Positions 1 through 64,000 of a DNA stretch of 64,000 nucleotides are shown here, piece by piece. Where the stretch lies: positions 820 through 64,819 of the forward strand of contig JBBQGI010000003.1 of the NCBI GenBank assembly GCA_038322875.1, read 5' to 3'. The number at the start of each line of letters is the position of its first letter. Position 1 is the first letter of the stretch. Made by a program: the position numbers and the translations under genes. The notes under the pieces were generated by a model that was given only the letters and a program-made list of their open reading frames with translations, was not told the origin of the DNA and made no database searches. This stretch comes from Candidatus Limnocylindria bacterium (GTDB lineage: Bacteria; Chloroflexota; Limnocylindria; QHBO01).

Positions 1-111
1 ACTACGCCAAGCCCTTGTTCCCCGGCTTGTACCATGAAATTAGAACCATTTGCTCTGCGACACCGCCATTGGTTGTAGCAGCCCGGAGGTTCCGGGCAAC
101 AGGAGGCATCG

Positions 112-669
112 ATGGTGCAGCGCGAGCTGGTCGAACTGGCCAGGAGCGGCGACCGAGAAGCGTTCTCGGCGCTGGCCGCCAGTGTCATCGACCGGCTGTA
201 CGCCACCGCGGTGCTCATCCTGCGTGACCACTCCCTGGCCGACGATGCAACGCAGGAGACGATCGTGCGCGTCTGGCGCGACCTGCCGTCCCTGCGCGAT
301 CCAGATCGCTTCGAGGCCTGGCTGAGGCGCCTGCTGGTCAATGCCTGCCGAGATGAAGGCCGGCGCCATCGGCGACGTCGCCCGGAGATGACATTGCTTC
401 CCATCCATGAGCCCTCGGTCGGCGATTCAAGCGTGACGTTGGCGGACCGGGACGCGCTCGAGCGCGGATTCCGCCGGCTCACCCACGACCACCGCACCGC
501 CGTGGTGCTCCACCACTACCTCGGACTCTCGCTGCCCGAGGTCGCAGACGCGACCGGCGTCCCGCTGGGAACGGCCAAGTCGCGTGTCCACCACGCAACC
601 CTTGCACTTCGAGCGGCACTTGAGGCCGATGCCCGCGGCGCCGGCATGACGAGAGGCGGGACGGCATGA
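112..669 (+). CDS. ECF (extracytoplasmic function) sigma-70 family RNA polymerase sigma factor
   Basis: 185 aa; sigma-70 region 2 and region 4 HTH (LGLSLPEVADATGVPLGTAKSRVHHA); AGGAGG SD 5 nt upstream of the ATG; 4-nt ATGA overlap with the downstream gene. Confidence 0.85.
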   Translation: MVQRELVELARSGDREAFSALAASVIDRLYATAVLILRDHSLADDATQETIVRVWRDLPSLRDPDRFEAWLRRLLVNACRDEGRRHRRRRPEMTLLPIHEPSVGDSSVTLADRDALERGFRRLTHDHRTAVVLHHYLGLSLPEVADATGVPLGTAKSRVHHATLALRAALEADARGAGMTRGGTA

Positions 670-1793
670 GCCGCAACGACGACTTCGACAACACGCTGGA
701 GGCCTGGCTCAGCAGCCAGGCGCCGTCGCAGGCTCCGGACCGGGTGCTGGATGCGGCGCTCGATCGCGTGGCGACGCAGTCGCGGAAGCGGAGCTGGCTG
801 CGGCGCCTGATTGGAGGTACCCCGATGACGATCCTGACCCGCGTCGCGGCGGTGACCGCCGTGGTCGCAGTCGCCGTGCTCGTCGGCTTCCAGCTCAGCC
901 ATCTGATGCGCAACGTCGGTCCCGCACCGTCGCCGAGCCCCTCGGTCTCGGCTCAGTCGACTGAGTCGGCGAGTCCCAGCTCGTTCGAGCCGTCCGCATC
1001 CCCCCGTGCAGCCGCGCTCGTGCTTCGCCTGGAAGGCGGGGCCGAGGATGGCCGGTTCCACCTTGTCACCGTTCTGGAAGACGGTCGCGTCATCACCACC
1101 GCCGCGCGCGGGACGGCCGGGGCCGCGACTCCCCCATTCGAGCGGCGCCTGACGGCAGCCGGTGTTCAGCTGGTGCGCGATGAGATGAATGCGACCGGCC
1201 TGACCGATGCGTCCGCCACCTACTACCCGGTCGCCAAGCCCGGTGTCGAGCCACCCCCTTACGGGGGCGTGGGATCGGCACTGGAGGTCGGGCTACCGGG
1301 CGGCGTTGCGGTGTCCATCACATGGTTCTACTGGGGCGATGGCAATCCCTACTTCGAGCCACAGCCTGAGGCTCTGGCGCTCACCAATCTTGCCGGCCGC
1401 CTGCAGACGCTCGAGGAATGGCTCCCGGCAGGGGCCTGGGCCGATGCGTCCCCCCAAGCTTATGCGCCGGCACAGTACCGGATCGTCATCTCCACAGACC
1501 CATGGGGCGGCAGCGTGAACGACCTCCCGGTCGAGAGCTCGACCGTGGCCTGGCCACTCGACGCGGGGATCGATGCGTTCGGCGCTGTGATTTCGGCGGG
1601 ATCCCCCGAGATTCGATGCGGCTTGGCGACTGCTACGGAGGGTGCGGCCGTCATCGACGCACTTGAGACCGCCGGAGCCACCCCGTCCGATACCCAGTCG
1701 TATCTTTCTTTCCAGCTTGGGCTTCGGGCCGTCAGCCGCCGGATCACGATCACACTCGAACCGGTCATTCCCTTCTTCCCGGGAAGGTGCTAG
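666..1793 (+). CDS. membrane-anchored putative anti-sigma factor
   Basis: Translationally coupled to the ECF sigma; single TM helix (ILTRVAAVTAVVAVAVLVGF) after a short cytoplasmic N-terminus; Ser/Pro/Ala-rich linker; no recognisable catalytic motif. Confidence 0.55.
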   Translation: MSRNDDFDNTLEAWLSSQAPSQAPDRVLDAALDRVATQSRKRSWLRRLIGGTPMTILTRVAAVTAVVAVAVLVGFQLSHLMRNVGPAPSPSPSVSAQSTESASPSSFEPSASPRAAALVLRLEGGAEDGRFHLVTVLEDGRVITTAARGTAGAATPPFERRLTAAGVQLVRDEMNATGLTDASATYYPVAKPGVEPPPYGGVGSALEVGLPGGVAVSITWFYWGDGNPYFEPQPEALALTNLAGRLQTLEEWLPAGAWADASPQAYAPAQYRIVISTDPWGGSVNDLPVESSTVAWPLDAGIDAFGAVISAGSPEIRCGLATATEGAAVIDALETAGATPSDTQSYLSFQLGLRAVSRRITITLEPVIPFFPGRC

Positions 1794-1976
1794 GGCGTTC
1801 TAGAGGGCGTCCCGGTTCGTGGCCGATCGACGATCACGATCACGCCTTGGTAAAGCGGGTTCTTCCCGACGACCATCAGCGCGCGAGGGCCAGCCGGCCG
1901 GGGTAACGACGAGCCTACGGCATCGCGATCGGTCTGTTCCCGGCGCGGCCTGGAATCGGTCTGTAGGATTGCCGGC

Positions 1977-2621
1977 ATGGGCCAGATGATGCGACTCGAC
2001 TCCCTCAGCGGCGACACCAGCACCTACGTGGCGTCGGCACAGCCGTCGCCGGGAGCGTCCGTCCTGCTGCTCCACCCGTGGTGGGGCCTGAACCAGACGA
2101 TCCGTGACCTGGCCGACCGGCTCGCTGGCGACGGGTTCACGGTCATGGCGCCGGACCTGTTCGATGGCACCGTCCTGACCACGCCGGAAGACGCAAAGGA
2201 GCACCTCTCCTCGGTGGGGGACGACACGGAACGAGTCAATGCCACCCTCAACCACCTCCTCGCCCACCCCGACGCTCGAGGCGACCGCGCCGCGATCATC
2301 GGGCTCAGCTTCGGCGCCATGTACGGCACCGACGTCGCCGGCTCGCGATCTGATATCGCCGCCCTGGTCTGCTTCTACAGCGGCATCTTCGAGGCGCCAC
2401 ACGGCATCCCCTACCTCGGGCACTTCGCCGAGGACGATGAGTTCGACGACTCGGCCCAGGTGCCTGACTTTGAGAAGACGCTCGGCGAGGACAGCGCAGC
2501 GTACGTCTACCCCGGCACGAAGCACTGGTTCCTCGAGGCGGACCGCCCCGAATACGAAGCCGGTGCAGCCGAGCTCGCCTACGCCCGGACCCTCGCCTTC
2601 CTGCGCGAGCACGTGGCATAG
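1977..2621 (+). CDS. dienelactone hydrolase family protein
   Basis: LLLHPWWGLN...GFTVMAPDLFDG...GLSFG...HWF motifs of the DLH alpha/beta-hydrolase family. Confidence 0.75.
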   Translation: MGQMMRLDSLSGDTSTYVASAQPSPGASVLLLHPWWGLNQTIRDLADRLAGDGFTVMAPDLFDGTVLTTPEDAKEHLSSVGDDTERVNATLNHLLAHPDARGDRAAIIGLSFGAMYGTDVAGSRSDIAALVCFYSGIFEAPHGIPYLGHFAEDDEFDDSAQVPDFEKTLGEDSAAYVYPGTKHWFLEADRPEYEAGAAELAYARTLAFLREHVA

Positions 2622-2625
2622 GCCG

Positions 2626-3297
2626 ATGGGAGAAACGATCCGCATGCACGCAGCCGCAGGCGACACCGATACCTACCTCGCGCCGGCGCAACCCGCTCCC
2701 GGTCAGCCTGTCCTGCTGCTGCACACCTGGTGGGGCCTGAACCAGGTCATGCGCGACCTGGCCGACCGGCTCGCTGGCGACGGGTTCACGGTCATGGCGC
2801 CCGACCTGTTCGATGGCACCGTCCTGACCACCATCGACGACGCCGACGCGTTCACGACCGCCATCGAGCAGGGTGGCGGCGGGCCGGGAGGTCTCAATCC
2901 CGATCACATCATGGGCCGCGTCGCCGCCACGCTCGATCATCTCCTCGCTCACCCTGACGTGCGGGGCGACAGGGCCGCGATCGTGGCGGCGAGCTTCGGC
3001 GGCTGGTACGGCAGCCAGGTGGCAGCCGAGCGGTCCGACGTCGCCGCCTTCGTTGCCATCTACAGCGACGTCTACGACGGGCCTGGGGGAGCAGCCTACC
3101 TCGGCCACTTCGCCGAGCAGGACCAGTTCGTCGATCCTCCCCCGGCGGAGACGGCACTTGCCGAGGGGAGTGCCGCGTACGTCTACCCGCGGATGAAGCA
3201 TTGGTTCATCGAGCCGGACCGGCCGGAGTACGACACAGAGGCGGCGGAGCTCGTCTACCGCCGCACGGTCGACTTCCTCCGCGCCAACCTGGACTAG
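2626..3297 (+). CDS. dienelactone hydrolase family protein, tandem paralog
   Basis: Strong similarity to the preceding gene (LLLHTWWGLNQVMRDLADRLAGDGFTVMAPDLFDGTVLTT); the track ORF 2239..3297 has an in-frame ATG at 2626 just after the upstream stop. Confidence 0.75.
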   Translation: MGETIRMHAAAGDTDTYLAPAQPAPGQPVLLLHTWWGLNQVMRDLADRLAGDGFTVMAPDLFDGTVLTTIDDADAFTTAIEQGGGGPGGLNPDHIMGRVAATLDHLLAHPDVRGDRAAIVAASFGGWYGSQVAAERSDVAAFVAIYSDVYDGPGGAAYLGHFAEQDQFVDPPPAETALAEGSAAYVYPRMKHWFIEPDRPEYDTEAAELVYRRTVDFLRANLD

Positions 3298-4541
3298 GCC
3301 GCGGCCGCTCGAACGGTGCGCAGGTCACGGGCCACCACCACACCCAGCGCGACCGCCACCGCGGCACCGATGCCGGCCAGCAAGGCGAAGCTCGCGGTCG
3401 CGACCACATAGCCCGAGCTGAAGCTGGCAACCGCTGCCGTCGCCCAGACGAGGGCGTCGCTGGCCCCCTGCAGCCGCGCGCGATCGCCGAGCGGCGCCTC
3501 GGAGGCAAGCAGCGAGCTTCCGGCGACGAAGCCGAGGTTCCACCCCACGCCCAGCAGGAACATCGGGATCGCCAGCCCCACGCCGCTGTCCGGAATCACC
3601 GCGGCAAGCAGGCCTGCGGCAGCCAGGACCGAGAAACCCGCGAGGATCACGGCATTCGCGCCGAACCGATCGGTCGCCCGACCCGACAACGGTGAGAAGG
3701 CAAACATTCCGAGAGTGTGGGCGCTGATCACGAGGCCCACCGTCTCGAGCCCGTGACCCATGGCATGGAGGTGGTACGGCGTCATGGTCATCACCAGGGT
3801 CATCACCAGCTGGCTCGTCACCAGGGCGACAAGCGCCGTGCGACCCTGCGGCCTCCGCACCAGCTCGGCGAGCAGCCGGCGCTGAGAGGTCGGCGCATGT
3901 CCGTCGGCGCGCGCCGGTTCGTCGAGGTGCGGCTGGACCGGAGCGCGGGGACCGGCCGCTGCCACCACGAGGGCGGCGGCAAGGAAGACGAACGCCATCG
4001 CGAAGCCGCCGGCCAGCGGCAGCAATCCGAAGGTCGGCGCGACGGCTCCCGCCGGTGCCACGAGGTTCGGGCCGACCACGGCGCCGATGGTGCTGCCCCA
4101 TACGACGAAGCCGAGCGCACCGGCGCGGCGGTCTGCCGGAAAGAGGTCAGACGCGGCATAGCGGCTCAGGTTCATGGCGGCGTTGCCGAAGCCGACCAAC
4201 GCCGAAGCAACCAGCAGGAGGACCAGGGACGCGACCATGACTGCGACAACCGCGAGCGAGCCGCCTGCGACCGCCACGGAAAGCCCCAGCACGATCCCCG
4301 CGCGACGGCCTCGCCGCGCCATCAGTGATGAGAGGAGTGATGCAGCGAGTGCCGTCCCCGCAACCGCGATAGCACTCGGCCAGCCGCTCGACCCGGCGGA
4401 GCCCGTCATCTGGGGGGCCGCGAGCGACGCGACGGTGAACGTCGCGATGTAGGCGATGCTCGTCAGCGCCGCGGCCGTGAAGTAGGTACCGAGCGCGCGG
4501 GAGCGCAGTCGCTCGATCTCCGGGGTCGCAGCGGGCAGCAT
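3294..4541 (-). CDS. MFS transporter
   Basis: About 12 predicted TM segments; MFS-like loop motifs; start chosen at the internal ATG (MLPAATPEIERL...); the track ORF extends to 4643. Confidence 0.7.
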   Translation of the reverse strand: MLPAATPEIERLRSRALGTYFTAAALTSIAYIATFTVASLAAPQMTGSAGSSGWPSAIAVAGTALAASLLSSLMARRGRRAGIVLGLSVAVAGGSLAVVAVMVASLVLLLVASALVGFGNAAMNLSRYAASDLFPADRRAGALGFVVWGSTIGAVVGPNLVAPAGAVAPTFGLLPLAGGFAMAFVFLAAALVVAAAGPRAPVQPHLDEPARADGHAPTSQRRLLAELVRRPQGRTALVALVTSQLVMTLVMTMTPYHLHAMGHGLETVGLVISAHTLGMFAFSPLSGRATDRFGANAVILAGFSVLAAAGLLAAVIPDSGVGLAIPMFLLGVGWNLGFVAGSSLLASEAPLGDRARLQGASDALVWATAAVASFSSGYVVATASFALLAGIGAAVAVALGVVVARDLRTVRAAAA

Positions 4542-4591
4542 CGCGCGGATGATAGCGGCGGCGGCATGAGAGGCTGGGGCATCATCCCGCG

Positions 4592-4986
4592 ATGCGACTG
4601 GAGATCCCCACGGTCGAGACCGACAGGCTTCGGCTGCGGCCATTCACTCAGGCCGATGTGATGGCCTGTTCGAACTGTCCCAGGATCCCGATGTGGTTCG
4701 TTTCGTCGGCGATCGACGCGTTCCGACGCTCCAGGAGGCGTGGAGGGCGGTTGCGGGCTGGATCGGGCACTGGGCGATGCGAGGCTACGGTCAGTGGGCC
4801 ATCGAGGAGCGGGATGGTGGCCGCTTCATCGGTCGCGCCGGCGTCAGCAACCCCGCGGAGTGGCCCGGCCCCGAGGTTGGGTATCTGCTCGGTCGACAGT
4901 GGTGGGGACACGGCTACGCTGCAGGGGCCGCCCGCGCGGCGATCTACGGCGTTAGCGACGCTGAGTGGCAGGCGAGGCGGTCATGA
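4592..4986 (+). pseudogene. GNAT family N-acetyltransferase (RimJ/RimL-like) with apparent frameshift
   Basis: N-terminus (MRLEIPTVETDRLRLRPFTQADV) is in frame 2. The remainder (DGLFELSQDPDVVRFVGD...GYLLGRQWWGHGYA) continues in frame 1. The frames switch at about 4655-4662. Confidence 0.6.
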
Positions 4987-6254
4987 AGGCTGAGTCGGGG
5001 CCGACCACGGGCCGCTTCGGCGCATTGGCCGAACCCCAGTTCAGGCTGCTCTGGATCGGGCAGACCGCTTCTTCGGCCGGCGATGCGCTGATCCCGGTGG
5101 CAATCGCATTCGCCGTGCTCAGGATCGGTGGGTCGGCAGCCGACCTGGGGGTCGTGTTCGCGGCCTTCACCGTGGCGCACGTGGCGCTCGTCCTGGCCGG
5201 GGGCGTGTGGGCGGACCGGCTGCCCCGGCAGCTGGTGATGGTCGTCTGCGACGTGGTCCGAGCGATAGCCGAGGTCGTGCTGGCGTTCCTGCTGCTCAGT
5301 GGCTCAGCCCAGATCTGGCACATCGCGGTCGGGGCCGCGGTGATCGGCGCGGCGAGTGCCTTCTTCCTGCCCGCCAGCAGCGGCCTGATCCCACAGACGG
5401 TGAGCCCGGGCCGGCTGCAGCAGGCGAATGCCCTGATGACCCTGTCGCGTAGTGCGACCGGCATCTTCGGACCGCCGATCTCAGGGCTGGTCATCGCGTT
5501 CTATGGCACCGGGGCGATCTTCCTGATCGACGCGGCGACATTCGTGGTCAGTGGGATCTCGCTGCTCCTGCTGCACCCAGTGCCGGGCGAGAAGCGCAAT
5601 GAGCCACAGCCTTTTCTGGCCGAGCTGGCCGCGGGCTGGCGCGAGGTGGTCGAACGACGCTGGATCCTGGCCGGTATCAGCGCGTTCGCGATCGGCAACC
5701 TGGCGGCATCGCCGTTCTTCATCCTGGGCGCCGTCATCGCCGATCAGAAGCTGGGCGGCTCCACGGCCTGGGGCATCATCCTGACCGGGAGCGGGATCGG
5801 CGGGCTGATCGGCGGGCTGCTCGCCCTGCGACTGCGTCCGAAGCGACCGCTCTTCGTGGGCTTCCTGATCACAAACTTCATGGCGTTGCCGCTGCTGGCG
5901 CTGGTTGGGCCGCTCCCGACGCTGATGATCGCGGCCAGCTCATTGCTCTCCGTTGCGGCGATCCAGCTCGCCAATACGTGGTGGTTCACGATGCTGCAGC
6001 AACACGTTCCGGAGCACGCCCGATCCCGAGTGAGCAGCTACGACTGGCTGGTGTCGCTGGTCTTCCAGCCGGTCGGGTTCATGCTGGCCGGTCCCCTCGC
6101 CGGGTGGATCGGCTTCGAGGCGACGCTGCTTGGCGCCGTGGCACTTTCGCTCGTCGCCAACCTGGGCGTCCTGCTGGTGCGCGCCGTGCGCGACGTGCGC
6201 TGGGTCGAGGACGCCGCACCAACCGTCGCCAGCACGGACGGACCGCTACCGTAG
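4983..6254 (+). CDS. MFS transporter (DHA3/EntS-like)
   Basis: 12 TM; FRLLWIGQTASSAGD N-terminal motif; ATGA overlap with the upstream GNAT stop. Confidence 0.8.
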   Translation: MKAESGPTTGRFGALAEPQFRLLWIGQTASSAGDALIPVAIAFAVLRIGGSAADLGVVFAAFTVAHVALVLAGGVWADRLPRQLVMVVCDVVRAIAEVVLAFLLLSGSAQIWHIAVGAAVIGAASAFFLPASSGLIPQTVSPGRLQQANALMTLSRSATGIFGPPISGLVIAFYGTGAIFLIDAATFVVSGISLLLLHPVPGEKRNEPQPFLAELAAGWREVVERRWILAGISAFAIGNLAASPFFILGAVIADQKLGGSTAWGIILTGSGIGGLIGGLLALRLRPKRPLFVGFLITNFMALPLLALVGPLPTLMIAASSLLSVAAIQLANTWWFTMLQQHVPEHARSRVSSYDWLVSLVFQPVGFMLAGPLAGWIGFEATLLGAVALSLVANLGVLLVRAVRDVRWVEDAAPTVASTDGPLP

Positions 6255-6272
6255 GCGGTCGGAATTCTCGCT

Positions 6273-7166
6273 CTAGGCGAGCGCCTCGAGGACCGGCAGG
6301 TGCTCGGTCGTCCCATCGGGCGCCACGGGGATCACGGCAACGTGGGTGGCGCCGGCGGCGACCATCTGCGCGATCCGGACGCGGATGAACTCGACGTCGC
6401 CCCAGGCCACCATCGCATCCACCAGCCGATCGCTACCCGGCTTCTCCCAATCAGCTTCCGCAAAGCCTTGCGCGGCCCAGCTCGCCTGGTATGCCGGCGT
6501 GCGCAGGTAGGGCGCGAGGTAGGCGCGCGCCGCAGCGCGAGCCAACTCGGGATCGGTCTCGAGGACGGCGGGCATCGAGACGGCCAGCACAGGCCGCCGA
6601 CCCGGGCTTGCGGCATCCAGGACACCCCGCGTCCACCTCACGCGTTCAGGGGTGACGAGGTACGGGAAGGCACCATCGGCCTCGGTCGCGGCCAAGGTCA
6701 GCATGCGTTCGCGAATGGCTGCGACCAGGACCGGCGGCTCGGCCACGGCATCGGCTCCTGGTCCACGGTAGATGGCAGCCCGATATGCGGCGAGGTACTC
6801 GCGCATACGAGTCAGCGGCCGCTCGTAGGTGTGGCCGCGCAGCTTCTGCGCCAGGTGCAGGTGCGACACCCCCAGGCCCAGCACGAAGCGCCCGTCGGTT
6901 GCCTCCTGCAGCGTCATGGCTGCCATGCGGGTCGTCTGCGCATCGTGGCCCCAGATGCTCACAATGCTCGTTCCCAATCGGATCGAGGTCGTCTCCCCCG
7001 CCAGCAGGCCGAGCAGCGTGAACGACTCGCGGCCGACCGTCTCGGGCACCCAGAGCGTGCCGTAGCCGAGCTCGTCGACGCGGCGCGCGTACGCCCGGGC
7101 ATCCTCGATCGACAGCGAGTCGAGGTGGCCCCATGCTCCCAGTCGCCCCAGGTCGACGGCGCTCAT
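6273..7166 (-). CDS. LLM-class (luciferase-like) F420-dependent oxidoreductase
   Basis: 297 aa; TIM-barrel LLM motifs (LWVPETVGRESFTLLGLLAGETTSIRLGTSIVSIW...GRFVLGLGVS); start set at the ATG forming an ATGA overlap with the upstream gene; the track ORF is over-extended to 8300. Confidence 0.75.
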   Translation of the reverse strand: MSAVDLGRLGAWGHLDSLSIEDARAYARRVDELGYGTLWVPETVGRESFTLLGLLAGETTSIRLGTSIVSIWGHDAQTTRMAAMTLQEATDGRFVLGLGVSHLHLAQKLRGHTYERPLTRMREYLAAYRAAIYRGPGADAVAEPPVLVAAIRERMLTLAATEADGAFPYLVTPERVRWTRGVLDAASPGRRPVLAVSMPAVLETDPELARAAARAYLAPYLRTPAYQASWAAQGFAEADWEKPGSDRLVDAMVAWGDVEFIRVRIAQMVAAGATHVAVIPVAPDGTTEHLPVLEALA

Positions 7167-7963
7167 TCGTCGATGCCCCCGAACCGGTAGCGCATGAAAA
7201 GCTCCTCCCCGGACCGATGGATGCTCATCAATTGGCCCTCGCGCGGATGCTCGGCAAACGGAGAACCGCCGGGGATGGCGGCGATCATGGGCAGGGCCCC
7301 TGTCCCGAGCAGCCGCGCACCGATCGTCCAGTACAGGTCGTCGAGCAGCCCCACGGCCAGGAACGCCGCGTTCGTGGTCGGCCCGCCCTCGAGCAGGAGG
7401 GATCCGATCCGACGCTCGCCGAGCCGGGCCAGGATCCAGGCGGGCTGGGGCCTTCCCGTCGGCGCTACCAGGATCTCCGTCCCCGGCGGCTGCTCGGGCC
7501 GCGGAGCCTGCGCACCCAGCACCAGGATGCGCGGCTGGTCGGCGTGGCTGAACCAGGCGCGATCGGTCGGGATCGCTCCGCCGCCGCCGATCACCACGGC
7601 GGTTGGCTGTGGCGAGCGTCCCGCTGCGGTCCGGCGCGCGGCGAGGTCGGCCGGCAGGTGCGAGTAGAAGTCGTCGGCGCGCAGGGTGCCCACGCCGCTC
7701 CCGACCGCGTCGTATGCCACGCGCAGCAGCTGGAGCAAGCGTCGATCGGCGCGGCCGGAGAGCCCCTCCGCGCTCCCGGCGAGCTGTGCACGTCCGTCGA
7801 TGCTGGTGACCATGTTCACGCCGACCAGCGGGCGCCCCGCCGGAGTGGGCGGCAGTGCGAGATCGGCGAACGCCTCGTCGAGGTCGAGGTCTGTCGCAGG
7901 ATCGGGCCATAGGCGGTCGACGCTGAAGGCTGGCATCGCGCGATGGTACGCGCCCGTCGGCAT
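7163..7963 (-). CDS. RibD C-terminal domain / dihydrofolate reductase family protein
   Basis: LVGVNMVTSIDGRA...LLLEGGPT motifs of the RibD_C reductase family; coupled to the LLM gene by an ATGA overlap. Confidence 0.7.
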   Translation of the reverse strand: MPTGAYHRAMPAFSVDRLWPDPATDLDLDEAFADLALPPTPAGRPLVGVNMVTSIDGRAQLAGSAEGLSGRADRRLLQLLRVAYDAVGSGVGTLRADDFYSHLPADLAARRTAAGRSPQPTAVVIGGGGAIPTDRAWFSHADQPRILVLGAQAPRPEQPPGTEILVAPTGRPQPAWILARLGERRIGSLLLEGGPTTNAAFLAVGLLDDLYWTIGARLLGTGALPMIAAIPGGSPFAEHPREGQLMSIHRSGEELFMRYRFGGIDE

Positions 7964-7966
7964 CGG

Positions 7967-8287
7967 TCAGTCGAAGATGCGCTCCAGGTGCCAGGTGCCG
8001 CGCATCTCGTCGAGGTAGACGGTGCAGAGCAGCCCGTCGCGCGTGACGAGCTTGAAGTAGGAGCGCGCCGTCGGCTCGCGCCACCAGTCGTCGTCGACGC
8101 GCCAGCGGTTGCAGATCCCCACCTCGCCGTGCGTCTCGCCGTCCAGGCGGAGGCGGAGCGGGATGCCGGAGGCATCGGTCTCGACCTGGATGAGGGGATG
8201 GTCGAGATACAGGCGCGTCACAGTTCGACCAGCCTGGACCGATGTTCGGGCAGCGACGCGCTCGGCCGGTCGTGGCTGGCCCGCCAC
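7967..8287 (-). CDS. small conserved protein linked to imuB (W-rich motif RWRVDDDWWREP...YFKL), possibly the C-terminal part of ImuB
   Basis: 106 aa ORF with GTG start, overlapping the imuB-like ORF by 70 nt in another frame; abuts the downstream gene with a 3-nt gap. Confidence 0.45.
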   Translation of the reverse strand: MAGQPRPAERVAARTSVQAGRTVTRLYLDHPLIQVETDASGIPLRLRLDGETHGEVGICNRWRVDDDWWREPTARSYFKLVTRDGLLCTVYLDEMRGTWHLERIFD

Positions 8288-9267
8288 AGGCGGCCCTCAC
8301 CGAAGCGCATGGTCAGCCGTTCCAGCGACCAGCGCAGCTCCTCCCAGCGGCCGACCCGTGCCTCGAAGGCGGGCAGCTGCCTGGCGGCAGGGTCGGCGAG
8401 ACGGTCGAAGGCCAGACCGATGGCGACGATGCGTGGCTCCTCCTCGCTCGGCTGTCGCGCCCGGGTGGCCTGCTCCAGGCGACCGATCAGGAGGCGCGCA
8501 ATCCAGTCCGGCTCGAGCGTCGGCTCGGGGAAGGCCAGCTCGACGTTGAGCTTCGGGGCATCCTCCAGGCGTAGGTTCAGCGTGGCCCGGCCGGGTGCCA
8601 GGTGGCGGGCACGCAAGGTGTCGCACAGCTCCGCGACGATGCGGCGCAGGGCGAGCGCGATCTCGGTGATCCCCTCTGCCGGCGGCTCGAAGGCCGCATG
8701 GGCTCGCAGCCGTTCCGGGCGGCGGCGCGGGACGAGCGGGCGTGGATCGCGGCCGCGGGCGAGCTGCTGGAGCCGCTCCCCGGCCGATCCGAACTGGGCG
8801 CCGACCGCGGATCGCGGGAGCGCGGCCAGCTGGCCCATGGCGGTCAGCCCGAAGAGGGCGAAGCGGGCACGCGTCTCCGGATCGGCGGTGAGCAGGTCCA
8901 GGGAGAGCGGCACGAGGGCGGCGGCGCCTTCGTGAGGAGGGATGGTGAGGAAGACGGCCGGCGCCCCTGGCCGTTGGGGGCGTGCCAGGCGCGCGGCCAG
9001 GACTGCCAGCCAGCGGTTGTCCCCCACTCCCGCCCGCACGGGGAGCGGTGCGATCCCGCGCGCCAGCGTCACCGCCCGCGCTGCGATCCGGCGCTCATCG
9101 CCGAGGAGCGGCCCGAGGCCCGTGATGTCGACCAGCGCCACTCCCCGGTCGACCGCCTCGATCCGCGGGGAGAGGTCATCGAGGCGATCCAGCATGGCAT
9201 CGAAGGTGGCGCTCTCCCCCTCCGGCGTGCGCAGCGCCGGCCAGACGAGCGCCAGCAGCCGCGTCAC
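8218..9267 (-). CDS. imuB: ImuB-like inactive Y-family DNA polymerase homolog
   Basis: 349 aa; N-terminus (MTRLLALVWPAL...) resembles the start of ImuB/DinB-like proteins but lacks catalytic acidic residues; lies immediately downstream of imuA' in a LexA-box operon. Confidence 0.55.
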   Translation of the reverse strand: MTRLLALVWPALRTPEGESATFDAMLDRLDDLSPRIEAVDRGVALVDITGLGPLLGDERRIAARAVTLARGIAPLPVRAGVGDNRWLAVLAARLARPQRPGAPAVFLTIPPHEGAAALVPLSLDLLTADPETRARFALFGLTAMGQLAALPRSAVGAQFGSAGERLQQLARGRDPRPLVPRRRPERLRAHAAFEPPAEGITEIALALRRIVAELCDTLRARHLAPGRATLNLRLEDAPKLNVELAFPEPTLEPDWIARLLIGRLEQATRARQPSEEEPRIVAIGLAFDRLADPAARQLPAFEARVGRWEELRWSLERLTMRFGEGRLWRASHDRPSASLPEHRSRLVEL

Positions 9268-9285
9268 GCGACCGCTCCCTTGTCC

Positions 9286-9446
9286 CGCTTGCGCTCAGCG
9301 TCAGTAACGACCAAGTAGCGCCAGGTCGCTGCCGTTTCGGGGGACGAGAGCGCCTCTTCTTGCCTGCTACCGACGCTGAGCGCAACCCACGGCCAAGGAA
9401 CGCCCAGAGAGCGACCCTGCTTGGCCGTTAGCGACGCTGAGCGCAA
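9286..9446. repeat. inverted/direct repeat element in the imuA-imuB spacer (core GACGCTGAGCGCAA x3)
   Basis: TTGCGCTCAGCGTC at 9289-9302 is the perfect reverse complement of GACGCTGAGCGCAA at 9372-9385 and 9433-9446. The extended 21-nt arms CGTTAnnGACGCTGAGCGCAA lie at 9286-9308 (inverted) and 9426-9446. Confidence 0.6.
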
Positions 9447-9468
9447 ATCGTTGGGCACCGCGGCGGCC

Positions 9469-10242
9469 TCAGGCCGAGACGACGCGGAGGGCGGGAAGCT
9501 CCTCGTGCTCCACCGCCTCGCGCGGGGAGGCAGCGGAGCGCAGGAGCGGATCGATCCGGCGCCCCTCACCGAACCACAGGTCCAGCTCGGCGCGGCCGCC
9601 GGCGAGCGCCCAGCGGTGGCGCGTGACGGTCGCCTCCACCCGCTGCCCGACCAGGTCCTGCCCGACCGCCAGCCAGGCGCGCCGCCCCAGCGCCACTCGA
9701 ACCCCGGCCACTCGACCCGCAGCCTCGCGGCCACGCGGCCCGGCGAGCAGCAGGCCCGTGCCGCCGGCGCGCAGCAGCAGGTCGGCCAGGCGGTCGAGGC
9801 CGCGCGGCGGCGGGCCATCGGCCAGGTCGAGGACGAGGAGATCGATCAGGCGGCTGCGGGCCAGCCAGCCGGCCAGCTCCACCGCCTCGGCGGGATCGGC
9901 GGGGCGGACGACCAGCAGCCACTCCAGCGCGACGCCCAGCCGGGCAGCGGTCGCCGGGTCGAAACGGCCAGAGGGATCGAGCCAGGCGACCAGCCCACCG
10001 GCGGCCTGGCAGGCGGCCAGCGATCCGAGCGCCAGGCTGGTGGCGCCGCCACCGGTCGGAGCATCGAGCAGGGCCAGGGCGCCGCGCGGCCAGCCGCCGC
10101 TGCGCAGCGCCGCGTCGAGCCCAGGCTGACCCGTGGGAAGGGGATTGGCTACGACCATCGGTCCGGGGTCCGCACCCTGCCGCAGCCCATGACCGCGGAG
10201 CGCTTCGAGGAGCTCGGAGAGTGGCTGGACGGCATCGGTCAT
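9469..10242 (-). CDS. imuA: ImuA' (RecA/SulA-like cell division inhibitor family) mutasome protein
   Basis: 257 aa; RecA-fold P-loop-like region (LPTGQPGLDAALRSGGWPRGALALL); position first after a LexA box and before imuB. Confidence 0.75.
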   Translation of the reverse strand: MTDAVQPLSELLEALRGHGLRQGADPGPMVVANPLPTGQPGLDAALRSGGWPRGALALLDAPTGGGATSLALGSLAACQAAGGLVAWLDPSGRFDPATAARLGVALEWLLVVRPADPAEAVELAGWLARSRLIDLLVLDLADGPPPRGLDRLADLLLRAGGTGLLLAGPRGREAAGRVAGVRVALGRRAWLAVGQDLVGQRVEATVTRHRWALAGGRAELDLWFGEGRRIDPLLRSAASPREAVEHEELPALRVVSA

Positions 10243-10256
10243 GGCCCAACCGATGA

Positions 10257-10273
10257 TAGAACAGATGTTCTAG
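10257..10273. promoter_or_regulatory. LexA (SOS) box TAGAACAGATGTTCTAG
   Basis: Perfect GAAC-N4-GTTC palindrome (Cheo/Gram-positive-type LexA operator) 14 nt upstream of the imuA' ATG; it also abuts the -35 of the divergent tRNA-Ala promoter. Confidence 0.7.
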
Positions 10274-10274
10274 T

Positions 10275-10305
10275 TTGGGAAGCCCCCAAACCCCGCTGAT
10301 ATACT
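10275..10305 (+). promoter_or_regulatory. putative tRNA-Ala promoter (TTGGGA -35 / TGATATACT extended -10)
   Basis: TTGGGA at 10275-10280 and TGnTATACT at 10297-10305; 12 nt before the tRNA 5' end. Confidence 0.4.
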
Positions 10306-10317
10306 GCCCCCGCCCGT

Positions 10318-10393
10318 GGGGATGTAGCTCAGTTGGGAGAGCACTGCGTTCGCATCGCAGGGGTCAGGGGTTCGAGTCCCCTCATCTCCACCA
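10318..10393 (+). tRNA. tRNA-Ala (anticodon CGC)
   Basis: 76-nt cloverleaf folded by hand: acceptor GGGGATG/CATCTCC with the G3:U70 Ala identity pair, D arm GCTC/GAGC, anticodon stem CTGCG/CGCAG with loop TTCGCAT, T arm GGGG-TTCGAGT-CCCC, encoded CCA. Confidence 0.95.
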
Positions 10394-10480
10394 CATCATC
10401 CATATCGCCCCTGCCACACCCGTGCAGCTCGGACAGGGCTACCTGCTTGGGCGTCCCGCCCCGATCGACGAGGCCCAGGG

Positions 10481-11260
10481 TCAGTTCAACGGCAGGTTGA
10501 ACTCTCCCTCCGTCACCTCTGCCGACGGCGGCGCGCTGAGCCCGACTGCCACGTCGAAGTTGCTGAAGCTCAGCGTGGCGCTGAAGGTGCCAACCGTGTC
10601 GCTTGAGACATCGGTCGACAGCTCGGTGAGCCACAGACCCTCGCGGTCGAAGAGCAGATTGAGGACCAGGGCGTCCCCGAAGATCGATCCCGGGTCCATG
10701 GAGGCCACCGCGCCGGCGTCCTTCATCAGGGCCGGCGGGACCGAGACGCTGACCTGGTAGCACTGCCGATCGCCACAGGCGACATCGGCGAGCTTGGTGG
10801 TGACCACGCCGTCCTTGAGGAGGAAGTCGCCGACCTTACCGACGATCGATGCCGGATCGAAGGACTCGACCGGCGAAGCGCTGCCACTGACGACGCTCGT
10901 CTGGTGCGACCACTTGTCGCCGGTCAGGCTCGTCTTGACGTAGAGGTCCTGCCCGATCACGACCACGTCACCCGACAATCCCAGGAGGGCTGGAACGCCG
11001 AAGGTGAGATGGACGTTCTTGCCCGGGATGTCGACATCGGCCTCCAGCGTGGTCCCGTCGAGCTTGACGTTGCCGCCAGTGGAACCAGGCATCGAGAAGG
11101 AGCCGTCGACTGCCAGCGACATGTGGAAGCTCTTCAGCTTGGCGGTCGCTTCGAGGCCCTGGGTGATGATGTCGGTGGGGCTCGTCAGCGCCGGCGTTGA
11201 CTGGCAGGCAGCCAGCACGGCAAGCATGACCACCATGACCGGTGCGAGTCTGCGGAGCAC
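10481..11260 (-). CDS. secreted lipoprotein (LppX/LprAFG-like size and topology; family uncertain)
   Basis: Signal peptide with lipobox (MLRRLAPVMVVMLAVLAAC|Q) when started at the GTG at 11260, which has an AGGGAGAGG SD 6 nt upstream; about 260 aa; the track ORF extends to 11353. Confidence 0.55.
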   Translation of the reverse strand: MLRRLAPVMVVMLAVLAACQSTPALTSPTDIITQGLEATAKLKSFHMSLAVDGSFSMPGSTGGNVKLDGTTLEADVDIPGKNVHLTFGVPALLGLSGDVVVIGQDLYVKTSLTGDKWSHQTSVVSGSASPVESFDPASIVGKVGDFLLKDGVVTTKLADVACGDRQCYQVSVSVPPALMKDAGAVASMDPGSIFGDALVLNLLFDREGLWLTELSTDVSSDTVGTFSATLSFSNFDVAVGLSAPPSAEVTEGEFNLPLN

Positions 11261-11378
11261 GTGCGGCCTCTCCCTTGCGTTGGATTTCCAGTGCAGGATA
11301 CCCGTTCGAGCCTCAACCCCACCTAGACCGATGGTCCTGGCCCACTCGCCCACTCGGCTGGTCGACTACCGTAGGCCG

Positions 11379-11816
11379 ATGCGCCGCGTCGAACGTACCG
11401 CTCTCATCCCCGCCTCCCCGGCGGCGGTCTATGGGTTCCTGTCTGACCCGACCAACTTGCCGAACTGGCAGGCAGGCGTCATCTCCTCGATCCGCACCTC
11501 TCCCGCACCGACGGTGACCGGCTCGACCGGCCGCGTCGTGCTCGAGGTGATGGGCAATCGCATCACGGCCGACACCACGGTCCGCGAGGCCGTGCCCGAT
11601 CGGCGGCTCGTGCTGGCGACCAGTGTGAGCGGCATGTCGGTGGTCGGCTCGCTGGACCTCGTAGAAGCGGAGGGCGGCACGCAGGTCACGTTCGCCTCGG
11701 AGATCAAGGCTGAGAACATCTTCATGGCCCCGCTCGAGCGCATGGTCACCGACGCCGCCGAGCGCGACCTGGATACCAGCCTGGCGCGGCTGAAGGAAGC
11801 CATCGCCGCACTGTGA
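11379..11816 (+). CDS. SRPBCC (START/polyketide cyclase-dehydrase-like) family protein
   Basis: 145 aa; FLSDPTNLPNWQAGV... pattern typical of SRPBCC ligand-binding proteins; in-frame ATG at 11379 within the longer track ORF. Confidence 0.65.
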   Translation: MRRVERTALIPASPAAVYGFLSDPTNLPNWQAGVISSIRTSPAPTVTGSTGRVVLEVMGNRITADTTVREAVPDRRLVLATSVSGMSVVGSLDLVEAEGGTQVTFASEIKAENIFMAPLERMVTDAAERDLDTSLARLKEAIAAL

Positions 11817-12787
11817 AGGCGTTCGTCACCGGTGGTGGCGGCTTCATCGGCGGGGAGGTGATTCGACGGCTCCGTGGCCGCGACGACGAGGTGGTCGCGG
11901 TCGTCCGCGACGCCGGCAATGCCGATCGGCTGACCGAGCTCGGGTGCAAAGTCGTCGAGGGCGACCTGGCGGCCATGCCGACAGGAGCTCTCGTAGACGC
12001 GATGCGCGGGTGCGATGCCGTTTTCCACGTGGCGGGCTCCTATCGCATCGGGATTCGCGCCAGGGAGCACGCCGCCATGTACACGGCCAACGTGGTCGCC
12101 ACGGAGCGCGTCCTGGATGCCGCCACCGCGGCCGGCATCGCGCGCGCCGTCCACGTCTCGACCGTGAACACCTATGGCGATACGCATCGGCGCATCGTGG
12201 ACGAGACGTACCGGCGGCCGCAGCCGCCACGCTTCCTCTCGTACTACGACGAAACGAAGTACCTCTCCCACCTGGCGGCCGAGGAGCGGATGGCGGCCGG
12301 CGCCCCGATCTCGATCGCGCTGCCGGGCCAGGTCTACGGCCCGCACGATCCGTCGCAGTTCGGCGCCACCCTCTTTCAGGCCATGGCGGGCACGCTGCCG
12401 GCTGTCACCTTTCCAGCCCTCGGCCTGAACATGGTCCATGTCGAGGACCTGGCGGGCGGCATCCTCCTCGTGCACGATCGCGGAACGGCCGGTGAGGAGT
12501 ACGTCCTCGGCGGCGAGATCGTCACCGTCCGAGAGGTGGTGCGGCAGGCCGCGGCGGCTGCCGGCAAGAAGGCTCCGTGGCTCACCATGCCGACCCTGCT
12601 GCTGCACATCCTGTCGCCGTTTGGCGGGCTCATCGGTCCCGCGCTAGGGGTGGCTCCGAACCTGGGCGAGGTGATTCGTGCGGCAGAGGGGGTCACCTAC
12701 TGGGCAACCGATGCCAAGGCTCGGACGGAGCTCGGCTACGCCCCTCGGGATCTCGAATCAGGACTGCGGAGTTTGCGCCCAGCTTGA
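11813..12787 (+). CDS. NAD-dependent epimerase/dehydratase (extended SDR) family protein
   Basis: TGGGGFIGGEVIRRL Rossmann motif; YxxxK region; GTGA overlap with the upstream gene. Confidence 0.85.
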   Translation: MKAFVTGGGGFIGGEVIRRLRGRDDEVVAVVRDAGNADRLTELGCKVVEGDLAAMPTGALVDAMRGCDAVFHVAGSYRIGIRAREHAAMYTANVVATERVLDAATAAGIARAVHVSTVNTYGDTHRRIVDETYRRPQPPRFLSYYDETKYLSHLAAEERMAAGAPISIALPGQVYGPHDPSQFGATLFQAMAGTLPAVTFPALGLNMVHVEDLAGGILLVHDRGTAGEEYVLGGEIVTVREVVRQAAAAAGKKAPWLTMPTLLLHILSPFGGLIGPALGVAPNLGEVIRAAEGVTYWATDAKARTELGYAPRDLESGLRSLRPA

Positions 12788-12806
12788 GGGCAGCATCGGG
12801 TTGAGA

Positions 12807-13862
12807 TCAGGGAAGCGCCAAAGGGGCGTCGTAGCCGAAGAACGCGGGCGATCCTGGGTCGCCTGAACAGCCGGCGACCGGGACGGGAGCGAGCGCGAAC
12901 ACCGGGACCCGATCCAGCCCGATCAACAGATCGATTGAAAGAGGTTCACTCGGCGGCGCCCCGCACCAGTTGGCGAAGCCGAGGGAAGTCCATGCCGCCC
13001 CGATTCCGGGTAGGTCTAGCGAATCGGCGCGGGCCGACGCCTCGGACTGCCCGACCACGCGGCCGGCACCGTCGCGAAGCTCCGCGACGGGTGAGGTGGG
13101 CAACCGGCAGTCCGGGGCGACAGCGCTTCCGTAGTTGAGGACAACCACAGTTGCCCAGTTCGTCCCGGCGGCAACGCCCCACTCCCCGATGAATGCGGTC
13201 AATTGGTCCGCGCGACAGTCTTCGATCGGCCCGCCGACGACGGCCAGTCCCGAGGGAAGGAATGCGGAGGCGCTGGCGCCCGACGGTGCCTCCGGGGCGT
13301 TACAGCGCGGCAGAGAGACGGCATTGTCCGCGCCGGGCGTGCCGATTGACGCAGCCAGCGCGCCGCCTTCCTGGGGCAGCGCCAGCCGCATGCCGAGCGG
13401 CAGGCTCGGTGGAGACGAGCACCAATTGGTCCAGATCACCGTGGCGAAGGCAACTTCGCCGACGGGCAGCGGCACATTGTCGCCGGGCGACTCGCCGGAG
13501 ACGGCACCGGCGATGATGGCCCCGGCCGCATCCAGCAATTCAACCTTTGGCGCACCCTGCAGGTCACATCGGGCATTCGAGACATTCACGACCACCGCTG
13601 CTGCCACCAGGGAGCCGGTCGCCCCATCCCAGCCTGCTGCGACCAGCCCCAGCTGGTCGGCCCGGCAGCGCGGGGTGGCAGCGGTTCCCTGCGTTTCATC
13701 GGGTCTCGGTGACGCCGCAGCTGTGACGGATGGTGATGCAGCGGGCGTGGGCGAACGCATGCTCTCGTCGCTGGGGCGAAATGGACCAAGGAAGAGTCCG
13801 ATTGCCAGCACGCCGATGGCGGCTATGCCCAGGATCGCCATTGAACCCCGGCTGAACTGCAT
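12807..13862 (-). CDS. membrane-anchored protein with two tandem DUF4232 domains
   Basis: Start at the ATG with a GGGAGGAG SD (MQFSRGSMAILGIAAIGVLAIGLFL TM anchor); S/P/A-rich linker; two repeats of C..ADQL....G..GATGS......N.S...C.L.G.P.V.L.D..G motifs. Confidence 0.7.
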   Translation of the reverse strand: MQFSRGSMAILGIAAIGVLAIGLFLGPFRPSDESMRSPTPAASPSVTAAASPRPDETQGTAATPRCRADQLGLVAAGWDGATGSLVAAAVVVNVSNARCDLQGAPKVELLDAAGAIIAGAVSGESPGDNVPLPVGEVAFATVIWTNWCSSPPSLPLGMRLALPQEGGALAASIGTPGADNAVSLPRCNAPEAPSGASASAFLPSGLAVVGGPIEDCRADQLTAFIGEWGVAAGTNWATVVVLNYGSAVAPDCRLPTSPVAELRDGAGRVVGQSEASARADSLDLPGIGAAWTSLGFANWCGAPPSEPLSIDLLIGLDRVPVFALAPVPVAGCSGDPGSPAFFGYDAPLALP

Positions 13863-14013
13863 CGCGCTCCTCCCGAGAAAGGACATTACGCCTTCGGCGC
13901 TCGGAGGTACATTACCGGGATGGACGGTCAATCTCGATTGAGGCACCCCGGAGTATTCTCCCGGCATTAAGGGGAGCAAGACGAGTCTCCTGACGGCGCT
14001 GGCCGCAGCAGCG

Positions 14014-14475
14014 GTGGTCTCGGCCTGCCTCGGACCCCAGGCCGCGCGGCCTGCCCAATCCACCATTGTCGCCGTTGGCCTCATCGCCGAACAGCGCTTC
14101 GAGAGCGCCGGTCTGACGTTCACCCTTGAGGGCGGCAAGACATGGGAGGCCGCGACCGGCACGTACCGCTGGATCACGAATTGGGGCACAAAGCTCCTGG
14201 TCGCCGGCACCGATGCGAGCGGAATCTGGCTCGCCACCTTCGGTCCTCAGCAAGGCCTGCCGGCGAACTGCTACTTCTCGCCGGAGGTTGGTACGGAGTG
14301 GGGCGACGGGATCGCGATCAAAGGAGTCCTCTGGCCCAAGGCGCCTTCGTTCGTGGCTGACACGACGCCATCCGTGGGAAGCGACTACCCGGGTGGCACC
14401 AGGTTCTGCCTGAACTCAGCCGGACAGATCGCCTCGATCATCCCCAACACGTACCGACCCAGTCCGACAGAGTGA
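14014..14475 (+). CDS. putative lipoprotein (start codon uncertain)
   Basis: The track ORF starts at GTG 14014 (MVSACLG...), but the upstream in-frame sequence encodes a lipobox signal (KTSLLTALAAAAVVSAC) with an AAGGGGAG SD and no canonical start codon. Confidence 0.45.
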   Translation: MVSACLGPQAARPAQSTIVAVGLIAEQRFESAGLTFTLEGGKTWEAATGTYRWITNWGTKLLVAGTDASGIWLATFGPQQGLPANCYFSPEVGTEWGDGIAIKGVLWPKAPSFVADTTPSVGSDYPGGTRFCLNSAGQIASIIPNTYRPSPTE

Positions 14476-14828
14476 TGTCCGTCGCGAGATCCGCAGCGCT
14501 CATCGCGACGTTCGCGCTCGTCGCAGGCTGTTCGCTGCCTGGCCCAGCCATTCAATGCCCTGATCCCGTGGACCTTTCGCAAGCGGATTGCGATCATGCC
14601 GTCCGGATCGCCACGAGGGCGCTCCCCCTTGAGCAGCGCGACCTGTCTTTCGCGCGGATCGTGGTTTCCGATTTCTGCGCGCATGGCGTGCCGTGCCCAA
14701 GGACGATCGCCAGGATGGCGCTGGTGACCTTCTACCACGATGGCGAGCCACCCTCTCCCGTCAGCGTCACAATCGAACCCTGGCGCGCCCATTTCATCGG
14801 CTCGCCGTCGCCAGCCCCGCTCCAGTAG
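14475..14828 (+). CDS. small lipoprotein
   Basis: SAALIATFALVAGC|S lipobox signal; TGATG overlap with the upstream gene. Confidence 0.55.
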   Translation: MSVARSAALIATFALVAGCSLPGPAIQCPDPVDLSQADCDHAVRIATRALPLEQRDLSFARIVVSDFCAHGVPCPRTIARMALVTFYHDGEPPSPVSVTIEPWRAHFIGSPSPAPLQ

Positions 14829-15017
14829 GCGAATTCGACCCTGCGCTATACTCCCGCCCGAACGCGATGACGCGGGACCAGTAGGCATCCGCCTCGATCC
14901 ACAGCGAGCCGGGATGGTGCAAGCCGGCGATCGAACGGCACCGAACTCGCCCGCCGAGCAGCCGGACACCCGGCCGGGATGGCGTCCGATAGCAGCGCCG
15001 ATGAGTGGACCGATCGT

Positions 15018-15093
15018 GGGGTTGTAGCTCAGCTGGGAGAGCACCTGCATGGCATGCAGGGGGTCGGGGGTTCGAGTCCCCCCAGCTCCACCA
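15018..15093 (+). tRNA. tRNA-Ala (anticodon GGC)
   Basis: 76-nt cloverleaf: GGGGTTG/CAGCTCC acceptor with G3:U70, anticodon stem CCTGC/GCAGG with loop ATGGCAT, T arm GGGGG-TTCGAGT-CCCCC, encoded CCA. Confidence 0.95.
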
Positions 15094-15127
15094 CCCCAAT
15101 CGGTCAAGTCAGAGTGGTACCGCGAAG

Positions 15128-15164
15128 GCCCCCCTTCGTCCTGACGAGGCGGGGGCTTTGTGTT
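15128..15164 (+). terminator. putative intrinsic terminator after tRNA-Ala(GGC)
   Basis: GC-rich imperfect hairpin GGCCCCCCTTCGTC..GACGAGGCGGGGGC followed by TTTGTGTT. Confidence 0.4.
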
Positions 15165-15182
15165 GAGGACCACGTGACGAAG

Positions 15183-15734
15183 ATGACGACGAACAATCCG
15201 GCGCGGACGGCCAGCGATGGCCGCCCCTGGACGCTGCGCGCCGCTCGCCCCACCGACGCGCGTGCGCTGGCGGCGCTCTTCGCCGATGTGCGGCGCGAGG
15301 GCCGCTGGCTGGTGACCCCGGCCTCTGCCGTCAGCCAGCCATCCGAGGCCTTCTACATCGGCGAGATGATTCGTGACTCGGGCAGCCTGGCGCTGGTAGC
15401 CGAGGCCGACGGCGACGTCGTGGGCAATGTCCTGATCAGCACGGAGCGCAGCGTGGTGAGCGACCACGTCGGCACCCTCTCGATCTGCGTGGCCGATGGG
15501 TGGCGCGAGGTCGGGATCGGCTCTGCGCTGGTCAAGGCCGCCCAGGAGTGGTCGCGTGAGCGGGGCCTGGCCAAGGTGGCCCTGGGCGTCTTCCCGGACA
15601 ACGACCGGGCGATCGCGGTGTACGAGCATGCGGGCTTCGTGCGTGAAGGGCTGCGCATTCGCCAGTACCGCGTGCCCGGCGGCGGGTTCCGCGACGAGCT
15701 GCTGATGGCGTGGTTCCCCGAGGTGACGCCATGA
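15183..15734 (+). CDS. GNAT family N-acetyltransferase
   Basis: GNAT core (VGNVLIS...VADGWREVGIGSALVKAA...AGFVREG); internal ATG at 15183 within the track ORF 14979..15734, whose 5' part merely reads through the tRNA. Confidence 0.8.
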   Translation: MTTNNPARTASDGRPWTLRAARPTDARALAALFADVRREGRWLVTPASAVSQPSEAFYIGEMIRDSGSLALVAEADGDVVGNVLISTERSVVSDHVGTLSICVADGWREVGIGSALVKAAQEWSRERGLAKVALGVFPDNDRAIAVYEHAGFVREGLRIRQYRVPGGGFRDELLMAWFPEVTP

Positions 15735-16543
15735 GCACCACCGACCCTGCCATGGCGCGCGGCTTCGACGCCTGGGCCGATGAGTACGACCGGTTCCGCC
15801 CGGGATATCCCGACGAGGTATTCGAGACCATCCAGGCGAGGCTGCAGCTCTCGGACAATCCCTCGGTGGTGGACCTGGGAGCCGGCACTGGCCGCGCCAG
15901 CCTGGCGATGGCGGCGCTGGGCTGGCGGGTGACGGCGGTTGAGCCGGGCAGATCGATGCTGGAGCTGTTGCGCGAGACCGCATCCGAGAATGGGCTGTTG
16001 GTGTCGACCATCCAGGCCAATGCCGAGGTCACCGGCCTGGACCCGACATCGGTCGACCTGGTCACCGCCGCCCAGGCGTTCCACTGGTTCGACAAGCAGG
16101 CTGCCATGGAGGAGATCGCTCGCATCCTGAAGCCCGGCGGCGGCCTGGCGCTGATCTGGAATGTCCGTGACGCCGAGCGTTCGCCATTCCTGGCCGCCTA
16201 CGCGGCCCTGCTGAAGGATTCGAGCGAGCGCGCCGACGATTCCGGCATCGGGCGCTATGAGTCAAGAGGCCGAGCCGGGACGCAACGGGCGCTGGAGGAG
16301 GCTCCGGGCTTCGATGCACCCGAGCTGATCGAGCTGCATCAGCACGTGGCCATGACCGCCGAGCAGTTCGTGGGGATGGCATTCACCGCGTCGTACGTGC
16401 GAGTCGGCATGTCGTCCGAGCGGCAGCATCAATTCCGACGCGACCTGGTCGCGCTGCTGGAACGCCACCGGCTGGGGGACGGGAAACCATTTGCCGTCCC
16501 GTATCGGGTCGACCTGTGGATCACACGAAGGAGCGGAGCATGA
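15731..16543 (+). CDS. class I SAM-dependent methyltransferase
   Basis: VVDLGAGTGRASLAMA motif I; ATGA overlap with the upstream GNAT. Confidence 0.85.
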   Translation: MSTTDPAMARGFDAWADEYDRFRPGYPDEVFETIQARLQLSDNPSVVDLGAGTGRASLAMAALGWRVTAVEPGRSMLELLRETASENGLLVSTIQANAEVTGLDPTSVDLVTAAQAFHWFDKQAAMEEIARILKPGGGLALIWNVRDAERSPFLAAYAALLKDSSERADDSGIGRYESRGRAGTQRALEEAPGFDAPELIELHQHVAMTAEQFVGMAFTASYVRVGMSSERQHQFRRDLVALLERHRLGDGKPFAVPYRVDLWITRRSGA

Positions 16544-19089
16544 CCACCACGGAGCGCTTCGACCCACGGACCTACGAGCCGGCCTGGCGCGAGCGCTGGG
16601 CCGCCGATGAGCTCTATCGGGCCGATGACGACGACCCGCGGGCCAAGCACTACCTGCTGACCATGTACCCGTACCCCTCGGGCGACCTGCACATCGGTCA
16701 CTGGTATGCCGCCACGGGGCCCGACATCGTGGCGCGCATGCGCCGCATGCAGGGCCTGAACGTGATGTTCCCGATGGGCTTCGACTCCTTCGGGCTGCCG
16801 GCCGAGAACGCGGCGATCGATCGCGGCGTGCACCCCTGGGAGTGGACGAACGCCAACGTGGACCGGATGCGGACCCAGTTCCGCTCAATGGGCTGCATGT
16901 TCGACTGGAGCCGCGAAGTCGTCACCCACGACCCCGCCTACTACCGCTGGACGCAGTGGCTCTTCGTGCAGTTCTTCCGCGCGGGGCTGGCGTATCGGGC
17001 CATGGCGCCGGTCGACTGGTGCCCCAAGGACCAGGTGGTGCTGGCACGAGAGCAGGTTGAAGGCGCCGATCGGCACTGCTGGCGCTGCGGCACGCCGGTC
17101 ATCAAGCGCGACCTGGAGCAGTGGTTCTTCCGGACCACCAAGTACGCCGATGAGCTGCTGGACTTCAGCAAGATCGACTGGCCGGACCCCATCCGCCTGA
17201 TGCAGACCAACTGGATCGGTCGCAGCGAGGGCGCCGAGATCGACTTCGCGGTGGAGGCCGATGGGGTGGCGCCGATCCGGGTCTTCACCACCCGTCCCGA
17301 CACCATCTTCGGCGCAACCTTCATGGTGCTCGCCCCTGAGCACCCGGCGGTGGCCCCGCTGACGGCCCCGGAGCGGGCCGAGGAGGTGGCCGCGTACACC
17401 GCCGCGGCGCGCCGCGAAACCGAGATCGAGCGGATGAGCACCGAGCGCGAGCGGAAGGGGGTCTTCATCGGCTCGCATGCGGTCAACCCCATGACCGAGG
17501 AGCGCATCCCGATCTGGATCGCCGACTACGTGCTGCCCGGCTACGGCACGGGCGCGATCATGGGCGTCCCCGCGCACGACGAGCGCGACTTCGCCTTCGC
17601 CACCCGCTACGACCTGCCGATCCGCTACGTGGTGCTGCCGCGAGGCGGGACGGCGCCGCAGGGCGAGGCCTTCGTGGCCCACACCGCGGACGAGGTGCTG
17701 GTCGGGTCGGGCGACTTCACGGGCATGACCGCGGCCGAGGGGATCGCGGCCATCACCGCGGAGCTGGCACGCCGCGGGCAGGGGGAGGCGGCGATCACCT
17801 ACAAGATCCGCGACTGGCTGATCAGCCGGCAGCGCTACTGGGGCGCCCCGATCCCCATCGTCTACTGCGACGAGCACGGCGCGCAGCCGGTGCCGGAGGA
17901 CCAACTGCCGGTGCTGCTGCCGCACGACGTGGACTTCGCGCCCACCGGCGTGTCGCCGCTGCAATCGAACGAGGAGTTCCTGAACGCGACCTGTCCGGTC
18001 TGCGCCGGACCGGCGCGCCGCGAGACGGACACGATGGACACCTTCGTGGACTCGTCGTGGTATTTCCTGCGCTACGCCTCGCCGCACGATGAGGAGCGCG
18101 CGTGGGATTCGGCCGCGGTGGAGGACTGGCTGCCGGTCGACCTGTACACCGGCGGCGCCGAGCACGCGGTCCTGCACTTCCTGTACGCCCGCTTCTTCGT
18201 CAAGGCGCTGCGCGACATGGGGCAGCTGAACTTCGACGAGCCGTTCATGGCGGTGCGCAACCAGGGGCAGATCCTGGGCGCCGACCACCACCGCATGAGC
18301 AAGTCGCGCGGCAACGTCGTCAACCCTGACGACCTGACCTCGCGTTTCGGCTCGGACACAGTGCGCTGCTTCCTGATGTTCATCGGGCCGTGGGACATGG
18401 GCGGGCCGTGGAACCCGTCGAGCATCGAGGGGGTGCATCGGTTCCTGGGTCGAGTCTGGGCGGTGGCCCAGGCTGGCCCGGGCGGGCAGCCTCGGCATGT
18501 TCCCGGGATGCCACCCCCACAAAGCCTGGCCGGTGAGCAGCCCGGCAGCGGCGGAGAAGGGCGTGAGACGCTGGGCGCCATCGAGGGGGGTCAGCGCGGG
18601 CTGCGGCATGCGACCCATGTGGCCATCAAGGAGGTCGGCGAGGACTACGCCGAGTTCCACTTCAATACCGCGCTCTCGAAGATGATGGGGCTGACCAACG
18701 CGCTGGGCGACGCGCGCGACGCCGGCCTGGCCGGGACCGATGCCTACGCCGAGGCGGTCGACGCGCTGCTCCTGCTGCTGGCGCCGATGGCGCCGCACAT
18801 CAGCGAGGAGCTGTGGTCGCGGCGCGGGAAGCCGTACAGCATCCACCAGCAGGCGTGGCCGGCCTACGACGCCGGGCTCGTCATCGCCGACACGATCGAG
18901 CTGCCGGTGCAGGTCGACGGGAAGCTGCGCGATCGGTTGGTGGTGGCCCCCGATACGGCTCCCGACGAGATCGAGCGGCTGGCGTTGGCCAGTGAGCGGG
19001 TGCAGGCCCACCTGAAGGGACGCACGCCTCGCAAGGTGGTGCAGATCCCCGGGCGCCTGGTGAATATCGTCACGCCCAAGAACGACTGA
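16540..19089 (+). CDS. leuS: leucine--tRNA ligase
   Basis: 849 aa bacterial-type LeuRS; HIGH (PSGDLHIGHW) and KMSKS (RMSKSRGN) motifs; GAAGGAG SD; ATGA overlap with the upstream gene. Confidence 0.95.
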   Translation: MTTTERFDPRTYEPAWRERWAADELYRADDDDPRAKHYLLTMYPYPSGDLHIGHWYAATGPDIVARMRRMQGLNVMFPMGFDSFGLPAENAAIDRGVHPWEWTNANVDRMRTQFRSMGCMFDWSREVVTHDPAYYRWTQWLFVQFFRAGLAYRAMAPVDWCPKDQVVLAREQVEGADRHCWRCGTPVIKRDLEQWFFRTTKYADELLDFSKIDWPDPIRLMQTNWIGRSEGAEIDFAVEADGVAPIRVFTTRPDTIFGATFMVLAPEHPAVAPLTAPERAEEVAAYTAAARRETEIERMSTERERKGVFIGSHAVNPMTEERIPIWIADYVLPGYGTGAIMGVPAHDERDFAFATRYDLPIRYVVLPRGGTAPQGEAFVAHTADEVLVGSGDFTGMTAAEGIAAITAELARRGQGEAAITYKIRDWLISRQRYWGAPIPIVYCDEHGAQPVPEDQLPVLLPHDVDFAPTGVSPLQSNEEFLNATCPVCAGPARRETDTMDTFVDSSWYFLRYASPHDEERAWDSAAVEDWLPVDLYTGGAEHAVLHFLYARFFVKALRDMGQLNFDEPFMAVRNQGQILGADHHRMSKSRGNVVNPDDLTSRFGSDTVRCFLMFIGPWDMGGPWNPSSIEGVHRFLGRVWAVAQAGPGGQPRHVPGMPPPQSLAGEQPGSGGEGRETLGAIEGGQRGLRHATHVAIKEVGEDYAEFHFNTALSKMMGLTNALGDARDAGLAGTDAYAEAVDALLLLLAPMAPHISEELWSRRGKPYSIHQQAWPAYDAGLVIADTIELPVQVDGKLRDRLVVAPDTAPDEIERLALASERVQAHLKGRTPRKVVQIPGRLVNIVTPKND

Positions 19090-19096
19090 AATGTTC

Positions 19097-19120
19097 GCTA
19101 AGCGGTCGCCAAGCGGTCGC
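19097..19120. repeat. tandem 10-nt direct repeat AAGCGGTCGC-c-AAGCGGTCGC at the leuS/island junction
   Basis: Two adjacent copies beginning 11 nt after the leuS stop, exactly where GC content drops. Confidence 0.5.
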
Positions 19121-19166
19121 AGAGTAGGCTGACCAACATGCCGCACGCAATCGGGATTACGACGGG

Positions 19167-19379
19167 ATGACGCACTCAGTGCGACAGATTCGCCTCCAAA
19201 GTGACGAACTGACCTTCTGGGTGGAGGTCCGCGCTTGCACTGAAGACCGGCGGCTAGCAGTCGCTTTTCTCGCTGGAGATCCCGAAATCGGAATGGGTCC
19301 AACCGAGCAGGATGCGATTCTCGATGCCCTCAAACCTCTAGGCGAAGCGGCTTCCCGCCTTCTTACCGAGAGCCTCTAA
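19167..19379 (+). CDS. hypothetical protein (island)
   Basis: 70 aa ORF in the low-GC region; no recognisable motif. Confidence 0.25.
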   Translation: MTHSVRQIRLQSDELTFWVEVRACTEDRRLAVAFLAGDPEIGMGPTEQDAILDALKPLGEAASRLLTESL

Positions 19380-19687
19380 TAGTCCGGGAGGTCCTGAATG
19401 GCTAGGCGATAAGGTGCGCGGCGCCGGGACGATTGTGGTCGACGCGACCTCGCTCAAGGCCGCGAGCATGCTGCTCGGCATGGCATCTCCCCGGAATCGA
19501 GGGCATTAAGAAATTCAAGGAAGCGACCGAGGTCGGACTCGACGTCGTCGAGTACCTGTCGAAGGCGGATGCGCCCGCCCAGCCGCAGGACACCTGACCC
19601 TTGGGAGTGCGCGTAACTGCACGCTACTCCCAGGCCACCACGTTGTGGTATTGGCCTGCTTACCTCCTGGCCGGCTACCGCTCCGGA

Positions 19688-20146
19688 CTAGTAGCCCGCG
19701 GCGAACTCTCTCGCCTGAGCCTCAGTAACCCCAGGGCCTATCCAGGCCGTATACCGACAGCCCGCCTCCGCCCAGCTGAGGGTGATTTGCCCTCGCGGTG
19801 GATCTCCTATGTTGAAAAGCGCTGCGTGCTGCCCGCGAACGACAACGGCGCTCGGGTCATTCGGCGCTACGGTTGCGGGATCGATGATCGCGAACTGGCC
19901 AACAAGCTGACTGACCTCATTCTGTCCATCACCCCAAACGTACAAGACCCCGTAGTCGCCCTGGACTTGGTGAGGAGATCCGGGATCCCCGCCCAAGGGA
20001 AGTACCCTCGGGGCCACGGCGCTGCACGCTGAGGTAGAGGGTGAGATAGACGGTAATGCCGACTGGGAGGTGGTGCATGCCCCGAACAAAAGCGCCAGGG
20101 TGATTGCCACGGTCGCGCGAATGAATACCCTGCTAGTCATCGGCAA
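19688..20146 (-). CDS. lipoprotein (island cargo)
   Basis: Signal peptide with lipobox (ITLALLFGAC|T); last gene of the minus-strand island operon. Confidence 0.5.
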   Translation of the reverse strand: MPMTSRVFIRATVAITLALLFGACTTSQSALPSISPSTSACSAVAPRVLPLGGDPGSPHQVQGDYGVLYVWGDGQNEVSQLVGQFAIIDPATVAPNDPSAVVVRGQHAALFNIGDPPRGQITLSWAEAGCRYTAWIGPGVTEAQAREFAAGY

Positions 20147-20735
20147 CCGGCACTAACCCCGGGCCAATTCCGTGGTGACGACCGTCCGCTACAAACACGA
20201 CCAAATCATATGTCGTTAGAAGCGTTCCGCGACCCTGAACGACGCCCAATGGGTCAACAAGGAACGCTGACGGGGTGGGAAGGAAGGCAGCATCGGGCTC
20301 CGAGATGACCACCCAGTCACCGGCCGATGGGGTGCCTACGGTTCCCACCGTTAGCACATGCAACTCGTAGTCGAGGACCATCGGCCGCACATCATTCAGG
20401 CCGGCAAGGATCGTTGTGCATGCCTCGCAATCGGCCTTGACCAAGATCAGCAGAGCCCATCGCGAAGTGAGAATGGCGGCGATATGGGACGAGACGGGCC
20501 GGCCCACAAGCAGGTAGTCCGTGCTGGGCCAATTTGGTTCATCGTGGTCGGATTCTGAGCCGTGTCCCAGATCCATCGCGTGGTCGGTTGCCAGATGGTC
20601 ACGCCAAGATCGCTGTACACCCTCCATCGCGAGGGCTTGTCGGCTCACGACCACCGTCAGAATTCCGATCAGTGAGAGTTGGACGAGCTCGGTTAGCTCC
20701 ACGAGGGCGAGCCTCGACGCGGTAGCAAATGCCAT
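20133..20735 (-). CDS. thioredoxin-fold thiol-disulfide oxidoreductase (MauD/TlpA-like)
   Basis: CxxC motif (LLILVKADCEACTT) in a thioredoxin-like context; N-terminal TM anchor if started at MAFATAS...; immediately downstream of the MauE-like gene; start is uncertain (track ORF 20133..20972). Confidence 0.5.
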   Translation of the reverse strand: MAFATASRLALVELTELVQLSLIGILTVVVSRQALAMEGVQRSWRDHLATDHAMDLGHGSESDHDEPNWPSTDYLLVGRPVSSHIAAILTSRWALLILVKADCEACTTILAGLNDVRPMVLDYELHVLTVGTVGTPSAGDWVVISEPDAAFLPTPSAFLVDPLGVVQGRGTLLTTYDLVVFVADGRHHGIGPGLVPVADD

Positions 20736-21175
20736 GCGACCGGGACTACAAGCGCAATGGATAGGATCGCAGTTGGGGTCAGGCTGCGGGATGGCCCGAG
20801 GACAGCAACACCTACGGAGGCCACCACCAAGAACGCATTTCGCAGGAAGCTCGTTCGGTCTGGTGGTCGCGTTGATGGTCCAAAGCAACCACAGCCGATT
20901 GACAATGCCCGGCTCCTCCATAGCGCCCCGGTTGCGACAACTAGACCGAAAGCAGACAGCAGCCCAGGCCACACCGGGAAGCTTGCCAGGACGATCGCAA
21001 CGGCGACTTCAGCACCGACCGTCACTGGCGCGAGCGCATTTGGCAAAGGCAGGCCAAGGGCCGTAAGCCATTCCACGTGGTTTCGCCAACTGATCGCCTT
21101 GCCGACCGCTGCCAACAGCCAGACCGCGGCGAGACCTACCGCTAAGACCGTCGCCAGGACTGGTGCTTCAAACAT
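20693..21175 (-). CDS. MauE/DoxX-family membrane protein (methylamine-utilisation MauE-like)
   Basis: 160 aa; 4 TM; conserved GCGCFG motif typical of MauE-like proteins. Confidence 0.6.
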   Translation of the reverse strand: MFEAPVLATVLAVGLAAVWLLAAVGKAISWRNHVEWLTALGLPLPNALAPVTVGAEVAVAIVLASFPVWPGLLSAFGLVVATGALWRSRALSIGCGCFGPSTRPPDRTSFLRNAFLVVASVGVAVLGPSRSLTPTAILSIALVVPVAWHLLPRRGSPSWS

Positions 21176-21412
21176 CGACTCGGGCCCGACGCAAATAGTC
21201 CTGCGCTGGCTTCAGGTCCATCGCCTCAAGGCCCTCAGGGGTTGAGATGAACCAGCGCTGAGCCCCTATCGAACTGTCGGCCAGAACCGCTCGTGCCTCG
21301 AATCCGCGCCCAGCGTAGGGGGCCGGCAAATCGAACAACAGGATGCGCGTCCCGCGTCGGTGCTCGATCCACGCGTCCAACAGCGTTCCCTCCGACGTCG
21401 GCGGACCTATCC

Positions 21413-21952
21413 TCACGGGTCGATGCAGGGATGGTCGCAACAGTGGTACTGATCGAACTCGCGACGCTTGGCACGAATTCGTTCACGGAAGGCTATTCCG
21501 TTAGCGTTCCAGCTGTTGTTGGTCAAACTCTGTTGGGTAAAGTTGGTCCCCATGCATACCGTGCCTGTGCATCCCGATGTGCCGCATGGATTCCAAAACT
21601 TACAGTTGGCGTGCGGTCTCAATCGGTCAGCGAGGTCCGGCGTTGCCAGGTGTGAGACCAAGAATGCCAGGGAGCATTCCTGGAAGAAGCTAGGGCCGGA
21701 GATGTTCCCTGATCCGCACCCACCGAAGCACCCGTTGAGCATGATGCCCATGGTTTTGCAGTTGCAGCCACATTGGCTGATGGCCTGAGCGTCATCCCAA
21801 CTGCTGCAAACCACGATCTGACCGCTATAGCGGACGAAGAAATCGTAGCCAGATGTGCAGTAGTTGGTCGTTGTGTTCTGGTGGGCGTTGGGTGAGCCAG
21901 TATGGTGCACGACCACATAGGCTCGCCGAGGAGCCGTCCCATAGTGGCTCAT
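21413..21952 (-). CDS. N-acetylmuramoyl-L-alanine amidase, PGRP/Amidase_2 (T7-lysozyme-like) domain with Cys-rich C-terminus
   Basis: By-eye alignment with T7 lysozyme: YVVVHHTGS / GYDFFVRYSGQIV / TMGIMLNGCF correspond to the FVHCSAT / GYHFIIKRDG / IGVCLVGG blocks; many Cys in the C-terminal half. Confidence 0.65.
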   Translation of the reverse strand: MSHYGTAPRRAYVVVHHTGSPNAHQNTTTNYCTSGYDFFVRYSGQIVVCSSWDDAQAISQCGCNCKTMGIMLNGCFGGCGSGNISGPSFFQECSLAFLVSHLATPDLADRLRPHANCKFWNPCGTSGCTGTVCMGTNFTQQSLTNNSWNANGIAFRERIRAKRREFDQYHCCDHPCIDP

Positions 21953-22284
21953 GTCAAAGCGTCCCGGGTGTATTCCTTGTCGAGTCGGGCGAGGTCGCCC
22001 GGCTCAATCACTTCCACTATGTCGAAGCCCGTCTCTGGCACATCCCACATTGTTTCAGCGGGCGAACACGGCAGCTCTGATCGGCGAGTGTCGGGCTGGG
22101 GCAGACGTGCTTCCTCGCCCGCGGCTCGAGCGGCCGCGGGGAGCGCATGGCTCAACACAACGCTTGCCGAAGTGAAAAGAGCAAGCTCGACAAACCGACG
22201 TCTGCTCAGGTTCGCGCCAGGCTGGGAATCCACGGGCGCCTTCGGGGGCTCCGGGTCGGGGGTCGCCCATTGGTTTCGCGGCAT
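21949..22284 (-). CDS. Tat-signal protein (possibly the N-terminal part of the downstream amidase)
   Basis: Twin-arginine signal (SRRRFVELALFTSASVVLSHALPAAARA); ATGA overlap with the amidase ORF. Confidence 0.45.
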   Translation of the reverse strand: MPRNQWATPDPEPPKAPVDSQPGANLSRRRFVELALFTSASVVLSHALPAAARAAGEEARLPQPDTRRSELPCSPAETMWDVPETGFDIVEVIEPGDLARLDKEYTRDALT

Positions 22285-22342
22285 GTTCCTCGCTCCGGTC
22301 CATCGTTAGGGATTGCGAATGCAAAAGCAAGTCCCGTTCAGC

Positions 22343-22582
22343 TCACTTCTGGTGCCCGTGACGGCTATTGAGCCACAGCGCCAGGCCGAGTACCCCAGCC
22401 GTCGCGGCTCCCGCGCCGATAGACAGCCCGGCCCCACACGGGACGCCGTAGCCGAACACTGACGAACACTGCGGAGGTAGGGAGTCGACCCCGCCCGTGG
22501 GTGCAAGCAGCACCCACACGACGAGACCGGCGAGGAGCGGAACAGCAATCCTGACTCCCATCAGCCAAGAACCCTGCAGCAT
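22343..22582 (-). CDS. small membrane protein
   Basis: Two hydrophobic helices; lies between the protease and the Tat/amidase genes in the same strand array; the track ORF starts at 22636. Confidence 0.35.
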   Translation of the reverse strand: MLQGSWLMGVRIAVPLLAGLVVWVLLAPTGGVDSLPPQCSSVFGYGVPCGAGLSIGAGAATAGVLGLALWLNSRHGHQK

Positions 22583-22601
22583 CAGCGTCACTCTTCGGCA
22601 T

Positions 22602-23858
22602 TCAGTTGACAGCGACGTTGACGCCCAGGGCGTCATCTATCCGATCGGCTCGGGAGAACAAGTCTCGGTCGAAAGGCCAGACCGGATCGTAGCGCCAGCC
22701 CTGATGGAGCCCGTAGGCAGTATTGCCCCAGTACACGGACCCACCACTGTCGCCGGGAGCCGCCAATCTCGCCGCCATCTGCACGAGGCTGCACGCAGCT
22801 CCGTTGCAGACGTTGAGCTGGATGACTTGCTGGCAGTCCTGGAAGCTCGCGATGCCGTTCTTACAGAGGGACTGCCCCACGACCGGAGCACCCACGGCAG
22901 CGACATCGCGCCTGTTGACTTCGGTTGCGTTGGCGTTACCCGCGTAGAAATCATCGGGTTTAGCCTGAGGTCCGGTATGCCACTGGAAGTCACCGTGAGC
23001 CCCGATATGGCCTGCCTGAATGTTCAGAGCTACACCGTCGTCGGATAGAGTATTCGAGCAATGTCCAGCGGTGCTAATGCCACTCACCCCTGAGGAGGTC
23101 CTGACCACAAACCCTGACGTGCAAACCCCCGAAAGACTCTCGCCGCCCATGTGTTCGGTGTTGCTGTCAGTACCGCCCAGAGCCGGGAGGTTTGATCGGA
23201 CCACGGAGACGGTGATGCTGTCGAGAATGTCTCCTGCGCCGGAATCGATGAGCTTCTCCGTGGCGCCTGCGCGAAGGTCATCGAGCACGGAATCTGCCAC
23301 GCCGCCGTCCAGTGCAACGACAGTCGTAATCTGGCGGGTATCAAAGTCGAACGAGGTCGACGCGTCTCGGACCCCGGCCGTGTCGAATGCGGCGTAATGG
23401 ACTGTCGCAATCGCCTTCTCAAGTTCGAGCTCGGTGAACCCCAAGTCGGTTTGCACCTCGACCTTAACGTTTGCGTGGCTCTTACCGAACGTGTCGATGA
23501 TCGCGAGGGCGCTATCAGGGGCGCCAGCCGCGAAGGCAACCCACGCGCCCCCAGCATCGACGATCTCTGCACCGGTGAAGGCCTCTGGAGCCACCTCGCG
23601 GACCGTCGACACCGCAAGGGCAAAATTATCGTTCCACGCGTAGCGGTCGATTGCCTCCTGGAGGGACATACCATGTTGACCAGCGACGGCTTTCAGGTCC
23701 TCGAGCTCCGCATCACTGATAGGATCATCGATCTGAGGCTGCGCCACGTCCGGGAGGGGCAGGCTCTCGCCTCCGGCGGCAGTGTCTGTCTGTGCCACGA
23801 GAACGGCCGTCATCAGCGTCAGCATTACGACAACCGACAGGCCACCCCGTCTCACCAT
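22602..23858 (-). CDS. secreted S1E family serine peptidase (alpha-lytic protease/streptogrisin-like) with N-terminal pro-domain
   Basis: Signal peptide; catalytic His (TAGHC) and Ser (GDSGGSVY) motifs; ~160 aa pro-region typical of alpha-lytic protease precursors. Confidence 0.8.
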   Translation of the reverse strand: MVRRGGLSVVVMLTLMTAVLVAQTDTAAGGESLPLPDVAQPQIDDPISDAELEDLKAVAGQHGMSLQEAIDRYAWNDNFALAVSTVREVAPEAFTGAEIVDAGGAWVAFAAGAPDSALAIIDTFGKSHANVKVEVQTDLGFTELELEKAIATVHYAAFDTAGVRDASTSFDFDTRQITTVVALDGGVADSVLDDLRAGATEKLIDSGAGDILDSITVSVVRSNLPALGGTDSNTEHMGGESLSGVCTSGFVVRTSSGVSGISTAGHCSNTLSDDGVALNIQAGHIGAHGDFQWHTGPQAKPDDFYAGNANATEVNRRDVAAVGAPVVGQSLCKNGIASFQDCQQVIQLNVCNGAACSLVQMAARLAAPGDSGGSVYWGNTAYGLHQGWRYDPVWPFDRDLFSRADRIDDALGVNVAVN

Positions 23859-24027
23859 GGCCCTTCCTTTCAGCTATCAGCCTTCAGCATTACCGGGGGG
23901 ATCCCGGAATCGATTCCCGCTAAAGCGCGGGCGCCCGGCGTCCCACTATCATATGACTCCTCGTCAAGCCTGAAATTACCGGGCGTCGCCCGGACCAACG
24001 AGCCAACCGGGGCATGGACCGTTTCCG

Positions 24028-24636
24028 GTGCTCGTTCGCCAGCGCAACTCGCACCTGATCGAGGGGGTGCATCGCTTCCTGGGTCGCGTCTGGCCGGTGG
24101 CCCAGGCGACGGGCGGCGCAGGCGACGCCGGCGGGGCGGAGCGCGGGCTGCGGCATGCCACCCATCGGGCCATCAAGGAGGTCGGCCAGGACTACGCCGG
24201 GTTCCACTTCAACACGGCGCTCTCGAAGATGATGGGGCTGACCAACGCGCTCGGCGACGCACGCGATGCCGGCCTGGCCGGGACCGATGCCTACGCCGAG
24301 GCGGTCGATGCGCTGCTCTTGCTGCTGGCGCCGATGGCGCCGCACATCAGCGAGGAGCTGTGGTCGCGGCGCGGGAAGCCGTACAGCATCCACCAGCAGG
24401 CCTGGCCTGCCTTCGACCCTGCGCTGGTCACGGCCGACACGATCGAGCTGCCGGTGCAGGTCGATGGCAAGCTGCGCGATCGGCTGGTGGTGGCACCGGG
24501 GACCGCCCCTGAGGAGATCGAGCGCCTAGCATTGGCGAGCGAGCGAGTGCAGGCGCACCTGAAAGGCCGGACACCGGCCAAGGTGGTCCAGATCCCCGGT
24601 CGCCTGGTGAATATCGTCACGCCGGGGAGTAATTGA
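24028..24636 (+). pseudogene. leuS 3' remnant (diverged duplicate of leuS codons ~640-849)
   Basis: Homology to leuS 18440..19089 begins at IEGVHRFLGRVW. It is about 88% nt identical by eye, lacks a ~117-nt segment present in the intact gene, and has no 5' part, start or RBS. Confidence 0.85.
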
Positions 24637-24681
24637 AGTGTCCGCGGGTGCCCAGCCGGAGACCGGGTTCAGTGACTCAGT

Positions 24682-25605
24682 TCAGATTGGTCGGCGCCGC
24701 CACACAACCCACGCGGCCAGTCCGGTCGACCCAGAGGTGACGACCGCCAGAACGCCCGCTTCACGAGCTACCCACGTCCAATAGTCGCTACCAGGAATCA
24801 TCAAGTACCGGCCGAATTCCGTCCCGGGCGGCAGATTTTCGATATTTCGCTCCGTGGTCACCGTCCCGTCCGGAAGGATCGCCACTGGCCCGAGCGTCAT
24901 CCCGTTTATGAACGGCGAATCCGGCGTGAGATCTGAAGGGTCGATCACGACTGCCTCAGCGCGACGCCAGACATCCAGGGCAAGCGTCACTCCGACGATG
25001 ACGCTCGCGGACAAGGCAATGGCTACCAAGACCGCCGGCAGTGTGCGGCCGAGGAAGGCACCCGCAAGGACTGCAAGTAGAAGCGCCACGATGCCCCTCA
25101 TCGGGACAATCAAGCCTCGCTGATCGTACCGAAGCAGGCCCGGGTCATCCCCCGCGAGGCGGGTCCAAGCCAGTTGCTCACTGGCCGCCGCCATCACCAG
25201 CAATAGCGCCACTGCAACCAGCAGCAACGGCCAGACTCGGCCTGCCAACCAACCGACACGATTGACGGCAAGGGACCAGGAGAGTTGAGCCGTGCGGAGT
25301 TCCAATTCGCGAGCCACGATCGGGACTCCCAGGACAACCCCCGCGAGCATCGGCGCAGGCACGACGAGCCACATCGCCAGGCTTGCGCTTTGGTCCCAGA
25401 TGGCGAACTGCGGCTGCACGACACCGCAATTGGTTGCGTTCACTGCCGTAAGCCGGAAGCAGCTTGGATATTGGGCGGCGAGCCCGCCTAGCCGCCAGCC
25501 GATGAAGAGCACCGCCGCCAACCAGGCGCTTACCGCCAAGACGATCGCGGTCACCTCAAAACGGTGGAGCCGGAATACCAGTCGCATCCAGGTCAAGCTC
25601 CTCAA
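24682..25605 (-). CDS. ABC-2 type transporter permease
   Basis: 307 aa; 6 TM; coupled by an ATGA overlap to the upstream ATPase. Confidence 0.7.
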   Translation of the reverse strand: MRSLTWMRLVFRLHRFEVTAIVLAVSAWLAAVLFIGWRLGGLAAQYPSCFRLTAVNATNCGVVQPQFAIWDQSASLAMWLVVPAPMLAGVVLGVPIVARELELRTAQLSWSLAVNRVGWLAGRVWPLLLVAVALLLVMAAASEQLAWTRLAGDDPGLLRYDQRGLIVPMRGIVALLLAVLAGAFLGRTLPAVLVAIALSASVIVGVTLALDVWRRAEAVVIDPSDLTPDSPFINGMTLGPVAILPDGTVTTERNIENLPPGTEFGRYLMIPGSDYWTWVAREAGVLAVVTSGSTGLAAWVVWRRRPI

Positions 25606-26456
25606 TTCACGGCCTCCCCCGACTGGCGAAGAGCAGAAAGATGGCCCAACACGATCTCCTCCAGTGAAGCCGGTCGCGACTCCGGAGGTTCGGCAGCACG
25701 TTCATGGTGAATGAGGCTGAGCGCCATCCCGCCGGGGTCGGGGAACTGGCCCACGATCTGTTCCTGGTGACTCACCGACGATATCGAGAAGCACGCCAGG
25801 GCATCCTCAATGGAGGTCTGCAACAGCAGCTTCCCGCTACCTAGCACGATGAGCCGGTCGCACGCCTGCTCAATATCTGTGACGATGTGGGATGAGAGAA
25901 GGGCCGTCGTACCTTCGCCTCTGACGGCGCCGACGACAAGCTGGAGGAATTCGCGCCTGGCGAGCGGATCCAGCTGGGCGAGTGGCTCGTCCAAGAGCAG
26001 AACCTCAGGGTGGGTCGCCAGAGCGATGGACAGGATGACCTGAGCCTGTTGGCCGCCGGAGAGCCGACCGCCTAGGCTTTCGAGCGGAATGCCCAACGCA
26101 TCAAGCCGACTTCGTGCCATTTCGCGGTCGAATGCTGGTCGCAGGAACCCGGCCATGCGCAGGTGCTCCTCGACTGAAAGGCTCTCGTAGAGTGCGGGTG
26201 ACTGGGAGACGTAGCCAACGCGACTCAGTGCGCTTCGCCGGTCGCGCCAGGCGTCATGGCCCGCAACGAGAGCGGAACCGGTGGTGGGTCGCTCAAAGCC
26301 GACCCAACTCCGCAGGAGTGTGGACTTCCCGGCACCATTCGGCCCAACCAGTGCCGTGATGCCGCCTGCGGCGATCTGGAGGTTGATCCCGCGCAATGCC
26401 CATCGGCGGCGCCCAAAGCGCTTGCCGAGGTCATTCGCCCCAAGGATGGGCATCAC
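25602..26456 (-). CDS. ABC transporter ATP-binding protein
   Basis: Walker A (GPNGAGKST), ABC signature (LSGGQQAQV), Walker B (LLLDEP). Confidence 0.9.
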   Translation of the reverse strand: MMPILGANDLGKRFGRRRWALRGINLQIAAGGITALVGPNGAGKSTLLRSWVGFERPTTGSALVAGHDAWRDRRSALSRVGYVSQSPALYESLSVEEHLRMAGFLRPAFDREMARSRLDALGIPLESLGGRLSGGQQAQVILSIALATHPEVLLLDEPLAQLDPLARREFLQLVVGAVRGEGTTALLSSHIVTDIEQACDRLIVLGSGKLLLQTSIEDALACFSISSVSHQEQIVGQFPDPGGMALSLIHHERAAEPPESRPASLEEIVLGHLSALRQSGEAVN

Positions 26457-26574
26457 CGGGAGATTCGGTTCAAGCGACCGAATTGTACCGTGCCAGAACT
26501 ATTGTCGGCGGCCACAATCATGCGATACGGTGACGCTCAACCTATCCTAATTGCCAAGAGGAAGGAGCGTCGCG

Positions 26575-27006
26575 ATGCGAATGAGGGAGTCGACTCACAG
26601 ATCGATCGGGAAGCAGCTGCGGACCCTTGTCGTGGCCGTGGTCTTGGCGAGCGTCACTGTTGCAGGGGCGCCGAAACCAGTATCAGCGTCAACTCCTTGC
26701 TCTGTAACTCTCTTTGCGCCAACGACCAACGGGGTGGTAGCCACGCATGTCGCGTACGGTGACTGCCCGCCTAGCCCCACGATGGATTGGATCAAGGGGC
26801 AGCTTTACAGCCTCTTCTTCGCCTGGCCGACTCTTCAGGCGAGTTGCATTAACAACAACAACAGTTCGAATCCTCAAGGGTGCCAGTCGCAATACAACTG
26901 CAACGGATCAGGGACCCTCGAGCACTTCGGCAAGGTCAACGTCCGTGACATCGCTGGCGGAGAGACAGGCTGGCGCGAAAGCGGGCACGCGTGGCTCACG
27001 TGCTGA
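26575..27006 (+). CDS. small secreted Cys-rich protein (bacteriocin/toxin-like, unknown family)
   Basis: GAGGAAGGAG SD 7 nt upstream of the ATG; Sec signal peptide; ~100 aa mature part with 7 Cys and an NNNNSSN tract; low GC; divergent from the ABC exporter. Confidence 0.55.
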   Translation: MRMRESTHRSIGKQLRTLVVAVVLASVTVAGAPKPVSASTPCSVTLFAPTTNGVVATHVAYGDCPPSPTMDWIKGQLYSLFFAWPTLQASCINNNNSSNPQGCQSQYNCNGSGTLEHFGKVNVRDIAGGETGWRESGHAWLTC

Positions 27007-27060
27007 CGGCCTTCAGCTTATTGCGATAACGCCGGGTACGGAGAACTCGCTTTCTGTCGA

Positions 27061-27669
27061 ATGGCCCGACGCAAGGACATGACTGCGATCACTGCGCTCT
27101 TCGCACTGATCGCAGTCAGCATGTCCGGCTGCCTTGCGCTCCAATCTAGCAGCGATGCCAATAGTCACTCTCGCCTAGTGGCTGCTACTTGGTTTGATGC
27201 GGCCTCCAAGGATCAGCAGAGTCTCCTAGAAGACGAGATCATCACCGCCGATGAGTACGGGCAGGCCCTGAATGCTGGAAGGCGGTGCATGGAAGACAAA
27301 GGGTTCCATGTTTCTCCCCTCCAGGACCTGCCTGATAGAATCCGGCGCGACTTCATCGTCTACGCCGGCACGCGGTCAGATGACGATGTCACCCCCGAAT
27401 GGCAACGGTGTCGCGATCAACACTACGGCGTCGTTGAAGGCATATGGCTTCTCCAGCACGTTCGCCAGGACACGAGCAAGGTCGAGGAAGAACTCCTCAG
27501 GTGTCTCGCTGGCAACAGCATCACGGGAGCTACCATTGGCATGGCCGACTCGGACCTCGTTCAGTTGCTGTACCAGCGGGCGGCTTCGGAGCAGGCGTGG
27601 ACTTGTCGGGAAGTCTTTCTTATCACGTCTGGGAACTTGCAACCACTTCCGCCAGGAGGCCCGCCGTAG
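27061..27669 (+). CDS. lipoprotein (unknown function)
   Basis: Lipobox signal (ALIAVSMSGC|L); low GC; 202 aa. Confidence 0.55.
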   Translation: MARRKDMTAITALFALIAVSMSGCLALQSSSDANSHSRLVAATWFDAASKDQQSLLEDEIITADEYGQALNAGRRCMEDKGFHVSPLQDLPDRIRRDFIVYAGTRSDDDVTPEWQRCRDQHYGVVEGIWLLQHVRQDTSKVEEELLRCLAGNSITGATIGMADSDLVQLLYQRAASEQAWTCREVFLITSGNLQPLPPGGPP

Positions 27670-27865
27670 TCCCCGGCATGGCCAAAGAAGGCTATGACCG
27701 AGCTGGACGACTAACTGGGTCCCCTGATGAGCCGACGGTAAGCATCGGGTAAGGCACAGGGCCCTAGGCTGGCCGTCCTGTCTCCGGAGCCCGCCGTCGA
27801 GTGCCCGGACGTCGGGTTCCGGACAGGTCATCCATTCGCTCGCCTCCCGCGAGGGTGGTGGACCG

Positions 27866-28471
27866 ATGTCCGTCGGCGACCGGATCGCCGTGGCTGCACT
27901 CGCGGCCGCCCTGGTGGCCGTGGGGTTGGGGGCCTGGCTACTGCTCGCTGTCGGAGCGGCCGCGGACCCTGCCGGTCAAGGGGTGCTCGACCCCTTCGGC
28001 GACGCGTCGGCTTCCTTCGCCGCTTCCCTCGACGCTGGTTCGGTGGTCGTCGACGTGGAAGGTGCAGTGCTGCATCCGGGCATCATCGAGCTGCCCGCTG
28101 GGGCGCGCGTGGCCGAGGCACTCGACGCGGCGGGAGGCTATTCACCCCAAGCCGACCTCGTCGCCTCAGCGGCGCAGGTGAACCTGGCGGCGGTGGTGCA
28201 CGACGGCCAGCAGATCGTGGTGCCGACCATCGGCGCACCGGCGGTGGGTGGCGGGACCGGCGACGGTGGGACGAGCGGCGGGCTGGTCAATCTGAATGCG
28301 GCCGGCCCCGATGCCCTCGATGCCCTACCCGGAATCGGACCGGTCACCGTGCAGAAGATCGTGGCCGCTCGCGCTGAGCAGCCATTCGCCACCCTCGACG
28401 AGCTGGTCACGCGCAAGGTCATGACCAATTCGCAGCTCGACAAGATCCGCGATCTCGTAACGCTCGGCTGA
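27866..28471 (+). CDS. comEA: competence protein ComEA (helix-hairpin-helix DNA-binding)
   Basis: N-terminal TM; SLBB-like region; C-terminal tandem HhH (LNAAGPDALDALPGIGPVTVQKIVAAR). Confidence 0.85.
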   Translation: MSVGDRIAVAALAAALVAVGLGAWLLLAVGAAADPAGQGVLDPFGDASASFAASLDAGSVVVDVEGAVLHPGIIELPAGARVAEALDAAGGYSPQADLVASAAQVNLAAVVHDGQQIVVPTIGAPAVGGGTGDGGTSGGLVNLNAAGPDALDALPGIGPVTVQKIVAARAEQPFATLDELVTRKVMTNSQLDKIRDLVTLG

Positions 28472-28487
28472 GCGGCCACCGGCGCCC

Positions 28488-31247
28488 ATGGCGACTCGCT
28501 TCGCCCTTCCTGGGGCCCTGACCGGGATTGCGCTCGGCATTCTCGCAGTCGATGGTCAGGCAGGGTCGTTCGCCCTGCTGGCGGCGCTGCTGGCCGCCGT
28601 GGTCGCAGGACTGCTGGTGCCGCTGCGGAGGCCTGTCGTCGCGATCGCCTGTGTCGGGCTGGCCATCGGCCTGGCGCTCGGCGGCTGGCGCGGCTCCGCC
28701 GCCGCCCTGCCAGCCGGGCCAGCAAGCGTCTCCGGACTCGTGGGGCGGGGCGAGCTGGAGATGGCCGGTACCGTCGTCGACGACCCGCGTCCGCGCGGCG
28801 CCACCCAGCAGGTCGTGCTCGAGGAGATCGTGGCGGCGCGGCCCGATCACCAGGCGGTGCCGATCCGCGGTCGGATCCTGGCCACGATCCCGCGCTCTGT
28901 AGCGGTGGCTGTAGGCAACCGCCTCGCGCTGGTGGCAGCGGTCGAGGCACCTGCCGCATTCGACGGATTCGACTACCCGGCCTACCTGGCCCGCCAGGGA
29001 ATCGGCGGCCTGGTCCGGGTGCGTGGGGCAACGGTCCTCGACGGACCCTCGCGAACCGGCCCTGCGCAGCTCGCCGCAACCGCCCGCCGCTGGTTGCTCG
29101 GCGGCCTCAACGACATGGTCCCCGAGCCCGAGGCGGCGCTCGGCGCCGGGATCCTGCTGGGGGTGCGAAGCAGCATCGCCCCGGAGATCGCCGACGCCTT
29201 CGCCGTCGCCGGCCTGACGCACGTGGTCGCCATCTCCGGCTGGAACATCGCCATCGTGGCGGCGATCGTCGGATCGCTCTTTCGCCCGCTCGAGCAGCGA
29301 CCAGGCGGACACTGGCTGGCGCCGGCGGGCGCGGCGACAGCGATCGGTGCATACGTCGTCCTCACCGGGGCGTCGCCATCGGTGGTCCGGGCTGCGCTGA
29401 TGGCTGGCGCGATGATGGTCGCGCGGCTTGGCGGCACACGCGCGCATGCCGCCTCGGCGCTGAGCCTGGCGGCGGCCGGGATGCTGCTTGCCGCTCCATC
29501 GGTGCTGTGGGATGTCGGCTTTCAGCTCTCGGCACTCGCAACCGCTGGCCTGATCCTGTTTGCGGTGCCGATCGAGGCTCGGCTGGCCGGCTGGCCGGCC
29601 TGGCTGCGCGAGCCGGTGGCGCTGACCCTGGCGGCGCAGCTCACCACCCTGCCGGTCGTGGTCGCGAGCTTCGGCCGACTGTCGCTCGTCGCTCCGGCGG
29701 CGAACGTCGTCGTCGTGCCGATGGTTCCCCTCGTCATGCTGCTGTGCGCCATCGCCGCTCCCGTGGGCGCCGTCGCATCCAGCCTGCATCTGCCGCTGCT
29801 GGGCGACGCTGCGCGGTGGGCGGTCGGCGGCACCGCGTGGCTGGTGCTGCGGACAATGATCCTGGCCGGGCAGGCGGCGGCATCGGTTCCGTTCGCGGCG
29901 CTGCCGGTGACGGCGCCCGGATGGCTGGCGCTCGCCTGGTACCCCGCGCTGGCGCTCAGCTGGCGACGATTTGTCAGCGGGGCGGATCCGCCGGAAACGG
30001 CGCAAACCGAGGCGGAGCTGCTGCCGTTGCGCCTGGTGCGCGGCCGCCCATCGACCCTATCGCGGCTGCTCGAGGGGTTGCGGCCCCTCGCTCGGCCCGC
30101 GACCGGGATGGTTGCCGTCGGCCTGCTGCTGGGCGCCCTCACCGTTCTCGGCCTGCCGGATGGGCGCCTGCACCTGGTCGCGCTGGACATCGGACAGGGC
30201 GACGCGATCCTGGTCACCGCTCCCTCGGGCGCCACCATGCTGGTCGATGGAGGCCCAGACCCGGATCTCCTGCTCCGCCGGCTCGGCGAGCGCCTGCCGT
30301 GGTGGAAGCGGCGGATCGACGTCGTGATTCTCACCCACCCACACGAGGATCACGTCGCGGGGCTGGTCGCGGCACTGGAGCGATACCAGGTCGGCCTCGT
30401 CATCGATGGTGGTCGCGACTACCCGAATCCGAGCTACCACCGATTCCTCGAACTTGCCGCCGAGGAGCCGGGCGCTCGGGTGGCCCTGGCGCGGGCGGGC
30501 CAGCGCATCAGGCTCGATTCGACGACTCTCGTGACCCTCCTGTACCCGACCGCAGCGGACGTCGCGGGGGCACTGCCCCAGGGCGACATCAACAACGCCT
30601 CGGTGGTGGCGCTACTTCGCAGCGGTGCGTTCACGGCGCTCCTGACCGGGGATGCTGAGGCGCCGGTGGAAGCGATGCTGGCCGAGCGCGGATTGCTCTC
30701 GCGCGTGGACGTGCTCAAGGTCGGTCACCATGGCTCGCGGTCCAGCAGCAGCCCGCCGCTGCTCGATGCGACGCAGCCTGGGCTGGCGTTGATCTCCGCC
30801 GGAGTCGACAACGACTACGGACATCCGCACCAGGTGACCCTCGACGGCCTCCGCGCGATACCAGGGCTGCGCCTGCACCGGACCGATCTCGAGGGAGGCA
30901 TCGAGGTGATCAGCGATGGTCTCCGCTACCAGGTCCGCAGCCGCTTGGTCACCGATCCGTGGCGTCCCGCGGTCGGGGCACCGATGCCGGCAGGGCGGCC
31001 GGCGTCTAGCATCACGGGATGGTCGTCCCCACCCTGGTCGATGCCGAACAGCTGCTCGCCTCCTTCGATCTGCCCGCTGGGATCGTCATCCATTCGCGCG
31101 GCGTCAGCCGCGTGGCAGCCGCGGCGGCGCAGCTCCTTGCCGCGGCCGGAGCCACGGTTGATCCGCAGCTCGTCGCGGTCGCCGCCCTGCTGCATGACAT
31201 CGACAAGCTGGAAACCCGAGGCGATGGCGAGCAGCACGGCCTCGTGA
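28488..31247 (+). CDS. comEC: DNA internalisation competence protein ComEC/Rec2
   Basis: Polytopic competence domain plus C-terminal metallo-beta-lactamase domain (HLVALDIGQGDAILV...ILTHPHEDHVAGL); the last ~230 nt overlap the next gene. Confidence 0.85.
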   Translation: MATRFALPGALTGIALGILAVDGQAGSFALLAALLAAVVAGLLVPLRRPVVAIACVGLAIGLALGGWRGSAAALPAGPASVSGLVGRGELEMAGTVVDDPRPRGATQQVVLEEIVAARPDHQAVPIRGRILATIPRSVAVAVGNRLALVAAVEAPAAFDGFDYPAYLARQGIGGLVRVRGATVLDGPSRTGPAQLAATARRWLLGGLNDMVPEPEAALGAGILLGVRSSIAPEIADAFAVAGLTHVVAISGWNIAIVAAIVGSLFRPLEQRPGGHWLAPAGAATAIGAYVVLTGASPSVVRAALMAGAMMVARLGGTRAHAASALSLAAAGMLLAAPSVLWDVGFQLSALATAGLILFAVPIEARLAGWPAWLREPVALTLAAQLTTLPVVVASFGRLSLVAPAANVVVVPMVPLVMLLCAIAAPVGAVASSLHLPLLGDAARWAVGGTAWLVLRTMILAGQAAASVPFAALPVTAPGWLALAWYPALALSWRRFVSGADPPETAQTEAELLPLRLVRGRPSTLSRLLEGLRPLARPATGMVAVGLLLGALTVLGLPDGRLHLVALDIGQGDAILVTAPSGATMLVDGGPDPDLLLRRLGERLPWWKRRIDVVILTHPHEDHVAGLVAALERYQVGLVIDGGRDYPNPSYHRFLELAAEEPGARVALARAGQRIRLDSTTLVTLLYPTAADVAGALPQGDINNASVVALLRSGAFTALLTGDAEAPVEAMLAERGLLSRVDVLKVGHHGSRSSSSPPLLDATQPGLALISAGVDNDYGHPHQVTLDGLRAIPGLRLHRTDLEGGIEVISDGLRYQVRSRLVTDPWRPAVGAPMPAGRPASSITGWSSPPWSMPNSCSPPSICPLGSSSIRAASAAWQPRRRSSLPRPEPRLIRSSSRSPPCCMTSTSWKPEAMASSTAS

Positions 31248-31582
31248 GCGCGCGCTGGATGGCCGAGCGTGGTTATCCCGAGCTGTCCGAGCCGATCGCC
31301 TCACATCCGATCGGCTGCCTGCTCGATCCTGCACGCGCGCCGCGCGGGTGGGACTCCGTGGCCGTGGCGGTCGCCGATCGACACGTCGCCCAGGAGTTCG
31401 TGACCATCGATCAGCGGATCGACGACCAGGCGCGCCGCTACCCCGCCTTCCGGGCCGAGCTGGAGTCGGCCAGGGCGCCAGCGCACAGCATGCAGGCGGA
31501 CCTGGCGACTGCCGCTGGCCTCACCGGCGAGGAGCTCGAGGATCGCTTGCGCGCCGCTTTGACCCAGGGAAGCCTGGCATGA
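31019..31582 (+). CDS. HD-domain phosphohydrolase
   Basis: H...HD motif (IVIHSRGV...LLHDIDK); ATGA overlap with holA. Confidence 0.65.
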   Translation: MVVPTLVDAEQLLASFDLPAGIVIHSRGVSRVAAAAAQLLAAAGATVDPQLVAVAALLHDIDKLETRGDGEQHGLVSARWMAERGYPELSEPIASHPIGCLLDPARAPRGWDSVAVAVADRHVAQEFVTIDQRIDDQARRYPAFRAELESARAPAHSMQADLATAAGLTGEELEDRLRAALTQGSLA

Positions 31583-32613
31583 CGGCATCGCTGCTGCTCG
31601 TCCACGGCGACGACGGCTTCGCCATCGACGAGGCGCTCTCGGCATTCGCCGCGCGGGTCGACGCGGCGGAGCGAAGCGAGATCACTGCCGAGCGAAGCCC
31701 TGACGAGGCTGCCATCGACCGAGCGCGGCTGGAATCGGCCACGGTCGGGATGTTCGGGGCGCACCTGGTGGTGCTGCGCCAGCCGATCGCGGCTGCTGGC
31801 CGCGCCAACTCGTCCACCGACAAGCTGCTAGCGCTGGTGGCGGACCTGCCGGATGGTGCAGCCCTGGCGCTGGCCGAGACGCGGCCTTCGCGCGACGCCG
31901 GCAAGCCGCCGGCGCTCCTGGCGCAGCTCGCCAAGGCAGTGAAAGAGCGAGGCGGAGATGTTGTCCAGGCCGATGCGCCGCGTCGCAACGAGCTGCAATC
32001 CTGGATTCGGGGGCATGCCCAGCGACTCGGCATCGCGATCGAGCCGCGGGCCGCCGCGGTGCTGGCCGAGCGGATCGGGGGTGCCATGTGGGAATCGGAC
32101 GTCGAGCGCGGGCAGCAGACGCGCGTCGCAGACGGCGAGCTGCGCAAGCTGGCGACCTACGCGGGCGAGCGACCCATCACCGCGGCGAACATCGAGGAGC
32201 TCGTGGCCGACACCCGGCCGGCGAGCCTGTACGCCATCACCAATGCCATCGACCGGCGCGAGCCGGCCGCAGCCGCCGCGGCGCTGGAGCGGGCCATGAG
32301 CGAGGGGCAGCCGGTGCTGCGCATCATGGCGGCGTTGGAGGGGAGGATCGCCGACCTGATCGTGGCACGCGACCTGGGCGCCAACGGAGCGACCCCGCAG
32401 GAGCTGACCAAGCGGGTTGGACGTGGCAACCCGCGCACCGCCGAGCGGATCGCGGAATCGGCGAGGCGCTACTCGGCGGCGGAGCTGGAAGGGATGCTGC
32501 GCGGGCTGTTCGAGGCGGACCTGGCGATCAAGACCAACGAGATGGCCGAGGAGCCGGCCGTGGTCGCCTGGCTGGGGGAATACCTGCTGGCCACGCGTCA
32601 GACGCGTGGCTGA
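31579..32613 (+). CDS. holA: DNA polymerase III subunit delta
   Basis: 344 aa from the internal ATG; N-terminal LLLVHGDDGFAIDEAL pattern; conserved comEC-holA synteny. Confidence 0.75.
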   Translation: MTASLLLVHGDDGFAIDEALSAFAARVDAAERSEITAERSPDEAAIDRARLESATVGMFGAHLVVLRQPIAAAGRANSSTDKLLALVADLPDGAALALAETRPSRDAGKPPALLAQLAKAVKERGGDVVQADAPRRNELQSWIRGHAQRLGIAIEPRAAAVLAERIGGAMWESDVERGQQTRVADGELRKLATYAGERPITAANIEELVADTRPASLYAITNAIDRREPAAAAAALERAMSEGQPVLRIMAALEGRIADLIVARDLGANGATPQELTKRVGRGNPRTAERIAESARRYSAAELEGMLRGLFEADLAIKTNEMAEEPAVVAWLGEYLLATRQTRG

Positions 32614-32622
32614 CGGATCGGT

Positions 32623-32895
32623 CTAGGCGGCGCCGGCGCGCAGGACCCGGTCGCTCTGGATGGCGAACGTGCACTGCGACTGGTTGAGGCCCAGGATCCC
32701 GATCAGCTGGCGGTCGACGTACAGCTGCCGACATGGCACGCACAGCGCCCCGGGGATCGCGAAGAAGAGGCGCTCCTCAGCGGAGGTGTCGCGGAACGTG
32801 GTGTCGAAGACGCTGGTCAGCAGCTCACCGCCGCAGAAGCGGCAGCTCTCCGCCGTCGGAGCGTCGTTCGCGAGGGCCGCGATTTGCTTGTCCAT
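32623..32895 (-). CDS. small zinc-ribbon-like protein (two CxxC pairs)
   Basis: 90 aa; CRFCGG ... CVPCRQ. Confidence 0.35.
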   Translation of the reverse strand: MDKQIAALANDAPTAESCRFCGGELLTSVFDTTFRDTSAEERLFFAIPGALCVPCRQLYVDRQLIGILGLNQSQCTFAIQSDRVLRAGAA

Positions 32896-32983
32896 GAGCC
32901 GAGGATGGGATCGACCCGCATCGGGCTCAATAGGAGAGGTGTGGTACTCGCCGGCAGGACCCTCGTAGTACTCGGGGCCCGGA

Positions 32984-33358
32984 TCAGACCAGCCGGACGA
33001 CCTGCGCTGCGTGGCTCCAGAGCCGCTCGAGCCCGTAGTACTCGCGCTCCTCCGGGGCGAAGATGTGCACGATCACGCTGCCGTAGTCGAGGAGCACCCA
33101 GCGGGCGGCCCCCTTGCCCTCGACGCCGATGGGCCGGATCCCCTCGTCGCGCAGCTCGTCGACGATACCGGTCGTGAGCGCCTGCAGCTGTCGGTCGCTG
33201 CGGCCGCTGCAGATGACGAAGAAGTCGGCCATCGAGGTCACCTCGGTCGTTCGCAGCAGCACGATGTCGACCGCCTTGCGGTCCGAGGCGAGGTCGACGA
33301 TCCGATGGGCAAGGTCACTCGGATCGATCTCCGTCAGCCCCGCTGCGCGCTCCTCCAG
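32984..33358 (-). CDS. rsfS: ribosome silencing factor RsfS (Iojap)
   Basis: Conserved DFFVICSG...GVEG...WVLLDYGSVIVHIF core. The conserved N-terminal segment (LAHRIVDLASDRKAVDIVLL) lies upstream of the track's GTG start and has no ATG/GTG/TTG. A CTG at 33358 sits 7 nt after ATAGGAGGAGA. Confidence 0.65.
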   Translation of the reverse strand: MEERAAGLTEIDPSDLAHRIVDLASDRKAVDIVLLRTTEVTSMADFFVICSGRSDRQLQALTTGIVDELRDEGIRPIGVEGKGAARWVLLDYGSVIVHIFAPEEREYYGLERLWSHAAQVVRLV

Positions 33359-33369
33359 GGTGTCTCCTC

Positions 33370-34073
33370 CTATGGCCGTCGATACAGGCCGCGGTCTGCG
33401 ATCAGCTCCTCGACGGCCCGAGGCACAAGGTAGCGGATGGAGCGTCCCGCCGCCACCCGGCGCCGAATCTCAGAGCTGCTCACGTCAAGTGAGGGGCCTT
33501 CCAGCAGGTGGATCCGCGACTCGCGCGCTCCGAAGCGCTCGCGCAGGGCTGCCCGATCCGGGAGCGGCGATCCGGGGCGCGGCCCGACCGCCAACTCGGC
33601 CAGCTCCAGCAGCCGGTCCGGCTCGCGCCAGGTCTCGATCTCGGCGAAGGAGTCGGCGGCCATGATCAGCACCAGCCCCTCCTCGGTGCCGAGCGAGGCG
33701 CGTAGCTCGATCAGCGAATCGACCGTGTAGGAGGGGCCGGGACGCTCCATCTCGACCAGCGTCAGGTCGAGCAGCGGATCGCCGGTGATCGCCACGCGGG
33801 TCATCGTCACGCGATCGGCGGCGTTGCTGGTGGTCTGGCCCCCCTTGTGCGGCGGTCGCGCGGCGGGCATCAGCAGGACGCGTCCGAGCCCCAGGGTATC
33901 GGCGGCCAGGCTGGCCAGCCACAGGTGACCGATGTGCGGCGGATCGAAGGTGCCGCCCAGGATCCCGATCCGCCGGGCGGCGCCGCTCTCGGCAAGACCG
34001 GCGGCCGGCTCCGGCAACGCAGCGCGCAGGCCGGACGTGCGGGCACCTGCCTGGGTGCGGGCCGGCACCGGGC

Positions 34074-34077
<4 letters not shown>
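33370..34077 (-). CDS. nadD: nicotinate-nucleotide adenylyltransferase
   Basis: GGTFDPPHIGH motif; ATGA overlap with the obg stop. Confidence 0.85.
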
Positions 34078-35378
<1,301 letters not shown>

Positions 35379-35452
35379 CGGCCACCGATGATAGCAACCG
35401 GATCAGCCCAGCCCCACGCCACCGAGGGCCCGATGGTGGAGCGAGGACGGAG

Positions 35453-36199
35453 CTAGAGGTAGCGGAGTGGGTTAACGATGACCCCGCCGACGATCACCTC
35501 GAAGTGGACATGCGGCCCGGTGCAGACGCCGGTGCAGCCGACCGCCGCGATGCCCTGGCCGGCGGCCACCGTCGTCCCGGCCGCGACCCACAGGCTGCCC
35601 AGGTGGTTGTAGAGCGTGACGATGCCGTTGCCGTGGTCGATCGCGATCACCAGGCCGCCGCCGTTGTTCTTCCAGCCGGCCCAGGTGACGACGCCGGCGG
35701 CGGATGCCACCACGGCGCTGCCCGATGGAGCGGCGATGTCAAGGGCCTTGTGATAGGAGCTGTAGTACGTGGTGATCTGGCCACCGGCAACCGGCCAGCC
35801 CAGCTGCCCGGTGCCCACGATCGGCGCGGGCTTGGCATACACCTTGCGCGGCGCAGGGGGCGCGGGCGGGGCCACGGGAGTCGGCAGTGGCGTCGCCTCG
35901 GGGATCTCGGCCGGGCCGCGGCGCTCGAGGAGCGGGTCGGCAGGCGCCTCAGGCTGCGGGACGAGCTCGAAGCGGACGACCTCGGGGACAAAGGACGCTG
36001 CATAGGCTCCCTGGGCGACCGAGACGATCCCGAACGGGAAGCCGCGCTGGCGGGTGCTGCCGGTCGAGCCATTGCTGACTGCGGCTGCGCCGACCGTCAC
36101 GGTGATGGCCAGCAGCGCAAGCACGGCAAGATGTGAAACCGCGCGCGCAGTGGGACGCTCGTCGCTCAAACGGCGCGATGGCCGTCGCTGATCGGGCAA
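35453..36199 (-). CDS. M23 family metallopeptidase (LytM-like), membrane anchored
   Basis: N-terminal TM; HxxxD and HxH motifs (LDIAAPSG... GPHVHFEV). Confidence 0.8.
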   Translation of the reverse strand: MPDQRRPSRRLSDERPTARAVSHLAVLALLAITVTVGAAAVSNGSTGSTRQRGFPFGIVSVAQGAYAASFVPEVVRFELVPQPEAPADPLLERRGPAEIPEATPLPTPVAPPAPPAPRKVYAKPAPIVGTGQLGWPVAGGQITTYYSSYHKALDIAAPSGSAVVASAAGVVTWAGWKNNGGGLVIAIDHGNGIVTLYNHLGSLWVAAGTTVAAGQGIAAVGCTGVCTGPHVHFEVIVGGVIVNPLRYL

Positions 36200-36348
36200 T
36201 AGAGATGGCTCCCGCGGTTCCTAGCTGGTTCTCTGCGCCCGACCCCGCTCATCCCCTGCTCGCATTGGGCGCGACGGCGCCGGCCAGGGGTCGTGCGCGA
36301 CGATGGTAGCAGTGCCGTTAAGAAGCGGTCAACCCTTGCAGGTTCGTT

Positions 36349-37725
36349 TCAAGGCGCGCCGGTGGCGAGCTGCAGGGCCGGCGATCCGATCTCCGCGAGC
36401 GAGGTCGTGGAGTTCCCGAGGTCGATCCACAGAATCTGACGGGCGGTGCCGGTCGGGGCAGGCGGCACCAGCCGCAGGTGCACCGACTCGCCCGGCGCAA
36501 GGGCAGGGATCTGCACTCCCGACGGGTCGAGGGCGGGCGGCGCCGTCCGTAGGTACGGCTCATCGCTTGGCTCCCATCCGGCGAAAAGCTGCAGACCTGC
36601 CGGCCAAGCGACGGTTCCGCTGTTGGTCAAGCGGACCGGGACCCCGGCGGCCAGCGCGTCAGCCGGCAGCAGCGGTGCCCAGAAGAGCGGACCGGCGCCG
36701 GGAACCAATGTCGGGAGAGTGCCGGCAGTTCCCCCGGCAAGCTCCGCGTCATACCGGATCGCCAGGGGTCGATGGGTGAAGTACGCCCCCAGTGCGTTGG
36801 CGATCCCCTGCGCGGTCGTCGCCTGCCCGGGGGGCGAAAGGAGCAGGTCCTGCTCTGCGGACAGGGTGATCGAGCCGACCTCGGTCAGGATCGCCGGCAT
36901 CAGCGCCCCGCGCCGCGGCTGCGTGATGGGATCCGGACGATCGGGAGTGGCCACGAAGAGCGGCGGCGCCACGATGAAGAAGTTCACCGCCGAGATGCCG
37001 CGGTCCTGGCGGTCGTATGTCGCCGCGGCATCCATGGCGGCCACCACCCCGGCCTGCACCTCCTGCGCCAGGCCCTGCGTGGCGCTCACCCCCCATGGAG
37101 TCTCATCGGTGTAGTAGGTCTGGGTGAGCGCAATCTCGAAGATGACCCCGTTCTCGGTGACCGAGTTGATGTGGATGCTGACCAGCACATCGGCGCGCGC
37201 CAGGTTGACCAGGTCGATGCGAGCCTGCAGCTCGTCGTGGGTGCGCGTCTTTCCCTCCGGGTCGAAGCCTGTCTGACCGTCGCCGTTCACGTCGCGGAAC
37301 GGAGGTCCGGTGCAGCCCAGGGCCGGATAGTCGTCGCCGGCCAGCGCCGCGTCAGTCGTGCGGGTCATCACGACCGTGATCCGCTGGGCCTCGAGGACGC
37401 GCTTCAGCTCCAGGCCGATGGCCAGGGTCATCGCCTTCTCGCTGAACGGCTGCCCGCGCTCCCGGGGATCAGGAACGCCCCAGTCGAGGCAGCCGCCGTG
37501 GCCCGGATCGATGGCCACCACGATGGCGCCGGGGTTCGGCTCGTAGATGGTGCTTGACGAGCCGGGGGCAGGCACCACCTCACCGATGTCGGCGCTGGCG
37601 ACGGGTGACGCAGACTCCAGGACCGATCCCCCCGGGCCGCTGGGGCTTGGCGTCGCAGTCCCACAGGCCGCCAACAGCAGCACTCCGAAGAGCGCCGCGG
37701 TCCTGCGACGCGCTCGGTTCGGCAC
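36349..37725 (-). CDS. N-acetylmuramoyl-L-alanine amidase (Amidase_3) lipoprotein
   Basis: Lipobox LLAAC; Amidase_3 motifs (VVAIDPGHGG ... VLVSIHINS). Confidence 0.8.
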   Translation of the reverse strand: MPNRARRRTAALFGVLLLAACGTATPSPSGPGGSVLESASPVASADIGEVVPAPGSSSTIYEPNPGAIVVAIDPGHGGCLDWGVPDPRERGQPFSEKAMTLAIGLELKRVLEAQRITVVMTRTTDAALAGDDYPALGCTGPPFRDVNGDGQTGFDPEGKTRTHDELQARIDLVNLARADVLVSIHINSVTENGVIFEIALTQTYYTDETPWGVSATQGLAQEVQAGVVAAMDAAATYDRQDRGISAVNFFIVAPPLFVATPDRPDPITQPRRGALMPAILTEVGSITLSAEQDLLLSPPGQATTAQGIANALGAYFTHRPLAIRYDAELAGGTAGTLPTLVPGAGPLFWAPLLPADALAAGVPVRLTNSGTVAWPAGLQLFAGWEPSDEPYLRTAPPALDPSGVQIPALAPGESVHLRLVPPAPTGTARQILWIDLGNSTTSLAEIGSPALQLATGAP

Positions 37726-37739
37726 GTGACGGACCCCGA

Positions 37740-39212
37740 TCAGCGCTCGGAGGCTTCGAGGCTCTTGCTGAGCGAGACGAGGAACTCGGCGTTGTTCTTT
37801 GTCTTGCCGAGTCGCTGCATGAGCAGCTCGATCCCCTCGTTCGGTCCGACCGCCGAGAGCATGCGACGCATCGTCCAGATCATGCGCAGCGTGTTCTCGT
37901 CGAGCAGCAGCTCCTCGCGCCGAGTGCCCGAACGCAGCACGTCAATGGCGGGGAAGATGCGCTTCTCACTGAGCTTGCGATCGAGCGCCAGCTCCATGTT
38001 GCCGGTCCCCTTGAACTCCTCGTAGATGACGTCGTCCATCCGCGAGCCCGTATCGACCAGGCAGGTCGCGATGATCGTGAGGCTGCCCCCGCCCTCGATG
38101 TTCCGTGCGGCGCCGAAGAAGCGCTTGGGCGGATAGAGGGCGATCGGGTCGACGCCGCCCGACAGGGTCTTGCCGGAGGCCGGCAGTGCCAGGTTGTATG
38201 CGCGCGCCAGCCGCGTGATCGAATCGAGCAGGATCACCACGTCGCGGCCGGTCTCGACCTGCCGCTTGGCGATCTCCAGGCACATCTCCGCGACGCGGGT
38301 GTGGTTCTCGGTCGGCTCGTCGAAGGTGGAGGCGTAGATCTCGCCCTTCACGCTCCGACTCATGTCGGTGACCTCTTCCGGTCGCTCGCCGATCAGGGCG
38401 ACCATCAGCACCGCATCGGGATAGTTGTCGGTGATCCCGGCGGCGATGTGCTTCAACACCGTCGTCTTGCCCGCCTTGGCGGGCGACAGGATCAGGCCAC
38501 GCTGGCCCTTCCCGATGGGACTGATCAGGTTGATCAGGCGCTGGGTCAGGTTCTTCTGATCGGTCTCGATATCGAACATGTCGTCCGGGAAGACCGGGAC
38601 CAGGGTGTCGAAGTAGGGACGCCGGCGCGCCGTATCGGGATCGACCCCGTTCACCGTGTCGACGCGCAGCAGGCCCCAGTACTTCTCCTGGTCCTTGGGC
38701 GGTCGGGTCTGACCCTCGACCTTGTCGCCGGTGCGCAGGCCGAAGCGTCGGACCTGGGACGAGCTGACATAGATGTCGTCGGGCGACGGCATCACGCCGT
38801 GGCGCCGCAGGAAGGCGAATCCCTCGTCGACGATCTCGAGGACGCCGGTGGCGATCCCCGGTGTCCCGTTCTGCTCGATGCGTGGCTGCGTGGGAGTGAG
38901 CGGCACCACGTCGAGCAGCTTCAGCACCAGGTCGGAGTGATCCAGTTCGTCGGCGCCCTCGACCCCGAGCTCGCTGCCCAGCTCGCGGAGCTCCTCCAGG
39001 CTGCGTGCCTGGAGCTCGGCGAGGTTCCAGCCCTCATCGGTCTCGTCGCCCTCACGCGGGAACGGCCCGGAGAAGATCGACGAGTAGCCGCCGGTCGCGT
39101 AGTTGTTGCGGCGGCCCTGGAAGACGGGGCGTGGTGATTGGCGCCGTGGTCCTCCGCCATCGGGCCGGCGTCGGGGTCGACCGCGGCGCTGGGAGCGGGT
39201 GTCGTCGTTCAT
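37740..39212 (-). CDS. rho: transcription termination factor Rho with Arg-rich N-terminal extension
   Basis: Rho_N, RNA-binding CSD, P-loop ([18 protein letters not shown]), Q and R loops; start at the ATG at 39212 (alternative TTG at 39263). Confidence 0.9.
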
Positions 39213-39363
39213 GACGGCCTCGGGTACGGGGAGTTGTTCATGGATAGCCTGTGACCTCAGCAAGGGATCTGGGTAGGGAGCGATGCTCAGCGGTCGAGGG
39301 TTTCACGGGATCCACGCTGGAGCGTGTCGCTCTCGTCCGGGGGACGCGCGGGCGGATGGCCGG

Positions 39364-40938
39364 TCAGACCTTGCGGGTCCCTGCGCGAGTGGTGATGTTG
39401 GGCCCACCGTAGCCGCTCATCTCGCCGATGAGCCTGGCCCGAATCTGACGCACGACCGGTCGCCAGTCCAACGAATCATACCCGAGATGTGCAACTACCT
39501 GCTCGGCGCTCCAGGCCTGTCCCCGGCTCCAGGCCCGCTTGAGCGTCTCGCCGGCCGCGCTGCTCCTCCACCAGGCCTCCCCGTGGTTCGCCACGAGGTA
39601 GTCGGTCAGGGCCGCGTCGAGCTCGAACGAGCGCAGATATGAGGCTGCATACATGCCGTCATCGATCGTCAGGTAGCGCTCCTCGGGCTCTCGCGCTCCC
39701 AGGAGGAGGCCGACGAGGCCCGCGTACGTCGCCCGGCTGAGTGCGGCATCGCCGCCGCGGTACATCCGCAGCTCGTGGAGGTGATGGGCACCAAGCCTGC
39801 GCATGGTGATCAGCTGCGAGAGCGCGCAGAAGTCCGCAAACGAGACCGCCTGCTCCGCCGGCATGCCGAGCCGCTCCTCCAGCCAGGATGGCTCAGCCAG
39901 GAGGCGCTGGAGGGTCGTGGCATAGCCCTCGGTCACCGCCCAGTCGCCCAGCTCGCGCAACGAGACAGGCAGGCCGGCGTCGACGTGCAGGAAGTGCTCC
40001 AGGTGTCCCGTCTCGTGCAGGGCGGCGGAATAGTCCTGCCAGCCTCCATGCGGCTGGATCACCAGGCGCACGTCGCGAGGCGCGTTGATCACCGCCACGA
40101 AGGCTCGTGGCGACTTGTTCGGCCGGGCATCGACATCGAGGGTGGCACCCTTCTGGCCGCGCAGCTCGATCCCCAGCCCCCGCAGGGTGGCCTCCAGGAC
40201 CGGGAGGAGCTGCTTGCCCTCGAACCAGTGATCCCAGCCACTGCCGCGGACCAGGTACCACAGGTCGGCCAGGCTGGCGTCCCCCTGCTCGATCTCGATC
40301 CGGGCCAGGTAACGCCGAAGGGCGGCGAAGTAAGGGGTCTCTGACTCATCCAGGAATCCGCGCATCTCCGCGGCGAGGGCATCGGGATCGAATCCGCGGG
40401 TCGTCGCGATCAGCTCGACGTAGTCGCGGTAGCCGAGCTGCACGGCGAGCGCCTTGATCCGTTCGAAGCGCTCCAGGCGCAGCGGATTGATCGCCTCCTC
40501 CGCCTCCAGGTAGGAGGCATGGAGCCCGTTCCGCTCCGCCCGTCCACTGATCTCGCTGATCCGATTGCGCAGCGCGCGATACGGGATCCGCTCGCCTCGC
40601 CACACGACCACCGCGGTCGCCTGGGCGGTGCCGACGGCATCGGTCAGCGCGGCGGTGGCGCGGTCGATGTAGCCGTCGGTCGCGGCGGCCAGGAGCGCCC
40701 GGTTGTGGCCCGCCTCGTCGCCACCGGCATCGAGCAGGCGGCGCAACGCGTCGATCTTGTCACGGTCGAAGACGGAGGCGTGTCGCTCGTAGATCGGCCC
40801 AAGCCTCAGCTGGTCGTGCAGGCCGGCGGCGTGCTGATACATCTCCTCCTCGCGCGCGGCGACGAAGGCGCCGAGGTCGCGCTCGTACGCAGACCGGTCG
40901 AATGCCGGCCTCCGACCGGCCGCGGCGCGCGGGCTCAT
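39364..40938 (-). CDS. M3-like zinc metallopeptidase (HExGHxxH)
   Basis: HETGHLEH zinc-binding motif in the C-terminal third, the layout of the oligoendopeptidase/M3 family; start 5 nt after the pyrG stop. Confidence 0.6.
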   Translation of the reverse strand: MSPRAAAGRRPAFDRSAYERDLGAFVAAREEEMYQHAAGLHDQLRLGPIYERHASVFDRDKIDALRRLLDAGGDEAGHNRALLAAATDGYIDRATAALTDAVGTAQATAVVVWRGERIPYRALRNRISEISGRAERNGLHASYLEAEEAINPLRLERFERIKALAVQLGYRDYVELIATTRGFDPDALAAEMRGFLDESETPYFAALRRYLARIEIEQGDASLADLWYLVRGSGWDHWFEGKQLLPVLEATLRGLGIELRGQKGATLDVDARPNKSPRAFVAVINAPRDVRLVIQPHGGWQDYSAALHETGHLEHFLHVDAGLPVSLRELGDWAVTEGYATTLQRLLAEPSWLEERLGMPAEQAVSFADFCALSQLITMRRLGAHHLHELRMYRGGDAALSRATYAGLVGLLLGAREPEERYLTIDDGMYAASYLRSFELDAALTDYLVANHGEAWWRSSAAGETLKRAWSRGQAWSAEQVVAHLGYDSLDWRPVVRQIRARLIGEMSGYGGPNITTRAGTRKV

Positions 40939-40942
40939 CGGC

Positions 40943-42727
<1,785 letters not shown>

Positions 42728-42740
42728 TCAGTCTAGCGCA

Positions 42741-43550
42741 ATGCCGGCCGCGCTGCGTGTCATCCACCCCGCCCCCGCCCTCGCCGTCGTCGCCCTCTCC
42801 GCGGCGCTGGGGGCGATCCTGTCCAGCCAGGCAGGACTGCCACTCGGCGCCAGCTGGGCGCTCACGGTGCTGGCCGTGGCCGGTTCACAGGTCTTCACCG
42901 GCGCGACCAACGACATCGCCGACCGGGTGCGGGACAGTGCGGGCCGCCCGGAAAAGCCGGTCGCGTCCGGCGAGCTGAGCCTCAACACGGCGGCCTGGAT
43001 CGCATCAGCCGGCCTGGCGGTGCAGCTGGTCGCCTCGTGGCGCACCGGTGAGCTGGCACTGGCGCTGGGCGCCGCCGCCTCGGCATCCGCCCTCGCCTAC
43101 AACCTGGCGCTCTCCCGTACGCCGTTCTCCCCGCTCCCCTACCTCATCAGCTTTGGTCTGCTGCCGGCCTGGATCGCGGCGGGGGTGGGAGTTCCGCTGG
43201 AGCGGGTGCTGCCCGCCATCCCCCTGGCGGCGCCATTCGCCGTTGCCGCCCACCTGGCGAACACGCTGCGTGACTTCGAGGCCGATGCGGCCGGTGGGTC
43301 ACGCAGTCTGGCGCAGGTGCTCGGCCGGCAAACGAGCCTGCGCCTGGCGGCTGGCCTGGCGATGGCCGTGGGACTGGGAGTGGGCGGCGCGCTCCTGCTC
43401 GGCGGTCGCGCCACGCCGCCCGGGGTCGTGCTTGGCCTGGTCGGCCTGGCGGCCGTGGCGCAGGGTGCCTTCTGCGAACGGCGGCTGTGGTACGGGGTAT
43501 TGATCGCGGCGGTCTGCTGGACCGCAGCCTGGGCCCTGAGTACGGCCTAG
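42741..43550 (+). CDS. UbiA family prenyltransferase
   Basis: NDIADRVRD (NDxxDxxxD) Asp-rich motif; 8 TM; ATG at 42741 within the track ORF. Confidence 0.75.
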   Translation: MPAALRVIHPAPALAVVALSAALGAILSSQAGLPLGASWALTVLAVAGSQVFTGATNDIADRVRDSAGRPEKPVASGELSLNTAAWIASAGLAVQLVASWRTGELALALGAAASASALAYNLALSRTPFSPLPYLISFGLLPAWIAAGVGVPLERVLPAIPLAAPFAVAAHLANTLRDFEADAAGGSRSLAQVLGRQTSLRLAAGLAMAVGLGVGGALLLGGRATPPGVVLGLVGLAAVAQGAFCERRLWYGVLIAAVCWTAAWALSTA

Positions 43551-43702
43551 ACGGCGTCCTCGATCTCGAGGTCGTCGTCGTCGTCGCCCTCTTCGGTCAG
43601 CTTCAGCCACACGAAGAGGCCCGCGAGCACGGTGAGCGGGATCACGATCATGGCGGCCAGGAGTGCCCCGATGGTCAGGAACAGGATCTTGATGAGCTTC
43701 AT
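43547..43702 (-). CDS. small membrane protein (51 aa) with acidic C-tail; not in the ORF track
   Basis: MKLIKILFLTIGALLAAMIVIPLTVLAGLFVWLKLTEEGDDDDDLEIEDAV; GGGGAG SD 7 nt upstream; overlaps the ubiA-like stop by 4 nt. Confidence 0.4.
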   Translation of the reverse strand: MKLIKILFLTIGALLAAMIVIPLTVLAGLFVWLKLTEEGDDDDDLEIEDAV

Positions 43703-43743
43703 GCCAAGTCTCCCCGTCGATGGGCCCGGTGCCCCGGGCGGAT

Positions 43744-44241
43744 CTATTCTCGCTGCTGCGGTGCCGCAACGATCATAGACATGATGTCATCCCTGGTGAA
43801 TTCGACGAGCTGGTGACCGCTCGACGTGGCCCCGGAGCCCGCCACCAGGAGCCGCAGCACGAATGCCCCGTCCTGCTCGAAAAGGAAGACATCGCGCGGC
43901 TTCTGGCCGTCCAGGTACGCACCGATCACGCGCATCGCCTGCTCGTAGTAGTTCGACAGCTCGGCCTGCGGCGTGCCGTCTGCACCGGGCACGCGCTTGG
44001 CCGTCAGGGCATCCATCAGCTGCCCGATCTCATCGTCGGGAAGCTCATGCGTCGTCTTGGTGAGGGAGCCTTCGGACTCCGACCTGGCGCTGGCCGCGGG
44101 GATGGCCAGGGCCTGGAGCACGAAGCCGGCGTCCAGCTCCAGCAGGAGCAGCTCCTTCAGACGCTCGCGGTCGGCAAAGGCCCCGATGCTGCGCAGCACC
44201 TCTTCCCAATCCTGTCGCGGGCTCCCCTCGTAGATCCGCAT
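43744..44241 (-). CDS. hypothetical protein
   Basis: ~165 aa soluble protein; no confident motif. Confidence 0.4.
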   Translation of the reverse strand: MRIYEGSPRQDWEEVLRSIGAFADRERLKELLLLELDAGFVLQALAIPAASARSESEGSLTKTTHELPDDEIGQLMDALTAKRVPGADGTPQAELSNYYEQAMRVIGAYLDGQKPRDVFLFEQDGAFVLRLLVAGSGATSSGHQLVEFTRDDIMSMIVAAPQQRE

Positions 44242-44317
44242 GCGCCACTCCAACTGCCGAGGTGATGCTCAACCTGGACCGGCTGGCAGGATACCAGTCA
44301 GCATGGGCGGGATTGCT

Positions 44318-45232
44318 TCAGGCGGTGCTCCGACGCTCCGCATTCACGAGCGCGACGGCGATCCGAGCTGCCAATCCGGCGTTGTCCACGATCAGGCCGA
44401 TGTTGGTCCGCAGGGTACGGCCACCCGAGAGATCGGCGACCCGGGCCAGGACGAACGGCGTGACCTCTCCACCGCGGATCCCGTGCTCCTCGGCGGCAGC
44501 CGTGGCGGCCTCGATCCACGCGCCAACCTCGTCGGGCGGAATGGCAAGGTCGGCAGGAGGCGGCTGGACGATCAGGATCCCGGCGCTGCCCGGCAGCCCG
44601 AAATGCAGCCTGAGCATGGCCGCCGCCTCGTCGGGGGCATCGACCCGATGCGGAAGCAGCAGCCCCGAAGCGGCGCTGTAGAAGGCCGGCACCTCGTCGA
44701 CGCCGTAGCCGACGACCGGGACGCGCCTGGTCTCCAGGAGCTCCAGCGTGGCCGGCAGGTCCAGGATCGACTTCGCGCCGCTGCACACGACCGCGACGCC
44801 CGTAGCCGCCAGCTCGTCGATGTCGCTGCTGACGTCGAACGAGACCGCGGCGCCGCGATGCACGCCTCCGATTCCGCCGGTCGCGAAGAGGCGGATGCCG
44901 GCCATCGCGGCGATCCGGATGGTTGCGCTGACGGTGGTCGATGCGAGCCGCCCCGAGGCCAGGAGCGGAGCGAGGTCGCGCGACGCCGCCTTGGCCGCAC
45001 CGCGGGCCGGGTCGGCCAGTCGCTCGAGCACGTCCTGCGGAGCGCCGACGAGGAGCCGGCTCCGATCGATCGCCACTGTCGCGGGAACGGCGCCCTCGCC
45101 GCGGACCGCCGCCTCGGCGGCAGCCGCCGTCTCGAGGTTATGCGGCACCGGCAGGCCCTGGGCGATCAGGCTCGACTCGAGCGCGACCACGGCGTCGCCG
45201 CTGGCGATGGCGGCGGTCACCTCCTCCGACAT
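44318..45232 (-). CDS. psuG: pseudouridine-5'-phosphate glycosidase
   Basis: Matches YeiN-type PsuG along its full length (VVALESSLIAQGLP ... GAVPATVAI ... FATGGIGGVHRGA ... VVCSGAKSILDL ... TPFVLARVADLSGG). Confidence 0.85.
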   Translation of the reverse strand: MSEEVTAAIASGDAVVALESSLIAQGLPVPHNLETAAAAEAAVRGEGAVPATVAIDRSRLLVGAPQDVLERLADPARGAAKAASRDLAPLLASGRLASTTVSATIRIAAMAGIRLFATGGIGGVHRGAAVSFDVSSDIDELAATGVAVVCSGAKSILDLPATLELLETRRVPVVGYGVDEVPAFYSAASGLLLPHRVDAPDEAAAMLRLHFGLPGSAGILIVQPPPADLAIPPDEVGAWIEAATAAAEEHGIRGGEVTPFVLARVADLSGGRTLRTNIGLIVDNAGLAARIAVALVNAERRSTA

Positions 45233-45246
45233 CCACAGTGGCGTGC

Positions 45247-46170
45247 TCAACGCCCCGCACCGGGCTCGCCGGCGATGCGAGCCTGCGCGCCGGCCACGCG
45301 TGCCGCGAGGCCGCCTGCACGGGACCCCGCCTCCATGGCGGCGCGCAGGACGGCAACCTCGGGAGGCCACTCGGCAGCGCCCAGGCCAAGGATCAGGGCC
45401 GCCGCGTAGGCATCGCCGGCGCCGGTCGCGTCGACCATCGGAGTGGCCGGGTCCCGCGCCGGAACCGAGAGGGCGAAGCCGGGTCCCGCGCCGGCCGAGC
45501 CGGCCGCGCCACCGGTGACGACGGCGACGGCGCCCGGAAAGGCGCTCGCCAACGCATCCGCGGCGGCGGCCAGGGACGGCAGGGGCAGGCTGAGGAGGGC
45601 CGCGGCTTCGTCGCGGCCCAGGATCAGGAGCCGGGCATGCGTCGTGGCGACGCGGTCGCGGATCCGCGCCGCCAGCTCCGCGTCGGGAGGCAGCGAGCCG
45701 CCACCCACGCTGACCCGGGCCGTCGCAGGCAGCCCGCCGATCACCGCAGCCAGCTGGTCGCCGGTGGCGTCATCGGCCAGTGGGTAGCCGGAGCAATGGA
45801 TCCAGTCGGCGCCAACGCAGGCAGCGGCAACCGCGGCGGGAGCAAGGGTGACGCGATCGGAGAGCATCGAGCGTTCTCCGTCGGCCTCGAGGAGGGCGAC
45901 CACGGTGCCACTGCGCTCGGCGGGCAACCGCGCCAGGGCCACGCCGTCCGACTGCAGGGCGTTCAGCAGGAGTCCTCCGGCGGCATCATCGGCGATGGCG
46001 GTGGCCAGGGTCACGCTCGCCCCGGCGCGGGCCAGCCGGACCGCGACGTTTGCACCCTGGCCTCCCGGCGAGAGGGCGATCTGGGCGGCCACGTCGCCGC
46101 CTGCGCGAGATTGTTCGGCCGGCCGGACCATGACGTCCAGGGTGGCGTCGCCGATCACGCTGACCCGCAT
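45247..46170 (-). CDS. psuK: PfkB-family carbohydrate kinase, probable pseudouridine kinase
   Basis: PfkB signatures (GGQGANVA ... DATGAGDAY); directly upstream of psuG. Confidence 0.7.
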   Translation of the reverse strand: MRVSVIGDATLDVMVRPAEQSRAGGDVAAQIALSPGGQGANVAVRLARAGASVTLATAIADDAAGGLLLNALQSDGVALARLPAERSGTVVALLEADGERSMLSDRVTLAPAAVAAACVGADWIHCSGYPLADDATGDQLAAVIGGLPATARVSVGGGSLPPDAELAARIRDRVATTHARLLILGRDEAAALLSLPLPSLAAAADALASAFPGAVAVVTGGAAGSAGAGPGFALSVPARDPATPMVDATGAGDAYAAALILGLGAAEWPPEVAVLRAAMEAGSRAGGLAARVAGAQARIAGEPGAGR

Positions 46171-46180
46171 CAGCGTGGGG

Positions 46181-46576
46181 TCACCAGGGCCTCCGGCTGG
46201 CGTAGCCCTCATCGGTCGGATGCCAGAACGCGACCCGGGGATCGGCCAGTCTCCAGCAGAGCCAGACCGGCGCGCCGTCGCGCTCGCCGGGGAAGTCGAC
46301 CAGGCCCATCTCCAGGTCGCGCACTTCGACGCCCATCTCGCTCAGGTGCACCAGCAGCGTCCGCATCCCCTCCCGGATCTCCGACACCTCGACCTCCTGG
46401 TGGCTGGCGGCGGCGGCGCTGGCCGGATCGCCGTTGTTGTCCAGCTGGCGGTGCATCTCCTCGTGCGAGGCATCCAGGCGACGCTGCTCGACGGCGAGCT
46501 GCAGCAGCACGGCTCGAACCTGCGGGATGAGCGCGTTGGCCTCGTCGATGCTGTAGCTGCGGCGAGCGTCCGACAT
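46181..46576 (-). CDS. conserved hypothetical protein (DUF2203-like)
   Basis: 131 aa; GVEVRDLEMGLVDFP...VWLCW...FWH pattern. Confidence 0.45.
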   Translation of the reverse strand: MSDARRSYSIDEANALIPQVRAVLLQLAVEQRRLDASHEEMHRQLDNNGDPASAAAASHQEVEVSEIREGMRTLLVHLSEMGVEVRDLEMGLVDFPGERDGAPVWLCWRLADPRVAFWHPTDEGYASRRPW

Positions 46577-46704
46577 GGCGGCCCGATGGTAGCAGCACCT
46601 TTCGACCGCGCCCGCTCTGCTAGCATCGAATCCACTTTAGCTGCGGGCCTGCTCCGCGCCGCGACGGCGCCCGCGATCTTCGCAGGAGGCGTCAGCCATC
46701 ACCG

Positions 46705-47781
46705 ATGGCCAATGAGACGCGCGGCCACCGCGGCCCAAACGACGAGGAGCTGCCAGGCGGGCTCGATCCGTACACGGAGTGGGACGACTACGACCTGCCC
46801 GCGTACGTCGGACGGACCAGCTTCCAGAAGCTCCCCGAGCTGACCGATGGCGACGCGCTGCGCGCGCGTCGGCCCGATGTGGCGATCGTGGGGGCGCCGC
46901 TGGACGACGGGGTGAGCCACCGTCCCGGCGCGAGGTTCGGACCTCGCGCGATTCGCGCCGCCACCTACCTGGCCGGCTCGCCGAACTCCCTGCAGCTGGG
47001 CATCGAGCCGTTCGAGTGGATCGACGTCGTGGACGCCGGTGACGCCCCAATCGTGCCCGGCAACCTGGAGCGCGGCCACGCCGTGATTCGCCGCAAGGTG
47101 CTGGAGGTGGCCCAGGCCGGCGCGATCCCCATCGTGCTCGGCGGCGATCACTCGATCACCTTTCCGTCAGCATCCGCCGTCGCGGAGGCGGTGGCGCCAC
47201 GACGGCTTGGGATGGTGCACTTCGACGCGCATGCCGATACGGCCAACAGCACCTGGGGCGTGCTCCGCTCCCACGGCACCCCCATGCGCCGCCTCATCGA
47301 ATCCGGTGCGATCGACGGTCGCAACTTCGTCCAGGTCGGGCTGCGCGGCTACTGGCCGCCGCCCGCCACCCTCGATTGGATGAAGGAGCACGGCCTGCGC
47401 GTGCACTTCATGACCGAGATCGAGGAGCGTGGAGCGGAGGCGGTCGTGGCCGATGCCATCGCCGAGGCGCTCGACGGGCCGGAGGTGATCTACCTGTCGG
47501 TCGACATCGACGTGATCGACCCGGGGATGGCGCCGGGCACCGGCACGCCGGAACCCGGCGGCCTGCTCTCGCGCGAGCTGCTGCGCGCCGTTCGCCAGGT
47601 GGTTCGGGCCGTCGAGCTGGCCGGCATGGACATCGTGGAGGTGGCGCCGGTCTACGACGTCAGCGAGATCACGGCCGCCGCGGCGCATCGCTGCGTGATG
47701 GAAGCAATCAGCGCCCTGGCGGTCAAGCGAAGGGACGCGGGCGGCACCCCGAGGCCGAGCGGCCGAACCCGCGGCGGCTAG
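46705..47781 (+). CDS. agmatinase/arginase (ureohydrolase) family protein
   Basis: Mn-binding motifs (GGDHSITFP, HFDAHADT, SVDIDVIDP). Confidence 0.85.
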   Translation: MANETRGHRGPNDEELPGGLDPYTEWDDYDLPAYVGRTSFQKLPELTDGDALRARRPDVAIVGAPLDDGVSHRPGARFGPRAIRAATYLAGSPNSLQLGIEPFEWIDVVDAGDAPIVPGNLERGHAVIRRKVLEVAQAGAIPIVLGGDHSITFPSASAVAEAVAPRRLGMVHFDAHADTANSTWGVLRSHGTPMRRLIESGAIDGRNFVQVGLRGYWPPPATLDWMKEHGLRVHFMTEIEERGAEAVVADAIAEALDGPEVIYLSVDIDVIDPGMAPGTGTPEPGGLLSRELLRAVRQVVRAVELAGMDIVEVAPVYDVSEITAAAAHRCVMEAISALAVKRRDAGGTPRPSGRTRGG

Positions 47782-48974
47782 GCGGTGACGGTGAAGGGCG
47801 CCTCGGCCGCAGGCACCCCGTTGCGATTCACGAGGATCTGATAGGTCCCCGGCGGTAGCCCGTTGAACCTGAATCGGGCCCAGCCGGAGCACGAGTCGTC
47901 GCAGCCGAGCGAGCCGAGCTCGAGGCTGCCGTCCCCGACCGATGCACCCGACGCATTCGCGATGCTCACGCTGAGGACATCGGTGTTGTTCCCCTTGCGG
48001 AACCCGATCCAGGCCCAGACCGATCCGCCGCTGACCGTCGCTCCGCTCGAGCTGCAGCCGTCACCGCTGGCCGGCTCCTCGGCGCATGGTTCGGTGCGGG
48101 CCGTGAATCCATCGGGGAAGGTGCCCGGCGGTCCGCTGCTCGCACCGGGGGAGGCACCATTCGAGGGCGGGAGCGATGGCTGGAAGGACGGCTCGAGCGT
48201 GACGCTCGGCGCCACGCTGGCGCTCGAAGTCGGCGTCGGCGATGCGTTCGCGGTGCCGCCGGAGAAGATGCCGGAGACGAACGCTCCCATGGCGATGGCC
48301 AGCACGCCAAGGAGCACGAAGCCACCGATCGCCAGCGCACTCACGCCCGAGCCGCGCCGGTCCCAGCCGTCCTGGTCCGCGGCCCGGTAGCGAGGGTCGT
48401 AGGGCGCAGCGGCCTCGTTCGGGTCGGGCGGCAGCCACGGCTCATCGGGACCGGTCCACTGCTGCTCGGGCGGCGGGCTCGCGGCGACCGCGGGTGGCGC
48501 CGCCTCGACTCTCGGAGCCGCGGGCGGTGGGGTTGCCGCGGCAGGCGTCATGAGCGGGGCGATAGCGGCTGCGGCTGCTGGTCTCCACGGAGCCGCGGGC
48601 GCGGCGACCGGCGGGGGTGGTGGCTGAGCGGGCTGGTCGTCGAACCCCGCGGGCGTGTTGTCGATGTGTGCACCACCGAGATCACCGGCCTCGGTTCCCG
48701 ACAGGATCAGGTTGTCCTCGGGCTCGGGCCGAAATGGCTGGTAGGGCGAATAGCCCTGGTCGGCTGCATCACCCGTCGACGAACCGCGCCGGAAGGCCGC
48801 GTCGCCTGGACGATGGGTCCGGATGCGATCCTGCAGCTCTTCCCGATCGAGCCCGCGCGGGCGAGCCCGTGCCGACGCCGGGATCGCCGTTCCACACTGG
48901 GTGCAGAAGCCCGCGGGGGGCGTGGAACGGTGGCAGGTTGGACATCGGATCTGTCCGGGAAGCGGGGTCGACAT
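47778..48974 (-). CDS. zinc-ribbon, proline-rich single-pass membrane protein
   Basis: N-terminal CPTCH...CTQCG ribbon; Pro/Ala-rich linker; one TM; Ser-rich extracellular region plus a C-terminal beta-rich domain. Confidence 0.5.
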   Translation of the reverse strand: MSTPLPGQIRCPTCHRSTPPAGFCTQCGTAIPASARARPRGLDREELQDRIRTHRPGDAAFRRGSSTGDAADQGYSPYQPFRPEPEDNLILSGTEAGDLGGAHIDNTPAGFDDQPAQPPPPPVAAPAAPWRPAAAAAIAPLMTPAAATPPPAAPRVEAAPPAVAASPPPEQQWTGPDEPWLPPDPNEAAAPYDPRYRAADQDGWDRRGSGVSALAIGGFVLLGVLAIAMGAFVSGIFSGGTANASPTPTSSASVAPSVTLEPSFQPSLPPSNGASPGASSGPPGTFPDGFTARTEPCAEEPASGDGCSSSGATVSGGSVWAWIGFRKGNNTDVLSVSIANASGASVGDGSLELGSLGCDDSCSGWARFRFNGLPPGTYQILVNRNGVPAAEAPFTVTA

Positions 48975-49159
48975 ACCGCCGCAGGGTACATGAGCGTGCG
49001 GGACGATGGCCAGCGGGCAACCTGTGGGACATCGCGGAGCGACCACCCGCCGCCCCTAGAATCTGCCCCGATGCCCGGCCAATTGCAGCCTGCTCAGCCC
49101 CGCCTCCGCTCGGGACGCGCGGCGGACCGGTGGCTTGCCCAGCTGCGGCGTGACCTGGG

Positions 49160-49816
49160 CTAGGCTCCGGGGCGCTTCCATTCACTGCCGTCGGCGAAGC
49201 GTTCGCGCTTCCAGATCGGCAGCCGCTCCTTGATCGCCTCGATCACGAACCGATTGGCTTCGTAGGCCTCGGATCGGTGCGGCGCGGCGGTGACGATGGC
49301 GACCGCGGCCTCACCGATCGGCACCGGGCCGACCCGATGCACGACCGCCGCCACGCACCCGCGCCATCGTGCCTGCGCCTCCGCGACGATCTCGGCCAGG
49401 ACGTCCGCGGCCATCTCCGGATAGGCCTCGTACTCGAGCTCCAGCACCTCGCGGTCATCGTCGGCCCGGTCCCTCGCCCGGCCGACGAAGGTCACCAGCG
49501 CGCCGTGGCCCGTGCCGGCGACACCAGCCTCTAGCGCCGCGACGTCGATCGGGCCATCGGTCATGCCGCTCGATCCCCCACCGCTCACGGGCGGCAGGAA
49601 GGCGACCTGGTCGCCATCGGCGAGCGGCGTCTCCCAGGAGGCGTAGGCTCCGTTGCGAGCCGCTCGCACGAATGGGCGGTGCGGCAGCAGCCCGGGATAG
49701 GAGGCGGCGAGCGCCGTCCATGCGTCGGCCACGGTTGCATCGGCCTCCAGCGTCAGCTGCATGCGGTCCGTGGCCAGCTCGCGCAGGGTCGCGAAGCAGC
49801 GGAGGTTGACCTGCAT
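49160..49816 (-). CDS. moaDE: molybdopterin synthase MoaD-MoaE fusion
   Basis: MoaD part ends in a Gly-Gly tract (PPVSGGG) and runs directly into the MoaE catalytic-subunit sequence. Confidence 0.7.
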   Translation of the reverse strand: MQVNLRCFATLRELATDRMQLTLEADATVADAWTALAASYPGLLPHRPFVRAARNGAYASWETPLADGDQVAFLPPVSGGGSSGMTDGPIDVAALEAGVAGTGHGALVTFVGRARDRADDDREVLELEYEAYPEMAADVLAEIVAEAQARWRGCVAAVVHRVGPVPIGEAAVAIVTAAPHRSEAYEANRFVIEAIKERLPIWKRERFADGSEWKRPGA

Positions 49817-49824
49817 CGGCCGGG

Positions 49825-50607
49825 TCAGACCGGCACGCCGGTCAGGTAGGCCAGGCTGGCGCCCGCGATTGAGCCCGCCATGACCAGGGCCAGGCCGATG
49901 TAGAGCAGCCCCGTGCTGGCCTGCAGGGACGCCGCCCGACTGGCAAGCAGTGCCAGCACCGTGATCCCGATCGGCAGCAGGATGCCGACCACGAGCCGGA
50001 GCCAGGTGAGCCAGCCGATCGGGCCGCCCAGTGGCCCGCTGCTGATCGCGATCACCGCCACGGCGAAGAGGACCGCCTGCAGGCCGAGCGCGACGAGCAG
50101 TAGCCACATCATCCGACGCAGGGGAGCGGGCGAGAGCCTGGGCGTCACGAGGTACCAGTGGCCGAGCAGCATCGCGGCCGTGACTGCCCCCACGGACATG
50201 GCGGTCAGGATCAGCTGGGCGGTAAAGAGGGTCGCATTCAGGGTGCCACTCGCGGTCGCGAGGACGGCGAGAGCGAAGATACCGGCCGAGCCGGCGGCGA
50301 GCGCCAGCCCGCTGCGCGGCAGGCGCGCGATCGACGCAACGAGGTACCCGGCAATCAGGGCGCAGGTCGCCCAGACCAGACCGCGTCGCACGTCGGCCGT
50401 CGCGTCGGCCACCGTCCCCGGCGACAGGTTGAGCTCGGAGAGCAGCAGGATCCCAGCCGACACCGCGACGGTACCGGCCATGAAGAGCCGGTAGCCGCGG
50501 GTCGTCCCGCCCAGCAGCTCGGTCGCGCCAACGACCAGGATCGTGCCGGATGTGAGCGTCGCCCAGAAGATCCAGTTCACGAAGGGCAGCGCCTCGAGCG
50601 CAATCAT
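49825..50607 (-). CDS. polytopic membrane protein (unknown function)
   Basis: ~8 TM; no motif. Confidence 0.45.
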   Translation of the reverse strand: MIALEALPFVNWIFWATLTSGTILVVGATELLGGTTRGYRLFMAGTVAVSAGILLLSELNLSPGTVADATADVRRGLVWATCALIAGYLVASIARLPRSGLALAAGSAGIFALAVLATASGTLNATLFTAQLILTAMSVGAVTAAMLLGHWYLVTPRLSPAPLRRMMWLLLVALGLQAVLFAVAVIAISSGPLGGPIGWLTWLRLVVGILLPIGITVLALLASRAASLQASTGLLYIGLALVMAGSIAGASLAYLTGVPV

Positions 50608-50616
50608 GGTGGCGGC

Positions 50617-50988
50617 TCAGCCAGCCAGGCTGCCGGAGAGGCCGATCTCGATCCAGCCATCCGGGCTGATCCTCACCGGAAAGATCTCGACCGGGTCCAC
50701 GGCGGGCGGCACCACCGCCTCCCCGCTGCGCAGGTCGAAGCAGCCGCCGTGCCAGGCGCAGACGAGCACCTCGTCGCGGGGATCGAAGCCGGCCTCCGAG
50801 AGCGGGAAGTCCTTATGCGAGCAGTTGTTCTGCACGGCGTAGAAGCTCCCCGCGTGGCGGACCAGCACCACCGCCCTGCCATTGATCTCGACCGGGATCA
50901 GCTCTCCATCGCGCAGATCGGCCGCCGGCAGCACGCGGGCGTAGCGCGGGCCCGCACCGGCGGGCAGGGCCGCGAGATCGGCCATCAC
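50617..50988 (-). CDS. Rieske [2Fe-2S] domain ferredoxin
   Basis: CSH...CAWHGGCF (CxH-CxxH) Rieske ligands. Confidence 0.75.
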   Translation of the reverse strand: MMADLAALPAGAGPRYARVLPAADLRDGELIPVEINGRAVVLVRHAGSFYAVQNNCSHKDFPLSEAGFDPRDEVLVCAWHGGCFDLRSGEAVVPPAVDPVEIFPVRISPDGWIEIGLSGSLAG

Positions 50989-50992
50989 CAGC

Positions 50993-52435
50993 CTACAGCG
51001 GCCGGGCGAACGCCAGCAGGCGCGGCTCGGTCATGTCCTCGATCGACCAGCGCAGCCCCTCGCGGCCGATCCCCGAGTCCTTCACGCCACCGTACGGCAT
51101 GGCATCGGTGCGCCACGTCGGGACGTCGTTGACGATCACACCGCCGACCTCTAGCTGATCGTGGGCCAGCAGCGTCCGCTCCAGGTCATTGGTGAAGAGG
51201 CCGCACTGCAGGCCGAACCGGCTGTCGTTGAGCTCAGCGACGGCCGCGGCGAAGTCGGGCACGGCGAACAGGTTGACCACCGGCGCGAAGACCTCCTCGC
51301 CGCAGACACGTGCATCTTTCGGCACGTCGACGAGCACGGTGGGCGGGTAGAAGAGCCCGTCCGGCTGGCCGCCGACCAGGGCCCGGGCGCCACGGTCGAG
51401 CGCCTCGCCGACCCACTCATGGGTGCGCGCCACCGCCTTGGCGTCGACCATCGGTCCGAGGTCGGTGGCCGGGTCGAGCGGGTTGCCCATCTGCAGCTCG
51501 CGAACCTTCGCGACGAAGCGTCGCTGGAATTCCTCGAAGATCGCCTCGACGGCGTAGATGCGCTGCACGCTGATGCACACCTGGCCCGAGTAGGCAAAGG
51601 CGCCAAACGCCAGGCGCGCGACGGCCCAATCCAGGTCGGCGGTCTCGTCGACGATCGCACCGGCGTTGCCGCCGAGCTCCAGCACGACCTTCTTCTTGCC
51701 AGCCTCCGCCTTCATCTTCCAGCCGACCGATGGGCTGCCCGTGAAGCTGAGCAGCTTGAAGCGGTCGTCGGCGACCATGCGATCCCCGGTCGGGCGGTCC
51801 ATCGGCAGGATCGAGACGGCGCCCTTCGGCAGATCCGTCTCGGCCAGGTAGCCGGCGATGCGCAGCATGACGAGCGGATCCTTAGATGGCGGCTTGAGGA
51901 CGATGCTGCACCCCGCGGCGATCGCCGGGGCCACCTTGTGAGCCGCCAGGTTGAGCGGGAAGTTGAACGGGCTGATGCCGGCCACCGGGCCGATCGGGTA
52001 GCGGCGCACGATGCCGCTCCGCCCACGGTTGGCGGCCGACCAGTCGAGTGGCAGCCACTCCCCGTTGATACGCAGTGCCTCCTCTGCTGCAGTACGGAAG
52101 GTGAGCGCGCCGCGAGCCACCTCGCCCTTCGCATCGCGGATCGGCTTTCCCGACTCACGCGTGAGCAGATCGGCCAGCTCGTCGGCGTCCTGGCTGATGC
52201 GCTCGGCAACGTGCGCGAGCGCGTCGCGCCGCTCGAAGCTCGCCAGGCGGCGGGTCTTGTCGAAGGCGGCGACCGCTGCCACGGTGGCCCGCTCCAGCTC
52301 CTCGGGACCGGCCTGCCAGGTGGTCGCCACCAGTTCTCCGGTCGCGGGGTCACGGACTTCAAGCGGGGAGCCGGTGCGCACGAAGTCGCCGGCGAGGAAG
52401 ATCGGGACCGTCTCGGAGCTCACCTGGGTGGCCAT
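50993..52435 (-). CDS. NAD(P)-dependent aldehyde dehydrogenase
   Basis: 480 aa; ALDH catalytic Cys (GQVCIS) and Glu (VLELGGNA) motifs; the N-terminal extension of the track ORF to 52951 was rejected. Confidence 0.9.
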   Translation of the reverse strand: MATQVSSETVPIFLAGDFVRTGSPLEVRDPATGELVATTWQAGPEELERATVAAVAAFDKTRRLASFERRDALAHVAERISQDADELADLLTRESGKPIRDAKGEVARGALTFRTAAEEALRINGEWLPLDWSAANRGRSGIVRRYPIGPVAGISPFNFPLNLAAHKVAPAIAAGCSIVLKPPSKDPLVMLRIAGYLAETDLPKGAVSILPMDRPTGDRMVADDRFKLLSFTGSPSVGWKMKAEAGKKKVVLELGGNAGAIVDETADLDWAVARLAFGAFAYSGQVCISVQRIYAVEAIFEEFQRRFVAKVRELQMGNPLDPATDLGPMVDAKAVARTHEWVGEALDRGARALVGGQPDGLFYPPTVLVDVPKDARVCGEEVFAPVVNLFAVPDFAAAVAELNDSRFGLQCGLFTNDLERTLLAHDQLEVGGVIVNDVPTWRTDAMPYGGVKDSGIGREGLRWSIEDMTEPRLLAFARPL

Positions 52436-52504
52436 GCGGCGGATTCTACGCCGAGCGCACTTGGGGCTTGACCTTGCAGTCACTACAAGGCTTAGGCTGC
52501 GCGC

Positions 52505-53347
52505 GTGAACATCTCCGCCTTCGCCCGACGCGCCGGCATCTCCGCCTCGGGCGTGCGTTGGTACGAGGCCGCCGGCATCCTCCCGCGGCCCGAGCGCCGC
52601 GACAACGGGTACCGACAGTATTCCGAGGCCGACCTGGCGCGGCTGACCCTGATCCTGACCCTGCGGCGGCTTGGCCTCTCCCCGGCCGACGCGGGACGGC
52701 TTGCGGAGCGGTGCTTCGCGGGCGACGTTGGCGATCCCGCGCTCGCCGCGACCCTGGCGCAGCAGCATCGGCGCATCGCCCAGCAGCGCGAGGAGCTGGA
52801 GCGCCTCGAGCTGGAGCTGGCCGACCTCGAGCGCACCATGCAGGTCGCCGACTCGGCGCGCCGCCGTCCCCCGCTCGAGCCGATCAGCGTCCTCTTCGTC
52901 TGCAACGGCAATTCGGCGCGAAGCCAGATCGCCGAGGCGCTCCTGGGTCACTTCGGAGGCGTCGACTTCGACCCCTCGTCAGCCGGGACGCAGCCCAAAT
53001 CGGTCCATCCGGTGGCAGTGCAGGTCCTGGCCGAGATCGGCATTGACTGGCGCGGTGCACGTGCCAAGCCGGTCGCGGAGCTGATCGATCGGCGATTCGA
53101 CTATGTGATCACCCTATCCAACACGGCGCGCGAGGCCTGCCCGACTCTCCCCGGCCCGCACGGAGCGCTGCATTGGCACCTGGAGGATCCCGCGGCGATC
53201 GAGGGATCCGTCGAGGACCGCCTCGAGGCCTTCCGCGCGACGCGGACCGAGCTGTCGGTCCGGCTGCGGCCATTCATCGAGATCGCGCGACGCGCCGCGG
53301 GACGTCTTCCCGCTATCAGCGGACCAGACCCCAGAGGAGATCACTGA
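52505..53347 (+). CDS. MerR-family HTH regulator fused to an ArsC/LMW-PTP (low-molecular-weight phosphatase) domain
   Basis: MerR HTH (NISAFARRAGISASGVRWYEAAGILP), coiled-coil linker, CX5R P-loop (VLFVCNGNSARS). Confidence 0.7.
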   Translation: MNISAFARRAGISASGVRWYEAAGILPRPERRDNGYRQYSEADLARLTLILTLRRLGLSPADAGRLAERCFAGDVGDPALAATLAQQHRRIAQQREELERLELELADLERTMQVADSARRRPPLEPISVLFVCNGNSARSQIAEALLGHFGGVDFDPSSAGTQPKSVHPVAVQVLAEIGIDWRGARAKPVAELIDRRFDYVITLSNTAREACPTLPGPHGALHWHLEDPAAIEGSVEDRLEAFRATRTELSVRLRPFIEIARRAAGRLPAISGPDPRGDH

Positions 53348-53838
53348 TGGAGCTTCCCTACACCGAACCCCTGACCGCTCGCCCGCTCGGCGAGCCCGTC
53401 ATCCCGGAGCCCCCACGTCGCGGCGAGCCCGGCGGCGAGCCATGCGGCCTCTGCGACGGCGGGGCCACGGCGGCCGTCTGGGAGGGGGAGCACTTCACCC
53501 TCCATCCGCCTGTCGGCGGCAGCCTGGCCGGCGTCGTGTGGCTCGCGAGCCGAGAGCACGTGGATTCGTTCAAGGACCTCTCGCCGGAGGCGGCCGCCGA
53601 GTTCGGGCCGCTCGCCGCGCGGATCGAGCGCGCCATCCTGGCGCTCGGCGGCGTGGGACGGGTGCACCTGTACCGCTGGGGCGACGGCGGCGCGCATTTC
53701 CACGTCTGGTTCATGCCGCGGCCGCTCGGCATGGTGCAGGCCAAGAACTTCATGCTCCCGCTCTGGGAGGACGTGCTTCCCAACGTCAGCGACGAAGAGC
53801 TCGCCCAAGCCGCTCGCCGCGTCGCCGCGGCGCTTTGA
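53347..53838 (+). CDS. HIT-like (histidine-triad-like) domain protein
   Basis: N-terminal CGLCDGG zinc-knuckle and HFHVWFMPR His motif; TGATG overlap with the upstream gene. Confidence 0.45.
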   Translation: MELPYTEPLTARPLGEPVIPEPPRRGEPGGEPCGLCDGGATAAVWEGEHFTLHPPVGGSLAGVVWLASREHVDSFKDLSPEAAAEFGPLAARIERAILALGGVGRVHLYRWGDGGAHFHVWFMPRPLGMVQAKNFMLPLWEDVLPNVSDEELAQAARRVAAAL

Positions 53839-55112
53839 CCGTCGCGGGCCTGGCCCGTCGCCTCGGCACCGTCGACGCAGTGGTCATCGGGCTCGGCTCG
53901 ATGATCGGGGCGGGAGTCTTCTCGGCCTTCGCACCAGCGGCGGCGGCGGCCGGCAGCGCCCTGCTCATCGGCCTCGCGTTGGCCGCCGGAGTTGCCTACT
54001 GCAACGCGGTCGCCTCGGCGCAGCTGGCCGCGCGCTATCCGACCTCCGGCGGAACGTACGTCTACGGACGCGAGCGGCTCGGCGCATGGTGGGGATTCAC
54101 AGCCGGCTGGGGATTCGTGATTGGCAAGACCGCCTCGTGCGCAGCGATGGCGCTCACCTTCGCCGCATACGCGGTGCCCGGGCCGATCTGGATCCAGCGC
54201 CTGGTCGGCGTGCTGGCGGTGCTGGCCCTGACCGCGGTCAACCTGCGCGGCATCACGCGCACCGCCGCGCTGGCGCGCATCCTGGTCGCAGTCTCGCTGC
54301 TGTCGCTCGGGGTGGTCGCGGTCATCTCGGTCGCGAGCGGGCGTGCAGATCCTCGCAACCTGGCGATCGGCGACCTACCGGCCGGACCGTATGGGGTCCT
54401 TCAATCGGCCGGCCTCCTCTTCTTTGCGTTCGCCGGCTACGCGCGCATCGCGACCCTGGGCGAGGAGGTGCGCGAGCCAGAGCGGACGATCCCGCGGGCC
54501 ATCCCGATAGCACTCGGCATCGTGGTCGCTGTCTACCTGGTGGTCGGCGCATCCGCACTCCTGGTTTCCGGTGCCAGCGTGATCGCCGCGAGCAGCGCGC
54601 CACTGGCCTCCGCGGTCGAGGCCGCCGGTTCCGCATGGGCGCTGCCGGTGGTTCGTATCGGTGCGGTGGCCGCGAGCCTGGGAGCCCTGCTGGCGCTCAT
54701 CGCGGGGATCGGCCGCACGGCGCTGGCCATGGCTCGCGAAGGCGACCTGCCACGGACGCTGGCCGCCGTCGATGCGCGCCGCCAGGTGCCCCATCACGCC
54801 CAGCTGGCGATCGCGGCTGCGGTCGCCGTCCTGGTCGCCACCACCGACCTGCGCGGCGCCATCGGCTTCAGCTCGTTCGGGGTGCTGACCTACTACGCGA
54901 TCGCCAACGCGGCGGCCTACACGCAGCCCGTGGAGGAGCGCCGCTGGCCACGCGCGCTCAACGTGATCGGACTGCTCGGCTGCATCGTGCTGGTGGTCAC
55001 GCTGCCGCTCCCCGCCATCGTGGCGGGACTGGCCATGTTCGCCGTCGGCCTGGTGGCGCGAGTCTCGCTGCGGGGTGGGACTCCACCGGTCGCCTCTCCC
55101 CGAGCGGGGTAG
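53835..55112 (+). CDS. APC-family amino acid permease
   Basis: 12 TM; N-terminal LARRLGTVDAVVIGLGSMIGAGVF consensus; probable TTG start overlapping the upstream stop (TTGA). Confidence 0.75.
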   Translation: MTVAGLARRLGTVDAVVIGLGSMIGAGVFSAFAPAAAAAGSALLIGLALAAGVAYCNAVASAQLAARYPTSGGTYVYGRERLGAWWGFTAGWGFVIGKTASCAAMALTFAAYAVPGPIWIQRLVGVLAVLALTAVNLRGITRTAALARILVAVSLLSLGVVAVISVASGRADPRNLAIGDLPAGPYGVLQSAGLLFFAFAGYARIATLGEEVREPERTIPRAIPIALGIVVAVYLVVGASALLVSGASVIAASSAPLASAVEAAGSAWALPVVRIGAVAASLGALLALIAGIGRTALAMAREGDLPRTLAAVDARRQVPHHAQLAIAAAVAVLVATTDLRGAIGFSSFGVLTYYAIANAAAYTQPVEERRWPRALNVIGLLGCIVLVVTLPLPAIVAGLAMFAVGLVARVSLRGGTPPVASPRAG

Positions 55113-55150
55113 AGCGGCCCGGGGTCGCGGACCGATATGATCGGTCCGGA

Positions 55151-56101
55151 ATGAATCCGCTCTACGTGCTGATCGAGGTCTCGGCCTCGCTCTTCTTCAT
55201 CGGCGCCGCCGTGGCCGCGTTGCGCCGCGGCCGCCTGCCATTCCTGGAGTTGATCTCGGCCGCCGCCTTCGGGATCCTGCTCGAGGAGGGCGACCAGCTC
55301 GTCTTCAAGACCTACCACTACTCACCCGATTGGATCCTGACCATTGATCTGGCGCCGGTCGTCATCGGCCTGACCTGGGCCCTGATCATCGCGGGAGTCA
55401 TGCGACTGACCGATGCCCTCGGCGTGCGACGGCGATATGCCCCATTCGTGGATGCCGTCCTGGCGATCAGCCTGGACCTCGCCTTCGACGCGATCGCCAT
55501 CCGGATGGGGCTCTGGACCTGGCGGGGGATCAGCCCGACCGAGGGCTGGTTCGGGGTGCCGGCCGGCAACTTCTACGCCTGGCTCTTCGTGACGCTCGGC
55601 TTCAGCGTGATGACCCGCTGGCTGCGCGATGCGTCACGCGGCCGGCCCACGCTCGAATGGCTGCAGCTTGCCGTGCCGCTGCCTGCCTGGCTCCTGCTGC
55701 TGGCCGGGCTGGTGCCGTTCTCGATCCTCCGCCCGCTGGTCGATGCGGAGGCAGGCGGCGGCCTCGTGCTCTTCGGCGTGGCGATGGCAGCCTTCGTCGC
55801 AATCTCGGCCTGGGGCGTCTGGGGCCCGGATCGGGTGCCACCCGATGGCGCGCGCCAGGCGATCCTGGAGCTGCGGCTGGCGCTCGGCACGCGGGTTGCG
55901 ATCCACGGCTTCTTCCTCATCTCCCTCATCCTGATCGGAGCTGCCTGGCAACTCCCCGTGCTGCTCATCGCGACGCTCCTCCTGCTGGGCGCCGAGTGGC
56001 CGCTCGGACGGCTCGTCCACGCCCGCCACTCCGAATCCCATGTCGCGGCCGCGCGGCCGCTCCCCGGCGCAGACCAGGCGCCGGCGCAGAGCTACCACTG
56101 A
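55151..56101 (+). CDS. polytopic membrane protein (carotenoid-biosynthesis-protein/DUF422-like?)
   Basis: 316 aa; 8 TM; in-frame ATG within the over-extended track ORF 54086..56101. Confidence 0.45.
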   Translation: MNPLYVLIEVSASLFFIGAAVAALRRGRLPFLELISAAAFGILLEEGDQLVFKTYHYSPDWILTIDLAPVVIGLTWALIIAGVMRLTDALGVRRRYAPFVDAVLAISLDLAFDAIAIRMGLWTWRGISPTEGWFGVPAGNFYAWLFVTLGFSVMTRWLRDASRGRPTLEWLQLAVPLPAWLLLLAGLVPFSILRPLVDAEAGGGLVLFGVAMAAFVAISAWGVWGPDRVPPDGARQAILELRLALGTRVAIHGFFLISLILIGAAWQLPVLLIATLLLLGAEWPLGRLVHARHSESHVAAARPLPGADQAPAQSYH

Positions 56102-56106
56102 GCGCC

Positions 56107-57519
56107 ATGCAGGCATCGGCGCCGGAGGGGGATTGGGACCGCGCCAGCGCGGAGTGCGTGGAGCAGCTGCAGGCGTTGATCCGGATCCCGAGCGTCAATC
56201 CGCCCGGCGTCCCAGACGGTGCAGGGGGGCGAGATTCGACCGGCGCGGAAACCGCGGCGGCCGCGTACTGCGCGGAGGTCCTTGGTTCGGAAGGCATCGC
56301 CGCCGATGTGCTGGAGCCGGTCCCCGGACGCGGCTCCTGCTTCGCCCGCCTCGCGGCGACGGTGGCCGATCCCGAGCCGCCGCTCGTGCTCCTCTCCCAT
56401 ATCGACGTGGTGCCGGTCGACCTCGAATCTTGGAGCCATGACCCTTTCGGCGGAGAGCTGATCGACGGCGTGATCTGGGGTCGTGGCGCGGTCGACATGA
56501 AGGACATGGTCGCGATGGAGCTGGGCGTGATGCTGGCGCTGGCCCGGTCCGGCGGCGAGCGGCGTCGGGAGGTCATCTTCGCCGCTCTTGCGGATGAGGA
56601 GGCGGGCGGCATGTTCGGAGCGCTGCATTGGGTGCAGACCCGCCCCGAGCTGTTCGCTGACTCGCAGGGCCGCCCGGCCGCAGCGGCGCTCAACGAGGTC
56701 GGCGGCTATTCGATGACGGTCGGGGGTCAGCGTGTCTACACCATCCAGGTGGCCGAGAAGGGGATCGCTTGGACCCGCATGACCACCACCGGAACGACCG
56801 GACACGGATCGATGCCGCATCCCGACAACGCCGCCATCAAGCTGGCCGAGGCCGTGACGCGCCTGGCAGCGACGATCCAGCCGATGCGGATCACGCCGGT
56901 GGTCGACGCGTTCTTGGTCGCTCTCGGCCTGGATGCGGTGGCGGACCGGGTGCGGGCCGGAGATGAGGACGGGGCATTCGCCGCCATGGATGCCGTGGTG
57001 GACGACCCGGTCCTGCGCCGCTCGCTGGCGGCGATGCTCCGCGACACGGTCACGCCCAACATGATCCATTCGGGCAAGAAGATGAACGTCATCCCCGGCA
57101 GCGGCGAAGCCGAGATCGACGTCCGGACATTGCCCGGCACCGACCAGGAGGCGCTCCTGGCCCAGATGCAGGCGACCGTCGGTGAGCTGGCGCGGGTCGA
57201 GCCGGTCCTGCTCATGCCGCCGACCGAGGCGCCGGCCGATGCTCCGATCGTGGACCTCATGCGCCGGGCACTGCTCGACGCGGACCCCGAGGCGCTGGCG
57301 GCGCCGATGATGATCACGCCGGGGACCGACGCGAAGGCGCTGGCCCTGCTCGGCATCCCGACCTACGGCTTTGCTCCGCTGCAACTGTCGCCGGAGATGC
57401 CGTTCCTCTCGCTCTTCCACGGCCATGACGAGCGGATTCCGGTGAGCGCCATCCGCTTCGGCCTGCCAGTGCTCTACGACGTGGTGAGCCGCTTCTTGCG
57501 CGACCCGGAGCCCTCCTGA
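56107..57519 (+). CDS. M20 family metallopeptidase (ArgE/DapE/ACY1-like)
   Basis: HIDVVP, GAVDMK(D)M, EEAGG motifs. Confidence 0.8.
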   Translation: MQASAPEGDWDRASAECVEQLQALIRIPSVNPPGVPDGAGGRDSTGAETAAAAYCAEVLGSEGIAADVLEPVPGRGSCFARLAATVADPEPPLVLLSHIDVVPVDLESWSHDPFGGELIDGVIWGRGAVDMKDMVAMELGVMLALARSGGERRREVIFAALADEEAGGMFGALHWVQTRPELFADSQGRPAAAALNEVGGYSMTVGGQRVYTIQVAEKGIAWTRMTTTGTTGHGSMPHPDNAAIKLAEAVTRLAATIQPMRITPVVDAFLVALGLDAVADRVRAGDEDGAFAAMDAVVDDPVLRRSLAAMLRDTVTPNMIHSGKKMNVIPGSGEAEIDVRTLPGTDQEALLAQMQATVGELARVEPVLLMPPTEAPADAPIVDLMRRALLDADPEALAAPMMITPGTDAKALALLGIPTYGFAPLQLSPEMPFLSLFHGHDERIPVSAIRFGLPVLYDVVSRFLRDPEPS

Positions 57520-57573
57520 GCGGCGATTCGAGCGTGCTCGGCTATACTCGCGCCCAAATCAACTGACTGGCCG

Positions 57574-58575
57574 ATGCGCATGACCGACGATACCGACCTC
57601 ACCGATCCGGCCTCCCCGACCCCCGCCCACGCCTTCGTGTTTCCCGGGCAGGGCTCGCAGTACGTGGGGATGGGAGCCGCCCTGCTCGAGCGCTCCCCCG
57701 CCGCAGCGGCGGTGATGGAGCGCGCCGACGCCGCAATCGGCTTCGCTCTGTCCCGCCTCATCGCCGAGGGGCCGGCCGAGGAGCTCGACCTCACGGTCAA
57801 CGCCCAGCCGGCGATCCTGGCGACGAGCGTCGCCTACCTCGAGGCGATGCGGGCCGAGGCGCTCGATGCGGGTGTCGAGCTGAAGCCGCTGCGGGTGGCC
57901 GGGCATTCTGCCGGCCAATACGCAGCCGCCGTGGCCGCCGACGCGATCGACTTCGAGACGGCGATCAGTCTCGTCCGCGAGCGAGGCCGGATCATGCAGG
58001 AGCGTGGCATCGAGGGCGGCATGGGCGCCGTCATCGGCCTGACCGATGCGCAGGTGCACGAGGTCGTCGAGGCCGCTCGTGAGCACGGTGAGATCGGCGT
58101 CGCCAACGCCAATGCCCCCGGCCAGATCGTCCTCTCAGGGGTGATCCCTGCCCTCGCGTTCGCGCTCGAGCTGAGCAAGACGGTCGGCGCTCGCAAGGCC
58201 GTGCGACTCGCGGTGAGCGTGGCCAGTCACTCGCCGCTGATGCGGCGTGCGCGTGACGAGTTCAGCCAGATCCTGGCCAAGGTGCCGTTCCGCGAGCCGC
58301 GCGTGCCGATGCTCGGCAACGTGCATGCCACGGTGATCCGCACCGCTGACGGGCTGCGCCGCGAGCTCTCCGAGCACCTCGTCCACGGCGTCCAGTGGAC
58401 CGAGACGGTGCGCCGCATGGCCGCCGACGGGGTCACGGACTTCGTCGAGATCGGACCCGGGCGCGTGCTCAGTGGCCTGATCAAGCGGATCGCGCCGGAG
58501 GCGCGCACGCATGCGCTCGACGCGCCTGGGGACGGCGCGCTGTGGCTGCCCGGCTCGACCGAGGAGCCCGCGTGA
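57574..58575 (+). CDS. fabD: ACP S-malonyltransferase
   Basis: FPGQGSQ and GHSAGQ active-site motifs. Confidence 0.9.
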   Translation: MRMTDDTDLTDPASPTPAHAFVFPGQGSQYVGMGAALLERSPAAAAVMERADAAIGFALSRLIAEGPAEELDLTVNAQPAILATSVAYLEAMRAEALDAGVELKPLRVAGHSAGQYAAAVAADAIDFETAISLVRERGRIMQERGIEGGMGAVIGLTDAQVHEVVEAAREHGEIGVANANAPGQIVLSGVIPALAFALELSKTVGARKAVRLAVSVASHSPLMRRARDEFSQILAKVPFREPRVPMLGNVHATVIRTADGLRRELSEHLVHGVQWTETVRRMAADGVTDFVEIGPGRVLSGLIKRIAPEARTHALDAPGDGALWLPGSTEEPA

Positions 58576-59855
58576 CCCCTCGGCGCGTGGTCGTCACCGG
58601 CATCGGCGTCGTGTCACCGGTCGGCATCGGTGCCGACGTCTCGTGGGATGCGCTCGTGGCGGGTCGTTCGGGCATCGCGGACATCACGCTCTTTGACACG
58701 ACCGACTATCCGATCCACGTCGCGGGCGAGGTGAAGGGCTTCGACGCCACCCAGTACATGGATGGCCCCGACGTGCGCCGCCACGACCGCAACACGCATT
58801 TCGCGGTGGCGGCCGCCGGCGAGGCGCTGCGCGAGGCAGGCCTCCTGAACGCCGAAGGGACGCTCGACGTCGCCCAGGCCGATCCGGACCGCTTCGGGAT
58901 GATCGTGGGCACCGCGATCGGCGGGATTGGCATGATCGCCGACGGGCTGGCCACGATCCGCGATCGCGGCCCTGGCCGGGTCTCGCCGTTCCTGCTGCCC
59001 CATATGATCCCGGACGCCGCCTCGGGGATGGTCGCCATCCAGTACGGCCTCCGCGGACCGAATCTCGCCGTGGTGAGCGCCTGCGCCACCGGCGGCCATG
59101 CCATCGGCGAGGCGATGGAGACGATCGTGCGCGGCCAGGCCGACCTGATGCTGGGAGCGGGGACGGAGGCGGTCATCGTGCCGATCGCGTTCGCCGGCTT
59201 CGGCCAGATGCGGGCGCTCGGCTCGCCGATCGATCCGGATACCGGAGCCTATGACCCGACCGTCGCGTCACGCCCCTTCGACCTCACCCGGAACGGCTTC
59301 GTCGTCTCCGAGGGAAGCGCCGTGCTCGTGCTCGAGGAGCTCGGCCACGCCCTGGCCCGCGGCGTGACGCCCATCGCCGAGGTGATCGGCTACGGATCGT
59401 CGTCCGACGCCTTCCACATGGCCGCTCCGGCCGAGAGTGGCGAAGGGAGCCAGCGCTCCATGCGCGCGGCGCTGACACGGGCCGGCATTGGCCCGGAGGC
59501 GGTCGACTACGTCAACGCTCACGGGACAAGCACGCCGCTCAACGACCGCTTCGAGTCGTTCGCCATCAGCACCGTCTTCGGCGAGCATGCCGCGCGCCTG
59601 GCGGTCAGCTCCAGCAAGAGCATGACCGGCCACATGATGGGCGCGGCAGGGGCATTCGAGGCCTTCGTGTGCGCCCGCGTGGTGCAGACCGGCTGCATCC
59701 CGCCGACCATCAACTACCGCCATCCCGACCCGGAGCTGACGCTCGACTACGTGCCGAACACCGCCCGTCAGACCGACAGCCGTGTCGCGCTCTCCAATTC
59801 GATGGGTCTGGGCGGGCATAACAGCACGCTGATCCTGAGCCGGGTCGAGGCGTGA
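58572..59855 (+). CDS. fabF: 3-oxoacyl-ACP synthase II
   Basis: KAS active-site Cys (VSACATG), His-His (AHGTSTPLND, GHMMGAAG); GTGA overlap with fabD. Confidence 0.9.
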   Translation: MTPRRVVVTGIGVVSPVGIGADVSWDALVAGRSGIADITLFDTTDYPIHVAGEVKGFDATQYMDGPDVRRHDRNTHFAVAAAGEALREAGLLNAEGTLDVAQADPDRFGMIVGTAIGGIGMIADGLATIRDRGPGRVSPFLLPHMIPDAASGMVAIQYGLRGPNLAVVSACATGGHAIGEAMETIVRGQADLMLGAGTEAVIVPIAFAGFGQMRALGSPIDPDTGAYDPTVASRPFDLTRNGFVVSEGSAVLVLEELGHALARGVTPIAEVIGYGSSSDAFHMAAPAESGEGSQRSMRAALTRAGIGPEAVDYVNAHGTSTPLNDRFESFAISTVFGEHAARLAVSSSKSMTGHMMGAAGAFEAFVCARVVQTGCIPPTINYRHPDPELTLDYVPNTARQTDSRVALSNSMGLGGHNSTLILSRVEA

Positions 59856-59865
59856 GCCGCAGCCG

Positions 59866-61125
59866 ATGAGCCGCGATGCCGCACGCCGGGCCGTCGTGAC
59901 GGGGCTCGGCGCGATCACACCCATCGGCAACGACGCCGACACCTTCTGGCGCAACCTGCTGGCCGGCACCAGTGGGGTGGGGCCGATCACCGCCTATGAC
60001 CCCGCTGGCGAGGAGGTGCGCATCGCGGCCGAGGTCAAGGGCTTCGACGCTGCCACCTGGATCGACTTCAAGCAGGCGCGGCGCATGAGCCGATTCAGCC
60101 AGTTTGCGGTCGCCGCCGCGGCCCAGGCGATCGAGGACGGCGGGCTCACGATCACCGATGCGAACCGCGACGAGATCGGCGTCATCGTGAACACCGGCGG
60201 GGGCGGCATCGGTGACGTGGCGATGGGCGAGCGGACATTCCTGGAGCAGGGTGGCAAGCGCGTCAGTCCCTTCATGGTGCCGATGCTCTCCCCCTCCATG
60301 GCGGCCTGCCAGATCAGTATCCAGAACCGCCTGCGCGGGCCGGTGATCGCGTCCGTGGCGGCCTGCGCCTCGGGGGTGCAGGCCCTGATCGACGCGCAGC
60401 GCCTGATCGAGCACGGCGACGTCGAGGTGGTGCTCGCCGGCGGGACGGAGAGCGCGATCCTGCCGGTCGCCTTTGCCGCCCTGGCCAACATGGGTGCGCT
60501 GTCGAAGCGCAACGACGACCCGGCCGGTGCCTCCCGGCCCTTCGACGCCGAACGCGATGGGTTCGTCTTCGGTGAGGGCGCCGCGGTCCTCCTGGTCGAG
60601 TCGGCGGAGCACGCCGAGCGACGCGGGGCGCGCATCATCGCCGAGGTGGCGGGCGGGGCCATGACCGGCGATGCGTTCCACATCAGCGCCCCCGATCCGA
60701 CCGGCGAAGGGGCGGCACGGGCCATGGTCAAAGCACTTCGCGACGCCGGCGTCGAGCTCGAGGAGGTCGACTACGTGGCGGCGCACGGGACCAGCACATC
60801 GCTCAATGACGCCACGGAGACGAAGGCGATCCATGCTGCCTTCGGCACGCACGCCGCCAAGCTGGCGGTGAGCAGCAACAAGAGCATGGTCGGGCACACC
60901 CTCGGCGCCGCCGGTGCCATCTCGGCCCTGGCCGCGGTCTGCACCATTCGCGATGGGAAGATCGCGCCGACCATCAACTACCGGACGCCCGATCCAGCCT
61001 GCGACCTGGACTACGTCCCCAACACCGCCCGCAGCGCTACCGTGCGCACGGCGATCGTCAATGGCTTCGGGTTCGGCGGGCAGAACGCGGTCGCCGTCTT
61101 CCGGCGCTACGAGGCGGCCGGCTAG
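59866..61125 (+). CDS. 3-oxoacyl-ACP synthase II paralog
   Basis: Second complete KAS with Cys (AACASG) and both His motifs; 10 nt after fabF. Confidence 0.85.
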   Translation: MSRDAARRAVVTGLGAITPIGNDADTFWRNLLAGTSGVGPITAYDPAGEEVRIAAEVKGFDAATWIDFKQARRMSRFSQFAVAAAAQAIEDGGLTITDANRDEIGVIVNTGGGGIGDVAMGERTFLEQGGKRVSPFMVPMLSPSMAACQISIQNRLRGPVIASVAACASGVQALIDAQRLIEHGDVEVVLAGGTESAILPVAFAALANMGALSKRNDDPAGASRPFDAERDGFVFGEGAAVLLVESAEHAERRGARIIAEVAGGAMTGDAFHISAPDPTGEGAARAMVKALRDAGVELEEVDYVAAHGTSTSLNDATETKAIHAAFGTHAAKLAVSSNKSMVGHTLGAAGAISALAAVCTIRDGKIAPTINYRTPDPACDLDYVPNTARSATVRTAIVNGFGFGGQNAVAVFRRYEAAG

Positions 61126-61721
61126 GGCTCGTCGCCGGTCACGTACAGCTCCGGCTCGAAGCGCGGCCCCCGCCCCGGCAGCGAGGCGACCCAGTCGCGC
61201 AGGGCGCTCTCCGCGGTGGTGAAGGCCAGCTCGTCCCACGGGATCTCATCCGGTCCGAAGTCGCGCACCTCGGAGGTCTCGGCGCCGGGCAGCGCCTTAC
61301 CCCCCACGACATCGGCCTCATAGATGAGGGTGACGACGCCGGCATACGGACGCGAGTAGGCGCCGATCAGGCGGCCGACCTCGACGCGCAGCTGGGTCTC
61401 CTCTTCCGTCTCGCGTCGCGCTCCCTCCTGGGCCGCCTCGCCGATCTCAAGGAAGCCGCCGGGGTAGGTCCAGCGGCCGGCCCCCGGCTCGATCGAGCGG
61501 CGCGCGAGGTACACGCGTCCCGAGAGGACCGGCAGCGTGCCGACCACGAGGCGCGGGTTACGCCAGGTGACGTGGCCGTCGGGACAGACGAGGCGCGGCC
61601 GATGATCCTCCTCCAGCACCTGCGCGACCAGGCCCTGGCCGCAGGCCGGGCAGTACGCCGGCTCCTCGCCGAGGGTGAGCGGGTAGAACGAGCTGGCGTC
61701 GCGTTGCGGCATCTCGTGCAT
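61122..61721 (-). CDS. NUDIX hydrolase with N-terminal zinc ribbon (NudC-like NADH pyrophosphatase)
   Basis: CPACG...CPDGH ribbon; Nudix box GGFLEIGEAAQEGARRETEEETQL. Confidence 0.75.
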   Translation of the reverse strand: MHEMPQRDASSFYPLTLGEEPAYCPACGQGLVAQVLEEDHRPRLVCPDGHVTWRNPRLVVGTLPVLSGRVYLARRSIEPGAGRWTYPGGFLEIGEAAQEGARRETEEETQLRVEVGRLIGAYSRPYAGVVTLIYEADVVGGKALPGAETSEVRDFGPDEIPWDELAFTTAESALRDWVASLPGRGPRFEPELYVTGDEP

Positions 61722-61741
61722 GGTAGCCAGCGGGTGGCACA

Positions 61742-63583
61742 ATGCGGCGCAGTGCCCACCTCCGAAGGCCCTCGGTGACCGTCGCGACACTGCCCGCCCA
61801 GCCGGGACCCTTCGCCGTCTTCCGGAATCGCGGATTCGTCTACCTATGGACCGGGCAGCTCGTCTCGACGATCGGTGACGCGCTCACCTCGTTGGCCGCC
61901 GGCATCATCGTTTTCCGGGAGACCGACTCGGTCCTGAGCGTCGGCCTGATGCTCATGGTCTCGGCGGCGCCAACCCTGGTCTTCGGCCTGATCGCCGGGG
62001 TCTTCGTGGATCGCTTCGACCGCAAGGCGATCATGATCGTCACCGTCGTCCTGCAGGCCGCCCTGGTGGCCTCCATCCCCTTCCTGATCAGCGAGGGGAA
62101 CTCGGTCTTCTGGCTCTACGTCATCGTGCTGCTCTCGTCATCGGTCAGGCAATTCTTCGACCCGGCCAACGACAGCGTACTGCCCGAGGTGGCGAGCGAC
62201 GATGAGCTGGCCGCCGCCAACTCGATGATGGCGATCGCCCAGTTCGGATCGACCGCGATCGGCTTCGCCGTGGCAGGGCTGCTGGCCGGAGTCTCGGTCG
62301 AGGCGGTCTTCTTCATCGATGCCGGCACCTTCCTGTTCGCCGGCCTCCTGATCGGCCTCGTGCGCATCCCACGGGTGGCGGTCGAGGAGAAGGCGAACGT
62401 GCGGGACATCTTCGCCAACCTCGCGGTGGGCGCCAGATTCATTCTCGGGACACCGATCCTCCGCTCGTTCACGTTGGTGCGCATCCCGGTGATGATCATC
62501 TTCGGCCTGCAGAACGTGCTGCTCCTCCCCTTCGCACTGAGCGTCCTCCGCGCGACCGAGTTCGAATACGGGCTCCAGGAGGGGATCACCTCGGTTGGCT
62601 TCGTGGTCGGCAGCCTTGCGATGGCGCACTATGCCGATCGGCTGCGAGAGGCGAACTGGATCATCCTGAGCTTCCTCGGCATGGGATTTGCGGGGGTCGC
62701 CTACGCCGTCACCTCGAACATCTGGGTGGCGATCGGATTGATCGGGATCTCCGGCGTCCTCAACGCCCCCTCCTATGTCGCCGGGCGGCTCATCAACCAG
62801 CGCAACACCCCGCGCGAGATGCGCGGACGGGTCTTCAGCACCAATTACGTCATCCGGGACGTCTTCTACCTGGGCGGGATGGGCCTGGCCGGACTGGCCG
62901 ATGTGGTCGATGTGCGGATCCTCTTTGCCGCCAGCTCGCTCGTGCTGATCGCTGTCTCGCTGCTCGGCGCCCTGCTGCCGGGGATCGGCCAGCCGGCTGC
63001 TGAATGGCGCCGGACGCTGGCGCTGCTGCGGGGCGCAGCCGCCGCGCCGTCGGTAGGCGCGGGACGACCCGCCACGGCCGACGACGTCGAAGCGCTGGGG
63101 CGCCATATTCCCGCCCTGGCCGGGATGCCACAGCGCGACCGAGACGCTCTGATCCGCACCGGTCGCGTGCTGGATGCCAATGCCGGCACCGCCGTCACCC
63201 GCACCGGCGAGGCCGGCGACAGCGCCTTCTTCGTGCTCGGTGGACGCCTGGTCGCCGGCCGGACGAGCAGCGAAGGCGAATACCACGCATTCTCCGCGAT
63301 GACCGCCGGTGACGTGTTCGGCGAGATCGGGGCCCTGACCGGCAGCCAGCGCACCGCCGACGTGGTGGCCGAGGAGCCGAGCACGCTCCTGCAGGTTCCC
63401 GCCGGGACGCTCAAGCAGCTGATGGCGCTGCCCCAGTTCGGCCCCCTGGTCCTGGGCAAGATGCAGGAGCGCCTGGCCCGTTCGACCACGATCGGCGACC
63501 TGCCGCGCTTCGGCGGCGTTGACCACGGCGCCCTGCGACAGATGCGCGCGGAGTCTGCGACACCGGAGGAGGCCGGAGCCTAG
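61742..63583 (+). CDS. MFS transporter fused to a C-terminal cyclic-nucleotide-binding (CAP_ED) domain
   Basis: 12 TM MFS core followed by a cNMP-binding fold (FFVLGGRLVAG...GDVFGEIGALTGSQRTADVVA). Confidence 0.75.
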   Translation: MRRSAHLRRPSVTVATLPAQPGPFAVFRNRGFVYLWTGQLVSTIGDALTSLAAGIIVFRETDSVLSVGLMLMVSAAPTLVFGLIAGVFVDRFDRKAIMIVTVVLQAALVASIPFLISEGNSVFWLYVIVLLSSSVRQFFDPANDSVLPEVASDDELAAANSMMAIAQFGSTAIGFAVAGLLAGVSVEAVFFIDAGTFLFAGLLIGLVRIPRVAVEEKANVRDIFANLAVGARFILGTPILRSFTLVRIPVMIIFGLQNVLLLPFALSVLRATEFEYGLQEGITSVGFVVGSLAMAHYADRLREANWIILSFLGMGFAGVAYAVTSNIWVAIGLIGISGVLNAPSYVAGRLINQRNTPREMRGRVFSTNYVIRDVFYLGGMGLAGLADVVDVRILFAASSLVLIAVSLLGALLPGIGQPAAEWRRTLALLRGAAAAPSVGAGRPATADDVEALGRHIPALAGMPQRDRDALIRTGRVLDANAGTAVTRTGEAGDSAFFVLGGRLVAGRTSSEGEYHAFSAMTAGDVFGEIGALTGSQRTADVVAEEPSTLLQVPAGTLKQLMALPQFGPLVLGKMQERLARSTTIGDLPRFGGVDHGALRQMRAESATPEEAGA

Positions 63584-63615
63584 GCCGAAGCGGGCGTGGC
63601 TACAATGCCGATCCC

Positions 63616-64000
63616 ATGCAGCCGATTCGCCTCTACAACTCCCTCACCCGCAGCGTGGATGCGCTCGCTCCGATCGTCCCCGGCCGCGTCGGCATCTACA
63701 CCTGCGGCAGCACGGTCTACCGCTACGCCCACATCGGCAACCTGCGGACGTACCTCTTCGGCGACCTGCTGCGAAGAACGCTCAGCTACCTGGGTTACGA
63801 GGTCGTCTACGTCAAGAACATCACCGATGTCGGGCACATGCGCCATGACCTGACCGACACCGGCGAGGACCGCATGGAGCAGGCTGCCATCGACCAGGGG
63901 AAGAGCCCGACCGAGATCGCCGATTTCTACACGGCGGCGTGGCTCGACGACGAGGACGCCATCAACATCCTGCCGGCCGACGCCATGCCGAAGGCGACCG
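63616..64000 (+). CDS. cysS: cysteine--tRNA ligase (5' partial; runs off the window)
   Basis: IYTCGSTVYRYAHIGNLRTY (class I HIGH region of CysRS); no stop before the window end. Confidence 0.85.
   Translation, partial: MQPIRLYNSLTRSVDALAPIVPGRVGIYTCGSTVYRYAHIGNLRTYLFGDLLRRTLSYLGYEVVYVKNITDVGHMRHDLTDTGEDRMEQAAIDQGKSPTEIADFYTAAWLDDEDAINILPADAMPKAT

What the first reader, a model, noticed from the sequence alone, without database searches (positions are those of the whole stretch)
6273..10273. SOS-box-controlled imuA'-imuB operon without dnaE2, extended by a RibD_C reductase and an F420-type LLM oxidoreductase
A perfect Gram-positive-type LexA operator (TAGAACAGATGTTCTAG) lies 14 nt upstream of imuA'. 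Downstream on the same strand, with short gaps or overlaps, follow the imuB-like gene, a small W-rich ORF, a RibD_C-type reductase and an LLM-class oxidoreductase (ATGA coupled). The canonical mutasome cassette is lexA box, imuA', imuB, dnaE2, and there is no dnaE2 here. Reductases riding on an SOS operon are unusual. The LexA box also abuts the -35 of the divergent tRNA-Ala(CGC) promoter.
Basis: partly seen in the sequence, partly recalled or inferred. Interest (0 to 1): 0.6.

Follow-up and report, generated by a model that had tools for sequence, protein, structure and literature searches.

The report
SOS mutasome operon with split ImuB
This is a DNA-damage-inducible "mutasome" gene cluster of an uncultured soil Chloroflexota lineage, built in an unusual way: the ImuB protein is split into two genes yet an ImuA'-like partner is kept, the "missing" polymerase gene dnaE2 starts just outside the window, and the two reductase genes are probably neighbours with their own promoter.

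Summary
The palindrome TAGAACAGATGTTCTAG (10257-10273) is real. It lies in the spacer and -10 of the only promoter-like site of the region, 14 nt before imuA'. In 66 of 66 related Candidatus Limnocylindria species the arms are invariant and the N4 varies.

The "small W-rich ORF" is a free-standing ImuB-C domain. ImuB is therefore split into a truncated, catalytically dead Y-family protein (349 aa) and ImuB-C (84 aa), both behind a RecA-like ImuA' that lacks the P-loop lysine.

"No dnaE2" is a window-edge artefact. Window base 1 is the outermost base of a second TAGAAC-N4-GTTCTA box. A zero-mismatch overlapping contig shows dnaE2 starting 29 nt beyond the edge. 40 of 43 relatives have dnaE2 3-9 kb downstream.

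RibD_C-LLM always follows imuB-C (58/58). The gap is over 300 nt in 59 of 77 species and sometimes holds opposite-strand genes. No LexA box precedes it, and it has its own conserved TACCAT/TAGCAT -10-like element (58/75). It is most likely a separate unit, with read-through possible here.

The imuA'-imuB gap is 201 nt, not short. It holds a covarying 26-bp helix.

Published surveys report free ImuB-C only without ImuA, so this is a new variant of a known system.

The parts
10257..10273 (.). LexA-type operator TAGAAC-N4-GTTCTA(G) of the imuA' promoter
   Evidence: Exact palindrome. Present at imuA' in 66 of 66 related species, with invariant arms and a variable N4.
10253..10281 (-). Promoter-like site TTCCCA (10281-10276), 17-nt spacer, TATCAT (10258-10253). 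The operator fills the spacer and overlaps the -10. The -10 ends 10 nt before the ATG, so the mRNA is nearly leaderless.
   Evidence: It is the only sigma-70-like site found in 5900-10600. GTTCTATCAT, or a TAnnnT variant, is conserved across species.
9469..10242 (-). imuA'-like gene: a truncated RecA paralogue of 257 aa without the P-loop lysine (APTGGGATS)
   Evidence: Pfam RecA 4e-20. NCBIfam ImuA 5.5e-13, 49 bits, below the cutoff of 150. The Walker A Lys is absent in 67 of 67 orthologues. 33% identity to the RecA_N gene that heads the L089 cassette.
9268..9468 (-). Structured intercistronic spacer of 201 nt with three copies of TTGCGCTCAGCGTCG (two direct, one inverted) and ACGGCCAAG/CTTGGCCGT arms. 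It forms a helix of about 26 bp.
   Evidence: RNAalifold and pair counts on 10 orthologues: 87.9% of cells paired against 78.3% shuffled and 32-39% slid. 25 pairs carry double changes against 9.6 expected, 0 of 500 shuffles. MFE -104.6 kcal/mol, z -2.57. No copies elsewhere in 1.2 Mb. No Rfam hit.
8218..9267 (-). imuB N-part: an inactive, N-terminally truncated Y-family polymerase homologue (iPolY, 349 aa). It carries a QLPAFE clamp-type motif and a RecA-NT-like helix (WEELRWSLERLTMRFGEGRL).
   Evidence: Pfam IMS_C only. The alignment shows no equivalent of DinB D8, and D103/E104 are replaced. QLxAF is present in 63 of 64 orthologues and RWEELRWS...RFG.GRLWRA is conserved. 954 homologues; the top 120 are 344-377 aa long.
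7967..8221 (-). Stand-alone imuB-C gene (84 aa, Pfam DUF6504 family). Its GTG start overlaps the imuB stop (GTGA).
   Evidence: 758 cluster representatives at E<=1e-3, mostly about 84 aa, with fusions to IMS+IMS_C, IMS_C or RecA. 38 of 49 family members hit DUF6504. hhalign against the C-terminus of a canonical ImuB: 95.3%, E 2e-8. tblastn hits the last 85 aa of ImuB in a Roseomonas imuA-imuB-dnaE2 cassette. The gap to imuB is 42 nt or less in 77 of 77 species. AF2 model is all-beta, pLDDT 89.
7943..7948 (-). -10-like TACCAT, 6 nt before the probable RibD_C start (ATG 7936). Proposed as the own, leaderless-type promoter of ribD_C-LLM.
   Evidence: TA[CG][CG]AT lies within 66 nt of the RibD_C start in 58 of 75 species, against 0.8% background.
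7163..7963 (-). RibD_C / pyrimidine-reductase-superfamily gene. The ORF starts at 7963; the likely start is 7936, giving 257 aa.
   Evidence: Pfam RibD_C 4.7e-19. All NCBIfam equivalogs are below cutoff. Only 29-34% identical to annotated pyrimidine/DHFR-family reductases.
6273..7166 (-). F420-dependent LLM-class oxidoreductase of family TIGR03620, joined to RibD_C by an ATGA overlap
   Evidence: TIGR03620 at 233.3 bits, above the cutoff of 219.8. The gap between RibD_C and LLM is 60 nt or less in 62 of 63 species.
10297..10393 (+). Divergent tRNA-Ala(CGC) (10318-10393) with extended -10 TGATATACT (10297-10305)
   Evidence: ARAGORN. The tRNA is conserved next to imuA' in nearly all species, with an invariant TGnTATACT.
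1..111 (-). Right-hand flank of the dnaE2 promoter. Window base 1 is the outermost base of the second operator TAGAACATCCGTTCTA. TATCAT and the dnaE2 ATG lie 15-29 nt outside the window.
   Evidence: L088 is a contig from the same sample with 0 mismatches over 2135 nt. It extends 100 nt and reads TAGAACATCCGTTCTATCAT-N10-ATG, then GTPDDYCELHAHSNFSFLDGAS. Window 1-2400 aligns end to end at 87% with L010, stopping at that locus's dnaE2 box.

Best explanation
The window carries the accessory half of a split, LexA-type-controlled translesion 'mutasome' of an uncultured soil Chloroflexota (Candidatus Limnocylindria).

Unit 1. A near-leaderless promoter (TTCCCA-17-TATCAT) has a TAGAAC-N4-GTTCTA operator across its spacer and -10. 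It drives imuA' (a RecA paralogue with a dead P-loop), a 201-nt structured spacer, imuB-N (a catalytically dead, N-terminally truncated Y-family protein that keeps a clamp-type QLxAF motif and a RecA-NT-like helix), and imuB-C (a free 84-aa beta-barrel domain, translationally coupled).

Unit 2. ribD_C-LLM begins 30 nt further on, behind its own conserved TACCAT -10-like element. It is a separate redox gene pair that here may also receive read-through.

Unit 3. dnaE2 lies 6.3 kb downstream on the same strand. It has a second identical operator and TATCAT, and starts 29 nt outside the window.

Inferred mechanism. LexA represses units 1 and 3. After damage, ImuA' binds the RecA-NT-like helix of ImuB-N, ImuB-C bridges to the DnaE2 PHP domain, and the clamp motif brings DnaE2 to stalled forks, as modelled for ImuA-ImuB-DnaE2.

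Shown: the anatomy, the conservation and the homologies. Inferred: LexA binding, induction, complex formation, promoter use and leaderless starts.
For: Operator and promoter. The box is at imuA' in 66 of 66 species and at dnaE2 in 43 of 44, with invariant arms. lexA lies divergently adjacent to the same motif in relative L089. GAAC-N4-GTTC is the established LexA motif of B. subtilis and M. tuberculosis, and the cassette is LexA-regulated wherever it has been studied (PMC3323433).

Protein identities.

dnaE2 at the window edge. Orthologues pass NCBIfam 'error-prone DNA polymerase' (1076 and 1062 bits against 939) and fail the DnaE model. 40 of 43 loci have dnaE2 on the same strand within 10 kb.

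Contiguous imuA'-like, polY, imuB-C, dnaE2 cassettes without reductases occur in the distant relatives L089 and L094.

Separate ribD_C unit: the gap statistics, opposite-strand genes in the gap, no box, and a conserved TACCAT/TAGCAT.

Interaction model: PMC12926913, PMC6511836 and the title and abstract of PMC11791113.
Against: No lexA or recA gene was found in the window or in 1.16 Mb of related loci, so the repressor of this lineage is unseen.

There are no expression data.

The ImuA' falls below NCBIfam's ImuA cutoff and shows no BLASTP similarity to a proteobacterial ImuA.

The window's own ImuB-C does not reach Pfam DUF6504 at E<=0.01.

No terminator-like site separates imuB-C from ribD_C. 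RibD_C-LLM lies between imuB-C and dnaE2 in 58 of 58 species. Functional linkage is therefore not excluded.

The -10 assignments rest on consensus and conservation only.
Confidence: 0.8

Rival explanations
1. The reductases are true members of the SOS operon. imuA'-imuB-imuB-C-ribD_C-LLM is one damage-inducible transcript, and the F420-linked redox pair serves the damage response, for example by sanitising or reducing damaged pyrimidine or ring-opened purine nucleotides, or by supplying a deazaflavin-related cofactor.
For: The gap is 30 nt (3 nt to the first ATG), with no terminator-like site. RibD_C-LLM lies on the same strand between imuB-C and dnaE2 in 58 of 58 species. 11 of 77 species have a gap of 60 nt or less.
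Against: The gap exceeds 300 nt in 59 of 77 species (median 538, up to 3854). It holds variable genes, some on the opposite strand: L010, a HIT-like ORF by sequence motif in L011, and an ECF-sigma-like ORF in L082. No LexA box was flagged upstream of RibD_C in any locus. RibD_C has its own conserved -10-like element. The distant contiguous cassettes L089 and L094 have no such genes. The flanking genes are also syntenic, so shared descent explains the linkage.
Confidence: 0.12
2. The palindrome is the operator of a regulator other than LexA, or a structural element shared by two promoters, so the genes are not SOS-controlled.
For: No lexA was seen in the sampled DNA. LexA-independent damage regulons exist: PafBC in mycobacteria and DdrO/IrrE in Deinococcus (titles and abstracts).
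Against: The motif matches the experimentally established Gram-positive LexA motif. It marks exactly the two promoters that are LexA targets wherever the cassette has been studied. In L089 the same motif lies between lexA and the cassette.
Confidence: 0.07
3. The split and truncated imuB reflects decay. It would be a frameshifted or pseudogenised ImuB in a MAG, not a working two-protein arrangement.
For: ImuB-N lacks about 70 N-terminal residues, and ImuB-C is a separate ORF joined by a 4-nt overlap.
Against: The same two-gene layout with intact ORFs occurs in 77 of 77 species-level genomes at 56-99% identity, with conserved motifs. There are 758 mostly stand-alone ImuB-C cluster representatives. 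Drastically reduced ImuBs that keep thumb, little finger and ImuB-C are documented (PMC12926913).
Confidence: 0.03
4. The 201-nt imuA'-imuB spacer is a selfish MITE or REP-type insertion with no role in the operon.
For: It is absent from about half of the species, where imuA' and imuB abut. It has long inverted arms and internal repeats.
Against: No other copy exists in 1.2 Mb of related DNA plus the window. Orthologous copies keep the helix through compensatory changes: 17 of 26 pairs in helix 1, and 0 of 500 shuffles reach the observed score.
Confidence: 0.15

Closest known systems
Mycobacterial split cassette imuA'-imuB / dnaE2 (the ImuA'-ImuB-DnaE2 mutasome)
   Same: A RecA-like ImuA' comes first, followed by a catalytically dead Y-family protein with a clamp motif and a RecA-NT-like motif. 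dnaE2 lies at a separate locus. The operator is of the Gram-positive LexA type GAAC-N4-GTTC.
   Different: [quoted passage not shown] ImuB-N lacks the N-terminal palm segment. dnaE2 is only about 6 kb away on the same strand and carries an insertion of roughly 180-280 aa in the palm domain.
[quoted passage not shown]
   Same: An inactive Y-family protein is followed by a stand-alone ImuB-C of about 80 aa and partnered with DnaE2. The cassette is SOS-controlled (PMC8072749, PMC6511836, PMC12926913).
   Different: Those systems are reported to lack ImuA in the operon and in the genome. Here a dedicated ImuA'-like gene with a dead P-loop heads the operon. lexA is not in the operon, and dnaE2 has been separated from it by inserted genes.
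Canonical proteobacterial imuA-imuB-dnaE2 operon (for example Roseomonas plasmid NZ_CP025064, locus L007)
   Same: The three functions occur in the same order, and the ImuB C-terminus is homologous to the 84-aa protein.
   Different: ImuB is fused (500 aa). Its ImuA shows no detectable BLASTP similarity to the protein here. All the genes are contiguous.
Geobacter lexA-imuB-C-polY operon
   Same: A stand-alone ImuB-C lies next to a Y-family gene in a damage-induced unit.
   Different: There the polymerase appears active, and no DnaE2 or ImuA is involved.

Membership tests
ImuA-ImuB-DnaE2 mutagenesis cassette | A RecA-related accessory gene (imuA/imuA') heads the unit | tested here: met
   Pfam RecA 4e-20 over residues 34-140. 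It is first in the operon. The P-loop Lys is lost in 67 of 67 orthologues.
ImuA-ImuB-DnaE2 mutagenesis cassette | The accessory protein belongs to the curated ImuA family (NCBIfam NF033429) | tested here: not met
   49.2 bits against a cutoff of 150. It scores better against RecA models. No BLASTP similarity to a proteobacterial ImuA. No actinobacterial ImuA' sequence was available for comparison.
ImuA-ImuB-DnaE2 mutagenesis cassette | A Y-family homologue without catalytic carboxylates | tested here: met
   In alignment A3 the N-terminal Asp region is absent and DinB D103/E104 align with G/V.
ImuA-ImuB-DnaE2 mutagenesis cassette | A beta-clamp-binding motif after the little finger | tested here: met
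   QLPAFE in the window, and QLxAF in 63 of 64 orthologues. Clamp binding itself is not testable here.
ImuA-ImuB-DnaE2 mutagenesis cassette | A RecA-NT-like motif in ImuB that binds ImuA' | tested here: inconclusive
   A conserved RWEELRWSlER...RFG.GRLWRA aligns with the corresponding tails of L089, P0228 and L007 ImuB. No profile test against RecA-NT was run.
ImuA-ImuB-DnaE2 mutagenesis cassette | The ImuB-C domain is fused to the C-terminus of ImuB | tested here: not met
   It is a separate 84-aa ORF with a GTGA overlap, and the layout is the same in 77 of 77 species.
ImuA-ImuB-DnaE2 mutagenesis cassette | A DnaE2 (error-prone pol III alpha) partner | tested here: met
   It is not in the window. 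It starts 29 nt beyond the left edge. Orthologues pass NF004225 and fail the DnaE model.
ImuA-ImuB-DnaE2 mutagenesis cassette | Regulation by LexA | not testable with these tools
   The operator-like palindrome is conserved at both promoters. Binding and induction need experiments.
iPolY-ImuB-C-DnaE2 systems (Deinococcus ImuY type, DnaE2X type) | An inactive PolY next to a stand-alone ImuB-C | tested here: met
iPolY-ImuB-C-DnaE2 systems (Deinococcus ImuY type, DnaE2X type) | ImuA is absent and RecA is presumed to substitute | tested here: not met
   An ImuA'-like gene is present in the operon here and in L089 and L094. The published descriptions state that imuA is absent.
iPolY-ImuB-C-DnaE2 systems (Deinococcus ImuY type, DnaE2X type) | dnaE2 lies in the same operon | tested here: not met
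   dnaE2 lies 3-9 kb downstream behind its own box in Limnocylindria. It is contiguous in L089 and L094.
Pfam DUF6504 / ImuB-C superfamily | A match to the family profile | tested here: inconclusive
   The window protein gives no hit at E<=0.01. 38 of 49 aligned relatives hit, with best E 2e-9. The family profile against a canonical ImuB C-terminus scores 95.3%.
Gram-positive-type LexA operator (GAAC-N4-GTTC) | A palindrome with GAAC/GTTC arms that overlaps core promoter elements of SOS genes | tested here: met
Gram-positive-type LexA operator (GAAC-N4-GTTC) | A LexA protein encoded by the organism | tested here: inconclusive
   There was no tblastn hit in the window or in 1.16 Mb of related loci. 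Whole genomes could not be scanned.
TIGR03620 F420-dependent LLM oxidoreductase | A score above the curated cutoff | tested here: met
   233.3 bits against 219.8. F420 use is not testable here.
RibD reductase of riboflavin synthesis | A score above the equivalog cutoffs | tested here: not met
   The Pfam RibD_C domain is present (69 bits), but every NCBIfam equivalog is far below its cutoff.

The most novel reading that the evidence does not exclude
The RibD_C-like reductase and the F420-dependent LLM oxidoreductase are functionally tied to the mutasome. They lie between imuB-C and dnaE2 in every Limnocylindria species sampled (58/58). In this genome they abut imuB-C with no terminator, so SOS read-through would co-induce them. 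They could act on damaged nucleotides or on a deazaflavin-related cofactor.

A second, more probable novelty is already part of the main reading. A four-protein mutasome (ImuA' + iPolY + free ImuB-C + DnaE2) would be an evolutionary intermediate between the DnaE2X-type and the ImuA-ImuB-DnaE2 systems, and its ImuA':ImuB ratio may be set by a conserved structured RNA.
Probability: 0.12. Interest if true: 0.7.

Novelty: new variant of a known kind. Interest (0 to 1): 0.42.

Why it matters
Two surveys of bacterial translesion systems (NAR 2019 and NAR 2026) found stand-alone ImuB-C only in systems without ImuA. They proposed iPolY + ImuB-C + RecA + DnaE2 as the precursor of ImuA-ImuB-DnaE2.

An abundant soil class, and at least two more distant lineages, combine a dedicated ImuA'-like protein with a still-split ImuB. 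This is the intermediate that the proposed scenario predicts, or else a secondary fission. Either way it gives naturally separated modules for testing which part binds ImuA', DnaE2 and the clamp.

The case also shows how an ancestral contiguous cassette can be pulled apart by inserted genes while each half keeps a LexA box. And it adds a conserved, covarying intercistronic RNA helix of unknown role inside an SOS operon.

Tried and rejected
- dnaE2 inside the window: none by tblastn or ORF size. The largest ORFs are ComEC and LeuRS.
- A 1-mismatch box at 27042 in front of ORF 27061-27669: no Pfam family, so not lexA. It lies beside comEA/comEC and is treated as chance.
- The second exact GAAC-N4-GTTC at 5031: inside the MFS gene, treated as chance.
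- The 49-sequence ImuB-C alignment was too diverse for a locus search. A 10-sequence subset worked.
- lexA and recA were searched with the L089 proteins in all loci: none found.
- Contig look-ups for P0132, P0134, P0133 and P0136 returned contigs of under 1 kb with no context.
- Erill 2006 (PMC1326238) is not held. A search for the Dehalococcoides LexA work found nothing.
- RibD_C against plasmids: only 29-34% identical generic reductases.
- ImuB-C against the PDB by sequence and by fold: nothing significant, which agrees with the published 'novel fold'.
- The ImuB N-part against the PDB by sequence: nothing.
- A dispersed-repeat (MITE/REP) origin of the spacer: no other copies.
- The Rfam 'tmRNA' hit at 10318-10393 is the tRNA scored by a clan relative.
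- A sigma-70 -35 for the tRNA promoter was not detected by the scan. The extended -10 was inferred from conservation.

Full report
**Observation.** On the - strand of 6273-10273 lie five consecutive ORFs:
- 9469-10242, 257 aa, Pfam RecA 4e-20.
- 8218-9267, 349 aa, IMS_C only.
- 7967-8221, 84 aa, no family hit.
- 7163-7963, RibD_C.
- 6273-7166, luciferase-like. TIGR03620 'F420-dependent LLM oxidoreductase' scores 233 bits against a cutoff of 219.8.

The palindrome TAGAACAGATGTTCTAG lies at 10257-10273, 14 nt from the imuA' ATG. tRNA-Ala(CGC) is at 10318-10393 on the + strand.

The only sigma-70-like site in 5900-10600 is TTCCCA-17-TATCAT on the - strand (10281-10253). No terminator-like site was found. 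The operator fills the spacer and overlaps the -10. The -10 ends 10 nt before the ATG, so the transcript would be nearly leaderless.

One point differs from the finding: imuA' and imuB are 201 nt apart.

**Is the box more than chance?** Within the window the count is weak evidence. There are 2 GAAC-N4-GTTC sites against 0.48 expected, and 12 of 100 shuffles give at least 2.

Comparative data settle it. The ImuB-like protein has 954 homologues. The top 120 are 77-100% identical and 344-377 aa long, and the few that carry organism names are Chloroflexota MAGs. A scan of one genome per species returned 80 loci, nearly all titled Candidatus Limnocylindria, Chloroflexota or Chloroflexia MAGs.
- All 66 species that include the imuA' 5' end have GAAC-N4-GTTC just upstream.
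- 43 of 44 species with the dnaE2 5' end have a second box there.
- The arms TAGAAC/GTTCTA carry 1.6-2.0 bits per position, and the N4 carries 0.1-1.4 bits.
- 109 of the 130 exact sites in 1.16 Mb are at these two promoters.

GAAC-N4-GTTC is the established LexA motif of B. subtilis and M. tuberculosis, and the imu cassette is LexA-regulated wherever it has been examined (PMC3323433). In a more distant relative (L089), lexA lies divergently next to the cassette, and the intergenic region reads TTGACA-AGAACAGATGTTCT-ATAGTATAAT plus a second imperfect site.

I found no lexA in the window or in the sampled loci. The repressor of this lineage is therefore inferred.

**The small ORF is ImuB-C.**
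- A search of 1.84 billion cluster representatives gave 758 relatives. Most are about 84 aa. A few are fused to the C-terminus of IMS+IMS_C proteins (P0228, 538 aa), of IMS_C proteins (P0247), or of a RecA-like protein (P0221).
- 38 of 49 aligned members hit Pfam DUF6504. The window's own sequence does not.
- tblastn hits the last 85 residues of ImuB in a canonical imuA-imuB-dnaE2 cassette on a Roseomonas plasmid.
- The family profile aligns with that C-terminus at 95.3% probability, E 2e-8.

This is the ImuB-C domain of Aravind et al. 2013 and Timinskas & Venclovas 2019. An AlphaFold2 model is all-beta with pLDDT 89. It has no significant PDB neighbour, which agrees with the published statement that ImuB-C is a beta-barrel of novel fold (PMC12926913).

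**The other two mutasome proteins.**
- The 349-aa protein lacks about 70 N-terminal residues, including the first catalytic Asp. It has G/V where DinB has D103/E104, so it is an inactive Y-family protein.
- It ends with QLPAFE (QLxAF in 63 of 64 orthologues) and a conserved RWEELRWS...RFG.GRLWRA helix. This helix aligns with the RecA-NT-like tails of other ImuBs.
- ImuB is therefore split exactly between the RecA-NT-like motif and ImuB-C. The two genes are 42 nt or less apart in 77 of 77 species.
- ImuA' is RecA-like but falls below NCBIfam's ImuA cutoff (49 against 150 bits).
- It lacks the Walker A lysine in 67 of 67 orthologues.
- It is 33% identical to the RecA_N gene of the L089 cassette and shows no BLASTP similarity to a proteobacterial ImuA.

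**dnaE2 is not missing.**
- Reverse-complemented, window 1-2400 aligns end to end at 87% with L010 8195-10534. The alignment stops 2 nt before the GAAC core of that locus's dnaE2 box.
- A short contig from the same sample (L088) has 0 mismatches over 2135 nt and extends 100 nt beyond the window.
- It reads ...GGCGTAG-TAGAACATCCGTTCTA-TCAT-GAGCGGTCCA-ATG GGC ACG..., which translates to MGTPDDYCELHAHSNFSFLDGAS. This matches the N-termini of the full-length Limnocylindria DnaE2 ORFs.
- Window base 1 is the outermost base of this second operator. The ATG lies 29 nt outside the window.
- Full-length orthologues (1237-1390 aa) pass NCBIfam 'error-prone DNA polymerase' (1076 and 1062 bits against 939) and fail the DnaE model.
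- They carry an insertion of roughly 180-280 aa, with no Pfam match, inside the palm domain.
- 40 of 43 loci with enough sequence have dnaE2 on the same strand 3.1-8.5 kb after imuB-C.

This is a split cassette, as already known for mycobacteria.

**Are the reductases on the SOS operon?** RibD_C-LLM follows imuB-C on the same strand in 58 of 58 species, and the two genes are always coupled to each other. Several results argue against operon membership:
- The distance from imuB-C to RibD_C has a median of 538 nt. It is 60 nt or less in only 11 of 77 species and over 300 nt in 59 of 77.
- The gaps hold variable genes: a GNAT, a 140-aa protein, an ORF pair that looks like a toxin-antitoxin system, and an ORF resembling a solute-binding protein.
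- Some gap ORFs are on the opposite strand: L010, a HIT-like ORF by sequence motif in L011, and an ECF-sigma-like ORF in L082.
- No LexA box was flagged upstream of RibD_C in any locus.
- A TACCAT/TAGCAT hexamer lies next to the RibD_C start in 58 of 75 species against 0.8% background, and in the examples read it lies 6-8 nt before the start. In the window it is 7948-7943, 6 nt before ATG 7936. This is the same -10-to-ATG geometry as at imuA' and dnaE2.
- The distant contiguous cassettes L089 (lexA <> imuA'-polY-imuB-C-dnaE2-recN-recA) and L094 (imuA'-polY-imuB-C-dnaE2) contain no reductases.

The simplest history is that an ancestral four-gene cassette was opened between imuB-C and dnaE2 by inserted genes, and that dnaE2 kept or gained its own operator. 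In this genome the 30-nt gap has no terminator, so read-through remains possible. I give real functional linkage about 0.12.

**The imuA'-imuB spacer (9268-9468).**
- It contains two direct copies and one inverted copy of TTGCGCTCAGCGTCG, each next to an ACGGCCAAG or CTTGGCCGT arm.
- In ten orthologous spacers RNAalifold predicts a 26-bp outer helix and inner hairpins.
- 87.9% of cells pair, against 78.3% in shuffles and 32-39% when partners are slid.
- 25 of 43 pairs show double changes against 9.6 expected (0 of 500 shuffles). In helix 1, 17 of 26 pairs covary.
- The window sequence folds at -104.6 kcal/mol, z -2.57.
- There is no Rfam match and no other copy in 1.2 Mb.
- About half of the species lack the spacer, and there the two genes abut.
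- Two species with long gaps (L046, L071) have an extra operator in front of imuB.

I infer a locus-specific RNA element, perhaps an RNase III-type processing, stability or attenuation site that sets the ImuA':ImuB ratio. Its function was not tested.

**The divergent tRNA.** tRNA-Ala(CGC) is next to imuA' in nearly all species, behind an invariant TGnTATACT extended -10. In the window the operator lies at about -40 to -55 of that promoter. In some species it covers the -35 position, and in others it is more than 75 nt from the tRNA. LexA control of the tRNA is possible in some genomes but is not a conserved feature.

**Comparison with known systems.** Published surveys list ImuA-ImuB-DnaE2 with fused ImuB-C, and iPolY + stand-alone ImuB-C + DnaE2 types (Deinococcus ImuY, Kyrpidia/DnaE2X). 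The second group is explicitly described as lacking ImuA in the operon and the genome, and is proposed as the precursor of the first.

The Limnocylindria system, and L089 and L094, combine a dedicated ImuA'-like gene with a split ImuB. It fails the 'fused ImuB-C' feature of the first group and the 'no ImuA' feature of the second. It most likely works like both: ImuA' on the RecA-NT-like helix, ImuB-C on the DnaE2 PHP domain, and the clamp motif for recruitment. These interactions are taken from published models and were not tested here.

**Verdict.** The operator and the imu genes are real and strongly supported. 'Without dnaE2' is a window-edge artefact. 'Reductases on the SOS operon' is unlikely as a functional statement. 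The real points of interest are the split-ImuB-plus-ImuA' architecture, which is a new variant of a known kind, and the conserved structured spacer.

Noticed in passing
window 9268-9468 (- strand): The 201-nt imuA'-imuB intercistronic element has a covarying helix of about 26 bp and triplicated TTGCGCTCAGCGTCG motifs. It has no Rfam family, no other copies in 1.2 Mb, and occurs only in a subclade.
   Followed up: yes
window 1-1793 (+ strand), and L088: An ECF-type sigma factor (112-669) and a coupled 375-aa ORF without a Pfam family (666-1793) are transcribed divergently from the LexA-boxed dnaE2 promoter. L003 shows the same sigma / dnaE2 arrangement.
   Followed up: partly
L014 14858-18691, L052 6556-10728, and other Limnocylindria dnaE2 genes: DnaE2 is 1237-1390 aa long. 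It carries an insertion of roughly 180-280 aa inside the DNA_pol3_alpha palm domain that matches no Pfam family, so no intein signature was found.
   Followed up: partly
window 10297-10393, and 46 related loci: tRNA-Ala(CGC) is kept divergent from imuA' across the class. An invariant TGnTATACT extended -10 precedes it. The tRNA leader length is variable (12-45 nt), and the distance to the LexA box also varies.
   Followed up: yes
window 27042-27055, next to 27061-31247: AGAACTCGCTTTCT, a 1-mismatch version of the box, lies 6 nt before a 202-aa ORF without a family. comEA (27866-28471) and comEC (28488-31247) follow. This is probably chance.
   Followed up: partly
L046 8768 and L071 4713: Where imuA' and imuB are 630-690 nt apart, an additional TAGAAC-N4-GTTCTA box sits directly in front of imuB. 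This suggests that the operon has been split into two SOS units in those species.
   Followed up: no
Gaps between imuB-C and RibD_C, for example L029 10299-11213 and L032 5527-5961: A same-strand pair recurs in about 20 species: a GNAT acetyltransferase of about 300 aa and a protein of about 140 aa (motif PGAIDDPGMKGG...LDLPGPDDPVAW) with no family. This window's lineage lacks both.
   Followed up: partly
L089 7527-10377: In a distant relative the cassette continues directly into recN and a full-length recA. The whole unit reads lexA <> imuA'-polY-imuB-C-dnaE2-recN-recA and forms one SOS gene cluster.
   Followed up: no
window 15018-15093: A second tRNA-Ala (GGC) lies 4.6 kb from the first. 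The same pair recurs upstream of imuA' in many related loci.
   Followed up: no

Follow-up and report, generated by a model that had tools for sequence, protein, structure and literature searches.

A truncated second leuS 3' end in foreign DNA between leuS and comEA of an uncultured soil Chloroflexota bacterium

Introduction

The leucyl-tRNA synthetase gene leuS of an uncultured soil Chloroflexota bacterium, a Limnocylindria-like MAG, is followed by DNA of lower GC content and, further downstream, by a second leuS 3' end that lacks the rest of the gene. How did the second end come to lie there, and did the inserted DNA carry a recombinase of its own? We investigated these questions in a window of 64,000 nt, which is the whole stretch of DNA analyzed (GCA_038322875.1, JBBQGI010000003.1:820-64819). 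A preliminary description of the locus had used high-GC Gram-positive bacteria as its frame of reference, which does not apply to a Chloroflexota source, and had attributed the arrangement to a site-specific element at the 3' end of leuS.

Several known systems place foreign DNA at the 3' end of a gene. Phage 21 and e14 integrate in the icd 3' end and supply a substitute end. ICESt3-type ICEs and integrase-less CIMEs occupy the 3' ends of fda, rpsI, and rpmG, including by tandem accretion (PMC7563491). Kirchberger et al. 2017 (PMC5361080), citing de Vries & Wackernagel 2002 and Jackson et al. 2009, proposed displacement of the 3' (C-terminal) end by homology-facilitated illegitimate recombination (HFIR) to explain T6SS effector-immunity arrays and the orphan ends of Rhs loci.

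Results

The intact leuS was located on the plus strand at 16516-19089, with GTG at 16516 or ATG at 16540 as its start. Its end at 19089 was as first described, and the gene carried the tRNA-synt_1, tRNA-synt_1_2 (editing), and Anticodon_1 domains (Pfam). The encoded protein was 86-90% identical in amino acids to LeuS of Limnocylindria MAGs. When the leuS end was compared with the downstream ORF by BLASTN, the reported duplicate was confirmed by two matches, one of 50 nt (24058-24107 versus 18424-18473, 94%) and one of 484 nt free of gaps (24140-24623 versus 18593-19076, 90.1%). These matches, together with a multiple alignment of orthologues, delimited the left repeat copy, which is the leuS 3' end at 18424-19089 (plus strand), and the remnant at 24058-24636 (plus strand), which consists of the last ~580 nt of leuS without the 5' part. 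The remnant has an open frame, a stop codon at 24634-24636, and an Anticodon_1 match (Pfam). The duplicate had been placed at 24028-24636, but homology started abruptly at 24058, at a non-homologous junction with the cargo, and the GTG at 24028 is incidental. As already noticed, the homologous part has no start codon, and the ORF opens in unrelated DNA. This right junction (24057/24058) is known from one metagenomic contig. The duplicate had also been described as lacking a ~117-nt segment. A length difference was indeed present, yet it was not a simple loss: the copies differ in a variable region of 119 nt in the intact leuS (18474-18592, long type) versus 32 nt in the remnant (short type), a net 87 nt, and both types occurred among the leuS orthologues in the multiple alignment. 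Similarly, a run of 76 nt that is identical in both copies and had been put forward as a crossover core proved nearly invariant in all orthologues, so its identity is explained by conservation.

We found that the two copies were 10% divergent overall; over the last 211 nt the figure rose to 16%, which equals between-species divergence. The dN/dS ratio between them was 0.135, with 38 of the 56 differences at third codon positions. Changes polarized against five outgroups numbered 22 synonymous and 5 non-synonymous on the remnant branch (P = 2e-9 versus neutral), and 11 synonymous and 7 non-synonymous on the intact-copy branch; both copies evolved as functional leuS. Since the differences were mostly synonymous, the copies are two functional alleles brought together instead of one having decayed in place. 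Judged by its sequence, the remnant is a recently functional leuS 3' end and not a chance similarity. Moreover, leuS was a sequence mosaic among related lineages, including further upstream of the repeat, suggesting that homologous exchange is frequent among these lineages. Sites shared with the closest relative (L081) were also considered. Left of ~18630, 18 sites against 1 linked the remnant with L081, most of them in a single indel region, and right of ~18630 the sites favored the intact copy by 29 to 20. The use of these sites to name the native copy or the crossover was dropped, as the patterns relative to L081 and further relatives were mosaic and leuS was mosaic upstream too.

In ~38 related loci, leuS was followed by comEA within 130-370 nt, so the whole of 19090-27711 (8.6 kb, GC 0.61 versus 0.70) is inserted DNA. 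The site was likewise empty in L081, which had 87-93% nucleotide identity across the flanks and aligned with the window up to 19077 and again from 27718. The proposal that an insertion separates leuS from comEA was thereby borne out. The native right flank (27866-31247, plus strand), assigned by Pfam and by synteny with leuS in relatives, consists of comEA (27866-28471) and comEC (28488-31247), with SLBB and HHH_3, and Competence, DUF4131, and Lactamase_B domains. Low GC had been reported for 19.1-24.0 kb, with the remnant at the far junction of the low-GC element. Windowed GC reproduced the drop, but low GC resumed past the remnant and ran to ~27.7 kb, and the remnant sits in the middle of low-GC DNA. 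On its two sides lie island 1 (19133-24057, GC 0.614) and island 2 (24637-27711, GC 0.617, absent from relatives), versus 0.701.

Native DNA resumes at a complete conserved intergenic element (27718-27861, plus strand), which forms a structured leader immediately upstream of comEA. This element had BLASTN matches in ~35 loci, an nhmmer E value of 3.8e-32 with a model built from 40 sequences, and an RNAalifold helix with 5 covarying pairs; it had no Rfam match. The 5' part of the element (model positions 27-66) was present a second time, degenerate and truncated, at 19093-19132 (plus strand). This copy ranked second among the nhmmer matches in the window, with E 0.63, or E 0.004 for a search of the junction regions alone. 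The tandem 10-mer previously noted after the leuS stop at 19097-19120 is real, lies at 19100-19120, and is part of this truncated element. A ~40-nt duplication of the stop codon and first intergenic hairpin flanking island 2 was considered by aligning 24625-24700 locally with 27700-27775 and with the L081 spacer, and was dropped, as the alignments scored no higher than those of shuffles or random windows.

Island 1 carries a 70-aa ORF on the plus strand (19167-19379), followed on the minus strand by a lipoprotein-like ORF (19688-20146, LFGAC lipobox read in translation), a thioredoxin-like CxxC ORF (20133-20972, CEAC motif read in translation), a MauE/DoxX-like gene (20693-21175, Pfam), an Amidase_2-like gene (21413-21952, Pfam), a 97-aa ORF (22343-22636), and an S1 (streptogrisin-like) protease (22602-23858) whose homologues bear the source names S1 family peptidase or streptogrisin C. 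The protease module (22334-23880) was 87% identical to contigs that place it after an ECF sigma factor gene, not leuS. As its sequence indicates, island 1 is a patchwork in origin. Island 2 carries a multi-pass membrane ORF (24682-25605) and an ABC ATPase (25602-26456, Pfam ABC_tran) on the minus strand, and two ORFs on the plus strand (26551-27006 and 27061-27669).

Six-frame Pfam scans of 19080-24060 and 24631-27720, a method that might overlook a recombinase of a new type or in advanced decay, revealed no recombinase and matched only MauE, Amidase_2, and ABC_tran. PHROGs and NCBIfam gave no matches either, in agreement with the earlier statement that 19-28 kb holds no integrase. No RNA gene that might act as an att site was detected in 18.9-28 kb by Rfam, tRNA, or tmRNA scans. 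An integrase-bearing element at leuS was found in 0 of ~45 related loci, screened only with the window's own proteins, and literature searches yielded nothing relevant on leuS as an integration site or on a leuS-targeting element family.

The layout of the window recurred with different boundaries. In the independent assembly L010, leuS and a leuS remnant were separated by an unrelated insert of 2.3 kb, and the remnant was followed by the intact intergenic element and then comEA. The L010 remnant had an open reading frame and was 88.6% identical to leuS over 507 nt. In leuS coordinates it started at ~18495, ~70 nt further in than that of the window (~18424); the left repeat also reached a different distance downstream, and the long and short variable-region types were swapped between the intact copy and the remnant. 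Thus, the two independent insertions (n = 2) shared neither att boundaries nor a core. Three more loci had inserts directly after leuS in which no leuS remnant was seen, L004 (PMT_2 glycosyltransferase), L007 (LysR regulator), and L016. L091 and L092 had a donor-like left junction, matching the window at 18593-19403 (814 nt, 82.4%) through the leuS end, the truncated element, and the 70-aa ORF. Their element stretch (nhmmer E 8e-6, model positions 27-77) was 71% identical to the truncated copy of the window. The cargo common to them and the window was the first ~300 nt only, beyond which L091/L092 differed and carried Vsr, C5 methylase, and HATPase_c_3. Neither the main ORFs of the L010 insert nor the 2.7 kb visible of L091 contained a recombinase (Pfam). 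No donor with the full cargo was found, and the 70-aa ORF had no homologues beyond the query itself and one 575-bp contig.

Discussion

We favor the view that the leuS-comEA spacer is a hotspot gathering foreign gene blocks without an integrase of their own, two of which are stacked here. The island is an ordinary gene island, probably built by the cell's own recombination. To insertion without a recombinase, anchored in the conserved 3' end of leuS and proceeding by HFIR or a single crossover ('3'-end displacement'), we give slightly more than even weight. The newer block (19133-24057) would most likely stem from DNA of a related lineage in which a leuS 3' end, the truncated intergenic element, the 70-aa ORF, and cargo already stood together. 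One end of this donor DNA would have been joined by homologous recombination in the conserved leuS 3' region, and the other by an illegitimate join at leuS position ~18424, as in HFIR; a single crossover by a circular copy with a ~0.7-kb leuS segment would yield the same product. The outcome would be a complete mosaic leuS, then cargo, with the 5'-truncated leuS end displaced downstream. We infer this route from the layout alone, and the native copy and the order of the two insertions likewise. The marks of HFIR at the locus are a truncated anchor 3' end beyond the cargo, differing functional alleles, and a donor-like left end elsewhere. Two independent illegitimate joins ~70 nt apart in leuS are a coincidence that counts mildly against this explanation.

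The leuS island is a further instance of an already known phenomenon. As proposed for T6SS and Rhs loci, incoming DNA would be anchored in a conserved stretch of the upstream gene and would leave the former 3' end further downstream as a 5'-truncated orphan, with cargo stacking over successive events, no integrase, and varying junction positions. However, the T6SS/Rhs anchor encodes a polymorphic toxin that has alternative tips and is paired with immunity genes, whereas leuS is an essential housekeeping gene and both of its ends serve the same function; here, no selection keeping the orphan is evident, and we infer the mechanism.

A site-specific integrative element at the leuS 3' end, which brought a replacement end and either lost its integrase or is a CIME-like passenger mobilised in trans, is a possible but doubtful source of the island. 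Of that earlier proposal, the insertion and the extra, recently functional leuS end stand, and the tie to a site-specific recombinase does not. The layout resembles phage 21 and e14 at icd and ICESt3 at fda in the intact target gene, the atypical, lower-GC cargo, and the 5'-truncated direct repeat of the gene's 3' end beyond it (18424-19089 and 24058-24636), with an empty site in relatives, as integrative elements leave; tandem stacking is known there as well. Moreover, leuS was hit again in L010, and L091/L092 retain the left-end module of truncated element and 70-aa ORF with other cargo, as an element family would. ICEs and integrase-less CIMEs in the fda, rpsI, and rpmG 3' ends provide a precedent (PMC7563491). 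Unlike these systems, however, the leuS island has no integrase, excisionase, or relaxase, and no recombinase domain was detected in either block or in the scanned parts of L010 and L091. Its repeats are 0.6-0.7 kb, compared with tens of bp to ~0.2 kb in the phage 21/e14 and ICESt3 type. To our knowledge, the identity segments of usual att sites are far shorter than ~0.6-0.7 kb. The repeat boundaries are unlike on both sides between the two cases, and inserts free of a leuS repeat occupy the same spot; the count of 0 in ~45 loci adds weakly, given that only the window's proteins were used. A CIME would have att sites from a known ICE/IME family and often stands in tandem with a member of one; 19-28 kb contained no recombination or conjugation genes, and the literature searches brought up no leuS-targeting family.

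Insertion with long target duplication (Nobusato et al. 2000; Furuta et al. 2010) was described for restriction-modification genes in competent bacteria, mostly naturally competent species (Furuta et al. 2010, PMC2853133), and shares with the leuS island the integrase-free insertion and long variable direct repeats that align to a single-copy target in an empty genome; the cargo of L091/L092 at the hotspot is a DNA methylase/Vsr module. The recipient's leuS 3' end would here have been duplicated, and one copy later overwritten by allelic recombination. Such replacement is plausible because leuS is visibly mosaic, but it is an extra event that must be assumed. The leuS repeats are two diverged functional alleles (10% apart, synonymous-biased, 16% in the last 211 nt, with an 87-nt indel in the variable region) instead of a fresh duplication, the purifying selection signature on both branches rejects duplication and simple decay, and the window cargo is not a restriction-modification system, all of which makes this explanation improbable. 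Just as little probability is given to recombinase-free 'homology-hitchhiking' cassettes, each with ~0.7 kb of leuS 3' end, circulating via RecA. RecA recombination between the two direct repeats would release a circle, and once this had passed to a relative, a single crossover with the leuS of the new host would insert it again; a conserved gene would then be a universal landing pad with no integrase required.

It is very improbable that the contig is a chimeric assembly artefact in which two strains were fused at conserved leuS sequence. It comes from a metagenome assembly, and strain mixtures are common in these data, since one related MAG holds three versions of the locus. The same layout is nevertheless present in the independent assembly L010, the left junction is reproduced in L091/L092, and the right junction leads from non-homologous DNA into the middle of leuS, unlike a repeat-induced chimera. 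Least probable of all is that the fragment is a working gene for a free-standing LeuRS C-terminal tRNA-binding module under selection: its 202 open codons, the mostly synonymous changes on its branch, and the open L010 remnant would fit, but the ORF begins outside the leuS homology, a search for promoter-like sites gave none, an apparent 1-nt deletion versus orthologues changes the last codons, recent displacement from a functional gene fully accounts for the synonymous bias, and chance long open frames are common at ~70% GC. In annotation, the name 'class I tRNA ligase family protein' for the 202-codon ORF at 24028-24636 should give way to that of a gene remnant.

Together, these results suggest that uncultured soil Limnocylindria (Chloroflexota) gain accessory genes, among them proteases, transporters, glycosyltransferases, and a DNA methylase/Vsr module, at a fixed spot beside an essential gene with no integrase in sight, and that the displaced leuS end marks the layers left by one acquisition after another. 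Should many genomes show the pattern, 3'-end displacement would extend from toxin loci to housekeeping genes, and the pattern would be indirect evidence for frequent DNA exchange in this group, possibly by natural transformation. The competence genes comEA and comEC adjoin the island, but this group is not known to be naturally transformable.

Two minor observations concern the remnants. The large ORFs adjoining them in the window and in L010 had no BLAST similarity to each other; GDSG-type motifs were seen by eye in both, and the S1 peptidase assignment was confirmed for the window protein only. Three short LeuS C-terminal proteins (P0008, P0086, and P0109) that had been considered as further remnants were frameshift-split leuS genes with comEA directly downstream, on long contigs of long-read-style assemblies.

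Extent of the insertion after leuS

The leuS gene (16516, or 16540, to 19089) encodes the full set of expected LeuRS domains. BLASTN of leuS against the window recovered a partial copy in two blocks, one at 24058-24107 matching 18424-18473 (94%) and the other at 24140-24623 matching 18593-19076 (90.1% over 484 ungapped nt), with 119 nt between the blocks in intact leuS versus 32 nt in the copy. The alignment gave no homology to leuS upstream of 24058, so the 609-nt ORF at 24028-24636 begins by chance in unrelated DNA. The preliminary description of a low-GC insertion after leuS with a leuS duplicate was confirmed, with its coordinates and extent corrected. GC was 0.57-0.65 across 19.1-24.0 kb, ~0.70 over the leuS copy (the remnant, 24058-24636), low again over 24.6-27.7 kb, and 0.70-0.74 from comEA on; the two low blocks averaged 0.614 and 0.617 versus 0.701 in the remaining window. 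Since GC drops on both sides of the remnant, it lies within the low-GC DNA and not at its far edge, where it had been placed.

The proteins of the window were mapped onto 80 loci from genomes and 43 from metagenomes. In ~38 relatives, leuS was followed by comEA within 130-370 nt and then by comEC, and the anticipated empty leuS-comEA junction thus exists in related genomes. One of them was L081, an ENA contig and the closest relative found, with both flanks 87-93% identical to the window. Its alignment ran up to 19077 and resumed at 27718 with nothing between, indicating that all of 19090 to ~27711 is inserted relative to relatives. The C-terminus of LeuS was matched best by MAGs carrying the label Chloroflexia, Chloroflexota or Candidatus Limnocylindria. 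A further indel between the window and L081 was seen beside tRNA-Ala (15018-15093), where ~2 kb (12769-14835) is missing in L081; ~80 nt at 10315-10394 resemble the tRNA-Ala region (86.6% identity).

Cargo of the insertion

The first block (19133-24057) contains a 70-aa ORF, a lipoprotein-like ORF (LFGAC lipobox), a thioredoxin-like ORF (CEAC motif), MauE/DoxX-like and Amidase_2-like proteins, small ORFs, and a secreted S1 protease of 418 aa. The second (24637-27711) encodes an ABC ATPase and a multi-pass membrane protein, alongside two unknown ORFs. When both blocks were scanned with Pfam in six frames, no recombinase, transposase or phage domains were found, in agreement with the initial reading that the insert lacks an integrase; PHROGs and NCBIfam added nothing further for the insert, and no tRNA, tmRNA or Rfam family was found in 18.9-28 kb. 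The first block is a patchwork: metagenome contigs carry its protease module (22334-23880) at 87% identity, and there the protease is preceded not by leuS but by a 144-aa gene that itself follows an ECF sigma factor gene. Downstream of the S1 protease, the small ORF at 22334-22558 (minus strand) is similar to the 3' portion of that 144-aa gene, and its counterparts in a related contig (L084) lie at 2469-2696 and 4200-4421. The arrangement hints at a repeated module of sigma factor, partner and protease.

The same layout and other inserts at the leuS spacer

An independently assembled Chloroflexota MAG contig (L010) carried a complete leuS, a 2.3-kb insert (GC 0.63), a leuS remnant 88.6% identical to that gene's own end over 507 nt, and then the intact leuS-comEA intergenic element and comEA. 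Its cargo had no similarity to that of the window, its remnant started ~70 nt further into leuS, and the long and short types of the variable region were swapped between the two copies relative to the window. Inserts without a remnant were found directly after the leuS stop in three other loci, carrying a PMT_2 glycosyltransferase (L004, 2.3 kb), a LysR regulator (L007), or, before the intergenic element, ~0.4 kb of repeated CGCCGCCAGCGG(C/T)AC(A)TTAC-like units (L016, 9620-10030). These varied inserts make the spacer after leuS a general insertion hotspot.

An Anaerolineae MAG contig (L043) carries two full-length leuS genes (10001-10618 and 12767-15271) ~2 kb apart. The MAG MFD06085.bin.1.42 contains three versions of the leuS-comEA-comEC locus on separate contigs (L001, L008 and L019), one of them riddled with frameshifts, and this bin is probably a strain mixture or holds uncollapsed assembly variants.

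Divergence of the two leuS ends

Across 165 codons, the intact copy and the remnant had 9, 9, and 38 differences at codon positions 1, 2, and 3 respectively (dS 0.377, dN 0.051, dN/dS 0.135). When changes were polarised with five outgroups, the remnant branch had 22 synonymous and 5 non-synonymous changes (P = 2e-9 against neutral) and the intact branch 11 and 7. Decay of a duplicate formed in place, for which a ratio of ~0.55 is expected, was rejected (P = 1e-5). Divergence was also uneven, at 5.1% in 18593-18865 versus 16.1% in 18866-19076, the latter being a between-species distance. This substitution pattern and the uneven divergence together show that the two ends are different functional alleles, that the remnant belonged to a working leuS until recently, and that one of the two ends derives from another lineage. 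A tree built from the 484-nt block placed the two copies as mutual nearest neighbours; identity to L081 was 93.2% for the intact copy and 92.0% for the remnant. The short variable region is common to the remnant and L081, but further 3' L081 resembles the intact copy slightly more.

The mosaic pattern extends upstream of the repeat; across the whole of leuS, different segments are nearest to different relatives, which suggests frequent homologous exchange. The length-polymorphic segment (18474-18592), 3' of the catalytic core, is ~119 nt or ~32 nt by lineage (L001-L015 and L081), and which type a lineage has does not follow overall relatedness.

The left junction

Two metagenome contigs, L091 and L092 (JGI Ga0184633_10015090 and Ga0184639_10008126; mutual identity 98.9%), matched 18593-19403 continuously (82.4% over 814 nt); the matched region takes in the end of leuS with its stop codon, then a short non-coding stretch, then a 70-aa ORF homologue. 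Past 19403 their cargo differs, encoding a Vsr endonuclease, an HATPase_c_3 protein and a C5 cytosine DNA methylase (L091 1158-3747), a restriction-modification-like defence module at the leuS hotspot. The non-coding stretch corresponds to the 5' part of the intergenic element in truncated form; the nhmmer match is significant in L091 and L092 (E 8e-6, model positions 27-77) and weak, though at the homologous place, in the window (19093-19132). The tandem 10-mer reported after the leuS stop is a degenerate GGTAAG...GGTAAG part of this truncated element. The left repeat unit thus extends from leuS ~18424 past the stop codon into the intergenic element. Genomes that combine leuS, the truncated element, the 70-aa ORF and variable cargo exist and are plausible donors.

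Origin of the insertion

By a slight margin over even chances, we favour a homology-anchored route independent of a recombinase. DNA from a relative would pair with the conserved leuS 3' region, its far end would be joined illegitimately, and the recipient leuS end would be left downstream of the join as the remnant. Host recombination would suffice for such homology-facilitated illegitimate recombination, and a single crossover with a circular copy would give the same product. This type of illegitimate recombination has been proposed for the orphan 3' ends of T6SS and Rhs loci (PMC5361080). Wider interest would follow only if systematic integrase-free cassettes use leuS as a landing pad.

The preliminary description instead proposed an element integrated site-specifically into the leuS 3' end. 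That proposal is supported in part. There is an insertion that displaced a leuS end, and the layout by itself is the classic footprint of integration into the 3' end of a gene; elements of this kind, and the CIMEs derived from them that lack an integrase, have been well documented at fda, rpsI, and rpmG (PMC7563491). The evidence nevertheless points away from a dedicated element, in that no recombinase was found in any copy seen, the repeats are 0.6-0.7 kb, boundaries vary between cases, inserts without a repeat occupy the same spot, and the cargo is a patchwork; a decayed or trans-mobilised element is a tentative second choice. Insertion with long target duplication, a related class of events that also needs no integrase (PMC2853133), conflicts in its simple form with the divergence of the leuS copies; such a duplication followed by allelic replacement is improbable. 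That the contig is an assembly chimera is very doubtful, and that the leuS fragment is functional is less credible still.

A conserved element upstream of comEA

Conserved across more than 40 Chloroflexota loci, where it fills the leuS-comEA spacer, the complete intergenic element (~140 nt; 27718-27861, plus strand) lies upstream of comEA here and in L001-L042 and L081-L083, and had no Rfam match. Its fold is a hairpin that has an invariant GAGUGCCCGG loop and five base pairs with compensatory changes, and an invariant CUCGCCUCCC tract was seen by eye 3' of the hairpin. This tract could pair with and mask the comEA ribosome-binding site. The element is a candidate for an undescribed, riboswitch-like cis-regulatory leader of the comEA-comEC operon.

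Follow-up and report, generated by a model that had tools for sequence, protein, structure and literature searches.

MauE was recognised in 2026 as a DsbB-like oxidase able to replace DsbB: an E. coli dsbB mutant was complemented by two MauE proteins, in which TOPCONS places the CXC motif in the periplasm, and the replacement needed this motif in two assays (bioRxiv 10.64898/2026.03.05.709764). In Streptomyces, MauE/MauD are found beside Cys-rich precursors (PMC7794033). MauA, which is the adjoining substrate in true mau clusters, carries 10–14 Cys along with an RR signal. Regarding export, hitchhiker transport by the Tat pathway is known in Actinobacteria, where the tyrosinase MelC2 travels on MelC1 (PMC2758597).

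Here, we analyse a locus in a stretch of 64,000 nucleotides from a Candidatus Limnocylindria bacterium (contig JBBQGI010000003.1; hereafter the window). A first-pass annotation had described it as a combination of secreted bacteriolytic enzymes with a MauE/MauD-like folding pair that was new as a unit. The observation is confirmed and its interpretation supported in part. The cassette delimited below is indeed undescribed as such, but the general idea has precedents in MauE/MauD with MauA and in both of the reports on MauE cited above (bioRxiv 10.64898/2026.03.05.709764; PMC7794033), and the demonstration in 2026 that MauE acts as a DsbB-like oxidase means that the redox idea is not new.

Results

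At the 3′ end of leuS, the window carries an inserted island of 5 kb that is foreign in composition and holds eight co-oriented genes (Table 1). The two leuS 3′-end copies at its edges are 90% identical, with an indel of ~35 aa. The GC content of the island is 0.60–0.62 vs. 0.68–0.70 beyond its borders, and GC3 is 0.62–0.74 for the island genes vs. 0.93 for leuS. The island is flanked by housekeeping genes and has no transfer genes.

Table 1. Features of the island and its borders, in coordinates of the window.
Feature	Position	Strand	Description
leuS 3′-end copy, left	18424..19076	+	within intact leuS 16516–19089; left island edge
F, lipoprotein	19688..20146	−	lipobox LFGAC; ~110-aa domain (lipobox and hydropathy)
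E, MauD-like, 189 aa	20133..20702	−	GTG start at 20702; N-terminal membrane helix, acidic linker, thioredoxin fold
D, MauE family	20693..21175	−	five hydrophobic segments; GCGCFG; CGC-FG in loop after third segment
C, 82 aa	21168..21416	−	no signal peptide, no Cys, motif LDxW; called on L001
B, 179 aa	21413..21952	−	zinc amidase, Amidase_2/PGRP/T7-lysozyme fold (predicted); no signal peptide
A, 111 aa	21949..22284	−	twin-arginine signal: SRRRFV, hydrophobic region, AxA-like site; short mature part
Small protein, 79 aa	22343..22582	−	two hydrophobic segments, two Cys in intervening loop (ORF and hydropathy)
S1E-type serine protease precursor (streptogrisin/alpha-lytic)	22602..23858	−	signal peptide, ~200-aa pro-region, catalytic domain with 6 Cys
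leuS 3′-end copy, right (displaced second)	24058..24623	+	ORF 24028–24636, anticodon-binding domain only (Pfam Anticodon_1); right island edge

The seven minus-strand genes named in the first-pass annotation are all present at the coordinates assigned to them, apart from the start of the CxxC protein, which moves from 20972 to the GTG codon given in Table 1. The list was nevertheless incomplete, since an eighth gene, C, lies between the amidase and MauE genes and is conserved at other loci; and because a plus-strand ORF (19167–19379) also lies within the island, not all of its genes run on the minus strand as had been stated. The description as a tight array was correct: overlaps at the A–B, B–C, C–D, D–E and E–F junctions are 4, 4, 8, 10 and 14 nt, and the gaps further upstream are 19 nt (protease/small protein) and 58 nt (small protein/A). 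The island genes are not chance ORFs, because homologues of six of them recur jointly at other loci.

These six genes, A to F (19688–22284), make up a cassette that is conserved and horizontally mobile, with the amidase B at its core. A full or near-full set was detected at seven loci besides the window; all six genes are present in L003, L004, L005, L006, L009 and L012/L013, and Microcella alkaliphila (L002) has the cassette without E, with an IS element after D. In L011 and L014, B, C and F are kept and D and E are absent, showing that the D/E pair is not obligatory. The amidase, MauE and CxxC protein occur together at seven other loci, which lends comparative support to the proposal of a dedicated disulfide module. 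The B family is tiny, with 13 clusters among 5.8 billion and 1 genome among 185,579 species.

A TrwC relaxase adjoins the full loci in L004 and L012, accompanied in L004 by an integrase, so that B could be thought of as a cell-wall hydrolase for DNA transfer by an integrative mobile element, the other cassette genes serving only to mature it. Dedicated peptidoglycan hydrolases are common in Gram-positive conjugative elements, such as CwlT of ICEBs1 and TcpG of pCW3. Nevertheless, we regard this role as very improbable, given that the window island, L011 and L014 are sited between housekeeping genes without transfer genes, and that no copy was found among 72,556 plasmids.

By sequence and fold, B is a predicted Zn-amidase of the PGRP/T7-lysozyme type. 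It scored 30.1 bits against Pfam Amidase_2 (cut-off 26), which upholds the earlier assignment, and its structure model was of moderate quality (pLDDT 69.5, with Cys-rich loops below 50). When conservation was judged over 39 B relatives, the catalytic positions H17, Y36, H114, T131 and C133 were all kept, and 11 of the 15 Cys were conserved, one as zinc ligand and ten others.

The gene upstream, A, had been listed as a Tat-signal protein. The Tat signal itself stands, SRRRFV being followed by a hydrophobic region, and the RR-x-[FL]-[LIVMF] motif is kept in 13 of 13 A homologues or fusions; the mature part has a conserved motif, PC[AS]P. Homologues of A were located by tblastn 5′ of B in L002–L007, L012 and L013, and in L009 an upstream ORF matches A by position and motif. 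The A stop and the B start overlap (ATGA) in the window, and such overlaps are also found in L003, L005, L009 and L012, with short gaps in L004 and L007; A is translationally coupled to B. In five relatives, a Tat signal is fused directly to B, with or without an A-like segment. Rather than an independent exoprotein, A is thus probably, judging from these arrangements, a Tat escort for the signal-less B, and the export proposed for the two proteins resembles that of MelC2 carried by MelC1.

The MauE assignment of D was sustained by the Pfam search (55 bits vs. a cut-off of 27) and by comparison with P. denitrificans MauE (hhalign probability 92.5%, E 5e-7). Residues K26, E56, C95, C97, G99, R112 and N113 are invariant among cassette homologues, and D shares the K, E and CXC-FG features of the MauE that is active in DsbB replacement. 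For E, the claim of a thioredoxin fold with CxxC is backed by the AF2 model (pLDDT 72.5), in which the elements are ordered beta-alpha-beta-...-beta-beta-alpha and the CxxC sits where a helix begins, and by invariant C92 and C95 (C92-E-A-C95) and cis-Pro-type P144, but not by Pfam AhpC-TSA, where the score of 14.6 bits falls under the cut-off. A weak hhalign match was obtained with P. denitrificans MauD (E 3e-4), in which CxxC and Pro are aligned. Five true MauD proteins resemble E in having an uncharged N-tail, a TM segment with basic residues directly after it and a CxxC, and RQ follows the TM segment in MauD, in the window E and in the E of L005. By fold, gene position and unusual N-terminus, E resembles true MauD; it is a MauD-type CxxC protein with a membrane anchor and a thioredoxin fold.

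The best Foldseek matches of E were the secreted thiol-disulfide isomerase 3lwa, DsbF (4pq1), CcmG, TlpA and ResA (probability 1.0, E from 6e-4). As these neighbours include the reductants TlpA, ResA and CcmG, the fold does not dictate the redox direction, and D and E could act as reductants or isomerases that, outside the cell, maintain the Cys of B or its zinc-binding Cys in reduced form, with the Cys of B binding metal instead of forming disulfides. TlpA, ResA and CcmG keep their clients reduced in this way. Most structural neighbours of E are of the TlpA, ResA, CcmG and StoA type, and a reductase role for MauE was suggested by one earlier study, as cited in the 2026 preprint (bioRxiv 10.64898/2026.03.05.709764). 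We give this reading little credence, since MauE lacks DsbD-like features and substituted for an oxidase in a CXC-dependent manner (bioRxiv 10.64898/2026.03.05.709764), and the extra conserved Cys of B are even in number (ten), which fits disulfides.

The position of C after B is kept in related loci (tblastn and positional homologues), and C yielded no match in Pfam, NCBIfam or PADLOC. It can be fused to its neighbours: P0016 and P0017 are B-C-TM-F chains, the fragment P0037 has B-C, and L006 and L002 have C-TM-F. F, correctly called a lipoprotein and provided with a lipobox, belongs to no Pfam family; an alignment of 10 homologues of its domain showed that two Cys are conserved, along with the motif GDPGxG...GCxYTxW. 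In L004, L009 and L012, the gene next after that of an ECF sigma factor encodes an anti-sigma-like membrane protein with the same domain as its outer part. This association, and the layout of the B-C-TM-F chains, which is that of a one-component transmembrane signalling protein, would agree with a cell-envelope signalling or regulatory module in which F is the sensor and a signal is made or removed as B binds or trims fragments of peptidoglycan; animal PGRP-fold proteins work as sensors, and T7 lysozyme also binds RNA polymerase. This is nonetheless quite unlikely, as no sigma factor is found beside the cassette in the window island or in L005, and B has all the catalytic residues, often lost in sensor PGRPs.

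Upstream of the cassette, the earlier S1E assignment of the protease is borne out by the TAGHC and GDSGGS motifs and by phmmer matches to PDB sequences (2sfa, E 1.8e-5; SGPA, E 5.3e-5) in which the His, Asp and Ser positions line up, despite no match in Pfam or NCBIfam. By tblastn, distant relatives were detected on plasmids of Nocardiopsis and Clavibacter, of which that from Clavibacter is annotated as an S1 family peptidase. The small protein was found in the window and L001 only, and the gene call in L001 gives the same start.

The first-pass annotation had in effect regarded the whole island as one operon for a secreted bacteriolytic protease and amidase directed against other bacteria, with the MauE/MauD-like pair serving both. 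The eight genes do lie on one strand with short gaps, the protease has a signal peptide and 6 Cys in its catalytic domain, and both enzyme classes include known lytic members, such as the alpha-lytic protease of Lysobacter and the PGRP and phage amidases. However, homologues of the protease and the small protein are absent at every related locus with a readable upstream flank, so the conserved unit is not one of bacteriolytic enzymes plus a folding pair. In addition, the amidase family retains A, C and F even without MauE and the thioredoxin-like protein, and S1E proteases are mostly general secreted proteases. We thus deem a bacteriolytic operon unlikely. On the basis of these comparisons between loci, the protease and the small membrane protein are best described as cargo of this island only, outside the cassette unit, although they may be co-transcribed with the cassette and use its disulfide pair.

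Discussion

The reading that we favour, with modest confidence, is that B is exported by the Tat pathway attached to A, that D and E form its five disulfides and that F is its outer partner. B would fold and bind zinc in the cytoplasm, where the small protein C would help or hold it, and would then cross the membrane bound to A in hitchhiker fashion. Its ten free Cys would be oxidised by E to five disulfides, and E would be re-oxidised by D, with the electrons passing to quinone. The model for this route is DsbA/DsbB, and a proposal on these lines exists for MauD/MauE and their Tat-exported substrate, the 12-Cys MauA; the mauE-mauD-mauA arrangement, with a Tat-targeted and Cys-rich MauA, parallels that of B with D and E. 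Outside the cell, B would cleave or bind peptidoglycan stem peptides, and F, anchored on the outer face of the membrane, would be an inhibitor or immunity protein, or a sensor; what C and F do is conjecture. A point against this export scheme is that in P0016 and P0017, where B-C is joined to the TM segment and F in a single chain, B would be retained on the cytoplasmic side should F be external.

The charge patterns of D and E suggest that the pair may face the cytoplasm, in which case the disulfides of B would be made before export, meeting the folded-state requirement of Tat. No K/R precedes the single TM segment in eight of eight E proteins and several follow it directly, with 3–4 K/R within 15 residues after the TM in the six E scored; likewise, none of five true MauD has K/R before the TM, and 2 follow it. 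In the controls, taken from these loci (the F anchors, the protease signal and the DsbA-like protein of L012), 1–5 K/R precede the TM. Five hydrophobic segments are found both in cassette D and in P. denitrificans MauE, with neutral or acidic N-tails and a K/R-rich loop 1, CGC loop and C-tail; the K/R count in the window D is ~9 vs. 1. In L012, a second MauE is present that has four segments; the N-terminus of its DsbA partner lies in the cytoplasm, which puts the DsbA domain outside. Moreover, Tat targeting and richness in Cys are common to the two known types of substrate (MauA and B), and C is cytoplasmic and fused to B in some relatives. Disulfide proteins can also be exported by Tat when oxidation in the cytoplasm has been engineered (PMC9995818).

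On the other hand, the basis of this topology is the positive-inside rule only, applied with a home-made hydropathy script, and the TOPCONS prediction for the two dsbB-complementing MauE proteins is periplasmic (bioRxiv 10.64898/2026.03.05.709764). The invariant R112 and N113 of the CGC loop may be functional residues and not topology signals, and a cytoplasm rich in thioredoxin reductase would work against disulfides. Oxidation of B after its export with A remains our preferred scheme, and a cytoplasmic D/E pair is a possible but doubtful arrangement. If it did apply, the cassette would be a natural counterpart of the engineered CyDisCo-plus-Tat strains, and the same would extend to true MauE/MauD with MauA.

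Gene content and borders of the island

The first-pass annotation had read the region as one minus-strand operon for bacteriolytic enzymes and a MauE/MauD pair. All of its ORFs were found on the minus strand between positions 19688 and 23858, but an additional gene, named C here, had been overlooked. The region is marked as an island by a drop in GC content from 0.68-0.70 to 0.60-0.62, and third-position GC was 0.62-0.74 in the island genes compared to 0.93 in leuS.

Table. Features of the island and its flanks, with positions in the window.
Feature	Position	Strand	Remarks
leuS, intact	16516-19089		Left island flank
70-aa ORF	19167-19379	plus	Inside the island
F	19688-20146	minus	Lipoprotein
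E	20133-20702	minus	MauD-like CxxC protein
D	20693-21175	minus	MauE
C	21168-21416	minus	
B	21413-21952	minus	Amidase
A	21949-22284	minus	Tat-signal protein
79-aa membrane protein	22343-22582	minus	
Protease	22602-23858	minus	
leuS 3' end, displaced copy	24028-24636		Right island flank
ABC permease and ATPase	within 24682-27669	minus	
Secreted 151-aa protein	26551-27006		7 Cys; no family
202-aa ORF	within 24682-27669		No family; conserved comEA and comEC come next

The neighbours of the island in the window are leuS on one side and comEA/comEC on the other. The 3' end of leuS is duplicated (18424-19076 and 24058-24623, ~90% identity), with an indel of ~35 aa located in the copy attached to the intact gene. 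Lying between both copies, the island has the appearance of an insertion through which a replacement leuS 3' end was brought in or displaced; no integrase was found inside it. An exact-match look-up recovered the island as an assembly contig of 5,116 bp, broken at the repeats. The 70-aa ORF, also present on the Logan contig of the island (L001), had no match in Pfam, NCBIfam or PADLOC. Beyond the leuS fragment, the GC content is still low (0.58-0.64 at 24682-27669), and this segment could stem from a second insertion of older date in the same gap between leuS and comEA.

The successive junctions from A to F overlap by 4, 4, 8, 10 and 14 nt, whereas the genes at the two upstream junctions are 19 and 58 nt apart, a layout that would be compatible with a single transcript of all eight genes. 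Promoter and terminator scans scored shuffled sequence as well as the natural one, and Rfam searches at E <= 1 over positions 18900-24800 revealed no known RNA element.

A six-gene cassette recurs in other loci

The DNA around relatives of the amidase B was inspected and then compared with the window proteins by tblastn. All six genes A, B, C, D, E and F were present in the loci L003, L004, L005, L006, L009 and L012/L013, with A (~100 aa) directly upstream of B and C (~80 aa) directly downstream of it. In L002, from Microcella alkaliphila, the set runs up to an IS element located after D, and in L011 and L014 B, C and F are kept, with the MauE or the CxxC gene absent nearby. In contrast, neither the protease nor the 79-aa membrane protein was detected by tblastn in any other cassette locus with a readable upstream flank. 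Because these two genes are absent elsewhere, and because A to F overlap whereas the upstream junctions are gaps, the conserved unit is the six-gene cassette at 19688-22284, and the protease and the 79-aa protein are local cargo.

The assignment of this protease as an S1E peptidase was borne out at the level of PDB sequences, where phmmer aligned its TAGHC, Asp and GDSGG with those of 2sfa (E 1.8e-5) and SGPA (E 5.3e-5), but not at the level of families, as Pfam Trypsin, Trypsin_2 and Pro_Al_protease were not reached and no Pfam or NCBIfam family was found at E <= 0.1. It resembles the streptogrisin/alpha-lytic group (MEROPS S1E) in its triad motifs, its long pro-region and its similarity to SGPA and SFase-2, and differs from SGPA in its Cys pattern. 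Distant relatives, one of them annotated as an S1 peptidase, are found on actinobacterial plasmids; the protease was linked to the cassette in no other locus.

Regarding mobility, a TrwC relaxase gene adjoins the full A-F loci in L004 and L012, with an additional integrase in L004, whereas L011 and L014, in which B is found with its C and F partners, are flanked by housekeeping genes. The cassette is mobile and may serve in competition, in wall remodelling, in signalling or in DNA transfer. Searches of 72,556 plasmids by tblastn with B and with D gave no match and thus no support for a plasmid origin. No usable name was obtained from NCBIfam for any cassette protein, nor any defence-system match from PADLOC. 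On contig L001 the MauE gene was missed by automatic calling and an antisense ORF (2925-3413, window 20757-21245) was called instead; therefore, annotation-based surveys would under-count the cassette.

B is a predicted Cys-rich amidase of a very rare family

The Amidase_2 call for B was upheld by Pfam (PF01510, 30.1 bits for a cut-off of 26), and a profile of the B family matched only Amidase_2 proteins among PDB sequences: LysCS (E 6e-5), T7 lysozyme (E 8e-4) and PGRPs. H17, Y36, H114 and C133 were invariant in 39 relatives and T131 was present in 87%, with C133 located in a T-V-C-x-G motif that is the counterpart of T-x-C-P-G in PGRPs. Hence the predicted catalytic set of B, consisting of zinc His, His and Cys plus the Tyr and the Thr/Lys position, is complete. 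C123 was also considered as the zinc ligand and rejected, since the wider alignment gives C133 (T-x-C-x-G motif).

In fold and catalytic set, B is like LysCS (6srt), T7 lysozyme (1lba) and PGRP-LB. It differs from the known Amidase_2, PGRP and T7-lysozyme amidases in ten additional Cys (32, 63, 65, 75, 79, 93, 117, 123, 172 and 176), each conserved in at least 82% of the 39 relatives, in an insertion of ~10 residues located after the second His and before the zinc Cys, in a conserved N-terminus (MSHYSxAPRR) and in a Cys-rich C-terminal tail. The even number of extra Cys fits five predicted disulfides.

The family is very small, with 13 clusters among 5.8 billion proteins and, in a full HMM search, 65 cluster representatives at E <= 1e-3 among 1.84 billion. 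When 185,579 species genomes were scanned, B was found only in that of Microcella alkaliphila, and a metagenome scan added two more loci.

A separate protein carries the Tat signal probably used by B

No signal peptide was detected in the sequence of B. In the window, the 111-aa protein A carries a Tat signal, SRRRFVELALFTSASVVLSHALPAAARA, in which SRRRFV with its RR motif is followed by a moderately hydrophobic stretch and an AxA-type site. The sequence RR-x-[FL]-[LIVMF] was kept in 13 of 13 A proteins, A-B fusions or A-like N-termini, compared to RR-x-[FGAVML]-[LITMVF] as the described Tat signal pattern (PMC2758597). The stop codon of A overlaps the start of B in the window, L003, L005, L009 and L012, with short gaps in L004 and L007, and in five relatives (database proteins P0019, P0021, P0029 and P0032 and an ORF of L014) a Tat signal is fused straight to B, with or without an A-like PC[AS]P segment. 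Both the natural Tat-signal-B fusions and this translational coupling suggest that B would be exported by hitchhiking with A. That A and B could be one gene split by a frameshift was also considered and rejected, as they are separate, coupled genes in eight loci and true fusions in other lineages.

The closest precedent is the melC operon of Streptomyces, in which the tyrosinase MelC2, itself without a signal, leaves the cell in a complex with the Tat-signal protein MelC1; intracellular paralogues without a Tat signal also exist (PMC2758597). Both systems consist of a small Tat-signal protein encoded upstream and a signal-less metal enzyme downstream. However, the enzyme is a predicted zinc amidase here and a copper tyrosinase there, A is unrelated in sequence to MelC1, and the A/B pair, whose hitchhiking is the predicted counterpart of that of MelC2, comes together with C, F and a putative disulfide module, which is not the case for MelC1/MelC2.

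C and F lack a known family

Protein C has an LDxW motif; its identity as a NapD-type Tat chaperone was rejected (hhalign probability 0.05%). For F, the lipoprotein call held, the window sequence (...TLALLFGAC) matching the PROSITE-type lipobox pattern, and lipobox-like sequences were also found in F of L014, L002 and L006. F carries two conserved Cys and matched no Pfam family even at E <= 1. C is fused to F via a lipobox segment in L002 and L006.

A different arrangement was detected in L004, L009 and L012, where an ECF sigma factor gene is followed by one for a membrane protein with F as its outer domain, which suggests that the cassette is under sigma/anti-sigma control in these elements. 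No such pair was found in the window island.

In the database proteins P0016 and P0017, one polypeptide contains a B domain, a C domain, one membrane segment and an F domain; P0037 is a fragment covering the B-C junction only. The P0016 gene (L011, 8001-9434) stands alone between pth and a gene for 1147 aa, without MauE nearby. As F lies outside in every protein with a readable anchor, the B domain would be inside in P0016 and P0017; thus, this layout implies a cytoplasmic amidase domain, in contrast to the relatives with a Tat signal.

D and E form a putative MauE/MauD-type pair

D was confirmed as a MauE protein by Pfam (PF07291, 55 bits for a cut-off of 27, E 1.3e-14, profile positions 3-126 of 128) and by the match of its profile to MauE of Paracoccus denitrificans (hhalign probability 92.5%). 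K26, E56 and C95-G-C97-F-G were invariant in six cassette homologues of D. In a recent preprint (bioRxiv 10.64898/2026.03.05.709764), two MauE proteins substituted for DsbB in Escherichia coli in a manner that required the CXC motif, the F-G after CXC, a first-helix Lys and a second-helix Glu were conserved in >15,000 MauE proteins, and a thioredoxin-fold partner was proposed for MauE action. In D, too, F-G comes after the CXC, which is located in the loop behind the third helix, and the Lys of TM1 and the Glu of TM2 are present. The proteins of that study are generalists built on a core of four helices, with their CXC in the periplasm, whereas D is bound to a cassette and has a predicted fifth segment and an apparently opposite charge pattern.

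The gene for E starts with GTG at 20702, overlapping the end of D by 10 nt, and codes for 189 aa. The call of a thioredoxin fold for E was sustained by structure prediction but not by Pfam, where AhpC-TSA reached 14.6 bits for a cut-off of 26; likewise, the best match of the E profile to PDB sequences had only E 0.5. An AlphaFold model made with six homologues (pLDDT 72.5) consisted of a membrane helix and then a thioredoxin fold in which the CxxC is at the N-terminus of a helix, and Foldseek matched it with probability 1.0 to thiol-disulfide oxidoreductases that are secreted or anchored in the membrane (3lwa, DsbF 4pq1, CcmG, TlpA and ResA). C92, C95 and P144, in the cis-Pro loop, were invariant in E. 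E may be related to true MauD, as an uncharged N-tail, a TM segment and RQ were common to E and five of five MauD; however, the hhalign match to P. denitrificans MauD was weak (probability 38%, E 3e-4), with the CxxC and the cis-Pro aligned.

Beside the cassette, the TrwC-bearing element of L012 carries a second pair (11272-12463), in which a MauE/DoxX protein of four hydrophobic segments is combined with a DsbA/Thioredoxin_4 protein whose N-tail is strongly basic. It looks like a general, outward-facing disulfide pair next to the cassette's own.

The cassette repeats the logic of mau clusters with a different predicted client

In the true mau clusters of five proteobacteria the gene order was mauE, mauD, mauA, and every MauA had an RR signal and 10-14 Cys. 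As in these clusters, the gene directly after that for MauE codes in the cassette for a CxxC protein of thioredoxin fold that is membrane-anchored and has an uncharged N-tail, and the pair adjoins a Cys-rich, putatively Tat-targeted client; a CGC MauE with five hydrophobic segments is present both in the cassette and in mauE-mauD-mauA of P. denitrificans plasmid 1 (218908-220681). On the other hand, the client is a predicted PGRP-fold zinc amidase in the cassette and the TTQ-bearing small subunit in mau, the Tat signal of the cassette is on a separate small protein, mauB, F, G and J are absent from it, E resembles MauD only weakly in sequence, and the host genome of the cassette is high in GC.

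A further parallel was found in candidate RiPP clusters of Streptomyces (decRiPPter, PMC7794033), where MauE, with or without MauD, is likewise encoded outside a mau cluster and beside a gene whose product contains at least 8 Cys, and for which the authors proposed a dedicated modification or folding step. Their clients are short precursor peptides, whereas that of the cassette would be a folded 179-aa enzyme with a Tat escort.

As the cassette repeats the mauE-mauD-mauA logic with a different client, a dedicated disulfide module, as proposed in the first-pass annotation, is a fair reading. It is backed by the co-conservation of B, D and E in other loci, but the protease gives no support to it. 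The combination had also been regarded as undescribed, which does not hold for its principle, already known from mau clusters and from Streptomyces MauE with Cys-rich precursors (PMC7794033). Overall, the initial observation was confirmed with corrections and its interpretation partly supported.

Sidedness of the redox pair

The charges around the membrane segments of both proteins were compared by a simple charge count, which constitutes the evidence on sidedness. Eight of eight E proteins had a short N-tail without Lys or Arg and several basic residues after the membrane helix; in the six scored by script there were 3-4 of them within 15 residues after the helix, and those of L004 and L006 were read from the sequences. 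The same was true of five MauD from alpha-, beta- and gammaproteobacteria (L016, 19470-20072, and L017-L020), with no K/R before the helix and RQxGxLxER right after it, and all five MauA encoded next to them had twin-arginine signals. By comparison, control anchors of undoubted orientation from the same loci as the cassettes, namely those of the F proteins and of the DsbA-like protein of L012 together with the protease signal, carried 1-5 Lys/Arg ahead of the helix. Five hydrophobic segments were counted in cassette D as in P. denitrificans MauE, both with a neutral or acidic N-tail and with many Lys/Arg in the first loop, the CGC loop and the C-tail, whereas the second MauE of L012 has four segments and an outward-facing DsbA as its partner.

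Because of this charge pattern and the positive-inside rule, the MauE and MauD proteins of the cassette and of classical mau clusters would face the cytoplasm. Their redox sites could then lie on the cytoplasmic face, the client disulfides being made before the folded protein is exported by Tat, a possibility that we put forward only tentatively and hold to be rather unlikely. It would fit a cytoplasmic protein C, and in engineered CyDisCo strains disulfides are made before Tat export (PMC9995818). Against it, both MauE proteins of the 2026 study serve periplasmic DsbA clients (bioRxiv 10.64898/2026.03.05.709764). If cytoplasmic oxidation were true, the pair would amount to a naturally occurring, quinone-linked route to cytoplasmic disulfides, and this would explain why twin-arginine signals are used by the two client types known so far, MauA on the one hand and amidase B with its escort A on the other. 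A pair working on that face would also be a natural model for making and secreting disulfide-bonded proteins via Tat.

Significance of the cassette

What is new here is a MauE/MauD-type module for a Cys-rich client that is predicted to be Tat-targeted and to be an amidase of a rare PGRP-fold family, and that comes with its own putative Tat escort and with two further partners without known family. This touches a long-standing and practical question, namely how a protein with many disulfides passes through a pathway that takes folded proteins only, and the cassette offers a compact system to ask where and when MauE/MauD make disulfides, being small, self-contained and mobile and so transferable to a test host. 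It also defines a very rare bacterial family of predicted disulfide-rich PGRP-fold amidases, with partners A, C and F that have no known family. With the cassette, a MauE/MauD-type pair would be linked for a second time, in an unrelated case, to a single Cys-rich client targeted to Tat, and the arrangement of methylamine dehydrogenase would thereby turn from a one-off into a pattern.
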